Part shown: positions 1 to 64,000 of the stretch, in pieces
How the letters are laid out: each line of letters starts with the position of its first letter
Numbering within the stretch: the stretch's first letter is position 1
Assembly (NCBI GenBank): GCA_021803465.1
Contig: JAJZLL010000011.1
Location: 913-64,912, forward strand
Reading direction: 5' to 3'
Length of the DNA stretch: 64,000 nt
Source of the DNA: a bacterium
Lineage (GTDB): Bacteria; Chloroflexota; Dormibacteria; Aeolococcales; Aeolococcaceae
Notes under the pieces: model-generated
Databases searched by the model: none
Told to the model about the DNA's origin: nothing
What the model saw: only the letters and a program-made list of their open reading frames with translations
Made by a program: the position numbers and the translations under genes

Positions 1-191
1 CCTTCTTCGCTCCAGGCGGCATCCCGCAGTTCTAGGTCCCCTGTATTGGACTGTGGGAAGACAAGCTCCAGGTGTTGCTTTGTGAATGCTCATTCCGGCG
101 AACTTCTTTACACAGGAGTGAGACATCGTCTCATGTAGATAGTGGTGGGCACAAAGCACCGCTCCCCTATTGAGTGGCAGCAAATCCAGTC

Positions 192-776
192 CTATCCTGT
201 CAGATTCCACATGGGTGTCTGGCCCTCTGCACCAGCGATTGCGTAGGTCAGCTGCACGGGAACGGACTTCACGGGAACATCAAATACAATGTAACCACTA
301 GCTGGCTTGTTGAGGACAAAGACATTGAGCCCAGTTCCAGAAAGCTCATGTGCAAATGTTGTGGAGCCAAGTCCATGCAGGTCTGGCTGTTGCGCAACAG
401 GAAGGTGCTGTATTCCGTCCGAATCCGTGATGACTGCATACAGGCCAGCCATCATTGACACCTGGTCCGGTGGATTGGCATTCCCTGCAACACCTTCATA
501 TGTGATCTGGAGTTCCACTGCAACAGCACGCTGACCCTTAGGCGCACTGACTCCCTTGACTGGATCGACAATGTTCGCCAGCTTGACGTTCAAGCCGAGC
601 GGCATACCCTTCTGAACAAGCGTAGTTGGCTGGATCTGGCCAATTCCTGCGTAGTGCACGACAAATGGAGTAGCTGCAGTACCTGAGCTCCCTGCTCCCC
701 CACCGCATGCAGCAATGCCAAGAGTGATAAGCGCACCAAGTGCGAGTTGGACAAAGCGGTAGTGTCTCCTGTTCAT
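192..776 (-). CDS. Predicted lipoprotein of unknown function
   Basis: ORF 192..875 trimmed to internal Met (MNRRHYRFVQLALGALITLGIAAC...) giving signal peptide + lipobox LGIAAC; ATG overlaps stop of upstream gene (ATGA at 773-776), suggesting co-transcription. Confidence 0.5.
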   Translation of the reverse strand: MNRRHYRFVQLALGALITLGIAACGGGAGSSGTAATPFVVHYAGIGQIQPTTLVQKGMPLGLNVKLANIVDPVKGVSAPKGQRAVAVELQITYEGVAGNANPPDQVSMMAGLYAVITDSDGIQHLPVAQQPDLHGLGSTTFAHELSGTGLNVFVLNKPASGYIVFDVPVKSVPVQLTYAIAGAEGQTPMWNLTG

Positions 777-2197
777 GCGGCAGTTCTCCCAGCAGCTCCT
801 GATGAGCGCCGCCTGATCATGTAGACTGCTCCACCAATGATCACGACAACGATGACTATACCTGCAATGATCCATGGGGTCGCACCGGCATTTTGTGGAT
901 TGAGCGCGCCCACATTCACCGTGCTGCTCACTGTGGATCCTGTGTGCTCAAGAAGGTAGACATCAGTCCCACTAGAATCTCCTAAAACAGCTGCATGTCC
1001 ATTGCCAAACGACACAACACCAGTGAGCGCACCTGCCTGCACTTTCCCACCAATCTGAATATCTACTGAAGTCCAAGCTGTTCCATCAAAATGCGCGAGA
1101 TACGGGTAGGGCTTCGCGCTCTCGCCAAGATGCTGGAACGCAGTACCAGTGATCCATACATCACTTGAGGAGGTGGAAGAAATACCCGAGACATCAATGA
1201 CAGTGTCCCCATGGGGAATGGGCACATTCGCAATCTGCGAAATTTTTGAACCATTCCAGTGGAGTACGAGGGGGTACGAAACACTGTTCTGAATCGAAGT
1301 TCCTGATGTCACCTGTGCAAGGAACCACACATCCTTGGCACTGTTCTCATGAATTTCCAGAACGCTCACCAGAGTCCCCCCAGCTCCACTGGCAAGACTG
1401 CTGGGAGTCGGCACAACGCTCAATGTCGCTCCATTCCAGTGCTGTATGAGGGGTGCAGCACTTGTTGCTGTTCCCCCAGCCAACCATACGTCGTCTGGTC
1501 CCGTGGTTCCAACAGCAGCAAGGAAGACTCCCTTCACAGTTTCGGGAATACTCGTCCACTGTGAGCCGTTCCAGTGAAACAGGAATGTCGTGGGAACACC
1601 ATGGGGATCCTTGAGCGAATACCCCACAGCCCACACATTGTCGCTTGCCGATGCAGCAACGCCATACAGGACACCTGGAGTTGTCGAATCCGGTGAGGGT
1701 AACTGTGTCGCACTCCAGGAAGAGCCATTCCAATGTTCAGCAAGTGGAAATGCGTTCGTATTGTTCGAGTAGTCATACCCTGGCTGCGACCACCCCACTG
1801 CCCAGATATCTGAACTGGACAGAGCACTCACTGACATGAACTGCATGCTCTCATTTGGTGCAGGTGGAGACATGTTCGTCACTGTGTTGTTATCCACTCG
1901 CATGACAACCGGATGAATCTGCGAATGAATGGGCTTGGACTTTGTCTGCACTGTGTAACTGCCTGCCAAAACTGTCATGTTTCCGCTCCCTGGCACCGTG
2001 ACAATGTCAGAGAAGCTTTCCTTCACATTGAGTTTGGATGTCGACTGCGCCAATGGGGGGATGGAAACTTTACTCCAGCCTGTTCCCGTTGAGGCATCCA
2101 CCAGACTGCCACTCAGAAGAACCATTGCGCATGAGCTGATGAGTACTCCCAATGCCCGCCACATCAATGGGCCACCTGTATTGTGCGTCCGCTGCAT
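773..2197 (-). CDS. Secreted/cell-surface protein with ~50-aa-spaced 'HWNGS-W' blades (beta-propeller-like) and C-terminal TM anchor + RRR tail
   Basis: Signal peptide MWRALGVLISSCAMVLLSGSLVDA; recurring HWNGSSWS / HWNGSQWT / HWNGATLS / HWNGSKIS / HFDGTAWT motifs; C-terminal hydrophobic IIAGIVIVVVIIGGAV followed by IRRRSS. Confidence 0.5.
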   Translation of the reverse strand: MQRTHNTGGPLMWRALGVLISSCAMVLLSGSLVDASTGTGWSKVSIPPLAQSTSKLNVKESFSDIVTVPGSGNMTVLAGSYTVQTKSKPIHSQIHPVVMRVDNNTVTNMSPPAPNESMQFMSVSALSSSDIWAVGWSQPGYDYSNNTNAFPLAEHWNGSSWSATQLPSPDSTTPGVLYGVAASASDNVWAVGYSLKDPHGVPTTFLFHWNGSQWTSIPETVKGVFLAAVGTTGPDDVWLAGGTATSAAPLIQHWNGATLSVVPTPSSLASGAGGTLVSVLEIHENSAKDVWFLAQVTSGTSIQNSVSYPLVLHWNGSKISQIANVPIPHGDTVIDVSGISSTSSSDVWITGTAFQHLGESAKPYPYLAHFDGTAWTSVDIQIGGKVQAGALTGVVSFGNGHAAVLGDSSGTDVYLLEHTGSTVSSTVNVGALNPQNAGATPWIIAGIVIVVVIIGGAVYMIRRRSSGAAGRTAA

Positions 2198-2379
2198 AAT
2201 CCCATCCTTGAGTTTCCCTGTTAAGCAGTGATCACCCGTATTGCAGACCACAGCTCCTGCATCCCCATTAACCTAGCACGTTCTTCGAATACATGGTGGT
2301 CGCAATTGTGACACAGATGAAAGCGGCCGGCGCTCCTCTTGGAGCGGCCGACCGCTTTTGCTTCTTCAAGTTTGGACTG

Positions 2380-4413
2380 CTAGCCCTGATTTGGCTCAAC
2401 CTGCTTCACAATGAGGGGATTGGAATTCACCTGATTGTAGCTCACATTGGTTGTGGTCCATGGGAAGTCATGCCATGCACCCTGCAGGTAGAGAGGATAT
2501 ATCGGATAGGTGTACGACTGGAGATATGTGTGGTAGTTCCAGTACCACCCAGTGTACCAATAGCCCCAGGTTGCAATGTTGTAGTAGAGGTACCAGTTCG
2601 TGTAGCCCTGCGGAGTCGCGATGGTATAGGAGGGGTACCCAGCATAGCTTTCCCAGCCAATATTTCCAGCATAGTTGCAGTATGCGACCCACCATATTCC
2701 CATGTCCGCATCACCATCCCGGTCAGGGTTGACAGTCTGGTTGTCTGCACACTGGTCGAAGCCAACAGAGTTCCAGCCAGTTGCATATGCCTGCCATGCA
2801 GTACTGTATGAGAAGTTGTAGTCCGTATACGTCCCCCACACACCATAGGTCCACTGCGTGTAATCATACTTCGCGATCGGATCCTGGGACCAGCTGCCTA
2901 CCGTGTGGAGGCTCGTCTGTGTCAGTGGACTTGATGGTGCCTGTGGATAGAACTGGAAATATGGAGGGGGAACATTGTAGTTGTACTGGCATCCACCTGC
3001 CTGTGCACAGGTGTCCACGACCTGTCCACTGTACGGCTGTGGTCCTGTTGAATTCGGATTGGTCGTATAGGTTTGTGGATTGACCACATAGTAGGTGTAG
3101 GATGCCCACTGTGGAACATACTTGATGACCCATTGGTAGTTGAGCTGTGACGTGTGGTAGTAAGCAGTGTACGAAGCAACATGCTGCTGGTCAACGGACG
3201 GATATGTAGGAGAGCTGGTCAAATACGGAGCCCACCCGCCATACCAAGTCGTCACAACGGGTCCTGGATACCAGATTGCCGAAGGCTGGGTGGACATAGA
3301 CACATCATCACCATCATCGTAAAGACAGCCATACCACCTGCCATCAGGAATGTAGCCACCTCCGTAGTCGGCCTCTCCAGCCTCGTTCTGCCAGCCACCA
3401 CCCGCATTCACGCAGTAGTTGAACTCGTCTGACCACCACGGAAGAAACTGGTTGCCATCACTCCATGAGCAGCATCCAACGGAGCCACCCTGGTCAGCAC
3501 CAAGGAGCGGATAGTAGCCAGCAGGATAAACATACTGTGACGTGTACTGCTGCGAATTGTTTGTAATGTAGTACTGGGTGAAAGACTGGGTCTGATCATT
3601 CGTGTAGCCAGCACGCCATGCCTGTGGCTGCTGCGTCACATACGATGCATTTGCAGTGGGACATGTTGCTGTCGGAGTCCCCGCATAGACAGTGGCAGGG
3701 TTGCCGCAGTTGTACGATATCGTCTGAGCCTTAAGTTGGTAGGTTGTATATGGCTGCTTTCCAGACCAGATGACAACGAGGGAAGGTGTGTAGTTTCCAG
3801 CAGTCGCATATGTGTGAGTGACTTTCATGGTATATGTTGGAGGATTCGTTGCAGGTGAAGTAGCCGTGAGAGGTAACACAATGCATGGCTGTGTGGCACC
3901 AGACGCTGCCGAGGATGAGGTGTAAGGGAAATTTCTTGAGGAAACTGTATTCGTGGTGTAGTTGCAGACTGAGTTTGGATTCTGATTTGGGTAGTAGAAC
4001 TCGAGGACTACCTCAAATGGCTGCCACTCGATGAGCTCGTTGGTCCCGTTCGATGGAGCTGGAGCTGCAGGATTCGTGCAGGTCTGGAGGGGAATGGAGT
4101 TGTTTCCATTGACTGGCGGCTCAGTGTACACGCACTTGTCAACCTGTGCACTGAACTGTTCAGGATAGCCGACTACACCCGGGACTGGACCTTCAGTCAA
4201 AGAGGAACTGCTCGCAGGAGGGCATGATTGCTGTGATCCTGGAAGATAGCAGTTCAGCGTTGAGACTGGAGGGGGGCTCGATGCCTGCACAGTCTGCACA
4301 CCAAGCGTACCCAAGCCAATGACAAAGCTGCCAAGAGCAATCATCAGGGACACAACAATGCCAACGGCCCGGGATGACAGAGCCATCGCTGTCCTTTTCC
4401 ATGTACTTCTCAT
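2380..4413 (-). CDS. Large secreted Tyr/Trp/Thr/Gln/Asn-rich protein (N-terminal signal anchor), function unknown
   Basis: 682-aa ORF; N-terminal hydrophobic segment AVGIVVSLMIALGSFVIGLG; extreme aromatic/polar low-complexity composition (e.g. ...GYTNWYLYYNIATWGYWYTGWYWNYHTYLQSYTYPIYPLYLQ...); same strand and immediately downstream of TadE-like genes. Confidence 0.5.
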   Translation of the reverse strand: MRSTWKRTAMALSSRAVGIVVSLMIALGSFVIGLGTLGVQTVQASSPPPVSTLNCYLPGSQQSCPPASSSSLTEGPVPGVVGYPEQFSAQVDKCVYTEPPVNGNNSIPLQTCTNPAAPAPSNGTNELIEWQPFEVVLEFYYPNQNPNSVCNYTTNTVSSRNFPYTSSSAASGATQPCIVLPLTATSPATNPPTYTMKVTHTYATAGNYTPSLVVIWSGKQPYTTYQLKAQTISYNCGNPATVYAGTPTATCPTANASYVTQQPQAWRAGYTNDQTQSFTQYYITNNSQQYTSQYVYPAGYYPLLGADQGGSVGCCSWSDGNQFLPWWSDEFNYCVNAGGGWQNEAGEADYGGGYIPDGRWYGCLYDDGDDVSMSTQPSAIWYPGPVVTTWYGGWAPYLTSSPTYPSVDQQHVASYTAYYHTSQLNYQWVIKYVPQWASYTYYVVNPQTYTTNPNSTGPQPYSGQVVDTCAQAGGCQYNYNVPPPYFQFYPQAPSSPLTQTSLHTVGSWSQDPIAKYDYTQWTYGVWGTYTDYNFSYSTAWQAYATGWNSVGFDQCADNQTVNPDRDGDADMGIWWVAYCNYAGNIGWESYAGYPSYTIATPQGYTNWYLYYNIATWGYWYTGWYWNYHTYLQSYTYPIYPLYLQGAWHDFPWTTTNVSYNQVNSNPLIVKQVEPNQG

Positions 4414-4547
4414 CTCTGCAACCCCCAAGCCATGCTTCGAGTAGGTGTGATACCTTTCATTATCATTAACGCGACCAGCAATTCTGCGATGAGAGCGTCA
4501 CAGTGTCATGACGATTCTGTGGTCACTCGATGGATTCAGCATCCTGC

Positions 4548-5135
4548 TCAGCAGTAGTCAATCGGCACGCCTGTAGAAGGACATGTATGACTGCGGAATG
4601 GTTCCAGCGCTTCTGCAGATACTGCCCTCACTGTTGCGTGATTCCAGAGGGGAATCCAGGAGAGAGTGATGGTCGCTTTCACATCAACACCCACTACTCC
4701 TCCCCTCCATATGCCAAAACATCCGCCATCTCCTCCGGCTCCCCCATATCCATCACCAGTACATGATGCTGGTATGCCTGTACATGTGTTTGCCCCAGCA
4801 GTGCTTATTGTGCAGCTGGCTGAACTGAGAGCTGCAGCACATGTGATGGCAGGCGTTGGATACGGAGTTGTATAGAGTGGTGACTTCAACGCGCTGTCAA
4901 AGGCTGCAATGGCCTGTGCATACCCAGTGTCACCATTTGCGCATGAGTCGTTACTGTTTCTCGCAATGGTGAGAGCAGCCTCATTGGATGCCTGCTGGAG
5001 TAGGCTTTGCGCCTGAATGTACGAGTCAATTGCAATGGCTCCAAAGAACACCGTGATCATAACTGGCAGGAGAACAGCGAACTCCACCATCGTCTGGGCT
5101 CTTCCACTTCGCCGTTGGTAGGTACGCCTTCTCAT
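4548..5135 (-). CDS. TadE-like Flp pilus assembly protein (pseudopilin)
   Basis: N-terminal TadE motif RAQTMVEFAVLLPVMITVFFGAIAI; ATGA overlap with upstream gene at 5132-5135. Confidence 0.7.
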   Translation of the reverse strand: MRRRTYQRRSGRAQTMVEFAVLLPVMITVFFGAIAIDSYIQAQSLLQQASNEAALTIARNSNDSCANGDTGYAQAIAAFDSALKSPLYTTPYPTPAITCAAALSSASCTISTAGANTCTGIPASCTGDGYGGAGGDGGCFGIWRGGVVGVDVKATITLSWIPLWNHATVRAVSAEALEPFRSHTCPSTGVPIDYC

Positions 5136-5743
5136 TGTTCAAACTCCTGCACAGTGAAGGTGTCTTGGGCATATACGGGAAGTCTGTTGCCAAGTATGGG
5201 AGCAGGTGCAATGAGAGGCTTGTACCCTACTATGGTCACAGTGATAACGAGTGTTGATGTCAGGGATCCACCGTTTGTGTTCGCTGTTGCGCACACCATG
5301 AGAACATTTGATGCTGATGCGGATACACGAGTATTGAGGTATGCAAGTTCCTGCTTTTCTGTTGGTGGAGTTGACACACTGTATGTGGGACCAAGAGGAC
5401 GATATCCCAGAGGACAGGATGTGACAGGCATTGGATTCCCCGCACCACATCTCCCTCCTGTAGTTCCGCTTACCAGTGGTGTTGTGCCAAGAAAGCTTTC
5501 CGAAGTCGCTGCATGGTACGCCGTCTCCCCAGCTAGACATTCCAGTTGTAGAGCATTCGTTGGCATGCCTGCTACCTGAACTCCCTCCTGAGCAGCAAAT
5601 TCGAGACTGTTGAGGTCCAGCTGCCAAAGGAAGGCAACCACTCCTCCAAAGATGATGACAATGAACACAGGGAAAACGAAGGTGAATTCCACAAGCGACT
5701 GAGCTCGTGACCTTTTCCTCAAAGTTGTCGAAGGTGCTCTCAT
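5132..5743 (-). CDS. TadE-like Flp pilus assembly protein (pseudopilin)
   Basis: N-terminal RAQSLVEFTFVFPVFIVIIFGGVVAF matches TadE/TadG-like N-terminal domain. Confidence 0.7.
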   Translation of the reverse strand: MRAPSTTLRKRSRAQSLVEFTFVFPVFIVIIFGGVVAFLWQLDLNSLEFAAQEGVQVAGMPTNALQLECLAGETAYHAATSESFLGTTPLVSGTTGGRCGAGNPMPVTSCPLGYRPLGPTYSVSTPPTEKQELAYLNTRVSASASNVLMVCATANTNGGSLTSTLVITVTIVGYKPLIAPAPILGNRLPVYAQDTFTVQEFEQ

Positions 5744-5744
5744 G

Positions 5745-6611
5745 TCAGTCTCCTAAACAGCCATACGCTGTGGATTTCGACTGCATGAGGATGGAGGACT
5801 CGCCAATGAAGACCCCAAATGGCTGGCTCGCCTGCATCCAGATTCTGACTGTCACCTGCCTTCCGAAAAGTCCTGTTGCTGGACACACATACAGGGATCC
5901 GGATGATGAATCATGAGCATCCGTCTGAGCTGCACCACCGGCCCCGACATCATCACTCACTCCACCAGTCGGGTCATCGCCATCAAGCATGTACGATGAA
6001 CTTACTTGCACCTGGAACTCAATATTTGTCAGAGAACTTCCCTGCTCAGCAGCTTTGCACTGTGACGAAGTGTATACGCCAGTTCCGCTTTCTGTTCCCT
6101 CACAGGGCTGTGTTGCTGTTGGAGCTGCTGCTGCATTTATCGTATACCCGGGAAAGGCCTGCTTGAGCACATTATTCACAGAGTATTCTGCGGACAGCGA
6201 GGCGATCTGCTGCTCCTCTGTCTGGACAATTGCCCAATCAGCAGGGCTGAACGATGCAGGTGTTCCAAGAATGCCGGGGGACGTTTCCATGGGAAACATG
6301 TCCGGAGCGATGCCCGAAGCATAGTCAGTGGTGTAACCACCATACTGACATTCATATTCGTTGTAGTTGTACTGAGATGCCATGCACGCATCACCGCTAG
6401 CAGCGATAGCGGCAACGACAGTCGCTGCATCTAGCCTGCTCCTCGCGTTGAGGAAAATCTCGCCAGACATTGTGAGCCCCAGGAGGGCAATGATGACAGG
6501 AAGCATGAGAGCGAACAGGGGCATGACCTGAGCCCTGCCTGTGGAACGTGCACCAGTCAGCCGAGACTCTGAATATCCCAGATCAAACCGCACCTGGGAC
6601 AGCCTTCGCAT
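5745..6611 (-). CDS. TadG-like putative pilus assembly protein
   Basis: N-terminus GRAQVMPLFALMLPVIIALLGLTMSGEIFLNARSRLDAATVVAAIAA resembles Tad N-terminal (PF13400-type) segment; long Ser/Thr/Gly-rich extracellular part; start trimmed to MRRLSQ... Confidence 0.55.
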   Translation of the reverse strand: MRRLSQVRFDLGYSESRLTGARSTGRAQVMPLFALMLPVIIALLGLTMSGEIFLNARSRLDAATVVAAIAASGDACMASQYNYNEYECQYGGYTTDYASGIAPDMFPMETSPGILGTPASFSPADWAIVQTEEQQIASLSAEYSVNNVLKQAFPGYTINAAAAPTATQPCEGTESGTGVYTSSQCKAAEQGSSLTNIEFQVQVSSSYMLDGDDPTGGVSDDVGAGGAAQTDAHDSSSGSLYVCPATGLFGRQVTVRIWMQASQPFGVFIGESSILMQSKSTAYGCLGD

Positions 6612-6765
6612 TGTGCTTCGAGTATGTCTTCGGTTCCGAATCACATGCACGTCCTTATTGCAGCCCAAATTGCATCCGCAGCTCCATGGTCACATCTGTT
6701 CCCAAGAAGCGCAACTGCATGTTGGTTACAACATTGACACGGAATCATGCACACGCTCGCTGCCT

Positions 6766-7662
6766 TCATGATGCATCCCCGTCATGTCCATTCGTGTCCC
6801 CTGCATTGGAAGCGGAATATCCCTTGAGATATGTCACTGTTCCCTGCCCGATGGTACTGCCCATAATGGAGCTTCCGCTTGCTCCGATAGTCACCGTAAC
6901 ACTGCCAAGCCCTATCCCCGGCAGAGCAATGCTCCATTCTCTAATGGATCTGGATCTATCAATGAACACGGTAGCGTAAAGCTTAGCGCCATGAGTGAGG
7001 GCAGTCTGCGCAAGCCGGTTCGCCGCAACTGCGAGAGGCCCAGATGCGCGTGAGGGAACAACGGCAAGATCCACCTTGCAGGTGATTTCCTCACCAATCA
7101 GACCATCAAAGGTCACATTCTTGGCGGATACGATGCCAACAGTTCCCCAGTCAATGAGGGAAAGAGACACAGCCGGATCAACCGTCACCAAGTCTGCCAC
7201 TGTGGCGGGGAGCTGTCTTGTTACAGTGGGCACTGTGCTCAGCTGGGCAGCAGTCCACTTGGACGGCTGTGCATTCTGTGGAACAATGCCACTATAGAAG
7301 AGTGTGCTGTCACCGAACTCCATCACAACTGCTTTGCCTGACTTCACATCTATGTTCAGGAATCCCGAATCAGAAGAGAAATCGAATCTCCCTGCAGCCT
7401 CAGCACCCAGATGGAATGGCAACAGTGGCACACTGGAGTTCCACGACTCTTTCACGCTGTAGGCTCCCTGACTGATGGCAGCAACACTTGCAGCAAGTTC
7501 ATTGATATATGGGATTGCTGAAGCTGGTGGTACATCAGAAAACGATGGTCCGCCCGAGATTGAGGATGTGTCCAGGCTGTGACTCGCACATGAAGTTCCC
7601 ATGGTAATCACAAAGCAGGCTGCAAGTAATACGTGGATTCTGGATTTATGGGAACAGAGCAT
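6766..7662 (-). CDS. Hypothetical secreted lipoprotein
   Basis: 298-aa ORF, N-terminal signal with LAAC lipobox-like motif; embedded in Tad operon on same strand. Confidence 0.45.
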   Translation of the reverse strand: MLCSHKSRIHVLLAACFVITMGTSCASHSLDTSSISGGPSFSDVPPASAIPYINELAASVAAISQGAYSVKESWNSSVPLLPFHLGAEAAGRFDFSSDSGFLNIDVKSGKAVVMEFGDSTLFYSGIVPQNAQPSKWTAAQLSTVPTVTRQLPATVADLVTVDPAVSLSLIDWGTVGIVSAKNVTFDGLIGEEITCKVDLAVVPSRASGPLAVAANRLAQTALTHGAKLYATVFIDRSRSIREWSIALPGIGLGSVTVTIGASGSSIMGSTIGQGTVTYLKGYSASNAGDTNGHDGDAS

Positions 7663-7741
7663 GACATCCCTCTTCGCTTCTCTTCCCCTTCCCTGCAGCC
7701 CCCCCCAACCGGCTCAAAAAGGTTTGCCCTGAACCAGGTAT

Positions 7742-8326
7742 CTACAGCCTGTTGAGCGGGCTTGGAAGTGTGGAGCCAAACATGTAGGACGAGTATACGG
7801 TGATGGGCTGCTGTGCACTGAGGAAGTAGACAATGTACTTCACTGGATTTCCTTGAGAAGAACTTCCAACGCTCGTGACAGTGAAATTGCCCTGCACAAT
7901 CACCACCCACACCTTGGACGGAATGTGTGGCACTCCATTCACATACTGGCTCACCAGCGACTCATCCACCAACTGTGGTGGCAGGCAGCTTATCGCTCCT
8001 TTTGCAGAGATGTTGCCCTGCTGGTTGAGGATCTCATGAACCAGCGAAACGAGCTCAGATACAGTAGTTGCTCCGCTTGGTGTCGCAATGGGGGGGAGTG
8101 TCTGCCCTGGAGACAACGTAATTGGGGAGGGTGTTGGACCACCCGGTTGATATGTTGCAGATCCACAGTTCGCGTCATACTTCGCATTCACAAGCGGTCC
8201 AACATGGGTGCTTGGTTTGGGGATGCTAGGTGTTGGAGTGGTTTGCTTCGCTCCCTGCTGCTGTCCGCATCCTGCAAGGAGGAGAATCCCAGACAATATT
8301 GCAGCAATTGATGCGATTTTCTTCAT
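7742..8326 (-). CDS. Hypothetical lipoprotein
   Basis: MKKIASIAAILSGILLLAGCG signal peptide/lipobox; Pro/Thr-rich linker. Confidence 0.5.
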   Translation of the reverse strand: MKKIASIAAILSGILLLAGCGQQQGAKQTTPTPSIPKPSTHVGPLVNAKYDANCGSATYQPGGPTPSPITLSPGQTLPPIATPSGATTVSELVSLVHEILNQQGNISAKGAISCLPPQLVDESLVSQYVNGVPHIPSKVWVVIVQGNFTVTSVGSSSQGNPVKYIVYFLSAQQPITVYSSYMFGSTLPSPLNRL

Positions 8327-8363
8327 GGCAAATTCTGACCTTTTCGTGTTCATGGTTGTACGC

Positions 8364-9212
8364 CTACCCGAAGAGTTGTTGGAACGAACCTGAATTCACT
8401 CCAGGGTCGGGAGTTGGTGAAGGAGAGCTGCCATAGGTAATGAAGTTCGAGTTGCTGAGAAGAACATATTCAAGGATTGAGCTCTGCGTTGGATTCTTTG
8501 GATCCATGATATAGCTCAGCAGTTCAGCTTCAGACTCTGGAATGCCGACAATAAGCTCAGAAGCAGTACCTGAATTTGCCTGTCCTACAGTACCAACATT
8601 GAGGATCGTCACATTGTGCGCGATGACCTTTATCTGGCCCTGGCCATTGACGTCCGCAAGTATGTCAATCTGGTCTCCTGGCTGAAGGAATCCGCCCACT
8701 CCCTCCATTGCGTTCATGGGTATGGCAAGCGCCACATAGCCTGAGGGAAGCGAGAATGGATCCTCTCGACATGTACCCTGCGAGACTGCAGTTGCTTTTG
8801 GTGAACTTGACGGCGAGGTGGACGTTATGAGCGTGGGAGCGGCTGAAGCCTGCGGAGTGCACACTACAGCAATGCCCGTTGTTTTCGTTGGACTCACAAG
8901 GCTTGGAGTGAGTATCTGCTGAGGTGCAATGCTGACAATCGCATACTGGCCGACTACTTTTGACGGATTCGTATACGCGCCAGCTGGAACAGCAGTCGTT
9001 GGCACCTGCACTGCAGAGACTTCAGCCTGGGTGATAGCGCTGCCGTTTGGAATTTCGCTTGTGGCCTCAACGACGTACACCATGGGAACGCTCGAGATGC
9101 CGCCCCCTGCTTTCGTAAGCACGATGAGACCAACTGCTCCAGCAGCGGCAATGATGAGACCCACGACTATCGCGATGAGTTTGTTCGGACGGCCACCTGG
9201 CCTCATTGTCAT
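8364..9212 (-). CDS. cpaB: Flp pilus assembly protein CpaB/RcpC (SAF-domain)
   Basis: N-terminal TM (LIAIVVGLIIAAAGAVGLIVL) followed by SAF-like segment VVEATSEIPNGSAITQAEVSAVQVP and RcpC-like C-terminus; start trimmed to internal Met. Confidence 0.65.
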   Translation of the reverse strand: MTMRPGGRPNKLIAIVVGLIIAAAGAVGLIVLTKAGGGISSVPMVYVVEATSEIPNGSAITQAEVSAVQVPTTAVPAGAYTNPSKVVGQYAIVSIAPQQILTPSLVSPTKTTGIAVVCTPQASAAPTLITSTSPSSSPKATAVSQGTCREDPFSLPSGYVALAIPMNAMEGVGGFLQPGDQIDILADVNGQGQIKVIAHNVTILNVGTVGQANSGTASELIVGIPESEAELLSYIMDPKNPTQSSILEYVLLSNSNFITYGSSPSPTPDPGVNSGSFQQLFG

Positions 9213-9498
9213 ACCCATAGAGCTGATCCTACGTCCTTTTCTAAGCTGCATTGGCGGTGCGAACCGCATGGGGAGACGTATGCGATTCGACACCTAGTGT
9301 AGGGTAAACGGGAGGAAATGTGTGATGATCCGTGTTACGATCCTGTGCCAATGGGAACGCGACAGCCATTCACTTCCCACCCTGTCCACGTGCACGTCAC
9401 AGCGAGGTGACAGATCTGCAGCACCAGTCCCTGCGCAGGCGCTTCCATCCTACAGTTGGGACATCAACGCTGTGCAGCTTCGAGGGAGGAGCACCACC

Positions 9499-9801
9499 AT
9501 GATCGTGAATCAGCATCTCAGCAGCAGAGAAATCCAGTATGCGTTCCCAAAAGGACTTCCTGATGCAGCTGTACGCGACAGCATTGCCACAGCCATCCAG
9601 CATGATTACCAGTTTGGAAAGTCACATGAGAGAGCACTTCCTGAATCGATGAGGCCCGTTCTCGCAAGTGTGCACAGCACCACTGCACCCAGGGTGAGCA
9701 CATACTACTCCAAGGTCGAGTCCTCCCTCGCAGCCCAGGGTCCAGCAGCCAACCAGACCCAAGGAGCACGTGTCCGGGCGAACGTCAACATCCTCGAGTA
9801 G
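9499..9801 (+). CDS. Hypothetical small protein (~100 aa)
   Basis: Sub-ORF of 9322..9801 beginning MIVNQHLSS..., preceded by GGGAGGAG Shine-Dalgarno 9 nt upstream; sits just upstream of mutY-like gene on same strand. Confidence 0.3.
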   Translation: MIVNQHLSSREIQYAFPKGLPDAAVRDSIATAIQHDYQFGKSHERALPESMRPVLASVHSTTAPRVSTYYSKVESSLAAQGPAANQTQGARVRANVNILE

Positions 9802-9841
9802 GTAGCTTGCATCGGGAACTTCACCTGCCACTTTCGTTAGA

Positions 9842-10738
9842 GTGGAGGATGTGGCAGCACGAGCACATTCCAGACTGAAGCCTGAACAAGCTTCCCCTCC
9901 CACTCGTGTGGATGCACTTCCACTCGCGGCCTGGTACCGTGCGCACGGAAGGCACGACCTCCCCTGGCGCCACACGATGGATCCCTGGCACATCCTCGTG
10001 AGCGAATTCATGCTGCATCAGACTCAGGTGTCTCGTGTGATCGAATACTGGACCCCGTTTGTAACACAGTGGCCAACACCCAAAACCTTTGCGGAAGCGC
10101 CGCTTCCAGACATCCTGCGGGCATGGAAGGGCCTCGGATATCCCAGACGGGCCCGCAATCTCCAAGATGCTGCAACACACATCTGGCAGCAGGGCTGGCC
10201 TGAGAACGAGAGTGGGCTTCTTGCCCTGCCAGGAATCGGCACCTATACCGCAAGGGCAATGCGCATCCTGGCCTGGAATGATGGAGCCTGCCAGCTCCCC
10301 CTCGATGTCAACATTGCCCGAGTGTTCTGGCGGCTCACTGCCACTGCAGGGGAAGTGGAGACTACAGGATGGAGCATGTCACGGCGTGAACTTGTCTACG
10401 CCCTTTTCGATCTTGGCTCCCTGATCTGCCGTGCACGGACACCGCTCTGTCCACAATGTCCACTTTCCTCTTCCTGCACTGCGTTTGGCACAGGCATGGA
10501 CTCGGCCCCCCTCCTGAGAAAGCGCCAGGCACCATACCGTGGATCCTTCCGCGAACTACGGAGCGCAGTACTCGCACTCTGTCTTGCAGACTCCACGCTT
10601 TCCATCGCAGCTCTTGAGAAGCGCAGTGTCCACATCCTTGGAAGAGCACCTGAACGGAATGAGATAGAGAGGGCACTCCGTTCGCTGGCAGCGGACGGCC
10701 TTCTCCAGATGACACTGACAGAGGACCATCCACTATGA
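9842..10738 (+). CDS. mutY: A/G-specific adenine glycosylase-like HhH-GPD base-excision repair enzyme (MutY catalytic domain only)
   Basis: HhH-GPD motifs (LVSEFMLHQTQV..., LPGIGTYTARAM), GLGYPRRARNL, and 4Fe-4S loop CRARTPLCPQCPLSSSC; only 298 aa so no NUDIX-like C-terminal domain. Confidence 0.75.
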   Translation: MEDVAARAHSRLKPEQASPPTRVDALPLAAWYRAHGRHDLPWRHTMDPWHILVSEFMLHQTQVSRVIEYWTPFVTQWPTPKTFAEAPLPDILRAWKGLGYPRRARNLQDAATHIWQQGWPENESGLLALPGIGTYTARAMRILAWNDGACQLPLDVNIARVFWRLTATAGEVETTGWSMSRRELVYALFDLGSLICRARTPLCPQCPLSSSCTAFGTGMDSAPLLRKRQAPYRGSFRELRSAVLALCLADSTLSIAALEKRSVHILGRAPERNEIERALRSLAADGLLQMTLTEDHPL

Positions 10739-11793
10739 TCTCCCCGTTGAGCCGTGAGCTCCTTGATGCTGGTGGGGGCATCAGCTTCCAGCCCTCTCTC
10801 ACGCTTGATCCAGCCCGCATGGAATGTCCAGCCAAGCCAGAAGACGTGCCCCAGGTGGTGTTCGCAGGCTTTGCTTCTCCGTTCAGTGTTCTCATCCTCC
10901 TCGAGCTGCTCGCATCCGCACAGTTTTCCGTTGCAGGAATACTCACGAGTCACCGTGGTGGAAGCATCATTGCGAACAACCGGACCCTTGCGGGAATCGC
11001 GGAGCATTTCCACATTCCATTCATCGGAGCAGCCAACATCAACGCTCCTGACGTGGCTGCAGCAGTCCATGGCTGGAATCCCGATCTTGGCATCATAGCG
11101 AGCTTCGACCAGATCTTCCATGCGCAGCTGCTCTCGATACCGGTCCATGGGTGGATCAATGTCCACCCCTCACTGCTGCCCTGGTATAGGGGAGCAGAGC
11201 CACTCTTCTGGACACTCGCGAACGGCGAGCGCACTGCAGGCATCTCGTTTCACCGTGCAGTCGAGCGGTTTGATGAAGGGGCCCTACTTGCCCAGAACAT
11301 GGTGCCTGTCGAGCAGGATGATACGGCTGGACGTCTTCTCGCACGGCTCATGGAAGGAGCGCTTACACTGCTCCCTTCCGTGCTTGACTACGCCATGCAT
11401 GGTGGGAAAGGAACACTGCAGCCCAATGGAAGCTATCCTGCTGCACCTCCCATTGGGCACTTCCCGCTACGTGCCTGCGAGAGTGCCCAGCAGGCACGAA
11501 GAATCGCCCTGGCAGGACTCCCTGACTTTGCTCCATGGATCGAGCTCAACGGAACGCGCCTGTTCATCCGCGCAGTATCGGATGCTCCTCTCCTCAACAC
11601 CATTTCCCTCACCTTTCCTGATGGATCTCAACTGTGGTTCCCCGAGCTCACTGAGCAGTGCAGCTGCATCCACCACCGCCCAGACTGCCCTGCAATTCGT
11701 GATACGCTTCCCACGTCACGCGCACTTCCTCCTATAGTAGGTAGCAGCGAACACATTTCCACAGCGGAGCATAGTGCAGCGAGGAATCCATGA
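10735..11793 (+). CDS. Formyltransferase-family protein (Fmt-like)
   Basis: Formyl_trans_N-like motifs: VVFAGFASPFSV, HGWINVHPSLLPWYRGAEPLFWTLANGERTAGISFH; ATGA overlap with mutY stop. Start could alternatively be the internal Met at 10816. Confidence 0.65.
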   Translation: MISPLSRELLDAGGGISFQPSLTLDPARMECPAKPEDVPQVVFAGFASPFSVLILLELLASAQFSVAGILTSHRGGSIIANNRTLAGIAEHFHIPFIGAANINAPDVAAAVHGWNPDLGIIASFDQIFHAQLLSIPVHGWINVHPSLLPWYRGAEPLFWTLANGERTAGISFHRAVERFDEGALLAQNMVPVEQDDTAGRLLARLMEGALTLLPSVLDYAMHGGKGTLQPNGSYPAAPPIGHFPLRACESAQQARRIALAGLPDFAPWIELNGTRLFIRAVSDAPLLNTISLTFPDGSQLWFPELTEQCSCIHHRPDCPAIRDTLPTSRALPPIVGSSEHISTAEHSAARNP

Positions 11794-12224
11794 ACGAGAG
11801 GAAGCCACTCAGCAATCAGACTGATCCCCTGCATACCTATGTCCAGAAGGATGAGTTCTACACCCTCTCTGCACCAGAAAGGAGTGGATCATCCAAGACG
11901 CTGTGCCTGTTTCTGCTTGATCCCGAACTGAACGAGCAGTCCCGCGAGGGCCACTTCTCCCTCATCTCCGGGTACACGCGTGAGAATGAGCCGAAGTGCA
12001 TCATTGCTGATGCCCTTGCTGTCCTTCTCATTGAAGGCGGTGTGGAGGGTGCTGGACGACTGTGTGGACGCATTCTCCAGCTGTTCTCATCCCTTCACCT
12101 AGCGCAGATTCTCACAGTGCTTGTCACTTCCCTACCTGGACCACTCACTCCCGAGCGCACAGCAGAGCTTGTTGCCAAGGGACGGACACTGGAAGCTGGT
12201 GCAGTCCACGTCATCGGGGAGTAG
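11790..12224 (+). CDS. Hypothetical protein
   Basis: 144-aa ORF whose start overlaps the stop of the formyltransferase gene (operon-like); no recognisable motif. Confidence 0.4.
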   Translation: MNERKPLSNQTDPLHTYVQKDEFYTLSAPERSGSSKTLCLFLLDPELNEQSREGHFSLISGYTRENEPKCIIADALAVLLIEGGVEGAGRLCGRILQLFSSLHLAQILTVLVTSLPGPLTPERTAELVAKGRTLEAGAVHVIGE

Positions 12225-12244
12225 CATCACTTCGTTTCCCGGAT

Positions 12245-12292
12245 GCGGCAGGAGCGGCAGCACATGGGAATCATGTCCTGCCACTCCCTGCG
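12245..12292. terminator. Putative bidirectional hairpin terminator between convergent flp and hypothetical gene
   Basis: Imperfect inverted repeat gcggcaggagcggcag ... ctgccactccctgcgg in the 89-nt convergent intergenic region. Confidence 0.35.
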
Positions 12293-12313
12293 GTTGTTCA
12301 CTTCAAGGGATAT

Positions 12314-12529
12314 CTATCCAGTCGCGTATTTCACTCCTTTCTCAATGTTGGAATACACGTTGTTGACCTGGTGACCAAGAAGAATGACTGTCACAAGCAC
12401 CGCCAGCGCAATGAGTACGATTATGAATGCATATTCGACGATACCCTGACCCTTCTCATCCTGGCTTCCCAGTCGCATCCCGTCCCTGCATCGCAGCAGG
12501 CCGGGAAGAGATCGAAGCCACGTTGCCAC
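12314..12529 (-). CDS. flp: Flp family type IVb prepilin
   Basis: Processing/mature motif GQG|IVEYAFIIVLIALAVLVTVILLG (G/XXXXEY) with short C-terminus; probable GTG start (VATWLRS...) 9 nt downstream of SD GGAAAGGAGG. An in-frame ATG at 12478 would give a shorter leader. Confidence 0.7.
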   Translation of the reverse strand: MATWLRSLPGLLRCRDGMRLGSQDEKGQGIVEYAFIIVLIALAVLVTVILLGHQVNNVYSNIEKGVKYATG

Positions 12530-12538
12530 TATAGGCTG

Positions 12539-12619
12539 CCTCCTTTCCGTCTCGTGTTCTCGCACGCCCAATAATTCTGTGCCGAATTATAGCACCCTGT
12601 TACATTCGCAACTGCGATG
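12539..12619 (-). promoter_or_regulatory. Putative flp promoter and ribosome-binding site
   Basis: Perfect -10 TATAAT (complement of 12586-12591) with TTGCGA-like -35 upstream; SD GGAAAGGAGG (complement of 12539-12548) before GTG start. Confidence 0.4.
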
Positions 12620-13555
12620 TCATCCACCTGTCATAATCTTGACGATTGCGGGCCCGAGAAGCACGAGAAACACGCATGGAAAGATGCAGAGCAGCATGGG
12701 AAGCAGCATGAGTACAGGTGCCTTGTGTCCCGCCTCCTCCGCCCTCTGCTTCCGTATTCTCCGGAGTTCCTCCGACTGGACACGGAGCACATTGGCCACA
12801 CTCACGCCAAGGGGTTCTGCCTGAACGACTGCCCGGATGAAGTTGTCGAGCTCATCGACTGGATTCCTCTCCGACATGGCAGTGAGAGCCTCAAGCCGTG
12901 GCCTGCCCAGACGGATCTCGTCGAGTGTCTTCTGGAACTCCTTTCCCAATGGACTCTGTTCCGACTCGGCCACACGGTTCATGGCCATGTCCATGCTGAG
13001 CCCTGCCTCCATGCTGATGGTCAGGAGATCCATGACGCCTGGAAGGGCACGGGAGATGAGCTTCTGCCTCTTCTTGATCTTGCTCTTGAGTGATGAAACA
13101 GGAAGACTCCTGCCAAAGAAGACCCCTCCTGCAACTGCTGCAAGCGTGATCGGAAGCCCAAGGCTGAGATAGTTCCCCAGGAAGAATGCTGCCACGACAA
13201 AGACGATCGGGAGAATGATCTGCTGTCCCAACAGCATCTGGGGTGACTTCCCCTCAACGTCAGCCTGGACAATAAGCCGCTGGAGTTTCTCGATCTGGCC
13301 CGCCTTCGAATTCCTCATCATGAGGTTGCCAATGCGGTTGAAGAGCGGTGATATCACCCGTTCCGAGAAGGGAAGGGCCATCTCGTCATCACTGGCTGGC
13401 AGTGCAATGTTCGAACTTCCACCCATTGCCTCATCAACTCCGTAGAGGCGCTGCTCAAGGCGATCCTTGCTGGTTGAGGGAGAAGCTATCACAAGCACGA
13501 GGACAAAGACCCCGATGATGACTGCAATGCCTTCCACGATAGTGATCGGTGTCAT
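12620..13555 (-). CDS. tadC: Tad pilus inner-membrane platform protein TadC (T2SS F family)
   Basis: 311 aa, N- and C-terminal TM helices flanking cytoplasmic T2SSF-like domain (LISRALPGVMDLLTISMEAGLSMDMAM...). Confidence 0.8.
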   Translation of the reverse strand: MTPITIVEGIAVIIGVFVLVLVIASPSTSKDRLEQRLYGVDEAMGGSSNIALPASDDEMALPFSERVISPLFNRIGNLMMRNSKAGQIEKLQRLIVQADVEGKSPQMLLGQQIILPIVFVVAAFFLGNYLSLGLPITLAAVAGGVFFGRSLPVSSLKSKIKKRQKLISRALPGVMDLLTISMEAGLSMDMAMNRVAESEQSPLGKEFQKTLDEIRLGRPRLEALTAMSERNPVDELDNFIRAVVQAEPLGVSVANVLRVQSEELRRIRKQRAEEAGHKAPVLMLLPMLLCIFPCVFLVLLGPAIVKIMTGG

Positions 13556-13560
13556 TACTG

Positions 13561-14547
13561 CTACACCTCCACATTCACTATCTTGCGGATGATGGCATAG
13601 CCGCCTGCAATCATGAAGAAGGCAAAGCCGAGCATGATCTGGCCAGGCAGCTTCGTGAGCATGGGATCAAAGTAGGTTGGAGCAATCATGTAGAGGATTC
13701 CACTCAGTGCCAGCGGCAGCACTATGAGCACCCAGCCTGAAGCACGGGCCTGTCCAGTTATGGTCTTGATCTCACCCTTGATGCGCACACGTTCCCGGAT
13801 GGTGTATTCGATGTTGTCAAGAATGACAGCGAGATTTCCACCCACCTGCTGCTGGATCTGGATGGCTGTCATGAGAAGCTTCAGGTCCTCCGACTCGCTC
13901 CGCTCGACCATGTGGCCAAACGCCTCAATGAAGGGGACTCCCAGCTGTGTCTCCCGCATCACGCGTGCGAGATCTGGCCCCATGGGTGGAGCCGCATTCT
14001 GGGAAACCAGACTCATCGCCTGAGCAAGCGTGTACCCCGCCTTGACTCCATTGCTGAGTGCGAGGACAGTCGGGCCAAGCTGGTCCTCAAACTTCTTCCG
14101 CCGCTTGTTGTAGCGCATCTTCAGGTAGTAGCGGGAACCGACAATGCCAATGATTATGCCCACAATGAGACCAAGGATGCTTTTGAAGCGCAGCATGAGC
14201 AGCAGTCCCAGCACAATGCTTCCCGCAGTCGACATCGCTGTCCACTCCGCTGGGTGCAGCTTGAGGTCAGCCCTCTGCAGCTGCTCCACCAGCTTTGCTC
14301 CACGAGTGGACTTTTCGAAGCGCTTCCCAACACTCTGCTGCAGCGAATCGCGGATGTCGAACGACCTCCGCTTCGTGCCCTGAAGCGCAAGAGGAGTGTC
14401 TCCATACTCATCTTCCCATTCACTCTCCATTGACGGCGTGGCTTCAGGCTCTTCCGCAGCACGGGCCTTTGAGCCCGTGAGGAGGAACACTGCGCTGAAC
14501 ACTCCCAGGATGACGAGTGCACCGGCAATGAGAGAGACGAAAGTCAC
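13561..14547 (-). CDS. tadB: Tad pilus inner-membrane platform protein TadB (T2SS F family)
   Basis: 328 aa, T2SSF-like domain (FEDQLGPTVLALSNGVKAGYTLAQAM...), adjacent to tadC. Confidence 0.8.
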   Translation of the reverse strand: MTFVSLIAGALVILGVFSAVFLLTGSKARAAEEPEATPSMESEWEDEYGDTPLALQGTKRRSFDIRDSLQQSVGKRFEKSTRGAKLVEQLQRADLKLHPAEWTAMSTAGSIVLGLLLMLRFKSILGLIVGIIIGIVGSRYYLKMRYNKRRKKFEDQLGPTVLALSNGVKAGYTLAQAMSLVSQNAAPPMGPDLARVMRETQLGVPFIEAFGHMVERSESEDLKLLMTAIQIQQQVGGNLAVILDNIEYTIRERVRIKGEIKTITGQARASGWVLIVLPLALSGILYMIAPTYFDPMLTKLPGQIMLGFAFFMIAGGYAIIRKIVNVEV

Positions 14548-14562
14548 AGTTGTTCACCCATG

Positions 14563-15420
14563 CTACTGGACGTAGTTGTTGATGTTTGATGGACCGACTG
14601 ATGCTGCCCCGGAAAGCTGGCCATTCTGGTACAGGGCACCGTTGGCAATGACAAAGCTCAGAATTGCGGACGGGTTTGTTGCCTGGAGATATTCGAAGGC
14701 TGCAGCCTGAGCTGGCGACATCTCCACAATGAGCACGGAAGGCGTGGTCACAACGGGTGGTGGAGCTGCTGTCGTACTGCCAGACTTCGCTGCAGGAGAT
14801 GCAGCAGTGGCCGATATTGTTTCATCAAGACTTCCCACCTTGAGCACTTTGACATCCTGGAATCCGTACGATACGGGAGTGCCTTTGCCCCCAATCTGGG
14901 TGAGGATGTTGATGAAGTCACCCGGCTGGATGTAGTAGCCAAGACCAAGGGTCACGTTTGTGGTGATTGCCACAGCAACATCCCCTGGATCGGGGAACAC
15001 GCTGTCCGAAGCGGAAGGGACACCTGTCGCATTCGATGTCACAAATGTGGACTGCAGAATTGTGCCCTGGGCTATCTGGATCGCAGAGAACTTGCCAACG
15101 ACTCCTGTCGTAGTCGAAAACACTGTCCCCTGCGGGAGTACTGTCTGGGGAACCTTCTTGACTGCAACCATGCTCAGGGAGAGCAGTGTGCCCTGGGGAA
15201 TGGGCGATGAGGCAACAACGACACTCACTGTAGGACCCTGGACTGACCCTGTGGGCGTGCCAGCAGCCTTTGGAGCATGACCCTGGGACAGGGCAAGAGC
15301 AAATCCTCCAGCTGCGACAACTGCGGCAATAATAGCAATGAGAATCCTTCGGCTTTGTCCACCTTGGTTCACTGAAGTCTCCTTTTGGATGGGCTCACAC
15401 TCACAGCAGTGCTCATACAT
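14563..15420 (-). CDS. cpaB: Second CpaB/RcpC-like Flp pilus assembly protein (SAF domain)
   Basis: N-terminal TM (ILIAIIAAVVAAGGFALAL) + SAF-like segment and Pro/Thr-rich C-terminal part; same architecture as 8364..9212. Confidence 0.6.
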   Translation of the reverse strand: MYEHCCECEPIQKETSVNQGGQSRRILIAIIAAVVAAGGFALALSQGHAPKAAGTPTGSVQGPTVSVVVASSPIPQGTLLSLSMVAVKKVPQTVLPQGTVFSTTTGVVGKFSAIQIAQGTILQSTFVTSNATGVPSASDSVFPDPGDVAVAITTNVTLGLGYYIQPGDFINILTQIGGKGTPVSYGFQDVKVLKVGSLDETISATAASPAAKSGSTTAAPPPVVTTPSVLIVEMSPAQAAAFEYLQATNPSAILSFVIANGALYQNGQLSGAASVGPSNINNYVQ

Positions 15421-15536
15421 GCACCACTCTCCATCCTACGGACGCCCAACGTGGGACCAAGGGTTTTCACACACTTGTCACCCGATCGCATCACGGCGTG
15501 CACGCAGGAATTGTGCGGATCGATATACTGCGATCG

Positions 15537-16205
15537 ATGGCACGGTCTCAAACACATTCTCGAATCTATCTTGTACGGCACTGCGATGTGCACAATCCGG
15601 AAGGCATCATCTACGGATTTCGGCCAGGCACGCATCTCAGCGCGTATGGTGTCTCCCAGGCAAGAACACTCGGCTCATATTTTCGAAGCCGTCCCATCAG
15701 CGCAATTTTCACGAGTCCCCTTGAGCGTGCACGGGAAACTGCATCAATCATTGCTGATGCGCATACTCCGCCTCTTGCCATGACTATCTCCGATGACCTT
15801 CGGGAAGCAGACTTCAACAGGCACCTCGAAGGTGTCAGACGTCCCTTCATTCCCCTTCTCAGACCCCTGTGGCTCATCCACCTTGCAGCACCTGGTCTCC
15901 TGCCCCTTGACGAGTCAGTGAACGCACAGGCTGCACGAATGTTCCACGCGATTCATGATGCTCAGGCGCATCATCCTGCTGGCGAGGTCATTCTCGTGAG
16001 TCATGGAGATCCCATTCAGTCACTCTGGATCGTGGCTTCCGGACGCTCCCGATACGCTCTCCACCATCTCCAGTGCGCGAAGGGAGGCATGCTCATCCTC
16101 GACTTTGAGAACAGCAGGCTTGTCCACCTCGAGTATCTCCCTCCACTCGAGATCCGGTTCCGTGCTGCCCATCCTGGAGCGCGTGAGGACCCCGAGTTCT
16201 CGTAA
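15537..16205 (+). CDS. Histidine phosphatase family (phosphoglycerate mutase-like) protein
   Basis: RIYLVRHCD...FTSPLERARETASII...VILVSHGDPIQ catalytic-core motifs; start trimmed to internal Met. Confidence 0.7.
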   Translation: MARSQTHSRIYLVRHCDVHNPEGIIYGFRPGTHLSAYGVSQARTLGSYFRSRPISAIFTSPLERARETASIIADAHTPPLAMTISDDLREADFNRHLEGVRRPFIPLLRPLWLIHLAAPGLLPLDESVNAQAARMFHAIHDAQAHHPAGEVILVSHGDPIQSLWIVASGRSRYALHHLQCAKGGMLILDFENSRLVHLEYLPPLEIRFRAAHPGAREDPEFS

Positions 16206-17681
16206 TCAGACGTGGAGCTGCTCCCGTGGAGTTCCATCGCCCGACTCCAGCACTGGTGCCGGTTCCGGCTCGGCAGGAACCACCTTGCCATTCTGTGGCT
16301 TCCCGCTCCGTTTCGCCTTCCTCGCAATTCTGGCCGCTTTTTCCCGCTTGTCGAGTATCGGCTTGATGTAGAGCTTGAGAATGATGCCCATCATGATGAG
16401 AAAGAAGGACACGTACACGAGGGGCACACCACTGTCCTTTGAGATCTGAAAGAGGGAATACGGCTTCAGCGCTGTGAACGAGATCGTGAATGGCACAGAG
16501 GTGTTGTTCGCCCCAGGAAGCTGCAGCTTCAGCGTTGTGCCAAGCGGAATGTAGACTTCCTGTCCGTTCTGGAAGTATGGCACCATCTGGGAAACATCAA
16601 GAGTGTCAACATTCTGGGGTACTCCATTGGTGAGTCCAAGGTTGCCAATGAAAAGCTGCATGCCCACAACGGGATTGTTGGCCACTCCACCTCCAGCAGT
16701 ATATGTCGTCCCAATAGTGTTGAGCTGTCCAGCATTTGTCACAGGGACAATCGTTCTCGCATCTGGAAGCATGACCATCTGTGCACCGAGCTGCAGGGGA
16801 TGGTGCGAGCCGGGGACAGTGTAGTTGAAGTCAGGCACCTTGAGCACGCATGTCTCATCGGACTTGTTCTCACCAAAGCACTCGATGGGACTGCTGAACA
16901 CGACCTGCCCTGCTGGATTGCGCACAGTAATGACTGGAGCCCAGCCATAGTCCTGCTGGTAGATGTGAATGCCATCGACAGCAAGGTAGTGGTTCACCTC
17001 CACATTGCGCGTCATGATCGGCTTTCCCTGCCTTTCAACAGTGATCGAGCTTTTGTAGAGGCTTGCCACTCCACCAGCACCGTACTTCGCGACAAAGCTG
17101 TTGAGATGAAGCTGGAGATTCGTGTGATAGCCGTTGGATAGCACTCCCTGCTCGAGCGAATCATACGATGCTGCTGCCTCTGTGACTGTCTGTCCCTGGA
17201 TGATGGTGAGCAGACCGTCGAAACCTGTCGCCTTGCCCCAGACTGCTGCAAAGAGGATGAGAAAGAACGATGTGTGGAAGAGCCAGCTTCCCCACTCTCC
17301 CCAGTACTGCGCATTCCGCGCATATCCGCGGACTGTCCGCACAACAAGAGCCTGCCCCCTTCGTAGGACACACCACCCGAGCGACAGATAGAGGCAGGCG
17401 ACAAGGGCATAGAACAGGGGGGACACAAACACGGAGGTGAGCGGGAGTCCCACTGCTGCTGCAAGACTGTTGAGATGCTGGTGCGAGGCAAGGAATGAGT
17501 CGACAAGCGTCTGAGAATCCGTGTTCTGCTGCGGCACAAGCGCACCAATGAGCGTGATGGCAATGATGGCGATCAGAAAGTAGATCGCAGTGCGCATCCT
17601 CGTGAACTCATGCCAGAACCGCAGCCAGAGCTGCAGTACACGTGGAGTACTCTTGCGCTTCGCAGTTGCGTGCGTTGACAC
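16206..17681 (-). CDS. resB: Cytochrome c biogenesis protein ResB/Ccs1
   Basis: 491 aa; N-terminal TM pair, large extracytoplasmic domain, C-terminal TM and Lys-rich tail, typical ResB topology and N-terminal sequence. Confidence 0.7.
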   Translation of the reverse strand: MSTHATAKRKSTPRVLQLWLRFWHEFTRMRTAIYFLIAIIAITLIGALVPQQNTDSQTLVDSFLASHQHLNSLAAAVGLPLTSVFVSPLFYALVACLYLSLGWCVLRRGQALVVRTVRGYARNAQYWGEWGSWLFHTSFFLILFAAVWGKATGFDGLLTIIQGQTVTEAAASYDSLEQGVLSNGYHTNLQLHLNSFVAKYGAGGVASLYKSSITVERQGKPIMTRNVEVNHYLAVDGIHIYQQDYGWAPVITVRNPAGQVVFSSPIECFGENKSDETCVLKVPDFNYTVPGSHHPLQLGAQMVMLPDARTIVPVTNAGQLNTIGTTYTAGGGVANNPVVGMQLFIGNLGLTNGVPQNVDTLDVSQMVPYFQNGQEVYIPLGTTLKLQLPGANNTSVPFTISFTALKPYSLFQISKDSGVPLVYVSFFLIMMGIILKLYIKPILDKREKAARIARKAKRSGKPQNGKVVPAEPEPAPVLESGDGTPREQLHV

Positions 17682-17745
17682 TATCCCCCCTCAAACACCT
17701 GCACTCTCCCCACTCTACGCCCAAGCCATGGAGCAGTGCAGAAGG

Positions 17746-19275
17746 CTACGGAGCAGCTATTCGAACGAGCAGTGCATCCCGTGCTGAAAGCGCGAGATGG
17801 TACACCACGGGAACAAAGACACCAAGAACCACTGTCGCAGCGACACCAAGTCCCACGACCACAGCCCCCACCCGTGCTGGAGCCAACCACGAGACAGTCC
17901 CACCCTGTTCGCTCTCCTGTGGACTGTAGAGGATGAGAATGACACGGATGTAGTAGAAGATGGATATCGCACTTGTAAGCACTCCCCAGATGGCAAGGGC
18001 AATCTGGCCATTCTGTATGGCGCTCGTGAACACAAAGAACTTTCCCCAGAAGCCCAGCAGCGGAGGGAATCCTGCGAGCGACAGCAGTGAGAGGGCCATC
18101 ATTGCTGCAACATACGGATGCGCATGTCCCAGTCCGCGAAGTGACCGGTACGAGGAGGAATCATCATCCCCCTTGGCAACAAGCATCACGCCCGCAAGAA
18201 CCCCAAAGGTGCTGAGCGTATACGCAGCAAGATACACAAGCACTCCCGCAATTGCAGCACTGCCAGACACGGCAACACCAATGAGCATGTATCCAGCCTG
18301 CGCGATGCCCGAGTATGCAAGCATGCGCTTGATGTTCGTCTGCCGCAAAGCCACAAGGTTGCCAATGAGCATGGAGAGGATGGAGATGGCGGATACTGCG
18401 ACTTCCCAATGCGTGTACAGCGGCGTGAGGGCAACACTGAAGATGCGGAGAATGGCTGCGAAGGCTGCCACTTTTGTGGCCACACTCATGAACGCAGTGA
18501 CTGCAAGTGGAGCTCCCTCATAGACGTCCGGTGTCCACATGTGAAATGGAGCTGCACTTACCTTGAAGCCGAGTCCCACGAAGACGAGCACAATGCCAGT
18601 GAGGAGGAGCGGATCCACGCTCTGCAGGTCTGCTGCAACAACCTGGGCAATGGCAGGAAGCTGCGTGTGGCCAGTTTCGCCGTAGACAAGTGCCATTCCC
18701 ATCAGGAGGATAGCGGAAGCGAATCCTCCCATGAGGAAATACTTGAATCCTGCTTCCTGGGACTTCGTGTTCCCACGCCGGAACCCTGACAGCAGATACA
18801 GAGCCAGTGAGAGGACCTCGATGGAAAGGAAGACCATCATGAGGCTCTCCGAGGAGCCAAGAAACATCATTCCCGCACTTGCTGCAAGGATAAGCGAGTA
18901 GAACTCCCCATGGTGGATCTTCTGTCGCTCAAGATACGAAGGGCTGAGCGCAACGACAAAGATGGCTGCAATGAGGATGAGGGCATTGATGAACAGCCCG
19001 AAACGGTCATACGAGAAGGATTCCGCATAGACGGAGATCTGCTGGCCACCAACTGTCACCCAGTCAATGACTGTGACAGCACCTGAAGCGAGCAGCACGA
19101 GGAGTGACCATGCTGCGAGCCACGACTTTCTCGAAGGAGGAATGAGCGTGTCAAGGACCATGGTGACAATGAATCCACCACCGACAATGAGCTCAGGAAG
19201 GAGATGGACAACATCAGCTCCTGAAGGAAACTGGAGTGCAGGAAGGGTGGCTGCGAGCATGTGCGCGAAGGTCAT
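17746..19275 (-). CDS. nuoN: NADH-quinone oxidoreductase subunit N
   Basis: 509-aa polytopic antiporter-like subunit; last gene of the nuo operon. Confidence 0.9.
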   Translation of the reverse strand: MTFAHMLAATLPALQFPSGADVVHLLPELIVGGGFIVTMVLDTLIPPSRKSWLAAWSLLVLLASGAVTVIDWVTVGGQQISVYAESFSYDRFGLFINALILIAAIFVVALSPSYLERQKIHHGEFYSLILAASAGMMFLGSSESLMMVFLSIEVLSLALYLLSGFRRGNTKSQEAGFKYFLMGGFASAILLMGMALVYGETGHTQLPAIAQVVAADLQSVDPLLLTGIVLVFVGLGFKVSAAPFHMWTPDVYEGAPLAVTAFMSVATKVAAFAAILRIFSVALTPLYTHWEVAVSAISILSMLIGNLVALRQTNIKRMLAYSGIAQAGYMLIGVAVSGSAAIAGVLVYLAAYTLSTFGVLAGVMLVAKGDDDSSSYRSLRGLGHAHPYVAAMMALSLLSLAGFPPLLGFWGKFFVFTSAIQNGQIALAIWGVLTSAISIFYYIRVILILYSPQESEQGGTVSWLAPARVGAVVVGLGVAATVVLGVFVPVVYHLALSARDALLVRIAAP

Positions 19276-20855
19276 GCGTGCACCTCATGGGTCAGGGGGG
19301 TTGGTTGTGTGATGGCAGATGCGGGCTGCGTGTGGGAAGCTGCCATGTACTGCTGCACACTTCCCTGGTCGAGCTGTCCCACAATGTTGGGAAACAGCCC
19401 AAGTGCCACCATTGCTGCGCAGAGCGGAATGAGCACCCACCGTTCACGGAGGCGGAGATCAGTCATACCTTCCTTTGTGCCCTTGTGGAGGGGGTCATGC
19501 ATGAGTCCCTGATGGAGACGGAGCATGTACCATCCGGCAAGGACAACTCCAATGCCAGCAATGACAGCAAGCACCCAGCTCGCCTCGAAGGCACCAAGCA
19601 TGATCATGAACTCTCCTGCGAACCCGTTGAGGCCGGGCATGCCAAGAGCAGCAAGAGCAGTGATCATGAAGAGGAAGTACATCCACGGCATTGCCTTCTC
19701 GAGGCCTGACATGAGTGAGCGGTCACGCGTGCCAGTCCTGACCTCAATGAGCTCCATGATGATGAAGAGTGCAGCAATGATAATCCCGTGATTGATGACC
19801 TGCAGTATTGCACCATGCAGCCCTATGACTGTCAGGGCGAACACACCAAGCGAGATGAACCCAAGATGGCTGATGCTTGAGTACGCAACGATGCGCTTGA
19901 TGTCCACCTCCTGGAGTGCCATGAATGCTCCATAGAGGATGGAGAGAAGTGCCAGGGCCAGAAGAAGGCCCTGAAAATCATGCATCTCCTTCGGGAAGAG
20001 GGTCATTGCGTACCGGATGAATCCGTAGATGCCAAGCTTGCTGACAATCCCTGCGAAGAATGTGAGTCCGCTTGCGGGAAGTGACTCATAGAGGTCGGGA
20101 AGCCACGTGTGGAATGGAACGAGTGGCACCTTGATCGCAAATGCCAATGCGAAGGCGAGAAAGGCAAACTGGTCAGGAGTGAGGAGCTTCCAGCCGAATC
20201 CAGGAACAGTGATGATGGACTGCCCAGTGGTCTGGCGTGCAGCGATGGCGTCATAGCTGAATGATCCTCCAGCCTGCGTGTGGAGATAGATGATGGCAAG
20301 AAGCATGAGCAGGTACCATGCAACGGTATATCCAATGAACTTGACAGTCGCACGCTGGCGCTTCTCGTTCCCAAAGCTGCTGAGCAGGAAATACAGGGGA
20401 AGCAGCATGCCCTCCCAGAAAAGGTAGAACAGCAGCAGGTCCGTGCTGAGTATCACTCCTGCAGTCGCGGCCTCCGTGAGTATGAGGAGACCGAAGAAAA
20501 GCTTTGGCCTGTCAACTCCCCGTACCAGGGCCACAACGACTCCAAGCAGAAAGACCACTGCATTGAGGGCGAGGAACCATGCGGAAAGCCCATCGAGGCC
20601 TAGACGGTACGATGCGCCAATCTGCGGAAGCCACTGGACATTCTCTGCATATTTGAAGGAAATGGGCGATCCTGTTGCTGCGGCCTGACTGTAGTTCAGC
20701 AGGAGACCGAGAACAAGGAAACCAGTGGCAAGTGCAGCAATGAGCGCGAACGTCTTGATGAGCCATGCCTCACGACGGGGAGTGCACAGGATTGCGACAG
20801 CTCCAAGAATCGGAACAAGCAGGACAAGCGTGAGCCACGAGAATCCCGTAGTCAT
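19272..20855 (-). CDS. nuoM: NADH-quinone oxidoreductase subunit M
   Basis: 527-aa antiporter-like subunit; overlaps nuoN start by 4 nt. Confidence 0.9.
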   Translation of the reverse strand: MTTGFSWLTLVLLVPILGAVAILCTPRREAWLIKTFALIAALATGFLVLGLLLNYSQAAATGSPISFKYAENVQWLPQIGASYRLGLDGLSAWFLALNAVVFLLGVVVALVRGVDRPKLFFGLLILTEAATAGVILSTDLLLFYLFWEGMLLPLYFLLSSFGNEKRQRATVKFIGYTVAWYLLMLLAIIYLHTQAGGSFSYDAIAARQTTGQSIITVPGFGWKLLTPDQFAFLAFALAFAIKVPLVPFHTWLPDLYESLPASGLTFFAGIVSKLGIYGFIRYAMTLFPKEMHDFQGLLLALALLSILYGAFMALQEVDIKRIVAYSSISHLGFISLGVFALTVIGLHGAILQVINHGIIIAALFIIMELIEVRTGTRDRSLMSGLEKAMPWMYFLFMITALAALGMPGLNGFAGEFMIMLGAFEASWVLAVIAGIGVVLAGWYMLRLHQGLMHDPLHKGTKEGMTDLRLRERWVLIPLCAAMVALGLFPNIVGQLDQGSVQQYMAASHTQPASAITQPTPLTHEVHA

Positions 20856-22834
20856 CGGACAACTACCCCCACGATGATGATGACAAAGAGCAGAGCGAAG
20901 AAGACCATGTACGCGATGTAGTCCCTGATGAGACCACTCTGAAATGGTTGAAGCGTGTTGCCAAGATCATCCACACCAATGCCAACACCCTCGACCCATC
21001 CATCCATGATTTCTGGCTCAATGAGCTTCCTGCACCACTTGGCAACTGCACGAAGGGGACGCACGATGGCAGCATCATAGAGCTCATCGAAGTAGAACTT
21101 GTGCATTGAAAGCTGGGTGATGAACCGCGGTATTCGGCTCGCAACCGTTTCCGCATCGGGCTCACGTCGCAGCCATAGACGGAGCGCTCCCCCCACACCG
21201 ATGAGGCTCATGGCAGTGCCCACAAGCATGCCTATCCAGCCTGAGGCAACCCCTGGTTCATGCGCGAGTGGGCCACTTGTGATTGAGGTGAACACAGGCG
21301 AAAGGAACTGGGTGAAGTCCTGCACACGTACCGATCCGAAGGCTACAGGCCACCAGAGGAAGAAACCTGCAATGGCGCTGAGCGCTGCAAGGATGACAAC
21401 AGGAACGAGCATGATTCTGGGTGCCTCGTGAGCAGCGGCTGGACGTGCGGTCTGTGGCTCGCCCTTGAAGACGATTGCCCAAAGGCGGAATGCGTAGAGT
21501 CCAGTGAGCACATTGATGCAGACGCCAATGATGTAAAGAAGCAGCGCCACATGGCCTGGACCGTTCAGCACGCCATATCCCAGCAGATTCTCCTTGCTGA
21601 ACCATCCTGCGAACAGTGGAATGCCAGACAGCGCGAGCGAGCCGATGAGAAAGGACTTTTCCGTGATCTTGAGCCTCTTTCCAAGGCCACCCATGACCCG
21701 GATGTCCTGCTCGTCATGCATCGCGTGGATGACATTCCCTGCACCAAGGAAGAGCAGGGCCTTGAAAAAGGCATGGGTGACAAGGTGGTACATGCCTGCT
21801 GCATAGGCACCCATCCCGACAGCGTAGATCATGAGTCCAATCTGCGACATCGTGGAGTATGCGATGACGCGCTTGATGTCCACCTGGCTCAGCGCTATGA
21901 TGCCAGCCATGAACGATGTGCCGATGCCTACGCATGCCACAAGTCCCTGGATGATGGGTGCACGGTCAAAGAGCGGGTGGAACCGTGCAATGAGGTACAC
22001 GCCAGCAGTCACCATTGTTGCTGCATGAATGAGGGCGGACACTGGTGTGGGCCCTTCCATCGCGTCCGGAAGCCACGTGTGGAGGGGAAACTGCGCACTT
22101 TTCGCGAAAGCGCCAATGGCAAGGAGCAGGCAGATCCAGGTCACAGTGCTGCTTCCGTACTGGAACGATGCGACATTGTGGAAGATTGTCGGCATGCTGA
22201 GACTGTAGATGTGGGTTCCAATGGGACTCATCACGTTTGTCACGATGAGGAATGCTGCAATGACGAGTGCGACATCACCGATGACCTGGGTAATGAAGGC
22301 CTTTCGCGCTGCAGCAACTGCGCTTGGCCGCTCGTACCAGAACCCAATGAGGAAGTAGCTGCTCACTGCGACAAGCGCCCATCCAATGATGAGGAACACA
22401 AGATCCGCAGCAAGCACGAGAAACAGCATGGAAAAGACGAAGAAGTTCATGTACGCGAAGAAGCGCGCAACCCCCTCGTCATGCTCCATGTATCCAACAC
22501 TGTAGACATGGATGAGGAATCCAACCCCAGTCACGACGAGGAGCATGATGATGGAGAGCTGGTCGAGTGTTGCCTGGAATGCCACGGAGAGGGATCCACC
22601 AACGACATACCAGTTCCAGAGCGTCACTGTGACAGCCCTGTGCGAGCTTGCAGCAGTGAGCATCACGATGAGCGCCACTGCGCTGACGACAAATGCAGCC
22701 CCTATTGACACGGTTCCGACAATGTTCACGAGTCCACGGCGCTTCGCTGAACCGAACGCAGCATTGATGAGCGACCCGATAAGGGGGAACCCGAGAACGA
22801 GCAGCACGACTGTGGTGACAAATCCCTGACTCAT
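20852..22834 (-). CDS. nuoL: NADH-quinone oxidoreductase subunit L
   Basis: 660-aa antiporter-like subunit with long C-terminal amphipathic helix region. Confidence 0.9.
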   Translation of the reverse strand: MSQGFVTTVVLLVLGFPLIGSLINAAFGSAKRRGLVNIVGTVSIGAAFVVSAVALIVMLTAASSHRAVTVTLWNWYVVGGSLSVAFQATLDQLSIIMLLVVTGVGFLIHVYSVGYMEHDEGVARFFAYMNFFVFSMLFLVLAADLVFLIIGWALVAVSSYFLIGFWYERPSAVAAARKAFITQVIGDVALVIAAFLIVTNVMSPIGTHIYSLSMPTIFHNVASFQYGSSTVTWICLLLAIGAFAKSAQFPLHTWLPDAMEGPTPVSALIHAATMVTAGVYLIARFHPLFDRAPIIQGLVACVGIGTSFMAGIIALSQVDIKRVIAYSTMSQIGLMIYAVGMGAYAAGMYHLVTHAFFKALLFLGAGNVIHAMHDEQDIRVMGGLGKRLKITEKSFLIGSLALSGIPLFAGWFSKENLLGYGVLNGPGHVALLLYIIGVCINVLTGLYAFRLWAIVFKGEPQTARPAAAHEAPRIMLVPVVILAALSAIAGFFLWWPVAFGSVRVQDFTQFLSPVFTSITSGPLAHEPGVASGWIGMLVGTAMSLIGVGGALRLWLRREPDAETVASRIPRFITQLSMHKFYFDELYDAAIVRPLRAVAKWCRKLIEPEIMDGWVEGVGIGVDDLGNTLQPFQSGLIRDYIAYMVFFALLFVIIIVGVVVR

Positions 22835-22838
22835 TGCA

Positions 22839-23147
22839 TTAGTCCTTCATCTCATCAAGGCGGTCAACATCCAGGGTGTGTTCTGCACGGAACACTCTTG
22901 TGACCATGGCAAGTCCAACAACAACTTCCGCTGCTGCAACAACAATCACCATGAAGGCGAACACCTGTCCAGCAAGGCTGTTCAGTGCTCGTCCATATGC
23001 CACGAGAACAAGATTCACGGAATTCAGCATCAGCTCGATTGACATGAAGATGACGAGCGGGTTTCTCCTGATGAGGACACCAGTCGCCCCAATCATGAAA
23101 AGGAGTGTTCCAAGAAACAAGAGGAATTGAAAATCTCCAGTGCTCAC
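22839..23147 (-). CDS. nuoK: NADH-quinone oxidoreductase subunit K
   Basis: 102 aa, three TM helices, conserved NuoK sequence. Confidence 0.9.
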   Translation of the reverse strand: MSTGDFQFLLFLGTLLFMIGATGVLIRRNPLVIFMSIELMLNSVNLVLVAYGRALNSLAGQVFAFMVIVVAAAEVVVGLAMVTRVFRAEHTLDVDRLDEMKD

Positions 23148-23698
23148 AGTCCTTTCCTCGCATGGTGGGTGAGATATACTGCTCCAGCTGCAGCGACAAG
23201 AAGTAGCAGTGATGACACCTCGAATGGCAGCAGGTAGGTAGTGAAGAGCTGGCCAGCTATGGTCTGGACATTTCCATGGGCATTCACTGCCTGCTCAGTG
23301 TATGCAAACGATGAGGGATGGGCGATGCGGCCCACAACTGCTCCCCGGATCTTGCCATTCTGCACGACTGCAGTGCTTCCAGCCATTGTCCATACACCCA
23401 CTGCAGCAACAATCGATGCGAGTATTCCGAGCACCATATGCCAATCCACACGGGGCCGTTCCTCAGCTCGGGGATTGAGGAGGGCAATGATGAAGACGAA
23501 GAGCACCATCACTGCTCCTGCATAGACAATGATCTGCACAGCGAAGAGAAACTGCGCATTGAGAATGAGGAAGATGACTGACAATGCGCAGATTGTCACA
23601 ACAAGGCTGAGTGCGGAGTACAGTGCATGGGATGACCAGATGAGTGAGATTGCGGAGATGACAGCAATTGCACCAAGGAGCCAGAGCGCCCAGTTCAT
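23144..23698 (-). CDS. nuoJ: NADH-quinone oxidoreductase subunit J
   Basis: 184-aa membrane subunit. Confidence 0.85.
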   Translation of the reverse strand: MNWALWLLGAIAVISAISLIWSSHALYSALSLVVTICALSVIFLILNAQFLFAVQIIVYAGAVMVLFVFIIALLNPRAEERPRVDWHMVLGILASIVAAVGVWTMAGSTAVVQNGKIRGAVVGRIAHPSSFAYTEQAVNAHGNVQTIAGQLFTTYLLPFEVSSLLLLVAAAGAVYLTHHARKGL

Positions 23699-24333
23699 CT
23701 GCTCTCTCCTTCACCCGACCCAGTACGCTTCACTGTTGGCGGAGTCACCTCAAGACCTCCGTGTCCAGGCGTCGCCTCATCCGGATGGATGTGGGACTCC
23801 TCAAACGCATCCCATGCCTTGACAGGATCCACGCCTGACTCAAGCTTCTCATGGCCGCGCTGGTCCGCACCTGCACCGAGGACGCTTGGCTTTGCGCCAC
23901 CAGTCGTGAAGGATGGCCATGACTCGAGCAGTTCGTCCTTGGTCACAACCGTATGTTCCCTCCGGTAGTCAGCGAGGTCATACCTTGGTCCCAGCGTGAT
24001 GGCTTCAGTTGGACAGGCCTCAGCACAGTACCCGCAGTAGATGCACCTCATGAGGTTAATCTCGTACCGTGCTGCATACCGCTCACCCGGCGACACTGGA
24101 TGCTCTGGATCATTTTCAGCGGGAAGCACATAGATGCACCCAACAGGACATGCTCCTGCGCACAGCTCACAGCCAATGCACCGCTCAAGTCCATTGTCAT
24201 ACCGGTGCAGCATGTGCCTTCCACGATGCCGTGGGAATGTTGGCTTCTGCTCCTCAGGATAGTTAAGCGTTATCGGCTTCCTGAACATCTGCCGCAATGT
24301 GAAGGCCATGCCTTGCGCAATCTCTTTCAGCAT
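23695..24333 (-). CDS. nuoI: NADH-quinone oxidoreductase subunit I (2x[4Fe-4S] ferredoxin)
   Basis: CIGCELCAGACP and CIYCGYCAEACP motifs; start trimmed to MLKEIAQGMAF to avoid overlap with nuoH. Confidence 0.9.
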   Translation of the reverse strand: MLKEIAQGMAFTLRQMFRKPITLNYPEEQKPTFPRHRGRHMLHRYDNGLERCIGCELCAGACPVGCIYVLPAENDPEHPVSPGERYAARYEINLMRCIYCGYCAEACPTEAITLGPRYDLADYRREHTVVTKDELLESWPSFTTGGAKPSVLGAGADQRGHEKLESGVDPVKAWDAFEESHIHPDEATPGHGGLEVTPPTVKRTGSGEGESR

Positions 24334-24343
24334 CCCCCTCTCC

Positions 24344-25363
24344 TTACGCTGCCCGCAGTGCGATGACCACACCCGTGACGACGATGTTCATGAGTCCCAG
24401 AGGAAGGAGCACCTTCCAGCCGAAATTCATGAGCCTATCATATCGGAACCGTGGCAAGGTAAATCTGATCCAGATCATCGTGAAGAGAAGTAGTGAGATC
24501 TTCACGAGATACCAGATGACCCCTGGAATGAACGACAGGAATGCGAAGGGCGGGAGCCATCCGCCGAGGAAGAGCGTTGTTGCGATGGAACAGATGATGA
24601 CCATGTTGATGTACTCGGCAAGGAAGTAGAATGCGAACTTCATTGATGAATACTCGGTATGGTACCCGGCTCCCAGTTCAGACTCCGCTTCGGGGAGGTC
24701 GAATGGCAACCTGTTCCCCTCAGCCAGACCCGCAATGAAGTAGAGAAAGAAGGCGAGAGGCTGGAGAAAGATGAACCACAGTCCTGTCTGCTTGGTGACG
24801 ATCTGCTCCATGTCAAGGGAGCCGGACAGAATGATGACACCCATGATGGCGAATGCCACAGCCATCTCATAGGAAATGAGCTGGGCTGCGGACCTGAGGC
24901 CGCCAAGAAGCGAGTACTTGCTGTTCGCTGCGTATCCGCCAAGAAAGATCGAGTAGACTCCCAGTGATGTCATTGCAAGAATGAAAAGCAGTCCAACATT
25001 GACATGGATGAGATCCCAGTGCAGCGTGAACGATCCGATGGTGGTTGGTCCGTTGACAGGTATTGCTGCGAAGGCGAAAATCGCAACGGCTCCCGCAATG
25101 CTTGGAGCAAGAAGGAAAAGGAACCGTTCACGGCCCTTCGGTGCTGTGTTCTCCTTGAAAAAGAGTTTCACGACATCAGCAAGGGGCTGGAGCAGTCCCA
25201 GTGGACCCACACGGTTTGGACCGTGACGGAGCTGGATGCGTGCGCTCACTTTCCGCTCCGCGTATGACATGTACGCAGCAGCTGTTGCCACAAAGATGAG
25301 TATGATGACTGCCTTGAGTACGACAATCCCCACCCATCCCCAAAAGCCAATCGCTCCTACCAT
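24344..25363 (-). CDS. nuoH: NADH-quinone oxidoreductase subunit H
   Basis: 339-aa polytopic protein, conserved NuoH/ND1 N-terminus. Confidence 0.9.
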   Translation of the reverse strand: MVGAIGFWGWVGIVVLKAVIILIFVATAAAYMSYAERKVSARIQLRHGPNRVGPLGLLQPLADVVKLFFKENTAPKGRERFLFLLAPSIAGAVAIFAFAAIPVNGPTTIGSFTLHWDLIHVNVGLLFILAMTSLGVYSIFLGGYAANSKYSLLGGLRSAAQLISYEMAVAFAIMGVIILSGSLDMEQIVTKQTGLWFIFLQPLAFFLYFIAGLAEGNRLPFDLPEAESELGAGYHTEYSSMKFAFYFLAEYINMVIICSIATTLFLGGWLPPFAFLSFIPGVIWYLVKISLLLFTMIWIRFTLPRFRYDRLMNFGWKVLLPLGLMNIVVTGVVIALRAA

Positions 25364-27291
25364 GAGGCCCTCTCCCCTTTCCGGCTGACTCCGTATGCAG
25401 GAACATCGTGCACAATTCGCTCATACACTGAGGACGCTGTGGGTGTCCAGTTGGGTTCATCACCGCATACCTTGGCAAGCTCCGTGAGGACTGCGAGCTC
25501 ATTTGGTGTGCGTGTTGCTGGAGGAAGGGCTGGGCGGAGCGTCTGGATGCGGCCCTCCGTGTTCGTCACAGTACCCGCCTTCTCGAAGAAGCTGTGACCA
25601 GGTATCACCACTGTCGCAAGCTCCGTCACCACACTTGGCACTTCCTCAAGCGCAACCACCACCTCGCAGGAGGAAAGGGCTTCCTTGAGCCTGGCCTCGC
25701 CAATCTCCTCAACCAGATCACTTCCATGGACAATGAACATGGCCTTGATGGCACGGTTCGCTGCGAGATCGAGAACCTGGCCAAGGTACTTCCCCGACTT
25801 CTTCGCGGGAACATATCCCGGAAGAAGATTCGGCTCAATGCCAAGGTCCTTTGCGCCCCGTCCATTGACTGCACGGGTGATGGTGAGCTGCTTCACAGTC
25901 TTCCCCTTGCGTGCGAGTTCCTCGCGGAGGGAAGCTGCAATCTCACGCTCATCCTCATGGGCAACAACGCCAACACTCCCCTCTGCATGCACAGAAAGCA
26001 CCACATCATGCACATCGCTTCCATCCTCACGGACACGAAGCACCTGCACTCCGCATTTGGTCTGCGCCTTGCGCAGCCTGAGCGTCAGCACTGGGGACTC
26101 GCCCTCTGCACGGTTTCCAACAACAATGACTGTGCCGCACTGTTCAATCTCCGCAATTCCCAGTGCATGTTCAGCTGGTGACAACTGTGGAAACTCACGG
26201 ATCGAATGGTTCAGATGCTGCGTATCGAGCACATGGCGTGCAAGGTGCTGTATGAGCCAGAATTCCTCGTTTGTGAGATGGGGCGATGCCACGACAGCAA
26301 TGGCACTTCCACCATGCTTCTCCCGTACCCCGACAAGCTGCTTCCCCGCCTCGACATATGACTCCTCAATGGTCGTGAACGTCTCCTTCTCCCCCCTCCT
26401 GTGTGTGGCGGGGCGGTGAACACGCTCTCTCCCATTCCAGGATGTCGCACTGTACCGTCCACGGTCGCAGAGCCACATGTCATCAACTGCAGGATTGTCC
26501 CGGGATGCAAATCGCCGGACTTCGAAATCCCTGCTGTCAGCGAAAATGTTGCAGCCATATGAGCAGCCTGGACAGATGCTTGGCGTGCGCTGCAGGTCCC
26601 ATGGGCGCGTAGTGAACCTGTACTGCTTGTGCGTGAGCGCTCCCACAGGACAGACCTCTGGAAGGTTCCCCTGGAACTCCGATGTCAGCTGCTTGCCGTT
26701 GTACGTCTCGATGACTGTCTTGATGCCGCGTTCCTGCAGAACGATCTCCTTCTCACCAGTGATTTCGTCGTAGTACCGCACACATCTCCAGCAGAGAATG
26801 CACCGTTCCTGGTCCAGCTCGATCTTGTCTGAAAGGGAATATGCCTTCTTTGCATGAACCTTGTCAGCAGTGCTGAACCGGGAGTCGTTCGGACCGTACC
26901 TGAAGGCGAAGTCCTGGAGGTCGCATTCTCCACCACGGTCACACACAGGACAGTCGAGCGGATGGTTCTCAAGCAGGAACTCAAGTACACCTTCACGTGC
27001 CTTGTGGACACCAGCATTCTGTGTTGTTACCACCATGCCATCTGCAACCACAGTCGCGCAGGCTGGCTGGAGCTTCGGCATTTTCTCAACGCCCACAAGG
27101 CACATTCTGCACACTGCCACAGGATCCATCTTCGGATGGGCACAGTAGACGGGAATGTGGACGCCTGCTGCGAGGGCAGCGTCAAGGACGAGCGTGCCTT
27201 TGGGAACACGCACATTCACTCCGTCAATCGCAACTCCAACAAGACCATCATCGACGACAGCTTCCTGGGTTGAACCGTTCTCCTCAGCCAT
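25357..27291 (-). CDS. nuoG: NADH-quinone oxidoreductase subunit G (short form)
   Basis: 2Fe-2S and 4Fe-4S Cys clusters in N-terminus, molybdopterin-like C-terminal domain, 644 aa. Confidence 0.9.
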   Translation of the reverse strand: MAEENGSTQEAVVDDGLVGVAIDGVNVRVPKGTLVLDAALAAGVHIPVYCAHPKMDPVAVCRMCLVGVEKMPKLQPACATVVADGMVVTTQNAGVHKAREGVLEFLLENHPLDCPVCDRGGECDLQDFAFRYGPNDSRFSTADKVHAKKAYSLSDKIELDQERCILCWRCVRYYDEITGEKEIVLQERGIKTVIETYNGKQLTSEFQGNLPEVCPVGALTHKQYRFTTRPWDLQRTPSICPGCSYGCNIFADSRDFEVRRFASRDNPAVDDMWLCDRGRYSATSWNGRERVHRPATHRRGEKETFTTIEESYVEAGKQLVGVREKHGGSAIAVVASPHLTNEEFWLIQHLARHVLDTQHLNHSIREFPQLSPAEHALGIAEIEQCGTVIVVGNRAEGESPVLTLRLRKAQTKCGVQVLRVREDGSDVHDVVLSVHAEGSVGVVAHEDEREIAASLREELARKGKTVKQLTITRAVNGRGAKDLGIEPNLLPGYVPAKKSGKYLGQVLDLAANRAIKAMFIVHGSDLVEEIGEARLKEALSSCEVVVALEEVPSVVTELATVVIPGHSFFEKAGTVTNTEGRIQTLRPALPPATRTPNELAVLTELAKVCGDEPNWTPTASSVYERIVHDVPAYGVSRKGERASW

Positions 27292-27301
27292 GCTCCCCTC
27301 C

Positions 27302-28582
27302 TTAGACCATCACAACTGGATGGCGAACTGGACATGCAGCAGCTCCGCAGTGAGAGCGGAATTCCTCGCGGAATGCCTTGTATGCCGACATGACAAACCA
27401 TGTGGCAGTATCACCAAGCGGGCAAAAGCACTTGCCGTTCATGTTGTCGCAGATATCCTCAAGCGTTGAGAGCTCCTCAAGCGTTGCATCCCCTGCCTCA
27501 AGACGGTGCATGAGCTTTGACTCGAAGTACGTCCCCTCCCTGCAGGGAACGCATTTTCCGCACGATTCATGGTGGTAGAAGTCCACAAGACGCATCGACA
27601 CATTCACCATGCATGTTGTCTGGTCCATGAACACCATGGCTCCTGCACCAAGCGATGATCCTGCCTTTGCGACAGCATCGAAGTCAAGGGGAAGATCGAG
27701 GTGTTCAGGTAGAAGTACCTGCATCGATCCACCGCCAGGCTGGAAGGCCTTGAGGTCACTTCCCTCCAGCATTCCCTGGCACTCCTCCTCAAGGAGCTCC
27801 CGGATCGTTGTCCCCATGGCCATCTCGTAGACGCCTGGCCTGTTGATGTGCCCTGAGCAGCAGAAGAGACGTGTCCCTGCACTGCTCTCACACCCGATGG
27901 TCTTGTACCAGGCTCCCCCCCGCTCCATGATGTGGGGCAGTGTGGAGAGTGTCTCGACATTGTTGACGACTGTTGGCTGGCCATAGAGTCCCTTGATGGC
28001 TGGGAACGGTGGCTTGAGTCGTGGCTGTCCACGGTACCCCTCAAGCGAGGAAAGCAGTGCTGTCTCCTCACCACATATGTATGCGCCAGCCCCTCCATGA
28101 ACGATGATCTCGCAGTCGAAATCCTTCCCCATGATCTTCTTGCCCACATAGCCCTTGGCACGTGCCTCCTCGACACACCGCTCAAGGGTGAGCCTCTGGT
28201 CGTGGTATTCACCACGGATGTAGATGAACGCGTGATGCACCTGAAGGGCAAACGCTGCGATGAGCAGTCCCTCGATGAGCTGATGGGGATTCTTGTCGAT
28301 GAGGTAGCGATCCTTGAAACATCCCGGTTCGGACTCGTCAGCGTTGCAGCAGAGATAGCGGGGATACACATCCTTTGGCAGAAATGACCATTTCGTTCCA
28401 GTGGGGAATGCTGCACCGCCACGACCGCGGAGGCCTGAAGCCTTCACTTCCTCGATGATCGCCTCTGGCGTCATGCCGAGCGTCTTGCGGAGAGCCTGGT
28501 AGCCTCCTGTACGCTCGTACCCCGTGAGCGTGTCAAGACCTTCCTCTCCGACGTGTGCTGTGAGCAGTCTGTGTTCAGCCAT
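27302..28582 (-). CDS. nuoF: NADH-quinone oxidoreductase subunit F
   Basis: FMN/NADH-binding motif GGAGAYICGEETALL and C-terminal 4Fe-4S Cys motif. Confidence 0.9.
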   Translation of the reverse strand: MAEHRLLTAHVGEEGLDTLTGYERTGGYQALRKTLGMTPEAIIEEVKASGLRGRGGAAFPTGTKWSFLPKDVYPRYLCCNADESEPGCFKDRYLIDKNPHQLIEGLLIAAFALQVHHAFIYIRGEYHDQRLTLERCVEEARAKGYVGKKIMGKDFDCEIIVHGGAGAYICGEETALLSSLEGYRGQPRLKPPFPAIKGLYGQPTVVNNVETLSTLPHIMERGGAWYKTIGCESSAGTRLFCCSGHINRPGVYEMAMGTTIRELLEEECQGMLEGSDLKAFQPGGGSMQVLLPEHLDLPLDFDAVAKAGSSLGAGAMVFMDQTTCMVNVSMRLVDFYHHESCGKCVPCREGTYFESKLMHRLEAGDATLEELSTLEDICDNMNGKCFCPLGDTATWFVMSAYKAFREEFRSHCGAAACPVRHPVVMV

Positions 28583-28602
28583 GAATTTCCTCGCAGTACA
28601 TT

Positions 28603-29205
28603 CTATCGCTTCGAAGAACGACGACGGCTCTTCTTGGAATCAGATTCCTCATGCTCCGATGTCGGCTCAGAATGGTGCTCATGAGCCTCGTGCGCGCCAG
28701 GCTTTCCGTGATGCGCGCTTCCCTTTCCAGGAAGGTAGTTCTCAGTGTGCTCAAGGAGATCGACCACCTTGTCTGGTGTCAGATTCTCCACGAAGTGGTG
28801 GTCAAGCTGCATTGCAGGTCCATAGCCGCACGCACCAAGACACTCGATTGTCCGTTCCCATGTCACGCTGCCGTCTGCTGATGTGGAACCGGATGGACCA
28901 ATGCGTGTCTCAAGCCGCTCCACAATGTCATCCGATCCGCGAAGCGCGCATGAAACGTTCGTGCAGACAAGAAGGAAGTGCTTTCCCCTGGGCTTGAGCG
29001 CAAACATGGAGTAGAACGTTGCAACGGACTCGACCTCGCTTGGCGTGATGCTGAGCAGTTCCGCAATGTCCGCGAACCGCTCCGCGCTGATGAAGCCTTC
29101 CTCTTCCTGCACAGCCCAGAGAGCGGGTATGACAGCACTCCGTGGCTGAGGATAGCGGTCACGGAGTGCTGTGATCGTTGACCGGAGTGAATCTGTGAAC
29201 GTCAT
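28603..29205 (-). CDS. nuoE: NADH-quinone oxidoreductase subunit E (thioredoxin-like 2Fe-2S) with His-rich C-terminal tail
   Basis: CTNVSC...ECLGACGYGP motifs; start set at MTFTD... giving 1-nt TGATG overlap with nuoD stop; C-terminal HHGKPGAHEAHEHH... tail. Confidence 0.85.
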   Translation of the reverse strand: MTFTDSLRSTITALRDRYPQPRSAVIPALWAVQEEEGFISAERFADIAELLSITPSEVESVATFYSMFALKPRGKHFLLVCTNVSCALRGSDDIVERLETRIGPSGSTSADGSVTWERTIECLGACGYGPAMQLDHHFVENLTPDKVVDLLEHTENYLPGKGSAHHGKPGAHEAHEHHSEPTSEHEESDSKKSRRRSSKR

Positions 29206-30473
29206 TATCGGTCTACATCCCCCAATACTATGTCGATCGATCCAATGATTGCGACAGTGTCTGCTATGAGATGCCCACGCGTCATGCTCGGAAGGCCAGC
29301 GAGATTGCTGAAGGATGGTGCCCGGACTTTGCACCGGTAGGGCCTGTTGCTGCCATCGCTCACAATGTAGTATCCGAGTTCCCCACGTGCGGACTCGATA
29401 GCCGTGTACGTGGTTCCTTTGGGAGGATGCATGCCCTCAGTGACAAGCTTGAAGTGGTTGATGAGGGATTCCATGCTCGTGTTGATCTCATTTCTTGGCG
29501 GTGGCGACACCTTCCGGTTCATTGAGGTGACTGGCCCATCTGGAAGCCTTCTCAGTGCCTGGTCGATGATCTTGAGCGATTCACGCATTTCCTGCATCCT
29601 GCAGAGGTAGCGGTCATAGACATCCCCATGTGTTCCAATCGGAACGTCGAAGGCAAATTCCTCATAGCCACAGTAGGGCTGGGCTTTCCTGAGGTCATAG
29701 GGAATCCCGGATCCACGTAGGCTTGGACCACTGAGGCCATACGCCACTGCATCCTCCCTGCTGATAACGCCAATCCCTATTGTCCTGTCACGGAAGATCG
29801 GGTTGTTCGTCACGAGGAGCTCATATTCGTCAAAGGCTTTTGGGAACGTATCGAGCACATGCTGAACCATTTCCACAAATCCGTCAGGCACATCCGCCAT
29901 GAGTCCGCCTATGCGAATGAATGAGGTGTGCATCCGCACTCCACTGATGAACTCGTTGATGTCGAGAATGGTCTCGCGCTCTCGCCAGGCATACATGAAG
30001 GGGGAAGTCGCGCCCATGTCCATGGCACTCGTGCCAAACCAGATGAGATGGCTTGCAACTCGTGTGAGTTCCGACAGGATCACGCGGAGATATCGTGCAC
30101 GCTCGGGCACCTCGATGCCAAGCAGTTTTTCCACTGCAAGGGCAAAACCCAGATTGTTGAGCATCGGGCCAAGGTAGTCCATGCGGTCCGTATAGGGAAC
30201 GCACTGCCAGTACGTGTGTGACTCGAATGACTTCTCGAAGCCTGTGTGGAGATAGCCGATGTCTGGCCTGCATTCTTTCACAACCTCGCCATCGAGATCG
30301 AGGACAAGCCTGAGCACACCATGCGTTGACGGATGCTGTGGACCCATGTTGAGCTCCATCGTCCCGTCCTCAAGCCGCGTCGCATCGATGGCACTGTTCT
30401 CAGGATCAAGTCCGACTGCAGCACGGCCGCGTGCGAATTCGTCCATCTCCTCTCCCCTGTTGTCGCGCGCCAC
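29205..30473 (-). CDS. nuoD: NADH-quinone oxidoreductase subunit D
   Basis: 49-kDa subunit motifs (MELNMGPQHPSTHGVLRL...). Confidence 0.9.
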   Translation of the reverse strand: MARDNRGEEMDEFARGRAAVGLDPENSAIDATRLEDGTMELNMGPQHPSTHGVLRLVLDLDGEVVKECRPDIGYLHTGFEKSFESHTYWQCVPYTDRMDYLGPMLNNLGFALAVEKLLGIEVPERARYLRVILSELTRVASHLIWFGTSAMDMGATSPFMYAWRERETILDINEFISGVRMHTSFIRIGGLMADVPDGFVEMVQHVLDTFPKAFDEYELLVTNNPIFRDRTIGIGVISREDAVAYGLSGPSLRGSGIPYDLRKAQPYCGYEEFAFDVPIGTHGDVYDRYLCRMQEMRESLKIIDQALRRLPDGPVTSMNRKVSPPPRNEINTSMESLINHFKLVTEGMHPPKGTTYTAIESARGELGYYIVSDGSNRPYRCKVRAPSFSNLAGLPSMTRGHLIADTVAIIGSIDIVLGDVDR

Positions 30474-31066
30474 TACTCCATCTCCCCTGGCATCGTGTCT
30501 GGACGCTGCGCCTCCTGGAGTGCCCAGTCTAGATTGTGCGTGAAGGCAACTGGCTCGCCAAAGGAAATGTAGTCCTTCCGAAGAGGATGGCCCTCCCAGT
30601 CACTGGGAAGGAGAATCCTCTTGAGGTCATGATGTCCATCGAACACGATCCCAAAGAGATCGAACGTCTCCCGCTCATGCCAGTCCATGCCTGCAAACAA
30701 GTCCTCAAGGGTTGGAACATGGGGGTCCTGCTCCGTGACACGGACGACAATCTGGACCACGTCATTAAAAGGAAGAGAGCGGAACACGTACACGACGTCA
30801 AAACGGGGGAGATCCGGCTCCCTGTCAGGGTAATCAACTGCAGTCACCAGGACAGGAAGATTGTAGAGTGCCTCATGATGGTCCCGAAGGAGCTTCACCA
30901 CTTCGACAAGCTCACTGCGGTCAACGACGAGGGTGAGCTCACTGCATGACTCATGCTCCTCGAGGATTGACGCAGGCATGAGCCGTCTCAGGAGATCCCT
31001 GGCACGGCTTCCAGCCACTTCGGAAACTGCTGCTTCCCGCCCCTCTGTCACGCCATGTCCCCCCAC
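30473..31066 (-). CDS. nuoC: NADH-quinone oxidoreductase subunit C
   Basis: 30-kDa subunit family; position between nuoB and nuoD. Confidence 0.85.
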
Positions 31067-31623
31067 AGTTTCGGATCCTGCTCATGCGCAATCTTCTTCT
31101 GAAGCTTCACAACAGCATCGAGCAGGCTCTCTGGCCTAGGTGGGCAGCCTGGAATGAAGATGTCAACGGGAACCACCTTGTCCACACCCTGGACAATGGC
31201 ATAGTTGTTGAACATTCCGCCACTTGAGGCGCACGCACCCATGCTGATGACCCATTTGGGTTCCGCCATCTGGTCATACACCTGCCGCAGCACTGGTGCC
31301 ATTTTCTGTGAGACTCTTCCCGCAACAATCATGACATCGGACTGCCGTGGCGAAGCCCTGAACACCTCGGATCCGAAGCGTGCCATGTCATACCTTGCCG
31401 CTCCCGTCCCCATCATCTCGATTGCGCAGCATGCGAGTCCAAAAAGGGCAGGCCACAGGGAACTGTACCTTCCCCATTTCACCACCTTGTCAAGTGTCGT
31501 CGTGATGAATCCGCTCTGCACAGCCAGCCGTTCGCCCTCTAGCGAGCGTGGGAGAGCGATTGTCCCCTCATCGCTTGCGCGAAGCCATGGCTCTGCAATC
31601 ACTGGAAGGGTATGCTCATTCAT
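31048..31623 (-). CDS. nuoB: NADH-quinone oxidoreductase subunit B
   Basis: LACCAIEMM and GCPPRPE cluster-N2 ligating motifs. Confidence 0.9.
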
Positions 31624-31975
31624 CCCACTTCAGCGCCCCCTTGCGCCACACATACACGAGCCCCAGAAAGAGCGTCGCGATAAATACTCCCATCTCAATG
31701 ATGCCAAACACCTTCAGTTCCCGCACGATCGTGGCCCACGGAAAGAGAAAGACGGATTCCACATCAAACACGATGAAGAGCATTGCTGTCACATAGAACC
31801 CAATCGCAAATCTTCGGTGCGCCTGCTCTGCGGGCACTATGCCTGACTCGTAGGGAACATCCTTTGCAGCAAGATGTCGCTTCGGACCAACGAACGAAGC
31901 CACGATGGGCACGACCACTCCGAACGCAAGGCAGACGATGAGAAAAACGATGAGTGGGAGGTAGTTGCTTAACAT
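31616..31975 (-). CDS. nuoA: NADH-quinone oxidoreductase subunit A
   Basis: ~119 aa, three TM helices; first gene of operon; start taken at second Met to avoid overlap with divergent gene. Confidence 0.85.
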
Positions 31976-32048
31976 CACCCCTATGCTAGCAAAAGGACGG
32001 GCACTCCCTCGGGAGCAGACAGGTCTCCAAGTGCGCTATAACCAGCAC

Positions 32049-32849
32049 ATGGTACTTCCCGCACTTCCCTCATCCATTCCAGTACTTGTGACTGGCGCCT
32101 CGAGCGGAATTGGTGCTGAGTTCGCTCGGCAATTCGCTGAACGTGGCCATGACTGCACACTTGTCGCACGCCGCAAGGACCGCCTTGAGTCACTGGCTGG
32201 CCAACTTGCTGCAGCATACGGCATCACAGCAACGACCCTCACTGCCGATCTCGCAACTCCAGAGGGAGTGGATGCAGTGAAGAAGCACATTGCGACTGCT
32301 TCAGCGTGGATAGTCGTGAACAATGCCGGCTTTGGGACTTCTGGCCCGTTCTCCCACGCTCACATCGAGCGGGATCTCGAGGAGATACGGCTCAATGTGA
32401 GTGCCCTCCATGCCCTCACCCACGCAGCACTGGTGCAGAACCTCCCCCACAGGAGTGGTGGCATCATCAATGTCGCAAGTCTTGCAGGCTTCCAGCCAAT
32501 TCCTTTCATGGCCACGTATGCAGCGACAAAGGCATTCGTCCTCCACTTCACTGAAGCAGTGGCAGAGGAAAATGCTGGCAGCGGAGTCCGCATCATGGCC
32601 CTCTGTCCAGGACCGGTCCCAACGGAATTTGGAACCATTGCCCATGCAGGACCAATGTTCTCCCAGATTCCCTCACTACCTGTCGACCAGTGTGTCCAGC
32701 TTGCACTCCGCGCATTCGACCGCAACCGTGTCATCTGCGTGCCAGGAAACGGCCCAACAGTCCTTTCCGCCCTCTCCCGTCTGGCTCCACGCGCAGTCAT
32801 CCGGAAGTCGCTTGGCCGCGTGCTGAAAGCGGGAATCTCCCGAGGGTGA
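32049..32849 (+). CDS. Short-chain dehydrogenase/reductase (SDR) family oxidoreductase
   Basis: VLVTGASSGIGAEFARQF Rossmann motif; start trimmed to MVLPALPSS... to give a non-overlapping divergent promoter region. Confidence 0.75.
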   Translation: MVLPALPSSIPVLVTGASSGIGAEFARQFAERGHDCTLVARRKDRLESLAGQLAAAYGITATTLTADLATPEGVDAVKKHIATASAWIVVNNAGFGTSGPFSHAHIERDLEEIRLNVSALHALTHAALVQNLPHRSGGIINVASLAGFQPIPFMATYAATKAFVLHFTEAVAEENAGSGVRIMALCPGPVPTEFGTIAHAGPMFSQIPSLPVDQCVQLALRAFDRNRVICVPGNGPTVLSALSRLAPRAVIRKSLGRVLKAGISRG

Positions 32850-32933
32850 TTCGCCGCAGCCCCCTCCTGGAAGTGCAGCTTCCTGCCCTCAAAGCAGCGT
32901 GTTCATGCAGCCCCGGCAGCGCTCTCCCCTGTG

Positions 32934-33494
32934 TCAACGGTGGAGACGATAGCGAAGGTAAATGACGCCACATCTGAAGGTGTGTTCGTCAATAAGCTCA
33001 AGCTGTGCCCGCATGCCATGGGACAGTGCGGGGTTGCGCCCCCCGAGAATGATGGGCCAGATGAACAGTGCAATCTCATCGACCAGACCAGCGGCCATCG
33101 CCTGCGAAGCGAGGTTCGGACCACCGATGAGCATGTCCGTGCTGACAGCATCCTTCATGGCGAGCACTGAACTGGAGACAAACTGGCGTTCAAGCCGCGT
33201 GTTCACTGTGGTCGTTGCGGACAGTGTCGTGGAGTAGACGATCTTCTCCGACTGCTTCCACACTCCCGCAAAGTCTGCAGTGAGTGCTGACTGCCCAGCC
33301 AGGGCGAAGTCCGTTTCCCACACTGCCATCGTTTCGTACATGCGCCGTCCATAGAGGTATGTGCCTGCAGCCCGCATGAGCGTGGTGATGAACGCAAAGA
33401 CGTCATCGTCAGGGCGTGACCAGTCGAAAGCGCTGTGCTCGTCCTCAGTGCAGCCATCGAGCGCCATGTTTGCAGCGTAGATCAGCTTTGCCAT
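32934..33494 (-). CDS. Dihydrofolate reductase-family (RibD C-terminal domain-like) protein
   Basis: MAKLIYAANMALDGC...FDW...GRRMYETM pattern typical of the YwjB/RibD_C-type DHFR family. Confidence 0.65.
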   Translation of the reverse strand: MAKLIYAANMALDGCTEDEHSAFDWSRPDDDVFAFITTLMRAAGTYLYGRRMYETMAVWETDFALAGQSALTADFAGVWKQSEKIVYSTTLSATTTVNTRLERQFVSSSVLAMKDAVSTDMLIGGPNLASQAMAAGLVDEIALFIWPIILGGRNPALSHGMRAQLELIDEHTFRCGVIYLRYRLHR

Positions 33495-33568
33495 GAGAGC
33501 CTACCCCTGGCTTCTGACAGTCTTTGCAGCACTCTCGCACACAGGGGCACTCGATGCCTGGTGCTGCA

Positions 33569-34459
33569 TCAATGCTCCCCGTCAGGAGGATGGAGGCGCA
33601 CTTCCACTGCACCCTCATGCCGTCGGGCTTCGAGCACAGTCTGAGGGCTGGAGGCGGGCCCGTGGACAACCTCTCCTGTTGCAAGATCAAACACACTGTG
33701 GTGCCAGGGGCAGCTCACGCAACCGTCCCCATCGACTTGGCCCTCCACAAGTGGCCCACCAGCGTGGGAGCAGGTGTTGGCGAGGGCATAGATCTTCCTG
33801 TGGTTCTTGTACAGCACAATGTCAGTCCCGCCAGCAGTCACCTTCGTGAGAATGTTCTCCTTGAGGTCCTCGTCCTGGATCACAGCAGTCCAGTGCTCCG
33901 GATATGCTGCGAACGCGCCATGATCCACTCCCATTCCCTTGCGGAGTGTCATATGCCCACCAACATATCCTGCTCCTGCAAGAAGACCAAAGCCACAGAG
34001 CCTGAGTGCACGGGCACGGAGTCCATGGCCACGGAGTCTTGGCCCAAACGAAAGGAGATAGCATGCGAGTCCAGCACCGTTACCCACAGCATGAATGAAG
34101 CCAATCCGCTTCTCCTCACCGTAGGAGTCGACCCAGTCTGCAAGACCGCTCGCCACTGTGGGGACTGCTGCGAGAAGTCCGGCTGCGACGAGGAAATCGC
34201 TGCTTCTGCGAGCATGTCTGGTTCCCACCAGGTGAAGCAGGGTGGCTGAAGCAAGGGTACCAATGACAGCGTCAGTCAGTGCTGGGTGCACTGCGTGGCC
34301 GAGCCACCCGCCAGTGAGAGCGTCTTTCATATCGCCCTGTGGAAGGATCTCCCCCACGAGGTTCTGCAATGCATCCGCATACTGGTCCAGCCGTTCATCC
34401 CGGGCAAGCTGCTCAAGCAGATGCTCCAACTGTCGCCGTGCTCCTCGCTCCATCGACAT
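33569..34459 (-). CDS. Rieske [2Fe-2S] domain protein with N-terminal membrane (DUF2231-like) domain
   Basis: CSHAGGPL...CPWHHSVF Rieske ligands in C-terminal half; N-terminal half hydrophobic. Confidence 0.7.
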   Translation of the reverse strand: MSMERGARRQLEHLLEQLARDERLDQYADALQNLVGEILPQGDMKDALTGGWLGHAVHPALTDAVIGTLASATLLHLVGTRHARRSSDFLVAAGLLAAVPTVASGLADWVDSYGEEKRIGFIHAVGNGAGLACYLLSFGPRLRGHGLRARALRLCGFGLLAGAGYVGGHMTLRKGMGVDHGAFAAYPEHWTAVIQDEDLKENILTKVTAGGTDIVLYKNHRKIYALANTCSHAGGPLVEGQVDGDGCVSCPWHHSVFDLATGEVVHGPASSPQTVLEARRHEGAVEVRLHPPDGEH

Positions 34460-34552
34460 GCTGCTCCTCCATCACTTCCGTATTCAGGTCTCACACGAAA
34501 ACAGGGAATCCGGCATCGGATCCCCTGTTCGTGGATCAATTCATGGTATTGG

Positions 34553-34840
34553 CTAGTGGAATGTCGAAGAAACCGAAGACTCAGTCTCACGATACGAATT
34601 CGCTGCCTGGTGCAACTTGGCAGCAATCTGTGTCAGTGCGTCCTGCAGCTGTCGTGCTCCCGAGTTCCATTCCTGATACAGCCCATCAAAATTCTCGTGG
34701 GCAACACCACTCCACACGGACTGGAGTGCGTCCACCTGCGATCGAAGCTGTGTCAGGATCTGCTCAATATTGTCATTTGCCGATGTCGCGTTGTTTCCCG
34801 CCTGATCCACGTCATCAGGAGTTACTGCAAAACCACTCAT
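34553..34840 (-). CDS. WXG100-family (ESAT-6/EsxA-like) type VII secretion substrate
   Basis: 95 aa, helix-turn-helix with central W-S-G (QSVWSGVAHENF); typical WXG100 length and N-terminal ...VTPDDV... start. Confidence 0.75.
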   Translation of the reverse strand: MSGFAVTPDDVDQAGNNATSANDNIEQILTQLRSQVDALQSVWSGVAHENFDGLYQEWNSGARQLQDALTQIAAKLHQAANSYRETESSVSSTFH

Positions 34841-35047
34841 TTCGACTCCTCAACTGCAATGCATTCCTCCACCCGTCAGGGCTTGGTGCCAGTATAGGTG
34901 GAGTCATTTCCGGGCAGGGCTTCCTGTCACCCCATTGTTACCGCTTCGCAGACTTCCACAGTTCGAGTGTTTCAGCGCACAAGGACACTGCTGCTCCTGA
35001 GCCGTGCCCTTCCCGAAGGTGCCCAGAATTCTCTACACTGCTTACAC

Positions 35048-35257
35048 ATGGCAGAACCAATTTCGTCATCTGCAGCGCTCAGTGATTCCACTTTGCTCGA
35101 CTCGAGGTGTTCCCTCGCACACCAGACTGAGCGCAATTCCTCCGAGCGATTTCAGGACATCTTCGTGGAGGCGGAGGAGGCAGCAGCGAGCCGTGGGCTT
35201 ACCGAGGAAGACATCGTCGATGCAGTCCACAGGGCACGGAGGGCGCTTTCGCGATGA
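35048..35257 (+). CDS. Putative antitoxin partner of PIN toxin
   Basis: ~69-aa sub-ORF (MAEPISSS...EEDIVDAVHRARRALSR) ending with ATGA overlap onto PIN gene start; precise start uncertain. Confidence 0.4.
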   Translation: MAEPISSSAALSDSTLLDSRCSLAHQTERNSSERFQDIFVEAEEAAASRGLTEEDIVDAVHRARRALSR

Positions 35258-35700
35258 CGACAGCTCCCCCACAGGGTCCTCCAACACGGGTCGTCTTCGA
35301 CACCACAGTCCTTATCGGCGCAGTGTACTTCAATGGCGTCATGCGACGGGCCCTCATGTCCACAACACGGCCTAATGTTCAGCTCTACACGAGCTACCGC
35401 ATCCTTTCCGAGTTCTACTGGACATGTGCGAACGATCCGAGATTCCGCACCAGGCGACAGCACTACAAGACACTCTGGACCATGCTGCGTGCGAAGACTG
35501 TGGCTCCAGCTGGCATACCACCAACATGCCCAGATCCCAATGACGACCATGTGCTCGGAGCTGCAGTCACTGCGAAAGCTGACATGATCGTGAGCACTGA
35601 CCATCATCTGCTCAATATGAAGGAGTTCCGCGGAATTCCCATCGTCACTCCCGCGGAATATCTCAAATCGCTTGTGCGACCCGAGAGGTCAGTCGGGTAG
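35254..35700 (+). CDS. PIN-domain protein (VapC-like toxin)
   Basis: VVFDTTVLI...PDPNDDHVLGAAVTAKADMIVSTD: conserved acidic residues of a PIN nuclease fold. Confidence 0.65.
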   Translation: MTTAPPQGPPTRVVFDTTVLIGAVYFNGVMRRALMSTTRPNVQLYTSYRILSEFYWTCANDPRFRTRRQHYKTLWTMLRAKTVAPAGIPPTCPDPNDDHVLGAAVTAKADMIVSTDHHLLNMKEFRGIPIVTPAEYLKSLVRPERSVG

Positions 35701-35725
35701 GTTCACCCTTCCTTTCCAGTGGTTC

Positions 35726-36964
35726 CTATCCAGCAGCAAGATGGGTCTGGTAGTGTTCCAGTGCAGAACCGGTCATTTTCCACCCTGCAATCCTCACCTG
35801 GTCAGGAAGCAGTGGCCCAATGAAGTTTTCCGGCACTGGTTGAATGGCAGAAGATGTCCAGCCGGGCACCCGAATATCCGTTGGCAGAAGGGGACCGATG
35901 AAATTTCCAGGAACGAGGGTCACGCTGTTCGGATCAATGCCCTTCGGAATGGTGATGGACAGCGTTGCTGGTACTGTGGGCACAGCAGGTTTTGCACCAG
36001 AAGGTGGTGGCGGAGCAGCTGATGCCCGTTCCTGTACCATCGTGGCAACGGCTGATGACGTGCTGGAAAGCATCTGCAGTCCCGTGGCAGCAACTACACC
36101 ATCCGGAGGAAAGGTGAGCCTCTCACCAGGATAGATGATGGTGTTGGGATTGCCACCGAGCTTGGGATTTGCAGCGACAAGCTTCGTGTAATCCTCGCCA
36201 TTGCCGTACAGTGCCTGCGCAATTGCCCAGAGACTGTCACCCTCATTGATGACCACAGTATCCGGCTTCCAGGGAAGGAGAGAATCTGCTCCTGGCGTAG
36301 TGGAGACAGGCAGGACGAAACTTGACTTGAGAAAGGAGTTCTGGGAGAGGGAGTCGAGTGCTGCGGAAAATTGTGGTTTCATCTCGACTGTGAGTGCGTT
36401 GAGGAGGCTGTTCCAGGCATTCCTGAGGGAGGATGTCATCTGGGCATATTCGTCTGCACGTCCGGGATTCTCGAGGAACAGCATTGCGCCGTGTCCAAGA
36501 GGCAGGATGGCACCTGGAGCGGAAATGAACGTTGCGCTTGGCTTCTCGTGTGCGACATACAGCCATATTTCTCCATTGTTCCGGAGTACTGCCTGGTTCC
36601 CATTCGCATAGCAGAAATCCACCTGCGAGTAGTACCACTGGTTGAGTGCAGTCCACTCCGCCTGCACAGTGCCAAGGGTCGTCGCATACTGTGCAATGGC
36701 GTTGCCCATTTCAGTGGCAAACGAGCCCACGGTCGAACAGCTGTCTGACAGCGATTTCAGCGCAGTTGCGCAGGCATGCTGGGCTGTTCCACGCCAATCC
36801 GTCATCGATGCATCGACCCAAATGACGCCGTGCCCAAGATCCGAGAGGAACGTTCCCTCCTGTTGAAGCGTCTGTGCCAGCTGGTGGAGCGCACCCGGAT
36901 CGCCAGGAGGCGGGGGCGGGGGGTTCCACTCGTTTTCAGTCCAGGATGTTCCACCCATGTTCAT
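35726..36964 (-). CDS. WXG100-like N-terminal domain + LysM peptidoglycan-binding domain + C-terminal tandem-repeat protein
   Basis: N-terminal helical region with W-R-G (SMTDWRGTAQ); LysM at aa ~236-286 (DTVVINEGDSLWAIAQALYGNGEDYTKLVAANP...IYPGERLTFP); two C-terminal repeats VPGNFIGPLLPTDIRVPGW / VPENFIGPLLPDQVRIAGW. Confidence 0.6.
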   Translation of the reverse strand: MNMGGTSWTENEWNPPPPPPGDPGALHQLAQTLQQEGTFLSDLGHGVIWVDASMTDWRGTAQHACATALKSLSDSCSTVGSFATEMGNAIAQYATTLGTVQAEWTALNQWYYSQVDFCYANGNQAVLRNNGEIWLYVAHEKPSATFISAPGAILPLGHGAMLFLENPGRADEYAQMTSSLRNAWNSLLNALTVEMKPQFSAALDSLSQNSFLKSSFVLPVSTTPGADSLLPWKPDTVVINEGDSLWAIAQALYGNGEDYTKLVAANPKLGGNPNTIIYPGERLTFPPDGVVAATGLQMLSSTSSAVATMVQERASAAPPPPSGAKPAVPTVPATLSITIPKGIDPNSVTLVPGNFIGPLLPTDIRVPGWTSSAIQPVPENFIGPLLPDQVRIAGWKMTGSALEHYQTHLAAG

Positions 36965-37010
36965 TTCTCCTCACGCTTCGATGTCCTGCACCAGGATGTG
37001 ACGAGCAGCA

Positions 37011-37337
37011 TCATCGGGGACCGTGCAGGGGTGTGAAAGCTCTCGACGTTGCGCCTTCGGTCTGCTCGTAGGCGGATGCTGCCTGTTCGAGCGCTGAGGC
37101 TGCATTGGCTAACGCATCGTGTATCTGGCCTGCTGCCCGGGACAGGGTCGAGACCGCATACTGGATAGCCCCATCCGGATAGATCTGCTGCGCATTCCAG
37201 TCATCCCCGCTCGGATTGAGCTTTGCGCATGAGCTGGCATCATCCGCCGCTTTTGATGCTAGAGCCTTGAGCTCTCCGGCTGCTGCATGCAGCTGATCAG
37301 GCAGCACCTGCATGCCTCCTGGTACAAGTTGTGCCAT
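37011..37337 (-). CDS. WXG100-like small helical protein (EsxB/CFP-10-like partner)
   Basis: ~108 aa, MAQLVPGGMQVLPDQLHAAAGELKALA... with conserved W (DDWNAQQ) at the hairpin; strong SD GGAGGAG upstream of chosen ATG. Confidence 0.5.
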   Translation of the reverse strand: MAQLVPGGMQVLPDQLHAAAGELKALASKAADDASSCAKLNPSGDDWNAQQIYPDGAIQYAVSTLSRAAGQIHDALANAASALEQAASAYEQTEGATSRAFTPLHGPR

Positions 37338-37466
37338 GTTGCTCCTCCGCCAAGATCCGTCTGAACGAAAGTGTACGCATGTGCAGCAGCAGAGTTTCAC
37401 ATGTGCCGGGATTGTTACGCGAGTGCAACCTGCAGCCAGAGGACATGGCCCCGACCAGAACGGAGC

Positions 37467-37871
37467 CTACTCAAGCCCTCCCCGATCCCGTCGGTCCAGT
37501 CTGGCTTGGAACATGGCGTCAAGCGATGGAACCACCCGCTCCTCGAGTATGCGCAGACGGGTCCGTGTGCTTTGGGACAGCTGATGAGGATCCGCCACTT
37601 TCGAGGGACCCCGTTTCGCATCGGCCCGGAACTGGTCACGTGTGATATCGAGTTCCTCTCCGGATGGAAGGACAAGGAGGTAATGCGGCACATTGTCATA
37701 CGTTGTGCGGAGGATCGTGCCTCCCAGATACTCGTGCAGGATGAGTGTTGTCACAGCGCACTGTCCAGCCGATGGAAGTTCCCTAGACCACTGCTCTGCC
37801 TTCCAGGCAGTTGAAGCATCCCACGCACGCTCAAAGACCTGTCGAATCGCTGCCACGCGCTGTGAATCCAT
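37467..37871 (-). CDS. Conserved hypothetical protein (GQCAVT...LGG-I-RT...HY motif; possibly YunG-like)
   Basis: 134-aa sub-ORF with strong SD AGGAGGGGGA before ATG; first gene of the minus-strand WXG100 cluster. Confidence 0.45.
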   Translation of the reverse strand: MDSQRVAAIRQVFERAWDASTAWKAEQWSRELPSAGQCAVTTLILHEYLGGTILRTTYDNVPHYLLVLPSGEELDITRDQFRADAKRGPSKVADPHQLSQSTRTRLRILEERVVPSLDAMFQARLDRRDRGGLE

Positions 37872-37963
37872 GCTCCCCCTCCTGAAGTATCGTAGGTACA
37901 TTAACATGTCACCTCGACCTTCGTCCAGAGGGATGCCCAGTGGATATCCGGGAGTAGTCGTTC

Positions 37964-38743
37964 GTGTCCAGTCAGCGCACATCGCTTTGGCACATGGTCG
38001 ATCCAGCAGCGTACGATTCAGTGCGTCCACGATATCCCCGGACTCTGCTTGACCTGTGTGCCGATGTGCTTGGCATCACTTCATCGACACGGTTACTCGA
38101 AGTGGGCGCAGGAACAGGAATTGCCACTCGCGAATTCCTCGAATGGGGGTGTGAGATCGATGCGCTTGAGCCGGATGCGCGCTTCGCACACTATCTCGGA
38201 GCGCACATCCCTTCCTCCCGGCTGTCCATCCACACCTGCGACCTTGCGGACTGGTGCACTGCGACTCCTGCCCACCATGCCATCGCTGCCAGCAGCTGGC
38301 ACTGGATCGAGAAGGAAAGGTCTTGTGCAGCCCTGGAGAATGCAGTCCTCCCAGGGGGCCTTCTTGCAGTGCTCGAGTATCACCACTGCGCAGGTGGAGA
38401 CATGGAAGCGTTTACCAAAATCCACGACATGGATCCTCAGCATCGCTCGCCACGCATCCGGAGTGCTGCGGATGTGGAAGGGACCATCCGTGCTCAATGG
38501 ATGCCGCACAGTCCTGTGCTTCCACCCACTACCGTTGAAGTGGCCATTCCCTATACAGCCGCTTCGTACCTCGCGCTCATTCGAACGTACCCTGACATTC
38601 TTGGCCTTTCCCCACCCGAATACGAGCAGGTCTGCTCTGCTGCCTCCACCATCATCGATGCCCTTCCAGACCGCACCATCATCAAGAACTACCTGTTTTC
38701 CCTCACCATCATCCGCATCACCTCGACAGGATCACGACAGTAG
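37964..38743 (+). CDS. Class I SAM-dependent methyltransferase
   Basis: LLEVGAGTGIATREFL...ALEPD motif I / post-I. Confidence 0.7.
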   Translation: MSSQRTSLWHMVDPAAYDSVRPRYPRTLLDLCADVLGITSSTRLLEVGAGTGIATREFLEWGCEIDALEPDARFAHYLGAHIPSSRLSIHTCDLADWCTATPAHHAIAASSWHWIEKERSCAALENAVLPGGLLAVLEYHHCAGGDMEAFTKIHDMDPQHRSPRIRSAADVEGTIRAQWMPHSPVLPPTTVEVAIPYTAASYLALIRTYPDILGLSPPEYEQVCSAASTIIDALPDRTIIKNYLFSLTIIRITSTGSRQ

Positions 38744-38824
38744 CCTCAGCGCCTAGCGGACCGAGCAGTGAAACAACGACAATGGTGGGAAGATCGACAG
38801 ATCTCACATGGAGCATCCCACACA

Positions 38825-41440
38825 ATGGCAACTGGTCTCGATTCCCTGAAGCGCACTGATGCTGAGGCGCGTGCCCGCCTTCTCAGCAACCTGTCCTACG
38901 ATGTCAGCCTAGCCCTCTCAGACGACCCCTCGAAGGAAACGTTCTCCAGCACGTCCACCATCACATTCGACTGCAGCGAGGCGAACGCATCCACCTTCTG
39001 CGATGTCACAGCACGGTCCATCGGGAAGGTCATCCTCAATGGCCGGGAGCTCCGGCCCGACGAGTACACGTTCCGTGAAGGAAAGCGGCTCGAGCTCAAT
39101 GGACTTGCACGGGGCGCGAACAGCCTCACCATCGTTGCAGACATGGAATACGGCCAGACTGGAGTGGGACTCCACCGCTTTGTGGACCCCAGTGACAGGC
39201 AGGTCTACCTCCATTCCCACTTCGAGCCTTTCGATGCCCACCTCATGTATCCCTGTTTTGACCAGCCAGATCTCAAGGCCACGTACACCTTCCACGTGAC
39301 TGGCCCCAGGGACTGGAAGATCATCTCCAACTCGCCAGCTGCTGCGACACACTCACTCCCTTCAGGTGAGCAGCAGATCGACTTCGCTCCAACCCGAACC
39401 CTGTCAACGTACCTCACTGCGCTCGTTGCGGGCCCTTTCGATGAATACCAGGACCAGTACAGCAATGTTCCCCTTTCCATCTACTGCAGGAAGTCGCTTG
39501 CTCCCTACATGACACCAGCTGAACTCAGCGAAATGTTCACCCTGACAAAGCAGGGTCTCGCCTACTATGAGCAGCTCTATGGTGTCCCTTACCCGTTTCC
39601 CAAGTACGACCAGGTCTTTGTCCCTGAGTTCAATGCGGGCGCAATGGAGAATCCAGGATGCATCACCTTCCGCGAGGACTACATCTTCCGGGGTGTGGTG
39701 ACAGACGCTGCACGGGAAGCGCGTGCGGACACGATTCTCCATGAGATGGCTCACATGTGGTTTGGCGACTACGTGACCATGAAATGGTGGAATGACCTGT
39801 GGCTCAACGAAAGCTTTGCAACACTGATGTCGTATCTTGCGCTCACGGAAGCCACACGTTTCAAGCAGGCCTGGGTGAGTTTCGCAAACACGGAGAAATC
39901 GTGGGCTGCACGGCAGGACCAGCTTCCGACTACCCACCCCATTGCCAACGATGCGCCCGATACGGAGACTGCAGAGACAAACTTTGACGGCATCACGTAC
40001 GCAAAGGGAGCCTCCGTGCTCCGTCAGCTTCTCCCCTATGTTGGTCGGGACAACTTCTTCAAGGGACTGAAGTCATATTTCAGAACATACGGCTGGAGCA
40101 ATGCCACACTGCAGGATTTTCTTGCGAAGCTTGCTGAGGCATCGGGAAAGGATCTGACCAGCTGGTCAAAGCTCTGGCTTGAGACGACAGGAATTGCCAC
40201 CATGTCGACTGTGACAAAGGAGTCAGGTGGCGTGTACACCTCGTTCGCAGTGAAGCAGAGTGTCCCGAAGGACCACCCCACACTCCGGCCCCACATCATG
40301 AACATTGGACTGTACAACCTCGATGCCACAGGGAAGCTTGTAAGGACACGGAGCATCGACAATGTGGCAATTAGCGGGTCCTCCACGGACATTCCCGAGC
40401 TTGCTGGCGAGCGGGTGCCGGATCTCCTTGTGCTCAATGACCAGGACCTCACCTTCACGAAAGTGCGCTTCGATCCAAAGTCGTTTTCAACCCTTGTCCA
40501 TCATCTCTCCGACATACCGGACCCCCTGACGCGCTCGCTCTGCTGGGCAGCTTCCTGGGACATGCTCAGGGATGCCGAGCTGTCTGGCAGCGCCTACATT
40601 GCACTCATTGCAGAGCAGGCACCTCATGAAACGGAAGTCGCCACAGTGGAACGCCTCATCGCCCAGGCGAAGAGTGCAGCGACCCTGTATGGACATCCTT
40701 CCTCACGTGGGGAGAAGCTTGCCGTGCTCGCAAAGGCAGCGCATGAAGCGTACACGTCAGCACAGGATGGCTCGGATCTCCAGCTCGCATGGTTCAAGGC
40801 ATTCGTGGGGTTTGCCACCTCGGAGAGCGACCTCGCAAAGGTGAGGGAATACCTTGACGGCACGAGAGCACTCCCAGGAGTTCCTGTCCATACCGACCCT
40901 CAGCTTCGCTGGCTCCTCATCAACAGACTCGCCCAGACGGGTAAGGTGGATGCTGCGTTCATCGAAGCGGAGCAGAAGCGCGAGAACACTGACCTGAGCG
41001 CTCTACGCGGTGCGACCGCATTGGCATCGCTTCCGACAAAGGCGGCCAAGGAGCTTGCCTGGAACCGTCTCACCACTGATCCAAAGCTGTCACTGTATCT
41101 CCGGGAAGCAATTCTCGCAGGGTTCCAGCAGCCTGGCCAGGAGTCCCTCACGAAGGAATACATCACAAGATACTTTGCGCAGCTCCCTTCGATCTGGACC
41201 TCGTACGATCACGAGACAGCAACTGCTATGACGTCGATGCTCTATCCGGCATACACCGTTTCCAAGGAGACGCTTTCCTCAACGAGGACAGCCATTGCCG
41301 ATACACGGCTTCCCTTCTCGGCGAGGCGCTCGCTGCTCGAATCTGAGGACACAGCGAAACGCATGGTGAAAGCACGCGCTCTCGACCGTACTGCCCCAAA
41401 GCCAGGAAGTCCTGCAGTGCGCTCAGTGGACAACTCCTGA
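38825..41440 (+). CDS. pepN: Aminopeptidase N (M1 family)
   Basis: GAMEN exopeptidase motif and HEMAHMWFGD...LNESFA zinc-binding HEXXH+E; ~870 aa. Confidence 0.9.
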   Translation: MATGLDSLKRTDAEARARLLSNLSYDVSLALSDDPSKETFSSTSTITFDCSEANASTFCDVTARSIGKVILNGRELRPDEYTFREGKRLELNGLARGANSLTIVADMEYGQTGVGLHRFVDPSDRQVYLHSHFEPFDAHLMYPCFDQPDLKATYTFHVTGPRDWKIISNSPAAATHSLPSGEQQIDFAPTRTLSTYLTALVAGPFDEYQDQYSNVPLSIYCRKSLAPYMTPAELSEMFTLTKQGLAYYEQLYGVPYPFPKYDQVFVPEFNAGAMENPGCITFREDYIFRGVVTDAAREARADTILHEMAHMWFGDYVTMKWWNDLWLNESFATLMSYLALTEATRFKQAWVSFANTEKSWAARQDQLPTTHPIANDAPDTETAETNFDGITYAKGASVLRQLLPYVGRDNFFKGLKSYFRTYGWSNATLQDFLAKLAEASGKDLTSWSKLWLETTGIATMSTVTKESGGVYTSFAVKQSVPKDHPTLRPHIMNIGLYNLDATGKLVRTRSIDNVAISGSSTDIPELAGERVPDLLVLNDQDLTFTKVRFDPKSFSTLVHHLSDIPDPLTRSLCWAASWDMLRDAELSGSAYIALIAEQAPHETEVATVERLIAQAKSAATLYGHPSSRGEKLAVLAKAAHEAYTSAQDGSDLQLAWFKAFVGFATSESDLAKVREYLDGTRALPGVPVHTDPQLRWLLINRLAQTGKVDAAFIEAEQKRENTDLSALRGATALASLPTKAAKELAWNRLTTDPKLSLYLREAILAGFQQPGQESLTKEYITRYFAQLPSIWTSYDHETATAMTSMLYPAYTVSKETLSSTRTAIADTRLPFSARRSLLESEDTAKRMVKARALDRTAPKPGSPAVRSVDNS

Positions 41441-41513
41441 TCGATTCCAATGCCCTGTCCGGAAGGGGAAGCACGCAGCATGCGTCCCCTCTCCGAAGGG
41501 CAGCAAGCTGGAC
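41441..41513. terminator. Putative convergent-gene hairpin terminator
   Basis: GC-rich imperfect inverted repeat (ggaaggggaagcacgc ... gcgtcccctctcc) between convergent pepN and reductase genes. Confidence 0.3.
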
Positions 41514-42314
41514 CTATTCAGGCCAGTACTGCTCCTCATGGATCTGGTTGACAGCGAGACCCTTCCGTTTGAGGATCTCCTTCGCATGCGTGATCATGCC
41601 GGGATGACCACAGAGATATGCTGCGCCTGAGCCAGGCTCGATACCGAGGCTGTCCGCATACTTTCGAAGCAGCTCATCCACGCGACCCGTTTCCCCTGCC
41701 CATTCCGGATGCTCCCATGGCCGGCTGAGACTTGGCACATACGTAAACCAGTCCTCACTTCTTGAGAGTTCAGCAAGCTCGTCCGCATACCCAAGTTCTT
41801 CACTGTGGCTCGCTCCATGAAGCAGGAGCACATTCCTCTCCTCCACGACTGTGCCATTCTGCCGCTCACGAACCATGGTACGGAGCGTGCTCACATACGG
41901 AGCAACACCCGTGACTGTCGCGACAAAGAGCAGTGGGCCATGCATAAGGGGAAGATTCTTGAGGAAGAGGCCCTTCGCCTTCTTGCGGACAACAAGCTCT
42001 GTGCCTTGCGTGCATGCATGGAGTGGAACGGAAAGCTCTCCCCCAGGAACCCTTTCAAGGAAGAGATCGATGATGTGATCCTCAAGAGGTGAGGAGCATA
42101 CAGAGTACGGACGCTCAATGAGGCTGCCCTTCACATCAAGACCAATTGTCACATACTGCCCTGACCGGAAGGGAATCGTCTCCTCAAGCTGCAGACGGAT
42201 GAGCCAGAGATCCTCAGTGAGATCCGTCCGGTCGATTATTGCTGCGGTTGTGAATTTCTCGCGGTCTATGGTGTGCGCTTCCACGTATCCAGTGTAGACA
42301 TTTCTTCTGGCCAA
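41514..42314 (-). CDS. Ferredoxin-NADP+ reductase-type FAD/NAD(P)-binding oxidoreductase
   Basis: FAD-binding RPYS motif (ERPYSVCSSP), FNR-like two-domain layout, 266 aa. Confidence 0.75.
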   Translation of the reverse strand: MARRNVYTGYVEAHTIDREKFTTAAIIDRTDLTEDLWLIRLQLEETIPFRSGQYVTIGLDVKGSLIERPYSVCSSPLEDHIIDLFLERVPGGELSVPLHACTQGTELVVRKKAKGLFLKNLPLMHGPLLFVATVTGVAPYVSTLRTMVRERQNGTVVEERNVLLLHGASHSEELGYADELAELSRSEDWFTYVPSLSRPWEHPEWAGETGRVDELLRKYADSLGIEPGSGAAYLCGHPGMITHAKEILKRKGLAVNQIHEEQYWPE

Positions 42315-42706
42315 CTGCTTCAGGAGCGATGCAGCTATCCCTCAGACTCTGTGGGTGGTCCAGCCATGTCACGTACCCAGCTGGGGAGTCCTCCATCATC
42401 GGAGCTTCCGTCTGGCACTCCCCGCTCTAGGTGACTGACAGGTCTCCAGTATGGTGCAGTGAGCCGCCATGTCCTGCCGCAGGAACAGCGCCACATGGAC
42501 CGGGGGCCAGCCAGGGACAGCTCAGCATCCGAGGGAAACTCGCATTCATGCGCAGTCCCAGTGTCCCCGTCCCTGAGCACAAGGGGAGTCACGTGCTCCG
42601 CGCGCTCGACTTTCCGGATCCAGTGTCCCACTTCTGCTCTCCTTTCGTGGCGTGGAAAAGCTGCCCTCAGCATACAGGGACTCGATGGCCCTTGTGGAGG
42701 GGGGCA

Positions 42707-43369
42707 CTACCCGTACTTGGGGGAAGGAATGCCTGTTGGTGCTGGTGGCTGCACAGGAAATGATGGTGCTACAAGGGGAGGTGGCTGTGATTGCGCTCCC
42801 TTCAAGGATGCTGCGGACGATGAAGGAAGTGGAGCAGTGACAGCATGCGGAGCACCAGTCCCTTCTACAACCTGAACCTCCTTGTGCTTGTGCGAGGTTG
42901 TTGCGGGAACACTGCTTTGAGCTGTGTCTGTGCGCTCGCAGGCGCTGCTGCCGTGCTGGCGTGTACCACTGCTGCACCCAGCTGGCTTCGTGGCTGCACT
43001 GTGCCCTGAGACAAACGGATCCGGAGTTCCTGTCACCGCGAATTTCACTCCATCAGCTGCGCATGCAAGGACAATCCCTGCCACACCGCACACGAGAATC
43101 CGCTTGAGGACAGTCCTGTACACTGCGATACGCCAGAGGCGTCTCCAGGGCTTCCCCCCCCAGGAGCGGGGGACTCCAGAAGGCTCTGCAATGCGCGAAC
43201 CATGCATCACCGTGCCATGTCCCGCATGTCCGTCCATCTGGTCCTTCCCGTTTGGTGTGAGATTGGTCATGGCAGTTTCCACTCCGCACCCCCTCCAGCA
43301 GGCATCTTCTCTGGAGCATGCGCATGCGAAACCAGAAGGAGTCCTCCCAGTGGCCCTCCTCTCCTGCAC
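42707..43369 (-). CDS. Hypothetical single-pass membrane protein with Pro-rich C-terminal region
   Basis: Only ORF in the 1.2-kb gap between two minus-strand genes with a credible TM helix (ILVCGVAGIVLACAA) and compositionally coherent Pro/Ser-rich tail; competing ORFs on other frames look like GC-rich noise. Confidence 0.3.
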   Translation of the reverse strand: MQERRATGRTPSGFACACSREDACWRGCGVETAMTNLTPNGKDQMDGHAGHGTVMHGSRIAEPSGVPRSWGGKPWRRLWRIAVYRTVLKRILVCGVAGIVLACAADGVKFAVTGTPDPFVSGHSAATKPAGCSSGTRQHGSSACERTDTAQSSVPATTSHKHKEVQVVEGTGAPHAVTAPLPSSSAASLKGAQSQPPPLVAPSFPVQPPAPTGIPSPKYG

Positions 43370-43494
43370 GCTTCAGGATGTGACTGGCTCACCACTGCTC
43401 CTGCGGAAAGATTGAGGCACTTCATGGCGTTCGCAGCCCATGCTGGCAGGTCGTGAAGCGCCAGGTGGAGAGCACAACACCTCCCTGGTGAACT

Positions 43495-44319
43495 TCAGCT
43501 GTGCAGTGCATGCACAATCTCATGGACATCCTGCGCGAGAAGGGATCGATGAATGCTCCGGTAGTGGATGTCGTGGAAGAGTTTCGCAGTGAGTATCCTG
43601 AGGTGCCATCCCATGCGCCTTGCGATTCCTGCAACAGCCACAGCGCCGCACACTGGACCACAGCAGTAGACCCAGAAGTTGCTCCACATCCCGGAAAGCA
43701 GTGCTGGACCGAAACTTCGTGCAGGATTCATGGATGCACCCGTGAGCGGTGCGCCAATGCACACCAGGATGGGCACAAGGCACCATACGGCAACAGGAGT
43801 CCACTTCGCACGCCCTGGCGAGGCAACGAAATAGAGGATCGTACCGACCAGAGCAGCAGTCAGTGCAGCCTCGATGCCGCATGCAGCTAGCGCAGGGATA
43901 TGCAGCCCGGGTCTGGTCACAGCATCGCCCACTGCATGCGCCTCTGAACCCAGGACATGGAGCCAGACGAGCATGGCACAGACACCGCCCATGCACTGGA
44001 ATGCGATGTATCCAAGAAGATTCTTCCAGGAGACATGCCCTGTCACAAAGAATGCGACAGAGACTGCAGGATTCAGATGCGCTCCACTGAGCCTGCCAAT
44101 GGGAAGGTAGGCAACAAGTGCACCAGCACCTCCAAAGACAGCGCCAACCACTGCGTATCGAACAAAGGCGCCAATGCTTGTGGGACCCTGGTGATACGCT
44201 GCGAATGCAGCCCCAATTGCCGCAAAGCCTGCAAGAAGCAGCATCATCGTTCCGACAAGCTCACATATCCATTCTGGGAGTGCAGTGCGCCACAGGCGCT
44301 TCACGAGAGAACGGATCAT
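43495..44319 (-). CDS. Aquaporin/glycerol facilitator (MIP family)
   Basis: Two NPA boxes (NPAVSVAF, NPARSFGP), six TM helices; ATGA overlap with upstream GT2 gene. Confidence 0.85.
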   Translation of the reverse strand: MIRSLVKRLWRTALPEWICELVGTMMLLLAGFAAIGAAFAAYHQGPTSIGAFVRYAVVGAVFGGAGALVAYLPIGRLSGAHLNPAVSVAFFVTGHVSWKNLLGYIAFQCMGGVCAMLVWLHVLGSEAHAVGDAVTRPGLHIPALAACGIEAALTAALVGTILYFVASPGRAKWTPVAVWCLVPILVCIGAPLTGASMNPARSFGPALLSGMWSNFWVYCCGPVCGAVAVAGIARRMGWHLRILTAKLFHDIHYRSIHRSLLAQDVHEIVHALHS

Positions 44320-45017
44320 CCCTTCCCGAACCGTACACGCAGCAGATCAATGAAGGTCTCAAGGGAATCCTTGAGGGAGTTCACATGCGAAGCTTCAACA
44401 TGGGCCCAGTGTACAGGCACCTCGAGTATGCCAATGCCAGCCCTGCGCGCACGGACAAGACTCTCCACATCAAAACCCCACCGATAGATTGTCAGGTTGT
44501 CAAAGCAGACTTGCGCAGCCTTCGCGGTAAACACCTTGCACCCACACTGCGTGTCATGGAGATCTGGCAGGAGGAGAAGACGCACCAGCAGGTTGTAGGT
44601 CCGTCCCATGACTTCCCGGTACCACGGCTGATGCACAGTGACTGCACTGCCTTTGAGTGCCCGTGAGGCAATGACAACGCCATGTTCCTCCGAGAGCTTC
44701 CCGATGAGCATGTCGAGGTCTTCCAGCGGTGTGCTGAGGTCCGCATCGACAAATGCGCGCACATCACCTTTCGCCTCACTCATGCCCCGCTGAATGGCAG
44801 CACCCTTGCCCCGGTTCACCCCTGCGGCAACCACTCTGAGGTTTGGCCAGTCCTGCTGCAGCGCAGTCACTGCTGCAACCGTGTCATCGGAACTGCCATC
44901 ATCAACCACAATGACCTCGTACTCCCCTGCAGTGCGCGCATAGTGCTCATGCATCCGCCTGAGCGATGCAGGGAGCCTGTACGCCTCGTTGTATGCGGGA
45001 ATGATGATGGAGAGCAT
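44316..45017 (-). CDS. Family-2 glycosyltransferase (polyprenol-phosphate sugar transferase-like)
   Basis: LSIIIPAYNE...VIVVDDGSSDDT...DADL GT2 motifs; start trimmed to MLSIII... Confidence 0.8.
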   Translation of the reverse strand: MLSIIIPAYNEAYRLPASLRRMHEHYARTAGEYEVIVVDDGSSDDTVAAVTALQQDWPNLRVVAAGVNRGKGAAIQRGMSEAKGDVRAFVDADLSTPLEDLDMLIGKLSEEHGVVIASRALKGSAVTVHQPWYREVMGRTYNLLVRLLLLPDLHDTQCGCKVFTAKAAQVCFDNLTIYRWGFDVESLVRARRAGIGILEVPVHWAHVEASHVNSLKDSLETFIDLLRVRFGKG

Positions 45018-45022
45018 GGCAC

Positions 45023-45805
45023 TCACCTCCCCTGCCGCTCTCGCAGTTCCCGAAGATAGAACTCGGGAAGCACGCGCTGCCGACCAATGCGCCACGGCTG
45101 GAGAATCAGTCGCCACGCCCATTCACATCCGAAGCGCTGGACAACCCGTGGCGCACGATGCACTGTCCCCGCAAGGTAGTCAAATGTACCGCCAATGCCA
45201 ACACCAACAGGCGCATCCATCAGTGGCAGGAATCTGTCGAGAAACTCCTCCTGCTTGCCAGCACCATACGCAGCGAATACGACTTCTGGAGCACTTCTCG
45301 CAAGACGTTCCGCAGTCTCCTGAGTGGGATGTCCCGAGTCCGCAGCCACGACCTGAAGTCCTGGAAACCGGTACCGTGCCTGCCTGGCAGCCTGGCCTGC
45401 AATGCCTGGTCCTGCACCGACAAATGCGACACGATGCTCATGGAGTGCTGCTATGGGAAGGTACGCCATGACAAGATCTGCACCAGTCACGCGAACCGCC
45501 TCGGGATGACCCCGTTTGCGGAGCGCATTGACGACGCCCACACCATCCGGAATGACTGCTGAAGCATGCTCGAGAACGGCACGGAAACTGTCATCATGCT
45601 GGGCACGCATGACCATCTCTGGATTGAGGGTGACAATGAGGTGCGGAGCATTTCCAGGCCGTGCTCCCTCGCGATGGTCTTCCACAGCAGCAACGATCCC
45701 TGCAACCGTCGTCTCCATGTCTGTGACATCGACTGGGACTCCAAGGATCCGTTCCCTCTCGGGCAGTGCAACATGTCTGTGCAGTTGCCCCTGATGAGCA
45801 TCCAT
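45023..45805 (-). CDS. WecB/TagA/CpsF-family glycosyltransferase (N-acetylmannosaminyltransferase-like)
   Basis: Conserved TagA-family core (LNPEMVM...IPDGVGVV...VAFVGAGPGIA...GVGIGGTFDYLAG); start trimmed to avoid overlap with rpsI. Confidence 0.7.
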   Translation of the reverse strand: MDAHQGQLHRHVALPERERILGVPVDVTDMETTVAGIVAAVEDHREGARPGNAPHLIVTLNPEMVMRAQHDDSFRAVLEHASAVIPDGVGVVNALRKRGHPEAVRVTGADLVMAYLPIAALHEHRVAFVGAGPGIAGQAARQARYRFPGLQVVAADSGHPTQETAERLARSAPEVVFAAYGAGKQEEFLDRFLPLMDAPVGVGIGGTFDYLAGTVHRAPRVVQRFGCEWAWRLILQPWRIGRQRVLPEFYLRELRERQGR

Positions 45806-45840
45806 GGTGTCACCTCCGACGACGGAGTGCGGGAGCGTGT

Positions 45841-46245
45841 CTAGCGCTTCGTATACTGCGGAGCCTTGCGAGCACGCTTGAGGCCGTACTTCTTCCGTTC
45901 CTTCACACGGGAGTCCCGTGTGAGAAGCCCAGCGCGCTTGAGGGGAGTCCTGAGACTGTCCTGCCAAATGGAGAGTGCCCGGGCAATTCCGTGGCTCACT
46001 GCACCTGCCTGACCAGACATTCCGCCCCCTTCAACCTTGATCGTGCCAGAGCACTTGCCCAGCAGTCCCGTCACGCGGAGTGGCTGCATGATGACAATTT
46101 CAAGATCCCTGCGTCCAAAGTATTCGCTGGGAGACTTTCCATTGATGACAAATGACCCCTCACCGGAAAAGAGGCGTACACGCGCGATGGACGACTTCCG
46201 CCGACCAGTTCCGTAGAAGTATTTCTGTTCAGTCATTGCTGTCAC
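45841..46245 (-). CDS. rpsI: 30S ribosomal protein S9
   Basis: GTGRRKSSIARV...C-terminal KYGLKRARKAPQYTKR. Confidence 0.95.
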   Translation of the reverse strand: MTAMTEQKYFYGTGRRKSSIARVRLFSGEGSFVINGKSPSEYFGRRDLEIVIMQPLRVTGLLGKCSGTIKVEGGGMSGQAGAVSHGIARALSIWQDSLRTPLKRAGLLTRDSRVKERKKYGLKRARKAPQYTKR

Positions 46246-46708
46246 GGACTATCTCTCCCAAACGTCCAAAAGTGATTCGAACTGGCTTCTGTGCATGATG
46301 CTCGTGGTGATCGTCCGCATAGATCCGAACGCTCGTGAGCATGTCGCGTCCAAGAGTGTTGTGCTGCAGCATGCCACGGATCGCATTGCGCAGAGGAAAC
46401 GTTGGATCGTGCTCAACTGCTTCCTCGTAGGTCCGCGTCCTGAGGCCACCCGGGTATCCCGTGTAGCGGCGGTACTGCTTCTTGTCAAGTTTGCTGCCTG
46501 TCACACGCATTGCAGAAGTGTTGATGACAATGACATGTGCTCCAGAGTTGATGTGCGGAGTGTACTGGGGACGGTGCTTGCCGCGAAGGATCCTGACGAT
46601 ATTGGTCGCAAGGCGTCCAAGAGTCTCATTCCGAGCGTCAACGAGAAACCACTCCTCATCACGCTCCGAAGGTGATGCAAAGTACGTGCGATTGGTGACG
46701 CTACTCAT
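46229..46708 (-). CDS. rplM: 50S ribosomal protein L13
   Basis: RTYFASPSERDEEWFLVDA... L13 N-terminus; start trimmed to internal Met. Confidence 0.9.
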   Translation of the reverse strand: MSSVTNRTYFASPSERDEEWFLVDARNETLGRLATNIVRILRGKHRPQYTPHINSGAHVIVINTSAMRVTGSKLDKKQYRRYTGYPGGLRTRTYEEAVEHDPTFPLRNAIRGMLQHNTLGRDMLTSVRIYADDHHEHHAQKPVRITFGRLGEIVRDSND

Positions 46709-47507
46709 TGTGAGATCCCATTCCTTCGTTCCATCTGAATTCCATGTTGGGATAGGTGACGTTCCAGAGATACAGGCCATGGGGTGGAGCACTCCATGGA
46801 ACACGTCTTCCTCCCTCTGGAGATACTACCATGTTTGCAATTGCGTCTGCCTCGGCTGGATGCTGTGCCGCATATGCCATTCCGCCCACGATATGCCGCA
46901 CCATTCCACGGAGAAACGCTTCGGCAGTCACCTCGTATATGCCTGCCCGAATGCGCTCTCCTCCGACTTCGCGATCCTCCCATGACCACGCGCTCTGTGT
47001 CACAGTGCGCACTGTATTCGAACCGTTAGGGGGGGTACCGAATGCAGCGAAATCATGTGTGCCGCGCACTGCACACGCAAGCGCATCTAGCACATCATGA
47101 TCAATTCTCGATGGAAGGCTCCAATACGCAGTGCGCAGCGTGGGAACAGGCAGCAAACCTTCAAGCAGTACATAGCGGTATGTTCGCGCTCCCGCATCAA
47201 AGCGGGCATGAAACGCCAGTGGTACCTCCTGCACGCCCGTGATGCGAATGGCTGCAGGCAGCCGCGCATTGAGCGCGTCACCCAGCTGCTGCGCACCATG
47301 CGTCCAGCTGGGTACCGTAACTGCAGCAACCTGGCCAACAGCGTGGACACCTCGGTCAGTCCGTCCTGCAGCAGTCCAGCCTGTCGACAAGGGAGCAAAC
47401 TCCTCAAGACAAGACCGGATGGTCCCTGCGACAGTCAGCGAAGATTGCTGCTCCTGCCATCCTGCGTACTCCGATCCGTCATAGGCTATGCGCAGCGCAA
47501 CTCGCAT
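46701..47507 (-). CDS. truA: tRNA pseudouridine(38-40) synthase
   Basis: MRVALRIAYDGSEYAGWQ...GRTDRGVHA catalytic Asp motif. Confidence 0.9.
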   Translation of the reverse strand: MRVALRIAYDGSEYAGWQEQQSSLTVAGTIRSCLEEFAPLSTGWTAAGRTDRGVHAVGQVAAVTVPSWTHGAQQLGDALNARLPAAIRITGVQEVPLAFHARFDAGARTYRYVLLEGLLPVPTLRTAYWSLPSRIDHDVLDALACAVRGTHDFAAFGTPPNGSNTVRTVTQSAWSWEDREVGGERIRAGIYEVTAEAFLRGMVRHIVGGMAYAAQHPAEADAIANMVVSPEGGRRVPWSAPPHGLYLWNVTYPNMEFRWNEGMGSHNE

Positions 47508-47564
47508 GGTTGCTGTGGCTTTGCAAGGGGCAGAACAGTTCCGGCATGCCGCCTGCTGCCCTGC

Positions 47565-47921
47565 CTACGCCTCGACAAACTCGATGATGGCCATGGGAGC
47601 CGCATCGCCCTGCCGGATTCCGCAATGCACAATGCGCGTGTATCCACCCGGACGGTTGAGGAACCGTTCACGGTACACGGAATAGAGCCGCTTGTGGGCT
47701 TCACGTCCATAAACGATGCTGGACACCTTTCTGTGCGAGGCCACGTCATCCACTTTCGCTGTGGTGACCACCCGCTCAACCCAGCGGCGAAGCTCCTTTG
47801 CCTTTGCCTCTGTTGTCGTGATCCGTCCATGCAGCAGAAGCGCAGTGATGAGATTTCTCATCATCGCCTGGCGATGTGCGCTATCCCTGTTGAACTTACG
47901 TCCGCTCTTCTGATGACGCAT
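47565..47921 (-). CDS. rplQ: 50S ribosomal protein L17
   Basis: MRHQKSGRKFNRDSAHRQAMMRNL... Confidence 0.95.
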   Translation of the reverse strand: MRHQKSGRKFNRDSAHRQAMMRNLITALLLHGRITTTEAKAKELRRWVERVVTTAKVDDVASHRKVSSIVYGREAHKRLYSVYRERFLNRPGGYTRIVHCGIRQGDAAPMAIIEFVEA

Positions 47922-47927
47922 GGTGTG

Positions 47928-48914
47928 TTACTCCTGCTCCTCAAGTGCTGAAGCGAATAGGGTTCCAAGTTCCTCATCCGAGACAAGCTGCTTCTCGATG
48001 AGCTTGAGCTTCACTTCATCGAACGACTTCTTGCCAAAGTTCCTCAGCGTGAGAAGCTCCTCCTCACGCATGGCAACAAGCTGTCCAACAGTGGTGACAT
48101 CATTCGCCTTCAGGCAGTTCAGCGCACGGACACTGAGGTCAAGTTCCTCAACCGGTACATTGGCAAGACGTGTCTGAAGATCATTGCCGCCAGAAGCTGC
48201 AGTGACTGGAGGAGTCTCAATGCTCGTGCGGAAATGCACGAAGAGATCGAGATGGGATGTGAAGATGGCAGCTGCCTCACTGATGGCATCAACAGGATTG
48301 AGCGTTCTGTTCGTCCAGACTTCCATGACGAGCCGGTCCCAGTTGGTATCCTGGCCGACCCGGGTTCTCTCGATGACGAAGTTCGCCTTTTCCACAGGAG
48401 TGAACGTTGCATCGACAGGAATGACACCAATCGGCTGTCCTTCCTTCTTGTTCTTGTCCGCTGCAAGGTAGCCTTTTCCACGCTCGACAACGAGCTCCAT
48501 GCGGAGTGTTGCATCCTTGCCACTGAGTGCGCAGATGTACATGTCGGGATTGCAGATTTCGACAAGGCTGTTCGCCTCGATGTCACCAGCAGTGACCACA
48601 CGCTCACCCTTCACTTCGAGACTGAGCCTGACTGGCTCATCGGAATGCGAGATGACATGAAGTCCCTTGACATTGAGGAGGATCTCTGTGACATCCTCCT
48701 TCACATACGGCACTGCGCTAAACTCGTGTGCCACACCATCAATGGAAACTGCAGTGACTGCTGCACCAGGAAGCGATGACAGAAGTACACGGCGAAGTGA
48801 ATTTCCGAGAGTGGTTCCAAATCCAGGCTCTAGCGGCTCAATCGTGAACCGGCCATACTGTTCGCTCGACTCGACTTCTTTCACTGTTGGCGCGTACATT
48901 GTTTCTCCAGTCAT
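47928..48914 (-). CDS. rpoA: DNA-directed RNA polymerase subunit alpha
   Basis: N-terminal dimerisation domain and C-terminal alpha-CTD; 328 aa. Confidence 0.95.
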   Translation of the reverse strand: MTGETMYAPTVKEVESSEQYGRFTIEPLEPGFGTTLGNSLRRVLLSSLPGAAVTAVSIDGVAHEFSAVPYVKEDVTEILLNVKGLHVISHSDEPVRLSLEVKGERVVTAGDIEANSLVEICNPDMYICALSGKDATLRMELVVERGKGYLAADKNKKEGQPIGVIPVDATFTPVEKANFVIERTRVGQDTNWDRLVMEVWTNRTLNPVDAISEAAAIFTSHLDLFVHFRTSIETPPVTAASGGNDLQTRLANVPVEELDLSVRALNCLKANDVTTVGQLVAMREEELLTLRNFGKKSFDEVKLKLIEKQLVSDEELGTLFASALEEQE

Positions 48915-48955
48915 TTCCCTGCCCCTCGTTCGTGCACTTCTTCGATAGCTCTCAG

Positions 48956-49588
48956 TTACCGGCTGTAGTATTCAACGATGAGCTGTTCGTTGACTTCCCG
49001 CTCCATCTCCGGACGTTCAGGAAGCCTGACCACTGTTCCCCGGTAGGACTTTGTATCCACACTCAGCCACTCTGGAACAGTGCGTCCCTGGTGGACCACC
49101 TGCGCACCTGTCTCCAGTGCAAGCAGATTGCGGCTCTTCTCACGGACTTCAACCACGTCTCCAGGCTTCACCTGTGCGGATGCGATGTTCACAACCCTGC
49201 CATTCACCGCAAAGTGGCGGTGGTTCACGAGCTGCCGTGCCTCATTTCTGGAGGAGGCGAATCCAAGTCGATACACGACATTGTCGAGACGACGCTCCAG
49301 TTCCTGGAGAAGCACTGTGCCAGTCACACCCTGGCTGCGCTCAGCCCTGTCAATGTAGATGCGGAACTGTCGCTCAAGAACACCGTACAGCCGCCTGGCA
49401 CGCTGCTTGGCGCGCAGCTGTATGCCGTAGTCGCTCACCTTTCGCCGTGAAGGCACGGTGTGCTGTCCAGGAGGAGTGCCGTTTCTCTTCTCAAGAACGC
49501 AGCTGCTGTAGCACTTTGTGCCCTTCAGAAATAGCTTCGTCCCTTCACGCCGACACAACCGACAAACGGGGCCTGTTTCTCTCGCCAT
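48956..49588 (-). CDS. rpsD: 30S ribosomal protein S4
   Basis: N-terminal Zn-finger CRLCRREG...; S4 domain. Confidence 0.95.
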   Translation of the reverse strand: MARETGPVCRLCRREGTKLFLKGTKCYSSCVLEKRNGTPPGQHTVPSRRKVSDYGIQLRAKQRARRLYGVLERQFRIYIDRAERSQGVTGTVLLQELERRLDNVVYRLGFASSRNEARQLVNHRHFAVNGRVVNIASAQVKPGDVVEVREKSRNLLALETGAQVVHQGRTVPEWLSVDTKSYRGTVVRLPERPEMEREVNEQLIVEYYSR

Positions 49589-49611
49589 TGTCCTTATCTA
49601 CTCCTCTTGTC

Positions 49612-50004
49612 CTACACACGACGCCGCTTTGGCGGCCTGCACCCATTGTGGGGAATGGGTGTCATATCAGTAATTGCTGTCACCTCAAGGCCTGAGGACT
49701 GCAGGCTGCGAATTGCTGCCTCCCGTCCTGCTCCTGGCCCCTTCACAAACACTTCGATACTCTTGAGACCATGCTCCATGGCCCGCTTGGCAGCATTCTC
49801 CGCTGCCACCTGGGCTGCGAACGGCGTTCCCTTCCTGGATCCCTTGAACCCCTGGGCTCCAGCAGAACTCCATGCAAGGGTTGCGCCCTGCGGGTCGGTA
49901 AGACTGACAATCGTATTGTTGAACGTTGCGAGGATATGTGCCTGTCCAATGACAATGTTCTTTCTCTCGCGACGACGAGTGCGCACGACCTTCTTTTTTG
50001 CCAT
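49612..50004 (-). CDS. rpsK: 30S ribosomal protein S11
   Basis: ...[11 protein letters not shown]...[28 protein letters not shown]. Confidence 0.95.
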
Positions 50005-50018
50005 GACCTTCCCTTACC

Positions 50019-50396
50019 CTACTTCTTCTTCTTTGCACTGACTGTGCGACGAGGTCCCCGGCGCGTGCGTGCATTCGTTCTGGTGCGCTGGCCGCGCACT
50101 GGCAGTCCGCGACGATGGCGAATTCCCCGATACGAGCCGATGTCCATGAGCCGCTTGATGTTCATTGCGACCTGGCGACGAAGATCCCCTTCGACCCGTC
50201 CCTCAAGCTCCTTGGCAATGATATCCCGAAGCTGCGCAACCTGCTGATCCGTAAGATCTCCAGTGCGCGTGTCCTCATCGAGGCGAGCACGCTCAAGGAT
50301 GTGCTTGGCTGTTGTCGGTCCAATACCGTATATATAGGTCAACGACACGACAATGTGCTTGTCGCGCGGAATATCAACACCAGCGATACGTGCCAC
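50019..50396 (-). CDS. rpsM: 30S ribosomal protein S13
   Basis: [26 protein letters not shown]... Confidence 0.95.
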
Positions 50397-50408
50397 TCGT
50401 CCTTCCTC

Positions 50409-50522
50409 TTAACCTTGCCGCTGCTTGTGCTTTGGATTCGTGCAGATGACACGGACTACTCCGTGGCGACGAATGACTTTGCATCGTTCACACATCTGCT
50501 TGACTGATGCTCGAACTTTCAT
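50409..50522 (-). CDS. rpmJ: 50S ribosomal protein L36 (zinc-binding form)
   Basis: Not in ORF track (too short): minus-strand translation [38 protein letters not shown]-x2-C-x12-C-x4-H; end coordinate +/-1. Confidence 0.85.
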
Positions 50523-50868
50523 GATTGTGCCTTCCTCAAGGTGTTCACGATTCACAATACCAAATTCACACATGGCCACGGCTTGCATGGGACCGCAGCA
50601 TCACATCCCCCCTTCGGATGCAGTGCATCCAATTATATGGAATCACGCAGTCAAAGAGCAAATTCGCTGTGTCCCCATTCCTGCTGGAAGAGCGAAGCAG
50701 CAACTCACGCCCCAGAAGAGCCAGCGGTTGTGCTCATTCGCGCTTGGGAGGCTTGCCTGCTGGACGTTAAGGAAGACATCCCGGACAGTGCATGGGCACT
50801 GTGGAATGAATCCTGCGGAACAGTTGTGAGTCCTCCATGCGGAAAACCCCACTGTCATCGTGAACCAC

Positions 50869-51672
50869 TCAGCCTACTGCGCACTTCCGTGAAGCAAGGA
50901 GACTTCTCTCAGCAGGTCGAACAGTAAGCACGTGAGGACCATCCTCAGTTATCGCGACTGTGTGCTCCGCATAGGCTGACCAGCTGCCATCCTGTGTGAC
51001 AACAGTCCAGTTGTCATCAAGAGTGCGAACGCCATCACGACCCATGTTCACCATTGGCTCGATTGCGATGACATAGCCAGGCTTGAGCTCATTTCCCGTC
51101 CCGGGCTTCCCGTAGTTTGGCACCTGCGGTGGTTCATGCATATCACGTCCGATTCCATGGCCCACATAGTGCTTCACAACAGAATACCCATGGGACTCGA
51201 CATACGTCTGGACCGTGTGCCCAATATCGCCAATGTGCGCGCCCGGACGAGCGACCTCAATTGCCCTGTACAGCGCTTCCTGGGTCACTGTAATGAGATC
51301 CTGCATCTCCTGTGCAACAGTGCCACAGGGCACTGTCAGACCACTGTCCGCCCACCAGCCATCAAGGATGAGGCCACAGTCAAGCGACACGATGTCACCC
51401 TCCTGCACTGCCCGTTCCGAGGGTATTCCATGAACGACCTCATTGTTCACCGAGATGCAGATGGACTTCGGAAAGCCATCATATCCGATGAACCCCGGAA
51501 TGCATCCATGATCCCTGATGAACGTATCCGCCTCCCGGTCAAGGGCGTTGAGCGTGACTCCGGGCGCGACATGGTTTGCCACATGCTCAAGGCATGCGCC
51601 GAGAATCTCGCCAGAATGGGACATTTTCGCAATCTCGTCAGGCTTCTTCAGTCGAAAGCTCTCGCCCCGCAC
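50869..51672 (-). CDS. map: Type I methionine aminopeptidase
   Basis: Conserved metal ligands of pita-bread fold; 267 aa. Confidence 0.9.
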   Translation of the reverse strand: MRGESFRLKKPDEIAKMSHSGEILGACLEHVANHVAPGVTLNALDREADTFIRDHGCIPGFIGYDGFPKSICISVNNEVVHGIPSERAVQEGDIVSLDCGLILDGWWADSGLTVPCGTVAQEMQDLITVTQEALYRAIEVARPGAHIGDIGHTVQTYVESHGYSVVKHYVGHGIGRDMHEPPQVPNYGKPGTGNELKPGYVIAIEPMVNMGRDGVRTLDDNWTVVTQDGSWSAYAEHTVAITEDGPHVLTVRPAERSLLASRKCAVG

Positions 51673-52261
51673 GATGACCCTCCTCTAGACTTCCCTTCTC
51701 AATCGCATGGATGAGCCGCTTGGTCACAGTGTCCACATCAGGTGTGCCATCGACATCAACCATTGGCGCTCCCTGCGCACGGTAATACTCGATCGTGGGA
51801 ACAGTCTTCTCCTCATACTCCTTGAGACGCTGCTTCAGCACCTCTACCGAGTCGTCAGAACGTCCCTCGACAGTGGCTCGGTGCTGGATGCGCTGCAGGA
51901 TCACATCGGGAGGAACACTGAGCTGCACGATGAGATCTATCGTCATCCCGAGTTCCCTGAGTAGTTCTGCGAGTCCCTCCGCCTGTGGTTTCGTTCGCGG
52001 ATACCCATCAAGGAGCACACCCTCGACTCCTGTCGTTTCGAGCAGGACACGGCGGATCATGGCGAGCATGAACGAGTCGGGTACAAGTTCACCCCGGTTC
52101 ATGAGGTCCTCGACAGCTTTGCCGAGATCCGTCTGCTCTGAAATTTCCTTCCTGAGCAGTTCTCCCGTGCTCACATGCCGGAGATGGAAATGCTCTGCAA
52201 GCAGTGCTGACTGCGTCCCCTTGCCACTTCCTGGAGGACCACAGATGATGTAGTGCTTCAT
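51638..52261 (-). CDS. adk: Adenylate kinase
   Basis: P-loop IICGPPGSGKGTQ; zinc-less short lid. Confidence 0.95.
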   Translation of the reverse strand: MKHYIICGPPGSGKGTQSALLAEHFHLRHVSTGELLRKEISEQTDLGKAVEDLMNRGELVPDSFMLAMIRRVLLETTGVEGVLLDGYPRTKPQAEGLAELLRELGMTIDLIVQLSVPPDVILQRIQHRATVEGRSDDSVEVLKQRLKEYEEKTVPTIEYYRAQGAPMVDVDGTPDVDTVTKRLIHAIEKGSLEEGHRAGRELSTEEA

Positions 52262-52276
52262 GGTGGAAGCGGCTCC

Positions 52277-53596
52277 CTACCGTATGAATCCTTGATAATC
52301 GCGCATCTGTAACTGTGCTTCAATCTGCCGCATTGTGTCAAGGGCGACCCAGACAACAATGAGGATTGACGTTCCCCCAAGGTACAGGGAGGTTGTCGAC
52401 ACTCCGGTCATGACGCTCGTGAGCAGCGGGAGCACGACAGTGATTGCTGCAAGGAACAGGCCCCCGACAAAGACAACACGGTTGCGCACCTGCGCAAGGT
52501 ACCGCGAAGTCGGTGGTCCGGGCCGGATGCCAGGAACATACATGGCGCTTCTCTTAAGCTGGTCCGACATGTCATCCGCATTGAAGATGACTGTTGCTGC
52601 ATAGAAGTACGTGAAGGCGATGACGAGCACGAAATAGAAGACGTTGTAGATGACCTGGGTCACTATCGGTCCACCGTTCGGGCTCCAGTTCGCGACGAAC
52701 CACTTGCCCAGTTCTCCAATCCATCCGGGAGCATTCTGCACAAAGGATCCAAGCGTTGCAGGAAACAGCATGAACGAGATGGCGAAGATGATGGGAATGA
52801 CTCCGCCTGCTGTCACGGGAATGGGAAGATTCGTCCGGTTTGCCCGCTGCGCTGTGCCTGAGCGTGGATTGGTCACACGTGTCATTGACTGGACAGGAAT
52901 GCGGCGCTGGCCCTGCTGCATGAGGATGCTCAGTGCAATGACGACAAGTGCAATGACACCCATGCCGAAGATCTGGATGATGTGTCCCCCTCCAAGAGAA
53001 CCATAGCTGGTGACAGCAAAGGGGACTCGACTGATGATGCCTGCAAAGATGATGAGCGAGATGCCCTGGCCAATGCCGTACTCGGTGATGAGCTCGCCAA
53101 GCCACATCGTGATGAGGGTTCCCGCAAGAAGGATGAGCATGATGGTGAGCACTGTCGTTGCTGACGTTGTCGACGACAGGACCTGGCTGTTCTCGAACAG
53201 CACAATGACACCATATGACTGGAGAAGAGCGAGTGGCACAGTGAGCCATCTCGCATACCGGTTGATCTTCCTTGATCCCTGCTCCCCTTCAAGCGCAAGT
53301 TCCCGCAGACGGGGTATGGACTGCTGCATGAGCTGGAGCATGATGGTCGCGTTGATGTACGGATTCAGGCCAAGCGACACGATGGAGAACTGGCTCAGGC
53401 CTCCACCACTGAAGATGTTGAGGAGACCAAGAAACGTGTTGCCAGAAAATAGCGACTGCAGCGCAGTTGGATTCGCTCCAGGAATGGTGATGGCAGCGAG
53501 TGCACGGAATGCGAGAAGCATTCCCACCATGAACAGCAGTTTCTTCCGGAGTTCAGGGAGTGCGAACGCACGCTTGAGCGCCTCGAGCATGCTCAC
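52277..53596 (-). CDS. secY: Preprotein translocase subunit SecY
   Basis: 439 aa, 10 TM helices, conserved SecY sequence. Confidence 0.95.
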   Translation of the reverse strand: MSMLEALKRAFALPELRKKLLFMVGMLLAFRALAAITIPGANPTALQSLFSGNTFLGLLNIFSGGGLSQFSIVSLGLNPYINATIMLQLMQQSIPRLRELALEGEQGSRKINRYARWLTVPLALLQSYGVIVLFENSQVLSSTTSATTVLTIMLILLAGTLITMWLGELITEYGIGQGISLIIFAGIISRVPFAVTSYGSLGGGHIIQIFGMGVIALVVIALSILMQQGQRRIPVQSMTRVTNPRSGTAQRANRTNLPIPVTAGGVIPIIFAISFMLFPATLGSFVQNAPGWIGELGKWFVANWSPNGGPIVTQVIYNVFYFVLVIAFTYFYAATVIFNADDMSDQLKRSAMYVPGIRPGPPTSRYLAQVRNRVVFVGGLFLAAITVVLPLLTSVMTGVSTTSLYLGGTSILIVVWVALDTMRQIEAQLQMRDYQGFIR

Positions 53597-54081
53597 TCAG
53601 CAGTCTCCACTCCTTCGGCTTCACTGCTTCCCGGCATGGGAAGGATGTCCACAGTGCCACCAAGCTCCTCAATCTGCTTTCTGGCAGCTCCTGTGACATA
53701 TGTTGCCTTGACATCAAGCTTTACCCGAAGGACACCCGCACCAAGGATGCGGAGTGGCCACTCAGGATGCTTGATGACACCCGCTTCAGCAAGCGCGAGA
53801 CTGTCAACTGTAGCTCCCGCCTCGAACCGGTTGAGCTTCGAGACATTCACGATCTCAAACCGGGTTCTCCAGTGATTGACAAATCCGCGGCGCTTCGGAA
53901 GCCTCTGAATAAGGGGCATCTGGCCACCTTCAAAGCCGGCCGGCAATGATGCGCCTGATCGTGAGAACTGCCCCTTCTGGCCGCGGCCAGCTGTCTTTCC
54001 CTGACCAGCTGCAATGCCCCGACCAACCCGCTTGCGCTTCTTCGTGCTTCCCGGAACGGGATGCAGTTCATGCACGTTCAT
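53593..54081 (-). CDS. rplO: 50S ribosomal protein L15
   Basis: Start trimmed to MNVHELHPVPGSTKKRKRVGRG... Confidence 0.9.
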   Translation of the reverse strand: MNVHELHPVPGSTKKRKRVGRGIAAGQGKTAGRGQKGQFSRSGASLPAGFEGGQMPLIQRLPKRRGFVNHWRTRFEIVNVSKLNRFEAGATVDSLALAEAGVIKHPEWPLRILGAGVLRVKLDVKATYVTGAARKQIEELGGTVDILPMPGSSEAEGVETAE

Positions 54082-54115
54082 GTGATCTTCCTGCCTTTCC
54101 TGTAGTGCTGTTAAC

Positions 54116-54325
54116 TTACTTACCTGAGCCAGCTGGAGCGTCTGCAGGGACACCATCGACAGACACAAGGTGCCTTACCTTGTCCACCATGCCCCGAACG
54201 CTTGGCGAGTCATCATGCTCCACAGTCTGGTGAAGCTTCTTCAGTCCAAGCGCTGCAATTGTCGCCTTCTGGTCAGAAGGGTAGCCAATTGCGCTTTTGC
54301 GGTAGGTTACGTGAATTGTTGCCAT
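54116..54325 (-). CDS. rpmD: 50S ribosomal protein L30
   Basis: 69-aa sub-[31 protein letters not shown]... of the 173-aa track ORF. Confidence 0.85.
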
Positions 54326-54335
54326 GGTGTTCCCC

Positions 54336-54899
54336 CTACGCGTGCTGCTCCTCTTCCTTGCCCTGGAGCCGTGCTGCGAGCTTCGGCCCAGCAATGCGTT
54401 CCGGCGACTTGCCCCTCGCTGCTGCAACCCGATGAATTGTGCGCAGCTCTGACAGAGCCTTGACAGTCGCGTGCGCGACATTGATCTGGTTGCTGCTACC
54501 GAGAGACTTCGTGAGAATGTCGTGCACGCCTGCTGCCTCGACGACAGCGCGGACTGCACCACCACTGATAACTCCAGTACCTGGAGCTGCAGGCTTGAGA
54601 AGCACCTGGGCAGCACCGAATTTCGAGATGATCTCATGGGGAATGGTGCGTCCCATGAGGGGAACTGTCACAAGCGACTTCTTTGCCCGCTCAATTCCCT
54701 TGCGGATCGCATCCGGAGTCTCTCCAGCACGGCCAACACCGACACCCACATGCCCATTGCGGTCACCAACAACGACAAGTGCACGGAACGAAAACCGGCG
54801 TCCACCTTTGACGACCTTTGCAACCCTGCTCAGTGAGACAATGCGCTCATCCCACTCCACAACAGGAGTTTCCACTGCCATCTCTGCTGCTTCTGCCAT
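54336..54899 (-). CDS. rpsE: 30S ribosomal protein S5
   Basis: Conserved S5 dsRBD and C-terminal domain. Confidence 0.95.
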
Positions 54900-54902
54900 G
54901 TC

Positions 54903-55283
54903 CTAGAACTCCAGTCCCGCTGCCCTGGCAGCGTCAGCTAGTGCCTGAATGTATCCGTGATATCGGTATCCGCCACGGTCGAAGACGACAGCCGTGATAC
55001 CTTCCTTTTTTGCCCGTTCCGCAATGAGCTTGCCAATCTCGGCTGCGACATCCATACTGCGCACAGTCGTGCCAGCCGCCTCCTTGGTCCGGAATGTGGG
55101 CTCATACGTGGAGGCTGCTGCAATGGTGTGTCCACGCTCATCATCGATGATCTGGACAGCAAGATGGCGCAGACTGCGGTATATGCTCAGGCGTGGACGC
55201 TCTGCAGTACCATAGACTGCCTTGCGGATGCGGTAGTGCCGACGCTGACGGGCAGCGGAGCGCGTACTCAGACGGACTCTCAT
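54903..55283 (-). CDS. rplR: 50S ribosomal protein L18
   Basis: 126 aa L18 family. Confidence 0.95.
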
Positions 55284-55286
55284 TCC

Positions 55287-55830
55287 TTACTTCCCTTTCC
55301 CTGCTTTTCCAGACTTGCCTGCCTTGCGCCGGATCTTCTCTCCAACGTACATCACACCTTTTCCCTTGTAGGGTTCCGGCTTGCGGAATGCCCTGAGCCG
55401 TGCAGCAACGAGACCGACAACCTCCTTGTCGGGACCAGTCACAACAATGCGCGTCGCTGTCGGAGTTGCGAGAGTGATGTGCTCTGGCGGAGTGTACCGG
55501 ATCGGATGCGAGCGTGAGGACAAGATCCCGTCCTGCCATGCTTGCACGATATCCAACGCCGACAAGATCGAGCTCCTTGGTGAATCCTGCATGGACACCA
55601 GTCACCATGTTTGCAATGAGGGTTCTTGTGAGCCCATGGAGGGAACGTGACTCATGGGAGTCGTCCTTCCTTTTCACTGTGACAGTTCCGCCATCGACAT
55701 CGACTGTGACGCGGTCTGTAAGCTCACGCCTGAGCGTGCCCTTGCTTCCAGTTACGACAACAGCATGTCCATCTTTTGTCGCCTCGACACCCTCAGGAAG
55801 GAGGATCGGCTGCTTGCCAATGCGTGACAT
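55287..55830 (-). CDS. rplF: 50S ribosomal protein L6, reading frame interrupted by an apparent frameshift near 55505-55512
   Basis: N-terminal ~108 aa in frame of ORF 55141..55830 (…[18 protein letters not shown]); C-terminal ~95 aa in ORF 55287..55598 (…[17 protein letters not shown]…[15 protein letters not shown]…). Confidence 0.85.
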
Positions 55831-55843
55831 TCTTCAGTCCCCC

Positions 55844-56242
55844 CTACCACACGTACGCGACGACTTCGCCGCCTATGCCAAGATGATGCGCCTCGCGTCC
55901 TGTCATGATGCCGCGGGATGTCGAGATGATTGCCACACCGAGTCCATTGAGAACCCTGGGAATCTCCTGCTTTCCCGCATAGACGCGCCGTCCAGGAGAG
56001 CTCACCCGCTTCAGGCCATTGAGTGCCTTGCCCTGATGGCGCGTTGCACGCTTCAGTGTCACGACGATGTTCTTTTCGGGAATGTCGCCAGTCACTTCAA
56101 ACGAGTCGATGAATCCTTCATCAACGAGGACTTTCACAATGTGTTCCTTCATGCCGGAATGAGGAATGGCAACAGTCGCATGATGCGCCAGCGCGCCATT
56201 CCGGATGCGGGTCAAAAGGTCTGCAATAGGATCACTTACCAT
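55844..56242 (-). CDS. rpsH: 30S ribosomal protein S8
   Basis: MVSDPIADLLTRIRNG... Confidence 0.95.
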   Translation of the reverse strand: MVSDPIADLLTRIRNGALAHHATVAIPHSGMKEHIVKVLVDEGFIDSFEVTGDIPEKNIVVTLKRATRHQGKALNGLKRVSSPGRRVYAGKQEIPRVLNGLGVAIISTSRGIMTGREAHHLGIGGEVVAYVW

Positions 56243-56248
56243 CAGTTG

Positions 56249-56434
56249 TCACCATGAACTCTTGCGGACGCCAGGGATCTGCCCACGTCCTGCCAATTCC
56301 CGAAAACAGATACGGCACATACCAAACTTCCGCATGTATCCACGCGGACGTCCGCACAGTGCGCACCGGTGGTAATCCTGCGTGGAAAACCGTGCCGGGC
56401 GGAGTGCCTTTGCGATAAGCGACTTTTTTGCCAT
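56249..56434 (-). CDS. rpsZ: 30S ribosomal protein S14 type Z (zinc-binding, 61 aa)
   Basis: C-x2-C-x12-C-x2-C ([20 protein letters not shown]). Confidence 0.95.
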
Positions 56435-56457
56435 GTGCCTTTTTCCTACTTTCTGTC

Positions 56458-57048
56458 CTATTGTGTCTGGTGACTGCTGTCGCGGAAAGGCATGCCAAGC
56501 TGCTTCAGCAGCATCCTTCCCTCATGATCATTCGAGGCAGTTGTGACCATGCACACCTCTAGACCTCGTAGTTTATCAGTTTTCTCATAGTCGACTTCAG
56601 GGAAGATGATCTGCTCCTTGAGTCCCAGGGTGTAGTTCCCTCTTCCATCGAACGCCTTCGGGCTTATGCCACGAAAGTCCCGGATGCGAGGGAGTGCCAC
56701 GGAAACGAGACGGTCGAGAAACTCGTACATCCTGTCGCCCCGGAGCGTGACTGTCACACCAATGGGCATGCCTTCCCTGAGCTTGAACGATGACACCGAA
56801 ACGCGCGCGCGCCGGATGGACGGCTTCTGTCCTGTGATGAGTGTGACATCCTCAAGCGCATGATCCAGCGCCTTCGCATTCTGTGTTGCCTCACCTACGC
56901 CAACATTCACGACAATCTTGTCAAGCTTTGGAACCTGCATGGTATTCGAATAATGGAACTCCTGGGCGAGTTTCGGCACCACCTCGGTGAGATATTTCGC
57001 CTTGAGTCTCGGCTGCTTCCGGACTGCTACCTGCTTCTTTGCGCTCAT
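56458..57048 (-). CDS. rplE: 50S ribosomal protein L5
   Basis: Start trimmed to [19 protein letters not shown]...; ATGA overlap with rplX stop. Confidence 0.9.
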
Positions 57049-57467
57049 GCCATTCCCGTCCTCTCGTATGGCTGGCCACACCGCTTGCAGACAATGGCAC
57101 GGACGCCATTCTCGAGGAGCGCATGACCTATGCGTGTGGGCTTGTCGCAGTGCTTGCACACAAGCTGAACATTGCTGTACGCAATGGGAGCAGTGAAGTC
57201 GATGATGCCACCCTGGAGATTTCCCTGGGTCTGTGCCTTCACATGGCGCTTCTGGATGTTGACACCCTGGACAACAATCCTCTGCTCATCGACAAGCACA
57301 CGGTCAACGACACCGCGCTTGCCCTTGTCCTTGCCACCAATGACTTCCACAGTATCTCCCGAACGGATGTCGAGCATCCGTGCATGACCGTGCGCCCATC
57401 CATCATGCTGCCGCTTCATTTTCGCCTGGCGGAGATGACGGAGAGCTGTGTTTGCGTAACTCATCAC
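57045..57467 (-). CDS. rplX: 50S ribosomal protein L24 with C-terminal zinc-ribbon (Thermus-like CxxC...CxxC)
   Basis: KOW motif [16 protein letters not shown] and C-terminal CKHCDK...CKRCGQ; N-terminal extent uncertain. Confidence 0.85.
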
Positions 57468-57832
57468 AGTACCTCCGGTGCGAGCGAAATGATTCTCATG
57501 AAGTTCTTCTCGCGAAGTTCCCTGGCAACTGGCCCGAAGATGCGCGTGCCACGTGGTGCATTCTGCGCATTGATGAGGACTGCCGCATTCTCATCGAAGC
57601 GGATGTTGCTTCCATCTGGACGACGGAACTCCTTGCTTGTCCGCACCACCACAGCGCGCACAACCTCCCCCTTCTTCACAGGAGCGTTTGGCTGTGCCAC
57701 CTTGACGGTTCCGATGATGATGTCCCCGACAGAGGCATACCGCCGTGAGCTGCCACCGAGGACTCGTATGCACAGCAGTTCACGTGCGCCGGAGTTGTCC
57801 GCCACTTTCAGTACTGTCTCTTGCTGAATCAC
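57464..57832 (-). CDS. rplN: 50S ribosomal protein L14 (GTG start)
   Basis: [17 protein letters not shown]... begins at GTG (complement of 57830-57832) preceded by AGGGGAA; the ATG-initiated track ORF is an upstream artefact. Confidence 0.85.
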
Positions 57833-57842
57833 TGTCGTTCCC

Positions 57843-58124
57843 CTACTCTGCCCGATGCACGATTTCGACGACCCGCCACCGCTTCTCTTTTGAAAGCGGT
57901 CTCGTCTCCATGAGCCGAACGCGGTCACCCACGTGGCATTCGTTGTTCTCATCATGGGCCTTGAGACGCTGGCGACTCCGAACCACCTTGCGGTACAACG
58001 GATGTGCCTTCAGGTCCTGGACGAGCACAACAACGGTCTTTTCCATCTTGTCACTGACAACCACTCCTTCGCGGACCTTGCGGTATCCGCGTGGCGCTGT
58101 CTCCTGCGGTGTGTCGGCACTCAT
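57843..58124 (-). CDS. rpsQ: 30S ribosomal protein S17
   Basis: 93 aa S17 family. Confidence 0.95.
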
Positions 58125-58351
58125 GCCTTCTCCTCCTCAGCAGTTTCTTCTGCATGTGCCTCATTCCGCACTGTCATCAGCTGCGCAATCTCCCGCTTCA
58201 GCGTGCGCAGCTGCCGATGGTTGTCCACCTGGCCAGTCATCTGCTGGACCCGGAGCATGAAAAGCTTCTTCCTGCGTGACTCGAGCTCTGTCTCCGTCAC
58301 TGACGGATCCATTGCCCTCGCTTCGTCGAGCCAATGTGTGCGCTTACTCAT
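58121..58351 (-). CDS. rpmC: 50S ribosomal protein L29
   Basis: 76-aa sub-[44 protein letters not shown]... Confidence 0.8.
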
Positions 58352-58784
58352 TCCCCGCATCCTCCTCAACTCCCGGCTCCTCACGGACGACAAACCGTGT
58401 ATCGATGGGGAGCTTGTGGGAAGCAAGCCGCATGGCCTCCTTCGCGACATCCTCAGATACGCCAGACATCTCGAAAAGCACCTTTCCAGGCTTGACGACT
58501 GCAACCCATCCCTCAGGCTGGCCCTTGCCACTCCCCATGCGGGTTTCCGCTGGCTTTTTCGTGTATGCCTTGTCCGGGAAGACACGGATCCAGATCTTTC
58601 CGCCACGACGGACGTGGCGTGTCATTGCACGCCGTGCTGACTCAATCTGGCGGCTGGTCATCCAGCACGACTCCAGAGCCAGGAGACCAAAGGTCCCGAA
58701 ACTGATCGTGTTGCCCTGTGTGGCGACACCACGTCGCTTCCCGCGATGCGTCTTCCGGAACTTCGTGCGCTTTGGCATCAACAT
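58344..58784 (-). CDS. rplP: 50S ribosomal protein L16
   Basis: [19 protein letters not shown]... Confidence 0.95.
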
Positions 58785-58786
58785 GA

Positions 58787-59800
58787 CTACTCTTCCTCGT
58801 CCTCCGCATCCTTCTTTGCAGTCGTCTTCCGACGGGTTGAAGGACTTGCGGCTTTCGCTGCTGGTTGGGTCTTGGGAGTCGCTGCCTTGCGCTTCGCAGC
58901 GGGCCGACTTGCCGTAACCTTCTCTATCTTCGCATTTCCTGCAGTGGTCTCGTCGTCCTCTGCTGCCACAGGATCTGCAGCATCTGCTGTGTCTTCAACA
59001 GCAGCTTCCACGACTTCCGTCACCACTACCTCAACCACAGGAGCTGGGGTTGGAGCGGGAGCAGGAGCGGGAGCAGGAGCTGGAGCTGCTGCTGCTACTG
59101 GAGCAGGTGGAGCTTCCGGTTCAGCCTGGTCGACTTGCGCCTTCTGTTCGAGTCCAGTGATGGCTTCTCCAGTGGCAGTGACAAAATCGCCCACATAGAG
59201 CCAGCATGTCACGCCAATCTTGCCGAACGTGGTGTGCGCTTCCGCCTTGCCATAGTCAATGTTCGCGCGAAGTGTATGAAGCGGTACGCGGCCATCCATC
59301 TCCCACTCCCGGCGGGACATTTCCGAACCACCAAGCCGTCCTGCAACAGCTATCTTCACGCCAAGTGCGCCTGCGCGCATCGACCGCATGATTGCCTGCT
59401 TCATTGCACGGCGGAAGGCGATGCGCTTCTCCAGCTGGGTTGCGACATTCTCAGCGACAAGGGTCGCATCAAGCTCAGGAGTCTTGATCTCATGGATGCT
59501 GATGCGGACACGCTTTCCGCTCATCCGCTCAAGTTCATCCCGAAGTGAGTCGACAGCAGCTCCCTGCTTTCCGATGACAATGCCTGGTTTCGCAGTGCGC
59601 ACAACTACTGTGAGCTGATTGGCACTCCTCTCCGTCTCCACACGGGAGACACTCGCGTTTCTGAGCCTGCTCCTGATGAGACGCCGCATTGCGAGATCCT
59701 CGTGCAGCAGTTTCGCATATTCCTTGTCGGCATACCATCTGGCATCCCAGCCACGATACACGCCTACACGAAATCCGATCGGACTAACTTTCTGACCCAT
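58787..59800 (-). CDS. rpsC: 30S ribosomal protein S3 with ~110-aa Ala/Pro/Lys/Glu-rich C-terminal extension
   Basis: Canonical S3 KH/S3-C domains ([18 protein letters not shown]...) followed by ...[33 protein letters not shown]...[14 protein letters not shown]...AEDEEE. Confidence 0.9.
59045..59110. repeat. Simple-sequence coding repeat (GCAGGAGC-like units) encoding the (Ala-Pro)n tract of S3
   Basis: gagcgggagcaggagcgggagcaggagctggagctgctgctgct... visible on plus strand. Confidence 0.5.
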
Positions 59801-60302
59801 CGTCCTCCCCCTTCTCCTCCGTAGCTGCCGGAGCCTCTTTGGCTGTACCGCTGGCTTTCCGCGGTGCGCGGCGAGCAGAGGTTGGTTTCACATCTTTCGC
59901 TGCAGTCTCAGGTGCGGATTCAGCTGCAGGAGCTGGCTTGGTACGGGTCTGTCGTGAGGGAACCTCTACGACTTCATCTGTCACAACGGCAGTAAGGTGG
60001 CTCATGCGTTTGAACACGCTTCCCACACTTCCCCGTGACTTTGGACGGAACCGCTTTATCATCCCTGCAGCATCCGCAGTAACGCGGACAACACGGAGAG
60101 CATCCGCATCAAGGCTGTAGTTGTGCTCAGCATTTGCAGCAGCGGACTTGATCACCTTGGCAACATCGCGGGCAACGTGGCGTGGCATGAATGACAGAAC
60201 TGTGAGCGCATCGCTCACGCGCTGTCCTTCCACGACGTTGGCCACAAGACGTGCCTTGCGGGCAGTCGTGCGTACCCACTTTGCTGTCGATGTGACTTCC
60301 AT
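59784..60302 (-). CDS. rplV: 50S ribosomal protein L22 with ~55-aa charged/Ala-Pro-rich C-terminal extension
   Basis: Conserved L22 core then ...[53 protein letters not shown]. Confidence 0.9.
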
Positions 60303-60315
60303 GTACTCCGTTCTC

Positions 60316-60600
60316 CTACTTCACCGATGAACTGCGTTCCGACTTGCCACCATGCGTCCGGCTCCGGCGGGTCGCAACAAACTCGCCGAGCTTGTGCCCC
60401 ACCATCGCTTCTGTGATGTACACGGGAACATGCTTGTGTCCGTCATGGACGGCAATATTGTGTCCAACCATCTCAGGGAAGATGTCGCTTCGACGTGACC
60501 ACGTCTTGATGAGGCGCTTCTCGCGAGATGCGTTCATGCGCTCCACCTTCCGCATCAGGTGTTCGTCGCAAAACGGTCCTTTCTTCAGTGAACGCCCCAT
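60316..60600 (-). CDS. rpsS: 30S ribosomal protein S19
   Basis: [20 protein letters not shown]... Confidence 0.95.
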
Positions 60601-60603
60601 GGC

Positions 60604-61428
60604 TTACTTCTTCCTCCGACGAACGATAAGTGGATCTGTCAATTTGTTGTGCCGTGTGCGGTATCCCAGCGCAGGCTTTCCCCATGGTGTCTGTGGATGG
60701 CCACCAGGGCCCGACTTGCCTTCTCCACCACCGTGTGGATGGTCAACCGGGTTCATTGTCGAGCCGCGAACTGTTGGCCTGCGGCCACGCCAGCGGCTGA
60801 TGCCGGCCTTGCCCCAGTTCTCGTTCTCATGCTCAACATTGCCAACCTGGCCCACAGTCGCATAACAGCGGACATCCACCTTTCTCATCTCACCACTTGG
60901 GAGACGCAGCTGGGCATACTGTCCTTCCTTGGCGAGCAGCTGTGCGGATGCTCCAGCACTCCGGACTATCTGTCCGCCCCGGCCCAGTGAAAGCTCAATG
61001 TTGTGGATTGTCGTTCCCAGCGGCATCTTAAAAAGTGGAAGCGCGTTGCCTGGCCGTATTGGTGCATCCTCACCAGCAAGGACTGTGGCATCAACCTGCA
61101 GTCCGACCGGGGAAAGGATGTACCGTTTTTCGCCATCTGCATAATGGACAAGCGCAATGCGTGCTGACCGGTTAGGATCGTACTCGATCGCAGCAACACG
61201 GCCTGGAACGCCACGCTTGTCCCGCTTGAAGTCGATCCGGCGATACGTCTTCTTGTGGCCACCACCATGGTGGCGAACCGTGATCTTGCCAGTGTTGTTC
61301 CGTCCTGAGGCCTTCTTGAGGTGCTCCGTGAGCGAGCGCTCGGGTTCCGTCTTTGTGACGTCCGCAAAGGAGCTCACTGACCTGAAGCGATGGCCTGGAC
61401 TGGTTGGCTTGTACTGTTTGACTGGCAT
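60604..61428 (-). CDS. rplB: 50S ribosomal protein L2
   Basis: 274 aa, conserved ...HGGGEG... C-terminal motif. Confidence 0.95.
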
Positions 61429-61430
61429 TT

Positions 61431-61751
61431 CTATACTCCCTCGTAGACACCTTCAATGCGCTGGCCATCCGCGAGGGTCACGACTGCCTTCTTCCAGTCG
61501 GGGCTCTCTCCAAGCATGCGTGCTCCACCACGACGCTGCCGACGGCGGGCACGTCCCTGGACGCGCTGCGTGTTGACACTCGCAACTATGATCTTCTGAT
61601 CTGAAAAGGCTTCCTCGACTGCCCGCTTGATCTCCACTTTCGTGGCATCGAGGGTGCACCGGAACACATACTTCCCGCTCGAGGCAATCTGTGCATATGA
61701 CTTCTCGCTCACCACGGGGCGAACAAGAATCTGCTCAAAGCTGCGTCTCAT
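61431..61751 (-). CDS. rplW: 50S ribosomal protein L23
   Basis: 106 aa L23 family. Confidence 0.9.
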
Positions 61752-62371
61752 CCCCAGAGTCCCTCCATTTCCGTGATCGCGTCCTTGGTGAAGACGAGTG
61801 TCTCGGCCCGGAGCAGGTTGTACACGGAAAGATTACTTGCCAGCACCACATGCGCGAACGGAATGTTCCGAACACTCTTTTCAAGTGGAACATTGTGGGA
61901 ACCCAGCACAAAGAGCACCCGTCCCTTGGCATTCATCTCCTGCAGCATGCCTGCAATCGTCTTCGTCTTTGGCGCCTCGAGGTCCACTGAGTCAAGGACA
62001 GTCACAGTATGTTCCGCAGCAACGGCTGTCAGTGCGCCAAGGAGCGCGAGACGACGCTGCTTCCGTGGCATGTCCATGGCATAGCTCCGCGGATGTGGTC
62101 CAAACACTGTGCCGCCACCACGGTAGTGGGGAGCCCTGATGGAACCCTGGCGTGCACGTCCAGTGCCCTTCTGCGCATACGGCTTGCGTCCACCACCACG
62201 AACATCTGCACGCGTCTTGGTGGAATGCGTGCCCTGGCGTGCGTTCGCAAGCTGCCTGAGCACTGCCTGATGCATGAGCGCACGGTGGACAGGAACATCA
62301 AAAAGCGTTGTTGGAAGCTCCATTGAGCCTGTTGTGCTGCCCTGCTGGTTGATGATGCTTGCAGTTGCCAT
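61748..62371 (-). CDS. rplD: 50S ribosomal protein L4
   Basis: 207 aa L4 family. Confidence 0.95.
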
Positions 62372-62373
62372 TA

Positions 62374-63006
62374 CTATGCTCCTTCCTTCACTGCGTTCCG
62401 GACGAGCACCACAGCATTCTTCCCACCGGGAACACTTCCCCGCACAAGAAGAAGCTGACGGTCTGCATCTACCCTGACAACCTCAAGGTTGCGTACAGTG
62501 GCACGGGCATCTCCAAGATGTCCAGCCATCTTCACACCCTTGAAGGTGCGTGCCGCATCAGTCGAACCGATGGATCCTGGCTGCCGGATGTTCATGGATC
62601 CGTGCGTTACTGGTCCACGATGGAAGTTGTGCCGCTTGTGGTGTCCAGCGAAGCCCTTGCCCTTGCTCGTTCCGACCACATCGATGCGCTCGCCCGGAGT
62701 GAACATCTCCACAGTCAGCTGCTCTCCTGGAGTCTCGTGGTCCGCAAGATCACGCACTTCCATGAGTGTGCGGAGCGGCTTCACATGCGCACGCTCAAAG
62801 TGACCTTTCATGGGCTTGTTCACGCGCTTTGCACGGACCTCCCCATACCCCAGCTGGACAGCAGAGTATCCTTCCACTGACGTGTGCTTCACCTGGACAA
62901 CGTGGCAGCTTGCCGACTCGAGGACAGTGACCGGAACGACCGATCCATCCTCAAGAAAGAGCTGCATCATGCCCTTCTTCTGTGCAAGAAGTCCGCGCTG
63001 TGTCAT
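62374..63006 (-). CDS. rplC: 50S ribosomal protein L3
   Basis: 210 aa L3 family. Confidence 0.95.
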
Positions 63007-63308
63007 GACTTGATCTCAATGTGCACGCCGCTTGGAAGGTTCAGGCGCATCAACGCATCAACCACTTTCGGGTTGGGGTCGATGACATCGACAATGCGGT
63101 TGTGCACCCGCATCTCGAACTGTTCGCGTGAATCCTTGTCGATGAATGTCGCACGATTGACCGTGAACTTCTGGATACGTGTCGGAAGGGGAACTGGCCC
63201 AGCCACACGAGCTCCAGTGCGCGTGGCAGTCGCGACAATCGTGAGCGCTGCCTGGTCAAGGACGCGGTGGTCGTATGCCTTGAGTCGGATACGGATCTTC
63301 TGAGCCAT
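63003..63308 (-). CDS. rpsJ: 30S ribosomal protein S10
   Basis: [18 protein letters not shown]... Confidence 0.95.
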
Positions 63309-63344
63309 TGTGTCGATTCCCTACTTCTACGTTGTTCCGATGTG

Positions 63345-64000
63345 TTACTGGAGAATCTTCGTGACGACGCCCTTGCCGACTGTATGACCACCCTCACGGA
63401 TTGCGAAGCGCATTCCGTCCTCGATGGCGACAGGGGTAATGAGCTCGATGACCATACGGGTGTTGTCTCCAGGCATGCACATCTCCGTTCCCTCAGGAAG
63501 CGTTGCAGTACCTGTGACATCCGTCGTACGGATGAAGAACTGTGGACGGTAGCCCGTGAAGAATGGCGTGTGACGGCCACCCTCTTCCTTGCTCAGCACG
63601 TACACCTCTGCCTCAAACTTCGTGTGAGGAGTGATGGATCCCGGCTTTGCGAGGACCTGGCCGCGCTGGACATCCTCACGCTTCACACCACGGAGAAGGC
63701 ATCCGACATTCATGCCGGCCTCACCCTGGTCGAGGAGCTTGTGGAACATCTCAACTCCAGTGACAACAGTCTTCGTTGTGTCCTTGATGCCGACAATTTC
63801 GACATTCTCGTTCACCTTGACCACACCGCGCTCGATGCGGCCAGTGACAACCGTTCCTCGGCCTTCAATCGAGAAGACATCTTCGATCGGCATCATGAAT
63901 GGCTTGTCAACATCGCGCTCAGGCACTGGGACGTACTTGTCAACTGCATCGACGAGCTCGATGATCTTGTCCTCCCACTCCTTGTCGCCTTCGAGCGCCT
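63345..64000 (-). CDS. tuf: Elongation factor Tu, C-terminal part (gene continues beyond window end)
   Basis: Domains 2-3 of EF-Tu (…[13 protein letters not shown]…, …EGGRHTPFF…); frame continues open to position 64000. Confidence 0.95.

Follow-up and report, generated by a model that had tools for sequence, protein, structure and literature searches.

An aromatic-rich, cysteine-rich orphan protein, probably exported, encoded behind TadE-like minor pilin genes in an uncultured Dormibacteria-type genome

Results

Gene content of the locus

The stretch of DNA that was analysed, referred to here as the window, comprises 64,000 nt of a Dormibacteria genome (assembly GCA_021803465.1, contig JAJZLL010000011.1, positions 913 to 64,912), and the features given below with coordinates lie on its reverse strand. 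The gene under study is an ORF of 682 codons (2380..4428) when read from a TTG codon. As the initial annotation had stated, it is co-directional with TadE-like genes, being located immediately downstream of three of them and separated from the nearest by a gap of 119 nt, in which no terminator-like site was found. Two of these genes encode TadE-like minor pilins of 195 aa (4548..5135; PF07811, E = 1.1e-8) and 203 aa (5132..5743; PF07811, E = 1.4e-6). The third encodes a larger TadE/TadG-like protein of 307 codons (5745..6668; annotated as 282 aa), for which the PF07811 match was weak and below the cut-off (E = 0.012), and the N-terminus of which, GRAQVMPLFALMLPVII, resembles those of the other two. 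The first gene of the block is CpaB/RcpC-like (8364..9293; PF16976, E = 8e-10; SAF, E = 1e-7), and a lipoprotein of 203 aa with an LLLAGC lipobox is encoded at 7742..8353. A second Tad block (12314-15420) has the order cpaB-tadB-tadC-flp and is closed by the gene for a Flp pilin with the prepilin motif G/QGIVEYAF (12314..12478). The ORF had been placed at the distal end of the operon, which proved incorrect, as two further co-directional envelope genes (773-2197 and 192-875) lie downstream of it. The former encodes a beta-propeller (g492/474, hereafter g492; 773..2197) with a signal peptide, HWNGxxW repeats, a C-terminal transmembrane anchor and a basic tail. Faint NCBIfam matches and an NPQNAG motif raised the question of a sortase-type sorting signal in g492; orthologs do not conserve this motif, however, and the C-terminus is a plain transmembrane anchor.

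Coding status and start site

With a dN/dS of 0.055 between the orthologs at two related loci (L001 and L002), all 16 cysteines invariant within the clade and aromatic positions kept as a residue class across relatives, the ORF is a real, strongly conserved gene. Poor coding statistics, which had been named as grounds for doubting it, were not observed: its GC3 of 0.57 was normal beside the 0.43-0.55 of its neighbours and, together with the dN/dS, ruled out a spurious or non-coding ORF. Both peptides quoted in the initial annotation were located in the translation (WWSDEFNYCVNAGGGWQNEAG, residues 331-351; WYLYYNIATWGYWYTGWYWNYHTYLQSYTYPIYPLYLQ, residues 612-649). The TTG start is improbable; translation probably begins at ATG 4413 (M6, 677 aa), which has a GGGGG sequence 8 nt upstream, or at ATG 4386 (M15, 668 aa), the start used in the public annotation (P0001, 668 aa).

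Transcription signals

A 21-nt block, GTTAATGATAATGAAAGGTAT (4450..4470), which includes a -10-like GATAAT, lies some 36 nt before ATG 4413. It stands out in the alignment of otherwise diverged intergenic DNA, is unique in the window (0 expected by chance) and occupies the same position at six related loci (L001-L006), making it a candidate promoter or regulator site of the gene's own. When the block was used in a DNA scan, five AT-rich contigs were matched, all of them lacking operon homologs and attributed to chance. At the other end of the gene, 22 nt after the stop codon, lies a 17-bp G+C-rich hairpin (2320..2358; dG -32 kcal/mol) that lacks a clear U-tract. L001 and L002 carry a hairpin at the same place, differing in sequence and including a compensatory G-C/C-G swap, and the element is a candidate transcript end or stabiliser. 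Scans with sigma-70 and terminator consensus sequences gave counts at or below shuffle expectation and were uninformative alone. Judged by these elements, the gene appears to be transcribed as a separate unit. Co-transcription with the TadE/TadG genes had been thought possible; the shared orientation is consistent with it, but given the gene's own promoter-like block and terminal hairpin it is not required.

Composition and conservation of the protein

The proposed Tyr/Trp-rich bias was fully apparent. The protein contains 10.6% Y, 10.4% T, 8.8% S, 8.8% P, 7.3% Q, 6.6% N and 4.3% W, with K+R at 2.2%, and its Y+W content of 14.8% compares with 3.66 +/- 1.59% (z = 7.0) in the 64 other long ORFs of the window. 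The mature part is net acidic (35 D+E vs 11 K+R). Residues 601-650 hold 19 Y/W and zero charged residues, and are far less aromatic in the relatives P0005 and P0007. Within the family, Cys is the most conserved residue type and Asp the second, and conservation is position-specific over the entire length. No internal repeats above shuffles were detected (best self-alignment score 69; shuffles 53 +/- 7, maximum 69), nor any periodicity above shuffles, and N-x-S/T sequons were not enriched (10 observed vs 7.9 expected). Because repeats are absent, the 16 cysteines invariant and conservation positional throughout, the sequence is that of a folded, disulfide-bonded globular protein.

Domain layout

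The N-terminus (residues 1-49; 4282..4428) reads by eye as a Sec-type signal peptide, with a basic n-region, a hydrophobic core and a V-x-A|S site common to all relatives; cleavage is predicted between VQA and SSPPP. It had been described as a signal anchor, which is doubtful: since the relatives have h-regions of ordinary length and share the V-x-A|S site, a cleaved signal peptide is likelier, and the protein is probably exported, as had been suggested.

Residues ~50-280 (3589..4281) form the best conserved portion of the family, an all-beta domain with Cys-rich insertions. This is probably an Ig/PKD-like beta-sandwich, an assignment made at low confidence from structure prediction and from the PKD-like motif H-x-Y-x-x-x-G-x-Y-x-x-x-L-x-V; a PKD_4 match was obtained for one of six members, below the Pfam cut-off (E = 0.023; 15.2 bits vs 27).

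The remaining ~400 residues (281-682; 2383..3588) make up an aromatic-rich orphan domain with most of the Y/W, 8 of the 16 cysteines and two conserved acidic clusters. No match to this domain was found in Pfam, NCBIfam or PDB, even at E<=10 in Pfam and PDB. AlphaFold2 gave it a pLDDT of about 20-25, and the full-length model, built from a 4-sequence alignment, had a mean pLDDT of 27 and was unusable. An acidic loop, N-P-D-R-D-G-D-A-D-M-G (residues 567-577; 2698..2730), was located by alignment; its D-x-D-G-D-x-D core is present in five of six full-length family members and may be a metal (Ca2+) site. Near the end of the protein lies the tail PLIVKQVEP (2392..2418; family pattern [PT]L.V[KD]Q.[EQ][PG]), which ranked 28th in conservation among the 391 overlapping 12-residue windows of the C-terminal part. 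All five full-length members of the family keep the extreme C-terminus, even P0007 at 28% identity, and the sequence ends ...VKQVEPNQG with no transmembrane segment.

Family distribution and genomic context

HMMER was run exhaustively against 1.84 billion representatives (~15 billion predicted proteins) and returned a family of five clusters in total, restricted to a handful of Dormibacteria-type genomes from uncultured organisms. Widening the alignment for a word-indexed homolog search added no further relatives, and a peptide-pattern scan of JGI metagenome contigs gave none. No family was matched in Pfam (E<=0.1), NCBIfam or PDB, in agreement with the earlier impression that the protein falls outside described families and shows no recognisable catalytic motif. 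When the full-length protein and each of its two domains, N- and C-terminal, were searched as profiles against PDB, a chance 11-bit match to Caskin-1 was all that came up. Neither the TadE motif (PF07811; Pfam, E<=0.1) nor an SLH domain, other wall-anchoring domain or C-terminal anchor (Pfam, NCBIfam) was found.

The arrangement of the gene behind tadE genes in the window recurs at L001/L003 and at L002. The three genomes concerned are closely related and collinear over more than 20 kb, housekeeping genes included, and this synteny is therefore weak evidence for a functional link. No tadE was found upstream of the family members at L007 and L014, or in the ~250 nt readable at L008, and the DNA at hand for these three loci contained no Tad gene of any kind. 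The association with Tad genes that had been proposed thus holds in the clade of the window and not in the distant relatives; the link is not conserved across the family, yet it is plausible. With three distant relatives travel homologs of two other operon genes, those for the membrane-anchored beta-propeller and the lipoprotein: a g492 homolog lies downstream of the relative at L007, and a 40%-identical homolog of the 7742..8353 lipoprotein lies downstream of P0007 at L008.

Discussion

Tentatively, the protein may be read as an independently transcribed, extracellular, non-catalytic binding protein (adhesin-like) of the cell envelope, an explanation that we favour with something short of even confidence. 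The protein would be exported by Sec, cleaved by signal peptidase and stabilised by disulfides outside the cell, where an N-terminal Ig/PKD-like beta-sandwich would be followed by the ~400-residue aromatic-rich, almost uncharged, acidic domain. Its conserved Tyr/Trp could serve as platforms on which an insoluble ligand, such as a polysaccharide or another surface, is bound by stacking or hydrophobic contacts. We infer from the gene contexts that it may cooperate with envelope proteins of the same cluster, namely the membrane-anchored beta-propeller g492 and the lipoprotein, and in this clade, where it sits behind Tad minor-pilin genes, possibly also with the Tad pilus in a tapirin-like manner. 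Carbohydrate or surface binding, as originally suggested, is still the most reasonable reading of the sequence; the pilus-tip part of that suggestion is retained below as a rival.

It was also considered that the protein might be a self-assembling structural component of the envelope (wall-associated, S-layer-like, or part of a sheath or matrix) with no specific ligand and no link to a pilus. Surface-layer proteins typically combine very low charge, a high content of Thr, Ser, Asn, Gln and Tyr and net acidity, all of which are present here. The promoter-like element and strong terminal hairpin, as often found with abundant structural proteins, the setting among lipoproteins and a membrane-anchored propeller, and the occurrence of the family outside Tad contexts are likewise consistent with such a role. 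However, no wall-anchoring domain or C-terminal anchor was found, repeats are absent and sequons not enriched, and S-layer proteins do not usually have as many as sixteen conserved cysteines. A family of five clusters in ~15 billion proteins is also far too narrow for a core envelope part. A structural role is unlikely, and neither an S-layer nor a pseudopilin reading is supported.

Also unlikely is a role at the tip of the Tad (Flp) pilus, in which the protein would be exported by Sec and captured by a TadE-like minor-pilin complex, with the aromatic domain as adhesin. Docking, judged improbable to the same extent, would follow the pattern of PilC/PilY1 and probably MshQ in other type IV pili, with the final ~9 residues (PLIVKQVEP) joining the minor-pilin sheet as an extra beta-strand. 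PilY1 and PilC carry Ca-binding loops, to which the conserved D-x-D-G-D-x-D loop could correspond, and the signal is Sec-type rather than prepilin-type, as in PilY1-type proteins. The position directly behind three TadE-like genes, with an identical arrangement in L001 and L002, parallels pilVWX-pilY1 and mshDOP-mshQ, in which a large non-pilin docks by its C-terminal ~10 residues (PMC13533445), and the extreme C-terminus is kept even in P0007. Against this, the tadE linkage fails at L007 and L014, with none seen at L008, and is otherwise drawn from collinear genomes. A conserved promoter-like block precedes the gene itself, other segments are better conserved than the C-terminal tail, and no PilY1/PilC propeller domain is present. 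Moreover, TadG/CpaL furnishes the terminal strand in cis in those Tad pili that have been studied (PMC13533445), so that no partner in trans is needed, and a TadG-sized pilin-like gene is already present at 5745-6668. More doubtful again is the idea that it represents the first case of a Tad (type IVc) pilus with a non-pilin tip adhesin acting in trans, the tail of the protein being strand-added to a TadE/F/G-like complex and its aromatic-rich fold being previously unseen.

An equally doubtful proposal is that of a secreted enzyme or toxin whose catalytic fold has escaped recognition, such as a polysaccharide-active enzyme with the N-terminal Ig-like domain as an accessory module. A functional amyloid or low-complexity fibre protein, as the initial annotation had ventured, would fit the extreme local composition (aromatic/polar and uncharged at residues 601-650) but is, together with the non-coding ORF, scarcely credible, since that stretch loses much of its aromatic character in P0005 and P0007, conservation is position-specific with invariant cysteines and a dN/dS of 0.055, and comparison with the criteria for curli CsgA, chaplins and TasA gave neither repeats above shuffles nor a Pfam match.

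Dormibacterota is an uncultured phylum reported mainly from soils, and to our knowledge nothing is known experimentally of its surface biology. If the protein binds as proposed in the favoured reading, its ligand would reveal the targets to which these cells adhere. Were it to dock on the Tad pilus, recruitment of a non-pilin adhesin in trans, as in T4a and MSHA pili, would hold for Tad pili as well, a feature absent from the current Tad pilus model; the PilY1/MshQ principle would then reach the Tad clade and also a candidate phylum that is likely monoderm. The family is extremely narrow and the C-terminal domain, with no match in the sequence libraries, may represent a new fold. While a mechanistic discovery has not yet been reached, the protein is a candidate for structure determination and binding screens.

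Comparison with known systems

With PKD/Ig-like surface proteins the protein shares the PKD-like motif and predicted beta-sandwich of its N-terminal domain, but the score is below cut-off (15 vs 27 bits), the Cys-rich insertions are large and the resemblance extends over no more than about a third of the protein. TadG, CpaL and KilN are large Tad minor pilins whose variable distal domains are proposed to customise the pilus tip (PMC12075869, PMC13533445). The present protein is likewise ~600 aa, disulfide-rich, encoded with tadE-type genes and equipped with a distal domain of no known fold, but it has an ordinary signal peptide in place of a pilin-like N-terminal helix or TadE motif, and a separate TadG-like candidate lies beside it.

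Like PilC/PilY1 and MshQ (PMC13533445), it is a large, apparently Sec-exported non-pilin, encoded in this clade behind minor-pilin genes, with a conserved C-terminus and an acidic loop. It differs from PilC/PilY1 in lacking their propeller, the C-terminal 400 residues matching nothing in Pfam, NCBIfam or PDB, and from all three in that its minor-pilin linkage is not conserved (absent at L007 and L014, no sign at L008) and that the system concerned is of the Tad (T4c) type, in which TadG/CpaL presumably provides the strand in cis.

The tapirins of Caldicellulosiruptor, such as Calkro_0844, are cellulose-binding proteins that adjoin a T4a-type pilus locus and have a beta-helix C-terminal domain, with aromatic surface lines credited with binding (bioRxiv 10.1101/359786). 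Unlike tapirins, the present protein is Cys-rich, adjoins a Tad/Flp locus and has no sequence similarity to them, with no relevant PDB profile match at E<=10 although solved tapirin structures are in PDB. What was observed of its aromatic residues is their abundance and their conservation as a class. Like tapirins, it would be a non-catalytic binder; it also carries a signal peptide, is probably secreted, measures roughly 600 aa, and is found in a narrow, likely monoderm lineage, encoded adjacent to a type IV pilus locus.

Coding potential, composition and export of the target

The aromatic-rich gene under study (window 2380..4428, minus strand) is a single ORF of 682 codons, and both peptides quoted in the initial annotation were found within it. 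Its extreme aromatic and polar composition was confirmed (Y 10.6, T 10.4, S 8.8, P 8.8, G 8.2, Q 7.3, N 6.6 and W 4.3%, with K+R at just 2.2%), Y+W reaching 14.8% against 3.66 ± 1.59% for the 64 other long, non-overlapping ORFs of the window (z = 7.0). Charged residues account for 7.5% of the protein; as the other exported proteins of its cluster are also charge-poor (8-13%, versus 20-29% for cytoplasmic proteins), this is partly a trait of the organism, unlike the aromatic excess, which is specific to the target. The same ranges of K+R+D+E were seen for the exported proteins encoded at window 1-9300 and the cytoplasmic proteins encoded at 23000-64000, and the low charge of the former may reflect an adapted exoproteome, low pH being one conceivable cause.

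Coding statistics held up as well, with a GC3 of 0.57, inside or a little over the range of the neighbouring genes, and a dN/dS of 0.055 (Nei-Gojobori) between two closer orthologs from the window's own clade (loci L001 and L002). Translation probably does not start at TTG. GGGGG stands 8 nt before the ATG at 4413, which is in register with the ortholog N-termini; the ATG at 4386 is the start used in the public 668-aa annotation.

An N-terminal signal anchor had originally been proposed, a view that the comparison with relatives made doubtful. The hydrophobic core is long in the window protein but of ordinary length in the relatives, among which a V-x-A|S site is kept (QTVQA|SS, QTVAA|SS, PTVRA|SG and QPALA|SD), and an upstream extension of the ORF of the distant member P0007 brings in a normal signal peptide. 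By inspection, these features argue for reading the N-terminus as a cleaved Sec signal peptide.

A narrow family with two domains

The target family is extremely narrow. A word-indexed search of 5.8 billion clusters returned only the target itself and one 51%-identical cluster, for which one source names a Candidatus Dormibacteria MAG protein, and the GTDB representative genomes held two loci, both in Dormibacteria/Dormibacterota MAGs. When 1.84 billion representatives were searched exhaustively with an HMMER profile, three distant members were added: P0005 (671 aa, E = 2e-46, ~30% identity over its full length), P0007 (675 aa, E = 7e-5) and P0006 (276 aa), which matches the N-terminal domain only. 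The last ends at a real stop codon 17 nt before the end of its contig, and could represent either a form that is short by nature or a disrupted gene. Scans of JGI metagenome contigs yielded no relatives, and the whole protein had no match in NCBIfam. The absence of a described family was borne out by Pfam, NCBIfam, PDB and profile searches, and by sequence the target founds a new family restricted to its lineage. It is a clean orphan of unusual composition in an uncultured phylum.

Residues ~50-280 are the best-conserved part of the family. The segment THTYATAGNYTPSLVVIW gave a sub-threshold match to PKD_4 (E = 0.023, 15 bits against a cut-off of 27), and the AlphaFold2 model of the domain is all-β, though of only moderate quality (pLDDT 52, pTM 0.53); the probable reading, at low confidence, is an Ig/PKD-like sandwich interrupted by Cys-rich insertions. 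Most of the aromatic residues sit in the C-terminal domain (residues 281-682), for which no Pfam or PDB match was obtained even at E ≤ 10, AlphaFold2 pLDDT was ~20-25 and no internal repeats exceeded shuffled controls. This domain is not low-complexity in an evolutionary sense. Conservation is highest for Cys, Asp, Gly and Pro, all 16 cysteines of the protein being invariant within the clade, and 80 of 111 aromatic positions are class-conserved relative to the family member P0002 (21 expected), with z ≈ 10 in the comparisons with the ~30%-identical P0005 and P0007. Two conserved acidic clusters, DDGDD and N-x-D-x-D-G-D-x-D, may bind metal, and the extreme C-terminus, [PT]L.V[KD]Q.[EQ][PG], is kept in all full-length members. 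The target probably has a new fold.

Genomic context and transcription signals

The window carries a genuine Tad (Flp pilus) system that is split (8364-15420) into two blocks, both on the minus strand. Between them sit three housekeeping genes of the plus strand, namely a 159-aa gene, a glycosylase of the HhH-GPD type and a formyltransferase; the same split was found in L002. The first block, cpaB-tadB-tadC-flp (12314-15420), ends with a Flp-type major pilin directly after tadC (12314-12478, minus strand), which has the classic G/QGIVEY motif (MRLGSQDEKGQG/IVEYAF...). This gene lies under a longer plus-strand ORF (12062-12574), which was called mechanically and is probably, wholly or partly, spurious. 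The two CpaB/RcpC paralogs are at 14563-15420 and 8364-9293, the latter opening the second block, in which it is followed on the same strand by a lipoprotein (7742-8353), a 298-aa gene, three TadE-like genes (5745-6668, 5132-5743 and 4548-5135), the target, the 474-aa protein g492 (773-2197) and, finally, another lipoprotein (192-875). Genes for a TadA/CpaF ATPase, a prepilin peptidase or a secretin were found neither within nor directly beside the two blocks. Ordinary housekeeping context was also seen in a ResB-like cytochrome c biogenesis gene (16206-17681) and a complex I (nuo) operon (17746-30473, minus strand), in which three Proton_antipo_M subunits were identified by Pfam (17746-22834) and further ORFs up to about 30.5 kb were assigned by size and order only.

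The partner protein g492 has a signal peptide, at least five HWNGxxW-type β-propeller repeats and a C-terminal TM segment with a basic tail; its propeller family is very large (939 matches), comprising surface modules for which fusions to SLH, Big or CarboxypepD_reg domains are common. An NPQNAG motif resembling a sortase-B signal was rejected, as orthologs do not conserve it.

The second block keeps exactly the same gene order in L001/L003, L002 and other assemblies of the same organism. As these loci are collinear across the entire region, housekeeping genes included, the conserved order is little evidence by itself. Outside the clade, P0005 (locus L007) has divergent cytochrome-b genes and no TadE upstream, and a g492 propeller homolog (28% identity) downstream. 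P0007 (L008) has no TadE in the ~250 nt readable upstream, and is followed directly by a homolog of lipoprotein 7742-8353 (L008 2446-3018, 40% identity) on a contig without detectable Tad genes, suggesting that the lipoprotein/target pairing is functional and independent of the pilus. In L014, the gene before P0006, across a 617-nt gap, encodes a polytopic membrane protein of 217 aa with a zinc-protease-like HEVGH (HExxH) motif (311-964). With no TadE in the upstream DNA readable at any of the three, the family is not tied to tadE genes; homologs of two non-pilin envelope genes of the window's cluster, the propeller and the lipoprotein, do accompany it.

No terminator-like site was detected in the 119-nt gap between tadE and the target. 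This gap contains a 21-nt block, GTTAAYRATAATGAAAGGTAT (4450-4470, minus strand), single-copy in the window and kept at all orthologous loci (L001 3808-3822, L002 9959-9973) where the remaining intergenic DNA has diverged; it includes a −10-like GATAAT, which makes it a candidate for a promoter −10 region or a site bound by a regulator. At 22 nt past the target stop there is a strong hairpin of 17 bp, rich in G+C (2320-2358, ΔG −32). Strong hairpins of other sequence occupy the same place in L001 (about 5882-5913) and L002 (about 12018-12049), so that three species have one, and a compensatory G-C/C-G swap was seen between L001 and L002. None of the three has a clear U-tract on the coding strand, the window hairpin having a T-rich run on the opposite (plus) strand side. 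Together, block and hairpin suggest that the target can be its own transcription unit, and read-through from tadE may also occur.

Interpretation and comparison with known systems

The function of the target is one that we infer, and its Tad link is weaker than first seemed. The original observation stands, its interpretation is supported in part, and the linkage was seen only within the window's clade. Its probable role is that of a pilus-locus-associated secreted binding protein. The explanation tentatively preferred, at a little short of even chances, is a Sec-secreted, disulfide-stabilised, non-catalytic cell-surface binding protein that would combine an Ig/PKD-like stalk or spacer domain with a novel aromatic-rich binding domain, and would cooperate with the lipoprotein and the membrane-anchored propeller; in the window's clade its gene stands behind those of the Tad minor pilins. 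A structural or S-layer-like envelope component is unlikely, given the lack of an anchoring module, the many cysteines and the tiny distribution. Scarcely different in probability is the main rival, a true pilus-tip protein that would dock by adding a β-strand from its conserved C-terminal tail, the mode demonstrated for PilC/PilY1 and predicted for MshQ (PMC13533445). The failure of tadE linkage across the family argues against it; moreover, the strand in Tad pili is thought to come in cis from TadG/CpaL (PMC13533445), the window already has a TadG-like candidate (5745-6668), and work on Myxococcus points to the pilins' own domains as what customises known Tad tips (PMC12075869). In its specific form, a trans-docking non-pilin tip adhesin of the Tad pilus, the proposal is decidedly improbable. 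An unrecognised enzyme or toxin, for which no catalytic family match was found, merits similarly little credence. The amyloid-like fibre first suggested, or a spurious ORF, is very improbable given the lack of repeats, the invariant cysteines and the low dN/dS.

No evidence of a categorically new mechanism was found. The target did not group with TadE/F/G pilins, the PilY1/PilC propeller, amyloid families or SLH proteins, and by sequence it also falls outside the tāpirins. The tāpirins provide its closest functional precedent: they are orphan secreted proteins, encoded beside a type IV pilus locus, and attach to cellulose via surface aromatic lines (10.1101/359786).

What the first reader, a model, noticed from the sequence alone, without database searches (positions are those of the whole stretch)
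4548..15420. Tad/Flp pilus locus lacking ATPase, TadZ and prepilin peptidase, and split by an unrelated operon
The window holds flp, tadB, tadC, two cpaB/rcpC paralogs, two TadE-like and one TadG-like gene. No TadA/CpaF secretion ATPase, no TadZ/CpaE and no TadV peptidase lies between cpaB (14563-15420) and tadB, where they normally sit, or anywhere else in the 64 kb. The locus is also split by a plus-strand mutY-like / formyltransferase / hypothetical operon (9842-12224). Either the motor genes are elsewhere in the genome, which is an unusual architecture, or this is a remnant or atypical Tad-like system. No secretin is present, consistent with a monoderm-type envelope.
Basis: partly seen in the sequence, partly recalled or inferred. 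Interest (0 to 1): 0.55.

Follow-up and report, generated by a model that had tools for sequence, protein, structure and literature searches.

The report
Dispersed Tad pilus genes, motor elsewhere
A soil bacterium of the uncultured phylum Dormibacterota keeps the membrane platform, pilin and minor-pilin genes of a Tad adhesion pilus here under strong selection. The motor ATPase gene lies somewhere else, a scattered layout that is rare for this pilus type but conserved across the class.

Summary
The window (Candidatus Dormibacteria, monoderm) encodes cpaB1-tadB-tadC, flp, cpaB2, two TadE and one weak TadE/TadG-like gene. No TadA/CpaF, TadZ/CpaE or A24 peptidase lies in the 64 kb or in 7.6 kb further left.

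It is not a remnant. tadB, tadC, cpaB and tadE have dN/dS of 0.03-0.10, like nuoM and nuoN.

The region is four transcription units, not one split locus:
- cpaB1-tadB-tadC, beside resB. This module lacks an ATPase in every Dormibacteria relative examined.
- flp alone, with its own extended -10 promoter and terminator hairpin.
- An unrelated plus-strand operon.
- A cpaB2/pseudopilin operon found almost only in this genus.

In a sister Dormibacteria lineage a CpaF-type tadA sits about 9 kb from cpaB-tadB-tadC, or more than 10 kb away as an orphan gene, and flp with tadZ-like genes sits about 4 kb downstream.

The best reading is a working Tad (type IVc) pilus whose motor, TadZ and peptidase are supplied in trans. 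I could not locate tadA in this genome or in any resB-type genome, so that step is inferred.

This is a moderately interesting variant of a known system.

The parts
14563..15372 (-). cpaB1: membrane-anchored SAF + RcpC protein and first gene of module 1. The ORF runs to 15420, but the likely start is GTG 15372, after the SD AAGGAG.
   Evidence: Pfam SAF 31.7 bits and RcpC 31.8 bits. TIGR03177 scores 65 bits, just below its cut-off. The start is conserved in L009 and L010. dN/dS 0.06.
15373..15480 (-). Conserved 5' leader of cpaB1 with a hairpin (AGTGGTGC - variable loop - GCACYRCT). Function unknown.
   Evidence: Alignment of the window, L009 and L010. No Rfam match.
13561..14547 (-). tadB: T2SSF-family inner-membrane platform protein.
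   Evidence: Pfam T2SSF 59 bits. More than 120 Dormibacteria homologues at 43-88% identity. dN/dS 0.04.
12620..13555 (-). tadC: second T2SSF platform protein. Its start lies 5 nt after the tadB stop.
   Evidence: Pfam T2SSF 69 bits. dN/dS 0.03.
12586..12594 (-). Extended -10 promoter element TGCTATAAT for flp.
   Evidence: It is the only perfect TGnTATAAT in the 64 kb. It is invariant in L009 and L010 inside an otherwise diverged spacer.
12314..12529 (-). flp: Flp-type prepilin of 71 aa. GTG start 8 nt after AAAGGAGG. Predicted cleavage DEKG|QGIVEYAF.
   Evidence: Flp_Fap 22 bits, below cut-off. 47% identity to the Flp of L018, which passes the cut-off. Motif read directly from the sequence. 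dN/dS 0.12-0.20 with an unusually low dS.
12248..12291 (-). Terminator-like hairpin after flp, between the convergent flp and hyp144 genes.
   Evidence: -38.6 kcal/mol, z = -4.8. An equivalent hairpin with a different sequence is present in L009 and L010.
9322..12224 (+). Unrelated plus-strand operon: hyp159 (9322-9801), HhH-GPD glycosylase (9842-10738), formyltransferase-like (10735-11793), hyp144 (11790-12224). Not part of the pilus system.
   Evidence: Pfam. Conserved in L009. Absent after tadC in L011, L013 and L015. dN/dS 0.10-0.30.
8364..9218 (-). cpaB2: second SAF + RcpC protein and first gene of module 2. 27% identical to CpaB1.
   Evidence: Pfam. TIGR03177 scores 74.9 bits, above its cut-off. 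Only 4 homologues in the protein database. dN/dS 0.07.
7742..8353 (-). Predicted lipoprotein of 203 aa (lipobox LLAGC). Function unknown.
   Evidence: Sequence. The signal region matches a lipoprotein signal model. 61% identity in L009.
6766..7662 (-). Hypervariable 298-aa protein of module 2. Function unknown.
   Evidence: No family hit. Only 28% identity to the gene in the same position in L009.
5745..6593 (-). TadE/TadG-like pseudopilin, weakly supported.
   Evidence: TadE 16 bits, below cut-off. N-terminal hydrophobic segment GRAQVMPLFALMLPVII. 72% identity in L009.
5132..5743 (-). tadE2: TadE-like pseudopilin.
   Evidence: Pfam TadE 28.8 bits. dN/dS 0.10.
4548..5135 (-). tadE1: TadE-like pseudopilin. 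Overlaps tadE2 by 4 nt.
   Evidence: Pfam TadE 35.5 bits. dN/dS 0.08.
773..4386 (-). Two co-directional downstream genes: a 668-aa Tyr/Trp/Thr-rich protein (2380-4386) and a 474-aa protein (773-2197), each with an N-terminal TM segment. Possibly surface or pilus-associated. Membership of the system is unproven.
   Evidence: No Pfam hit. Gene calls on ENA contigs. 54% identity in L009.

Best explanation
This is a working but dispersed Tad (type IVc / Flp) pilus gene set of a monoderm Dormibacteria bacterium.

**Module 1 (cpaB1-tadB-tadC).** It encodes the membrane platform plus the SAF/RcpC ring protein. It is an ancient, class-wide operon that has been uncoupled from its ATPase gene.

**flp.** In this genus the pilin gene sits just downstream as a separate unit, probably highly expressed, with its own extended -10 promoter and terminator.

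**Module 2.** A genus-restricted operon 3 kb away encodes cpaB2, a lipoprotein, a hypervariable protein and three TadE/G-like pseudopilins. These would prime assembly and form the pilus tip.

**Supplied in trans.** The hexameric TadA/CpaF motor that docks on TadB/TadC, the TadZ/CpaE ParA-like partner and the TadV prepilin peptidase (cleaving DEKG|QGIVEY) would be encoded elsewhere in the genome.

**Shown:**
- the gene identities;
- the absence of the motor from about 72 kb of sequence;
- purifying selection on the Tad genes;
- conservation of the ATPase-less module across the class;
- the existence of separately encoded tadA and tadZ-like genes in a sister Dormibacteria lineage.

**Inferred:**
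- that this genome itself has tadA, tadZ and tadV;
- that the two modules and flp build one pilus.
For: **Identity of the parts.** Pfam and NCBIfam hits. The Flp motif is read from the sequence.

**Organism.** Candidatus Dormibacteria: relatives in GTDB genomes are 85-88% identical.

**Not decaying.** Against L009 and L010, which have dS above 1:

| gene | dN/dS |
|---|---|
| tadB | 0.04 |
| tadC | 0.03 |
| cpaB1 | 0.06 |
| cpaB2 | 0.07 |
| tadE | 0.08-0.10 |
| nuoM, nuoN | 0.03-0.04 |

**Conserved ATPase-less module.**
- [ResB]-His_Phos(-)-cpaB-tadB-tadC is followed by unrelated genes in L011/L012, L013 and L015. TadB there is 47-56% identical, and the contigs reach 1.46 Mb.
- In an NJ tree these TadBs form one clade with the window's TadB.

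**The motor exists in the class, encoded apart.**
- In L018 a CpaF-type gene lies about 9 kb upstream of cpaB-tadB-tadC, beyond ABC-transporter genes. flp with two ParA/AAA_31 (TadZ-like) genes lies about 4 kb downstream.
- About 20 orphan tadA loci without an adjacent tadZ/B/C form one clade. Two of them have cpaB-tadB about 8.7 kb away.
- One Dormibacteraeota MAG carries TadA and TadB on different contigs, with accession numbers 190 apart.

**flp as its own unit.**

**Literature.**
- tadV is commonly a loner gene (PMC6668835).
- CpaF alone powers both extension and retraction (PMC11300603, PMC12019362).
- RcpC forms a periplasmic ring (PMC12307814).
Against: **The orphan tadA clade matches a different TadB clade.**
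- It is congruent with the sister 'MacB-type' TadB clade, not the resB-type clade.
- Calibration on canonical loci predicts that a co-diverged TadA partner of the resB-type clade would be about 58-60% identical to the orphans.
- Every TadA retrieved at that distance has its own tadB next to it.

**Both searches that could have shown such a TadA were truncated.**
- One returned the best 120 of 7,987 proteins, and all of those were fragments.
- The other stopped at 600 rows.

**Some steps are assumed, not shown.**
- That the two modules and flp cooperate is inferred from proximity only.
- Module 2 is absent from most Dormibacteria that have module 1.
- There is no expression data.
Confidence: 0.7

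Rival explanations
1. Platform without a dedicated motor. The resB-linked cpaB-tadB-tadC module (plus flp in this genus) has no cognate TadA. It would borrow an ATPase from another Tad or type IV filament locus in the same genome, such as a canonical flp-cpaB-tadZ-tadA-tadB-tadC locus or the orphan tadA. Alternatively it does something other than pilus polymerisation.
For: - No TadA clade matching the resB-type TadB clade appeared among 80 TadA loci. All TadAs at the expected distance have their own tadB.
- The module lacks an ATPase in every resB-type locus seen, including contigs of 0.86 and 1.46 Mb.
- Canonical complete loci with closely related TadA exist in similar high-GC soil contigs (L022, L023, L056).
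Against: - The TadA searches were truncated and biased towards fragments, so the absence of a matching clade is weak evidence.
- No genome was shown to hold both a resB-type module and another Tad locus. The accession numbers of resB-type and MacB-type TadBs point to different MAGs.
- In my own knowledge, sharing of one ATPase between two TadB/C platforms has no documented precedent.
Confidence: 0.17
2. Decaying remnant of a Tad locus that lost tadZ-tadA by deletion and is no longer used.
For: The motor, TadZ and peptidase are missing from the window and its left flank.
Against: - All ORFs are intact.
- dN/dS is 0.03-0.12 over a divergence with dS above 1, as low as for the nuo genes.
- The module is conserved at 43-88% identity in more than 100 protein clusters.
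- flp keeps a perfect promoter, SD and terminator in three genomes.
Confidence: 0.04
3. Two unrelated machines that happen to lie side by side. Module 1 plus flp is the pilus. Module 2 (cpaB2, lipoprotein, hypervariable protein, pseudopilins, large Tyr/Trp-rich proteins) serves a separate surface structure or secretion function.
For: - The modules have different phylogenetic spread: class-wide for module 1 against 4 homologues for module 2.
- In L016 module 2 stands in a different context, with no module 1 on that 9-kb contig.
- Each module has its own CpaB.
Against: - TadE-like pseudopilins need a Tad platform, ATPase and peptidase, and module 2 has none of these.
- Module 1 plus flp has no pseudopilins of its own, so the two sets are complementary.
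Confidence: 0.09

Closest known systems
Monoderm Tad/Flp loci of Actinobacteria (e.g. Bifidobacterium breve tad2003, Mycobacterium tuberculosis Rv3654c-Rv3660c, Micrococcus luteus). From my own knowledge, plus PMC9531140 and PMC4322843 as listed.
   Same: - Flp pilin with G/XXXXEY.
- Paired TadB and TadC.
- TadE/TadF-type pseudopilins.
- SAF/RcpC (CpaB) protein.
- No secretin.
- tadV encoded away from the locus.
   Different: - In those loci tadZ-tadA lie directly upstream of tadB in one operon. Here they are absent from about 72 kb.
- cpaB abuts tadB with a 15-nt gap.
- There are two cpaB paralogues.
- flp is a separate transcription unit.
Canonical flp-cpaB-tadZ-tadA-tadB-tadC loci in high-GC soil metagenome contigs (L022-L024, L033-L050, L056, L089).
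   Same: These are the closest complete systems. TadB and TadC are 37-48% identical to the window's, and the component set is the same.
   Different: They keep tadZ-tadA between cpaB and tadB. The window's clade has lost that adjacency, and its TadBs form a separate clade.
'MacB-type' dispersed Tad region of other Dormibacteria (L018, L019, L057, L063).
   Same: - cpaB-tadB-tadC has no adjacent ATPase.
- The Tad genes are spread among unrelated genes.
   Different: - There tadA is about 9 kb upstream and divergently oriented, and flp-tadZ-RR-tadZ' is about 4 kb downstream.
- In the window neither tadA nor tadZ lies within 21 kb on one side or 50 kb on the other.
- In the window flp directly follows tadC.
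Type IVa pili and the Myxococcus Kil Tad-like system (multi-locus type IV filament systems; PMC6668835, PMC8460266).
   Same: The genes of one machine are spread over several loci.
   Different: - Different family (T4aP), or a diderm system with a secretin (Kil).
- For Tad proper, Denise et al. report 'almost exclusively one locus' and call scattered systems 'very rare'.

Membership tests
Tad / type IVc (Flp) pilus system | Flp-family prepilin with the G/XXXXEY processing motif and a hydrophobic N-terminus | tested here: met
   DEKG|QGIVEYAFIIVLIALAV. Flp_Fap scores 22 bits, below cut-off. 47% identity to a Flp that passes the cut-off.
Tad / type IVc (Flp) pilus system | Two paralogous T2SSF platform proteins, TadB and TadC, in tandem | tested here: met
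   PF00482 at 59 and 69 bits, with the genes 5 nt apart.
Tad / type IVc (Flp) pilus system | TadA/CpaF ATPase (PF00437) encoded with the platform genes | tested here: not met
   - No hit in the window or the 7.6 kb to its left with a proteobacterial CpaF or a Dormibacteria TadA.
- No Walker A ORF in the window.
- Presence elsewhere in the genome could not be tested.
Tad / type IVc (Flp) pilus system | TadZ/CpaE ParA-like protein | tested here: not met
   No tblastn hit with the Microvirga CpaE or the L018 TadZ-like proteins. No ParA/AAA_31 Pfam hit in the scanned ORFs.
Tad / type IVc (Flp) pilus system | TadV/CpaA A24 prepilin peptidase (may be a loner gene) | tested here: not met
   The window has no unassigned multi-TM ORF. 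Genes called on the left flank have no PF01478 hit on record. The family model allows this gene to be remote (PMC6668835).
Tad / type IVc (Flp) pilus system | TadE/TadF(G) pseudopilins | tested here: met
   Two TadE hits above cut-off and one weak hit of 16 bits.
Tad / type IVc (Flp) pilus system | RcpC/CpaB (SAF + RcpC) | tested here: met
   Two paralogues, each with SAF and RcpC above the Pfam cut-offs. TIGR03177 scores 65 and 75 bits against a cut-off of 71.
Tad / type IVc (Flp) pilus system | Secretin RcpA/CpaC (diderms only) | tested here: not met
   No secretin domain in any scanned ORF. This is expected for the monoderm Dormibacteraeota (10.1101/2021.05.31.446380).
Tad / type IVc (Flp) pilus system | All core genes in a single locus (the usual genetic organisation) | tested here: not met
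   There are four transcription units, with the motor absent. The same holds in relatives. The literature says 'almost exclusively one locus'.

The most novel reading that the evidence does not exclude
Across a large clade of Dormibacteria, the resB-linked CpaB-TadB-TadC platform has no cognate ATPase gene of its own. It would be driven by a TadA shared with another Tad locus or by an unrelated ATPase. This would be a trans-acting 'motor-sharing' arrangement in which one CpaF serves two distinct TadB/C platforms.
Probability: 0.15. Interest if true: 0.6.

Novelty: new variant of a known kind. Interest (0 to 1): 0.4.

Why it matters
**Rarity.** Tad pili are treated as the textbook single-locus, horizontally mobile type IV filament. 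Denise et al. 2019 find them 'almost exclusively in one locus' and call scattered systems 'very rare'.

**What this adds.** Here a whole class of an uncultured, globally abundant soil phylum keeps the platform operon stably separated from the motor gene, under strong purifying selection.

**Practical consequence.** Locus-based detectors such as TXSScan or MacSyFinder run with co-localisation rules would probably miss or mis-score these systems. Dormibacterota might then be scored as lacking pili.

**Evolutionary interest.** It is a natural case for asking how stoichiometry and assembly are kept when tadA, tadZ, flp and tadBC are transcribed independently. It also allows a test of whether vertical inheritance relaxes the pressure for clustering.

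**Limit.** Nothing here changes the understanding of the pilus mechanism itself.

Tried and rejected
- **Consensus promoter and terminator scan of 2-16.5 kb.** Counts were at chance level. The flp promoter was found only through the three-genome alignment.
- **Rfam, whole window and the cpaB1 leader.** Nothing. No tRNAs either.
- **Exact look-up of the 492-aa ORF 773-2251.** It failed because of the wrong start codon.
- **Homologue search with CpaB2, hoping relatives would place it next to tadA.** Only 4 hits, none near an ATPase.
- **Search for the window genus's tadA with a TadA fragment from L018.**
  - The 120 listed hits were all fragments of 350 aa or less, and none came from the window's samples.
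  - P0214 turned out to lie in a canonical tadA-tadB locus.
- **Matching contig lengths between TadA and TadB hits, to show co-occurrence on one contig.** No match.
- **Proximity of NCBI accession numbers, to place TadA and TadB in one MAG.** One pair was found, but it belongs to the MacB/L089 clade, not the resB clade.
- **Hypothesis that orphan-tadA subclade A (L025-L032) is the partner of resB-type platforms.** It is disfavoured by the TadA/TadB divergence calibration. The subclades are 76% identical, against an expected value of about 58-60%.
- **Literature search for Dormibacterota pili.** Nothing specific.
- **Assembly artefact.** Rejected, because the arrangement is identical in at least 6 independent assemblies.

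Full report
**1. What is in the window**

On the minus strand:
- cpaB1, 14563-15420 (SAF + RcpC)
- tadB, 13561-14547 (T2SSF)
- tadC, 12620-13555 (T2SSF)
- a small Flp gene, 12314-12529
- cpaB2, 8364-9293 (SAF + RcpC)
- a 203-aa lipoprotein
- a 298-aa protein with no family
- a weak TadE/TadG-like gene, 5745-6668 (TadE 16 bits, below cut-off)
- two clear TadE genes, 5132-5743 and 4548-5135
- two large Tyr/Trp/Thr-rich proteins of unknown function

On the plus strand, between flp and cpaB2, lie a 159-aa hypothetical gene, an HhH-GPD glycosylase, a formyltransferase-like gene and a 144-aa hypothetical gene (9322-12224).

To the right of cpaB1 lie a histidine phosphatase (+), resB and the nuo operon.

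Flp scores below the Pfam cut-off (22 bits against 32). Two things support it. It carries the diagnostic motif DEKG|QGIVEYAF. It is also 47% identical to a Dormibacteria Flp that passes the cut-off.

**2. Is the motor really absent?**

Yes, as far as the sequence reaches.
- A canonical CpaF and CpaE, taken from a Microvirga plasmid tad locus and checked with Pfam, give no tblastn hit in the window. The best E-value is 0.3, inside pepN.
- Dormibacteria-type TadA and TadZ-like proteins obtained later also give no hit at E<=1e-4.
- No ORF of 100 aa or more has a Walker A motif.
- The only multi-TM ORFs are TadB, TadC, ResB, Nuo subunits, an aquaporin and SecY, so there is no A24 peptidase candidate.
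- The rest of the window is nuo genes, a WXG100/LysM cluster, pepN and ribosomal-protein operons.

The cluster lies only 4.5 kb from the left edge. I therefore fetched the same locus on a 127-kb ENA contig. The next 7.6 kb hold five hypothetical genes, topA, rpsB, tsf, pyrH, frr and uppS.

The same arrangement is present in at least 6 independent assemblies, so it is not an assembly artefact.

**3. Organism**

The closest genomes are Candidatus Dormibacteria MAGs with TadB 85-88% identical. TadB homologues that carry a taxon label are almost all labelled Dormibacteria, Dormibacteraeota or Dormiibacterota. One, P0064, is labelled Candidatus Binatia.

The phylum is placed in the monoderm Chloroflexi/CPR/Dormibacteraeota clade (10.1101/2021.05.31.446380). 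This accounts for the missing secretin.

**4. Not a remnant**

Codon-level comparison with the two relatives L009 and L010 (dS above 1) gives these values:

| gene | dN/dS |
|---|---|
| tadB | 0.04 |
| tadC | 0.03 |
| cpaB1 | 0.06 |
| flp | 0.12-0.20 |
| cpaB2 | 0.07 |
| tadE genes | 0.08-0.10 |
| nuoM, nuoN | 0.03-0.04 |

dS is saturated, so the ratios are approximate. The constraint is nevertheless unmistakable.

**5. Four units, not one split locus**

(a) cpaB1-tadB-tadC are separated by 15 and 5 nt. They are preceded by a conserved leader and an SD-GTG start at 15372.

(b) flp is its own unit.
- It is preceded by the only perfect extended -10 element (TGCTATAAT) in the 64 kb. That element is invariant in three genomes within a diverged spacer.
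- A strong SD follows the promoter.
- A hairpin of -38.6 kcal/mol (z = -4.8) follows the gene. Its pairing is kept with different sequences in the relatives.

(c) The plus-strand operon is unrelated. It is found after tadC only in this genus.

(d) Module 2 starts with cpaB2.
- CpaB2 has only four homologues among 5.8 billion proteins.
- In the most distant of these, the cpaB2 operon sits in a different genomic context.
- So the 'split' is a juxtaposition of an old module with a young one.

**6. The ATPase-less platform module is conserved across the class**

More than 120 TadB clusters at 43-88% identity were found.

Contexts were read for four further lineages (TadB 47-56% identical, on contigs up to 1.46 Mb). 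Each shows [ResB]-His_Phos(-)-cpaB-tadB-tadC followed at once by unrelated genes. No ATPase, flp or tadE lies within 10 kb on either side. In an NJ tree these 'resB-type' TadBs form one clade with the window's TadB.

**7. Where the motor is in related lineages**

In a sister group of Dormibacteria, which I call 'MacB-type' (L018, L019; TadB 44-45% identical):
- cpaB-tadB-tadC again lacks an adjacent ATPase;
- a CpaF-type gene lies about 9 kb upstream, divergently oriented, beyond ABC-transporter genes;
- flp with two ParA/AAA_31 (TadZ-like) genes and a response regulator lies about 4 kb downstream.

I built an alignment of Dormibacteria TadA fragments and used it to fetch 80 metagenomic tadA loci. 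They fall into two kinds.
- Canonical loci: flp-cpaB-tadZ-tadA-tadB-tadC.
- A monophyletic group of about 20 orphan tadA genes with no tadZ, tadB or tadC beside them. Two of these have cpaB-tadB about 8.7 kb upstream, as in L018.

The orphan tadA is typically followed by a PAS/GAF histidine kinase and an RR-EAL protein, and faces a second T2SSE ATPase operon.

One Dormibacteraeota MAG carries TadA and TadB on different contigs, with accession numbers 190 apart.

Dispersal of Tad genes is therefore normal in this phylum, and CpaF-type motors are encoded apart from their platforms.

**8. What remains unproven**

I could not find tadA, tadZ or tadV for this genome or for any resB-type genome.
- The orphan-tadA clade is congruent with the MacB-type TadB clade. 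Both are sister to the canonical loci L024 and L089.
- A calibration on canonical loci relates TadB identity of 40-50% to TadA identity of about 58-60%. By that measure a co-diverged partner of the resB-type clade should be about 58-60% identical to the orphans.
- All TadAs retrieved at that distance have their own tadB next to them.
- Both relevant searches were truncated. One listed the best 120 of 7,987 proteins, all fragments. The gap is therefore weak evidence.

It leaves open a motor-sharing or non-cognate-motor reading, to which I give about 0.15-0.17.

**9. Mechanism proposed**

- TadB and TadC form the membrane platform.
- CpaB, anchored in the membrane through its N-terminal helix, forms the SAF/RcpC ring that guides the fibre. 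RcpC is a dodecameric conduit in Pseudomonas (PMC12307814).
- Flp prepilin, made from its own strong promoter, is cleaved after DEKG by a remote TadV.
- The TadE/G-like pseudopilins of module 2 prime assembly.
- A trans-encoded hexameric TadA/CpaF docks on TadB/C and powers extension, and possibly retraction (PMC11300603, PMC12019362).
- A TadZ-like ParA protein may position the machine.

Only the identities of the window-encoded parts are shown. The interactions are inferred from what is known of the family.

**10. Comparison and novelty**

The set is closest to monoderm Tad loci of Actinobacteria, and to the canonical high-GC soil loci found here. It differs in lacking tadZ-tadA between cpaB and tadB.

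Denise et al. [quoted passage not shown]

A class-wide, selection-maintained separation of platform and motor is therefore a new variant of a known kind, not a new kind. Interest is moderate (0.4).

It matters mainly for two reasons. Co-localisation-based detectors would probably miss pili in Dormibacterota. It is also a test case for the link between clustering and horizontal transfer.

Noticed in passing
window 12230-12640 (-): flp has a much lower synonymous divergence (dS 0.23-0.43) than its neighbours (1.2-1.8). This suggests nucleotide-level constraint, such as codon bias from high expression or mRNA structure, or else recent recombination.
   Followed up: partly
window 15373-15480 (-): A conserved leader of about 110 nt lies upstream of cpaB1, with a hairpin (AGTGGTGC - variable loop - GCACYRCT). 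The stem stays paired through G-U/A-U changes in three genomes. There is no Rfam match. It could be a regulatory RNA or an operator region.
   Followed up: partly
window 6766-7662 (-): The 298-aa gene of module 2 is only 28% identical to the gene in the same position in L009, while the flanking genes are 60-78% identical. It looks like a hypervariable or replaced cassette inside the pseudopilin operon, possibly an adhesin or tip component or a phage-receptor target.
   Followed up: no
L025 8254-19934 (also L020, L028, L051, L055, L064, L067, L073): Orphan tadA loci of other Dormibacteria share a conserved neighbourhood: a CAP-domain protein, then tadA - PAS/GAF histidine kinase - RR-EAL (c-di-GMP phosphodiesterase), then a convergent operon. 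That operon has a second T2SSE ATPase (463 aa) and three proteins without any Pfam hit (269, 729 and 241 aa).
   Followed up: partly
window (whole), L009, L010, L016 versus L011-L020: The window's genus has 50-56% G+C, whereas all other Dormibacteria loci fetched have 67-72%.
   Followed up: no
window 34553-37400 (-): A WXG100 (ESAT-6-like) gene lies next to a 412-aa LysM protein and a 129-aa protein. This hints at a type VII-like secretion substrate cluster in a Dormibacteria genome.
   Followed up: no
window 773-4386 (-): Two large proteins (668 and 474 aa) are extremely rich in Tyr, Trp, Thr, Asn and Gln. Each has an N-terminal TM segment and no family match. They are co-directional with, and just downstream of, the pseudopilin genes.
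   Followed up: no
L018 16073-18931; L019 15744-16303: In the MacB-type lineage flp is followed by two ParA/AAA_31 (TadZ-like) genes with a response-regulator gene between them. A third ParA-like fragment lies on the opposite strand next to rplA-rplK.
   Followed up: partly
output: The protein search with a 200-aa TadA fragment listed only hits of 350 aa or less. Full-length, 99%-identical TadAs exist in JGI contigs (L063). The hit list seems biased towards proteins of similar length to the query, so absences in it are not informative.
   Followed up: no

Follow-up and report, generated by a model that had tools for sequence, protein, structure and literature searches.

A WXG100 gene and a separate, variable hairpin-LysM gene pair in a Dormibacteria genome: a candidate bipartite type VII secretion substrate

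We found that three minus-strand genes, which the initial annotation had read as one orphan WXG100 island, seem on balance to form two separate units in the 64-kb stretch of DNA analysed here (the window): g1, and a bicistronic pair, g3-g2 (Table 1). The reading that we lean towards is that g3 and g2 make up an EspC/EspA- or Lap/LXG-like bipartite substrate of a type VII secretion system (T7SS) with a peptidoglycan-binding cargo, and that g1 is a core EsxA-like protein. For the assignment of the pair, profile scores lie below threshold, while a predicted hairpin, a motif and the genomic context of remote relatives converge and are suggestive.

All three ORFs first proposed are present, each with a GGAG-type Shine-Dalgarno site. 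The g3 gene lies upstream of g2, with its stop 46 nt ahead of the g2 start, and the two are probably co-transcribed. The public gene call for g2 is 410 aa long and starts at M3. The feature had originally been extended to 37871, but an unrelated gene of the YunG family starts at this position, which falls outside the feature. The host is a soil Dormibacteria (Chloroflexota) genome, presumed to be monoderm.

Table 1. Features of the locus, with positions counted from the first letter of the window.
Feature	Position	Strand	Description
g1	34553..34840	-	95 aa, canonical WXG100 (EsxA-like)
Terminator-like hairpin	34496..34530	-	directly 3' of g1
Putative antitoxin	35048..35257	+	ORF 34898-35257, true start uncertain; outside the WXG module
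PIN_3 toxin	35254..35700	+	between g1 and g2; outside the WXG module
g2	35726..36964	-	412 aa, proposed T7SS-type cargo
g2 N-terminal WXG-type helical hairpin	36605..36925	-	aa ~14-120
g2 LysM peptidoglycan-binding domain	36107..36253	-	aa 238-286, PF01476
g2 C-terminal two-copy repeat	35756..35905	-	aa 354-375 and 380-403
g3	37011..37337	-	108 aa, WXG100-like (EspC/Lap-like) hairpin without WxG

The g1 protein scored 82.8 bits against the WXG100 profile PF06013 (cut-off 27.3, E 2.1e-23) and 80.7 bits against TIGR03930 (cut-off 44.85, E 6.9e-23), and its best PDB sequence matches were EsxA and ESAT-6. It carries W43-S-G45 at the turn and Y83xxxE87xxV90xxxF94 at the C-terminus, where WXG100 proteins have the previously defined pattern HxxxD/ExxhxxxH (PMC3935865). 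By profile, length, WxG turn and C-terminal pattern, g1 is a member of the ESAT-6/CFP-10 family. WXG100 proteins are known but few in Chloroflexi (PMC3935865), and a public cluster mate of g1 from Candidatus Dormibacteria is annotated as 'WXG100 family type VII secretion target'. Compared with three related Dormibacteria genomes (L004, L008 and L012), g1 showed 97-98% amino acid identity and a dN/dS of ~0.02, and is thus under strong purifying selection. Judged by its sequence, g1 is a bona fide WXG100 protein and the conserved core EsxA-like protein of this lineage.

The neighbours of g1 are housekeeping genes (Rieske/DUF2231, nuo operon) in all four genomes. Behind g1 we found a hairpin with a 12-bp core stem and a 4-nt loop, followed by UUUUCG. 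RNA folding of positions 34488-34540 gave -28.4 kcal/mol (z -5.6), and none of 200 shuffles was equally stable; a simple pattern scan did not list this terminator-like hairpin. The g1 gene is probably a monocistronic unit. It differs from the esxB-esxA pair in being single, and it carries both motifs, like the homodimeric sagEsxA-like subfamily. Since g1 unites the WxG turn with the YxxxE..F export arm, the protein is probably a homodimeric T7SS substrate or co-factor, encoded far from its machinery.

Genes for T7SS machinery (EssC/EccC, EccB/D/E, MycP, EssB, EsaA) were found neither in the window and the 5.4 kb beyond its low end nor within +/-10 kb of g1 in L004, L008 and L012. The window has no ORF >890 aa, and the earlier statement that it lacks EssC/EccC proved correct. 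Unlike esxB-esxA, g1 does not stand beside an EssC/EccC-type FtsK/SpoIIIE ATPase within the regions covered (about 70 kb and the three relatives). In T7SS-bearing organisms (Mycobacterium, Bacillota), esx genes often stand as orphans at a distance from the machinery, and the espACD operon, too, lies apart from the genes for the ESX-1 machinery.

The lack of machinery genes in these regions, the constant position of g1 amid housekeeping genes, and a literature search that gave no paper linking Dormibacteria with T7SS would all fit a lineage without T7SS. In such a lineage, g1, g3 and the N-terminus of g2 would have the WXG100 fold and work inside the cell as non-secretory helical bundles, for example in regulation or complex assembly. 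We consider this unlikely, given how common orphan esx genes are where a T7SS is present. Furthermore, g1 and g3 both keep the C-terminal export-arm pattern, the LysM domain of g2 is of a peptidoglycan-binding kind for which no ligand is obvious in the cytoplasm, and EccD is encoded beside each of the two remote relatives of the g2 N-terminus. A slightly less probable variant is that the lineage has no canonical EccC/EssC and that g1 and g3/g2 are exported by, or act in, a non-T7SS mechanism. If this were true, a LysM protein without a signal peptide would reach the cell wall through this mechanism.

WXG100 signatures had been reported for all three genes. That of g1 was upheld by PF06013 and TIGR03930, that of g2 stood as a W-R-G motif with a profile score below threshold, and that of g3 likewise received sub-threshold scores. 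The g3 sequence contains no W-x-G motif, and its scores were 19.6 bits against PF06013 (cut-off 27.3) and 17.5 bits against EspC PF10824 (cut-off 23.5), matches that are low but specific. Because it lacks WxG and scores under the threshold, g3 is not a WXG100 protein sensu stricto. Its C-terminal export-arm pattern reads Y90xxxE94xxT97xxxF101, and by chance a [YF]xxx[DE] motif would occur ~0.7 times per 108 aa and ~2.7 times per 412 aa. Residues 64-101 of g3 aligned with 57-94 of g1 (hhalign against a WXG100 alignment, probability 81%), which placed Y90xxxE94 onto Y83xxxE87, and the g1 C-terminus was 45% identical to g3 in tblastn.

The AF2 model of g3 (pLDDT 64) predicts a helical hairpin with helices 13-39 and 55-96. 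WXG100 proteins were the top PDB matches of this model in Foldseek (TM 0.6-0.75, E-values 0.25-0.7), and a PDB sequence search returned coiled-coil noise only. Helical hairpins are a low-information fold. As a predicted helix-turn-helix protein of ~100 aa without WxG, with YxxxD/E ending helix 2, g3 has the features of the EspC type. It also adjoins a larger candidate substrate with a WxG-bearing N-terminal helical domain. Taken together, these observations suggest that g3 is a WXG100-like hairpin of the EspC/Lap type.

In the N-terminal hairpin of g2, PPGDPGAL forms the lead-in, the turn holds W57-R-G59, and Y112xxxD116 ends helix 2. The N-terminus scored 14.7 bits against WXG100_2 (PF25547) and 11.6 bits against T7SS_signal (PF21725), both below the cut-off of 27. 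Structure prediction, which had been recommended for this protein, yielded a low-confidence AF2 model with helices 23-42 and 57-120 in the N-terminal part. With a profile built from 3 sequences of the g2 family, the top 5 PDB matches were all CFP-10/EsxB and other ESAT-6-like chains (E ~5e-3), CFP-10 being the best, and WRG was aligned on WRG. The hhalign comparison of the g2 family with local WXG100 sequences gave a probability of only 10.8%.

The LysM domain of g2 was recognised by PF01476 at 27.4 bits (cut-off 20.9, E 3.3e-6); NCBIfam LysM models matched partially, and PHROG endolysin and tail families matched the LysM stretch only. A Pro/Ala/Ser-rich linker precedes two repeats with the consensus NFIGPLLP[TD][DQ][IV]R[VI][PA]GW. 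Local self-alignment of the repeats scored 75 (shuffles: mean 17.6, sd 3.8, max 43), and the repeat had no match in Pfam, NCBIfam or PHROG. The originally described combination of WXG-type N-terminal hairpin, LysM domain and C-terminal repeat proved right. So did the view that g2 is not a described family: we found neither a family nor a full-length homolog, and the sole full-length database match was g2 itself. The protein carries neither a signal peptide nor a TM segment (maximum Kyte-Doolittle 19-residue window 1.51). It thus combines WRG and the lack of such signals with a LysM domain that is nevertheless of extracytoplasmic type.

The PHROG matches, the sub-threshold N-terminal scores and the long repetitive proteins that scored against residues 145-208 raise another explanation, in which g2 is a LysM wall-binding protein using a non-T7SS route (holin/lysis-type release or a prophage remnant) and its WXG likeness is a coiled-coil coincidence. 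We regard this as very unlikely. The PHROG matches are confined to LysM, g2 has no catalytic domain, its surroundings include neither a holin nor an integrase nor any further phage gene, and no flanking repeats were found. The N-terminal likeness, in turn, is specific to WXG100_2 and CFP-10-type sequences, with WRG in register.

For the N-terminal domain of g2, an exhaustive phmmer search of 1.84 billion representatives gave no more than two credible relatives. These closest sequence relatives, P0010 (E 1.5e-4) and P0011 (E 6.3e-4, both library-wide), are 28-30% identical to g2 and have in common with it the pattern PxGDPGA[LI]...WR[GD]. With 31 bits, P0011 lies above the WXG100_2 cut-off. Both relatives have an ESX-type context. 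The gene order in L015 is WXG100 - WXG100 - EspC-like 106 aa - P0011 - 216 aa - EccD, and that in L016 is EccD - 122 aa - WXG100-like - P0010-like; both are short contigs of uncultured ~70% GC organisms, on which EccD is the sole machinery gene visible.

Like the g3-g2 locus, L015 has an EspC-like gene of ~106 aa (20.6 bits against EspC PF10824) directly upstream of a larger protein, and g3 matched this gene in BLASTP with E 1e-3. The g2 gene itself does not adjoin EccD. Moreover, the C-terminal parts of P0011 and the P0010-like protein are unrelated to that of g2, being Ala-rich or hydrophobic/TM-like and without LysM.

Known T7SS substrates follow a rule by which a WxG partner joins a YxxxD/E partner, and larger substrates require small WXG100-like export factors whose genes lie immediately upstream (PMC6107294, PMC10765036). 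In mycobacterial ESX-1 (T7SSa), EspC and EspF are ~100-aa hairpins without WxG and with YxxxD/E, and their partners EspA and EspE, of ~400 aa, have WxG on an N-terminal hairpin and a variable C-terminal domain (PMC6107294). The g3-g2 pair resembles EspC/EspA and EspF/EspE in its adjacent small hairpin and larger WxG protein, and EspC is the best or second-best Pfam match of both g3 and the 106-aa gene of L015. However, g3 is below the EspC cut-off, g2 showed no sequence similarity to EspA or EspE, and the cargo consists here of LysM and novel repeats. The Esp pairs also come from Actinomycetota, whereas g3-g2 comes from Dormibacteria, and the gene order here is small-then-large. In the M. tuberculosis genome, espA precedes espC and espE precedes espF.

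In the LXG systems of Bacillota (T7SSb), the WXG100-like hairpins Lap1 and Lap2, which have no WxG, are encoded immediately upstream of the larger substrate, and the C-terminal [F/Y]xxxD arm of the helper and the xG turn of the substrate form a bipartite signal (PMC10765036). These helpers (or EsxB/C/D) share with g3-g2 the small hairpin without WxG immediately upstream of a larger substrate. By contrast, one helper is present here and two or three there, no LXG, DUF3130 or DUF3958 match and no toxin/immunity module was found at g3-g2, and the relatives of g2 adjoin EccD, a T7SSa-type component.

Polymorphic T7SS toxins of the LXG/WXG-toxin type typically combine a helical targeting domain at the N-terminus with a linker, a variable C-terminus and a small helper gene upstream (PMC10765036). 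The architecture of g2 would also fit this type, and its C-terminal region might then be a toxin domain. Of all the explanations weighed, we hold this to be the least probable. Searches for LXG families in Pfam and NCBIfam gave nothing for g2 at E <= 1, no toxin domain was recognisable, and the C-terminus is a Pro-rich linker with two short repeats. Downstream, no immunity gene follows on the same strand; the gene that comes next is convergent and encodes the conserved PIN toxin.

If g3 and g2 are indeed a bipartite T7SS substrate, the pair would be built on the rule of EsxB/EsxA, PE/PPE, EspC/EspA, EspF/EspE and Lap/LXG. The YxxxE export arm would be supplied by g3 and the WxG turn by the N-terminal hairpin of g2, and the two might pack in the cytoplasm as a heterodimeric four-helix bundle. 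This bundle would be recognised by an EccC/EssC-type ATPase, presumably encoded elsewhere in the genome, and g2 would be exported in a T7SS-dependent manner without a Sec signal. Outside the membrane, LysM may bind peptidoglycan and fix the two NFIGPLLP..GW repeats, together with the Pro-rich linker, to the cell's own wall or to that of a neighbour. Should the machinery exist, g3-g2 would be the first bipartite substrate of the Esp/Lap style outside Actinomycetota/Bacillota with a wall-anchor cargo instead of a toxin.

Between g1 and g2, positions 34898-35700 (+) encode a type II toxin-antitoxin arrangement, with a PIN-domain toxin and a small overlapping upstream gene. The toxin scored 56.6 bits against PIN_3 (PF13470, cut-off 27, E 5.6e-15) and also matched TIGR00305. 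The stop of the putative antitoxin overlaps the PIN start (ATGA); no Pfam family was found for it, and over its C-terminal 39 aa it shares 64% identity with the 84-aa gene that precedes PIN in L004. The initial annotation had taken this pair as inserted and the flanks as divergent in composition, and neither view held. In L004, L008 and L012 both the pair and g1 are kept in synteny, the pair is under strong purifying selection (dN/dS ~0.02; for the PIN toxin 0.02-0.04), and GC and GC3 of g2 and g3 are those of the neighbouring genes.

Therefore, g1 and the PIN/antitoxin pair are a conserved backbone, and g3-g2 alone is the variable unit. At the syntenic position of L004, L008 and L012 g2 is missing, and the YunG-PIN spacer of all three contains pseudogene remnants of g3. 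These remnants indicate that g3-g2 is ancestral and was lost elsewhere, not acquired here. The pair is an accessory unit that the common ancestor of the four compared genomes already had; in the other three it decayed or was deleted. The three genes do not travel together, as g1 is kept in the relatives without an intact g3-g2, and the notion of an accessory island fails.

Such losses could also mean that g3-g2, a lineage-specific pair, is a decaying, functionless remnant, still intact here, and that g1 alone is functional. No orthologs of g2 and g3 were found, so selection on them is not measurable. We nonetheless think it improbable that the pair is a remnant, since both ORFs are intact with good Shine-Dalgarno sites, the 412-aa ORF keeps an above-threshold LysM and a well-preserved internal repeat, and the composition of g3-g2 fits the host genome. 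In addition, g2 occurs on 7 contigs from several samples, and the three loci that were read have the same sequence. Two of the contigs, L001 and L002, are 99.99-100% identical over 10.5 kb.

Three minus-strand ORFs, named here g1, g2 and g3, had been described in the initial annotation as an orphan WXG100 island, in which two WXG100 proteins flank a WXG-LysM fusion. ORF reading found all three as described. The stop of g3 lies only 46 nt before the start of g2, so the two genes are probably carried on one transcript. Between g1 and the other two genes lie a PIN_3 toxin gene and its small partner upstream, which overlap stop-to-start (ATGA). RNA folding predicted a strong hairpin with a U-run 3' of g1 (-28.4 kcal/mol, z -5.6). 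Position 37871, taken as the upper end of the island, proved to be the start of an unrelated gene of the YunG family (Pfam) outside the feature. This gene (PF24585, function unknown) is the next one upstream of g3, on its strand and separated from it by 129 nt, and could be transcribed together with g3-g2. It encodes 134 aa in public calls, and its longest ORF (187 aa) overlaps a divergent methyltransferase gene.

Genes and gene groups of the g1-g3 region
Feature	Position	Strand	Description
g1	34553-34840	-	95 aa; GGAG-type ribosome-binding site
g2	35726-36964	-	412 aa; GGAG-type ribosome-binding site; 410 aa in public gene callers, with the start two codons later
g3	37011-37337	-	108 aa; GGAG-type ribosome-binding site
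PIN_3 toxin	35254-35700	+	
PIN partner and PIN_3 toxin, pair	34898-35700	+	
g1 and DUF2231-Rieske gene	33569-34840	-	
RibD_C-domain gene	32934-33494	-	186 aa
YunG-family gene	37467-38030	-	

Profile searches identified g1 as an unambiguous WXG100 protein, as had been claimed (PF06013 E 2e-23, TIGR03930 E 7e-23), and its best PDB sequence matches are EsxA and ESAT-6. It carries W43-S-G45 and a C-terminal Y83xxxE87xxV90xxxF94, which fits the superfamily pattern HxxxD/ExxhxxxH (PMC3935865). Judged by its sequence, g1 is an ordinary further member of WXG100. Its cluster mate at >90% identity, MGC8460424.1, is annotated as [quoted passage not shown], and a scan of genome contigs found g1 orthologs among GTDB loci only in Dormibacteria/Dormiibacterota MAGs (two loci).

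We compared the region with three related Dormibacteria genomes (L004, identical to L013, GCA_049964715.1; L008; L012) at about 75-80% nucleotide identity to the window. All three share the order PepN - methyltransferase - YunG - PIN - antitoxin - WXG100 - Rieske/DUF2231 - SDR - nuoA. Thus, the PIN/antitoxin genes, previously regarded as an insertion into an island, belong with g1 to the syntenic backbone. The most conserved gene of the neighbourhood is g1 (97-98% amino acid identity to its relatives at dS 0.7-0.9, dN/dS ~0.02), and PIN conservation is similar, its dN/dS of 0.02-0.04 across genomes marking strong purifying selection. The PIN partner has no family match and is not called in the public annotation of L001, a contig carrying the window sequence; its conservation with an 84-aa gene of the relatives is confined to the C-terminal ~39 aa. 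In the window and all three relatives, the gene that directly follows g1 on its strand encodes a membrane DUF2231-Rieske [2Fe-2S] fusion protein, and the nuo operon is close by; for a WXG100 gene, such a fixed housekeeping context is unusual. The RibD_C-domain gene between Rieske/DUF2231 and SDR is absent there in all three relatives, which makes another small indel within a gene order that is conserved apart from these two.

The three genes do not stay together as a set, since g1 is kept without g2 and g3 in 3/3 relatives, where both are absent at the syntenic position. The difference is limited to the YunG-PIN spacer, which measures 194-243 bp between genes in the relatives versus 1766 bp here (aligned-block spacing about 250 bp versus about 1.8 kb, window ~35686-37511). 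The L012 spacer keeps the g3 start and ~25 codons with a frameshift (MAQPVTGGI followed by LQVLADELHAAAGAL, versus MAQLVPGGMQVLPDQLHAAAGEL in g3), and its DNA homology extends to window position 37276. L004 and L008 retain a weaker 3' remnant of g3 (...AFTPMCG versus ...AFTPLHG). No direct or inverted repeats were found flanking the g3-g2 cassette, and the divergent flank composition reported earlier did not hold, as GC and GC3 of the cassette equal those of its neighbours. On these observations we rejected a mobile element, and take g3-g2 to be ancestral and lost in the relatives. The pair could itself be a functionless remnant heading to loss, a reading that such losses bring to mind and that we consider unlikely; in the window both ORFs are intact.

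The LysM domain of g2 was confirmed at residues 238-286 (27.4 bits versus a cut-off of 20.9). We also found the C-terminal repeat to be real, with two copies of NFIGPLLPxxxRxxGW (self-alignment score 75 versus 17.6 +/- 3.8 for shuffles) and no family assignment. A phage origin of g2 was rejected, as PHROG matches are confined to LysM. The protein lacks both a signal peptide and a TM segment (maximum 19-residue hydropathy 1.51). Since it is signal-less and bears an extracytoplasmic wall-binding module, a dedicated export signal is plausible. At its N-terminus, W57-R-G59 sits between predicted helices 23-42 and 57-120, and profile searches gave only faint matches (WXG100_2 14.7 bits, T7SS_signal 11.6 bits). 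The single-sequence AF2 model was too poor for a fold search (pLDDT 39). The database search with full-length g2 returned g2 itself alone, and the literature searches brought up no WXG100-LysM fusion, in line with the view that it is not a described family.

When g2 residues 1-233 were searched exhaustively with HMMER against 1.84 billion cluster representatives, P0010 (E 1.5e-4) and P0011 (E 6.3e-4) were the sole credible relatives apart from g2. Three of the six matches (P0008, P0009 and P0012) are long repetitive proteins, one a multi-cytochrome c, and were dismissed as compositional because they match g2 residues 145-208 through repeated stretches. P0011 exceeds the Pfam WXG100_2 cut-off (31 bits) and falls just under those for T7SS_signal and WXG100. 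The pattern PxGDPGA[LI]...WR[GD] is common to g2, P0010 and P0011. The top five matches of a profile of these three sequences among 177,635 PDB sequences were CFP-10/EsxB (three entries), a Thermomonospora Esx protein and another ESAT-6-like protein, at E ~5e-3 with WRG on WRG. When the three-sequence N-terminal alignment was used for a profile word-index search, the only additions were P0013, P0014 and P0015, from short contigs or without recorded context.

Both known relatives of the g2 N-terminal domain are found in ESX-type loci, read as such from their flanking EccD and WXG100 genes. On L015, the order is WXG100 (partial) - WXG100 (98 aa) - EspC-like (106 aa) - P0011 - 216 aa - EccD; the locus of the P0010-like protein reads EccD - 122 aa - WXG100-like - P0010-like. 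L015 resembles g3-g2 in having an EspC-like small gene directly upstream of a WXG100_2 protein, and BLASTP matched g3 to this small gene (E 1e-3). This genomic context is the strongest argument for a T7SS-type reading of the g2 N-terminus. On an alternative reading, g2 is a LysM protein that leaves the cell by some other route and resembles WXG proteins by coincidence; this would fit the faint direct matches, and we consider it quite improbable. The 216-aa protein of L015 (2194-2844, +) has no family and only faint RseC/DUF389-type matches, which hint at a membrane protein; perhaps it is one more conserved partner of the WXG100_2 substrate class. A metagenome scan with the g2-family alignment returned one locus, L016 (~70% GC contig), where a WXG100-like segment and a P0010-like WXG100_2 protein lie in one 576-aa ORF (1629-3359, +). 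This ORF may represent a naturally fused WXG100 hairpin and larger substrate, or else two genes that no in-frame stop separates.

For g3, the WXG100 profile gave 19.6 bits (cut-off 27.3) without a WxG, and the EspC profile 17.5 bits (cut-off 23.5), below threshold. By the refuting condition named in the initial annotation, direct profile searches therefore leave WXG100 membership of g2 and g3 unestablished. Single-sequence AF2 modelled g3 with moderate confidence (pLDDT 64) as two helices (13-39 and 55-96) joined by a loop, with a disordered tail. WXG100 proteins make up nearly all of the best Foldseek PDB matches of this model (GBS1074, B. anthracis EsxB, Geobacillus EsxA; TM 0.6-0.75) and PE25 is likewise among them; the E-values are weak (0.25-0.7), which is usual for so small a hairpin. 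Profile-profile comparison placed g3 64-101 on g1 57-94 (probability 81%), with Y90xxxE94..F101 on Y83xxxE87..F94, and tblastn independently gave 45% identity over this export-arm stretch. From this model and these alignments, g3 is best described as a predicted WXG100-like hairpin without WxG, bearing a YxxxD/E export arm. Such YxxxD/E hairpins include EspC, EspF, CFP-10, PE and the Lap/EsxC/EsxD export factors (PMC6107294; PMC10765036). As with g2, the database search returned only g3 itself at full length.

Taken together, we lean towards a two-part model, in which g1 is a conserved core EsxA-like protein and g3 and g2 form an accessory bipartite T7SS substrate of the EspC/EspA, EspF/EspE or Lap/LXG type. 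The signals for g3 and g2 converge, each individually weak. In this model, the YxxxE arm would come from g3 and the WxG turn from g2, a T7SS encoded elsewhere would export the pair, and the cargo g2 would be fixed to peptidoglycan by its LysM domain. A polymorphic toxin would be another kind of cargo, and is very improbable for g2, which has no toxin domain and no immunity gene. The helper-plus-WxG-cargo logic is already known; the LysM and NFIGPLLP-repeat cargo, the Dormibacteria host and the absence of any full-length homolog were not. If the proposed pairing is true, this logic reaches into the Dormibacteria (Chloroflexota), a lineage of uncultured soil bacteria, and can deliver a peptidoglycan-anchored surface protein, not a toxin or virulence factor, and substrate pairs turn over fast while the core WXG100 stays almost invariant. 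Residues Y90/E94 of g3 and W57 of g2 are offered as the candidate export signal.

As claimed initially, the window holds no EssC/EccC, with no ORF >890 aa and no FtsK/SpoIIIE label in precomputed or fresh Pfam searches. EccB/D/E, MycP, EssB and EsaA are likewise missing from the Pfam labels of the 64 kb, which include nuo genes, ribosomal proteins, SecY and a Tad/Flp pilus locus instead. The 5.4 kb past the low end carry unannotated genes, TadE, topoisomerase I (TopA), S2 and EF-Ts, and no T7SS machinery. Our literature searches found no paper tying Dormibacteria to T7SS. To our knowledge, T7SS biology comes almost entirely from Actinomycetota and Bacillota, and WXG100 proteins in Chloroflexota are mentioned merely in passing. 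A non-secretory role of g1, g3 and g2 in a T7SS-free lineage would agree with this lack of machinery; we judge it unlikely, given the ESX-type loci around the relatives of g2. If the lineage lacks EccC, the conserved g1 raises the more interesting question of T7SS-independent roles of WXG100 proteins.

The Tad/Flp-type pilus locus (773-9293 and 12620-14547, -; also on L017) is accompanied by ORFs without a Pfam family (682/668 aa, 2380-4428; 492/474 aa, 773-2251; 298-307 aa, 5745-7662). It comprises two genes each of the RcpC/CpaB-SAF, TadB/C (T2SSF) and TadE-like pilin kinds, the last at 4548-5743.
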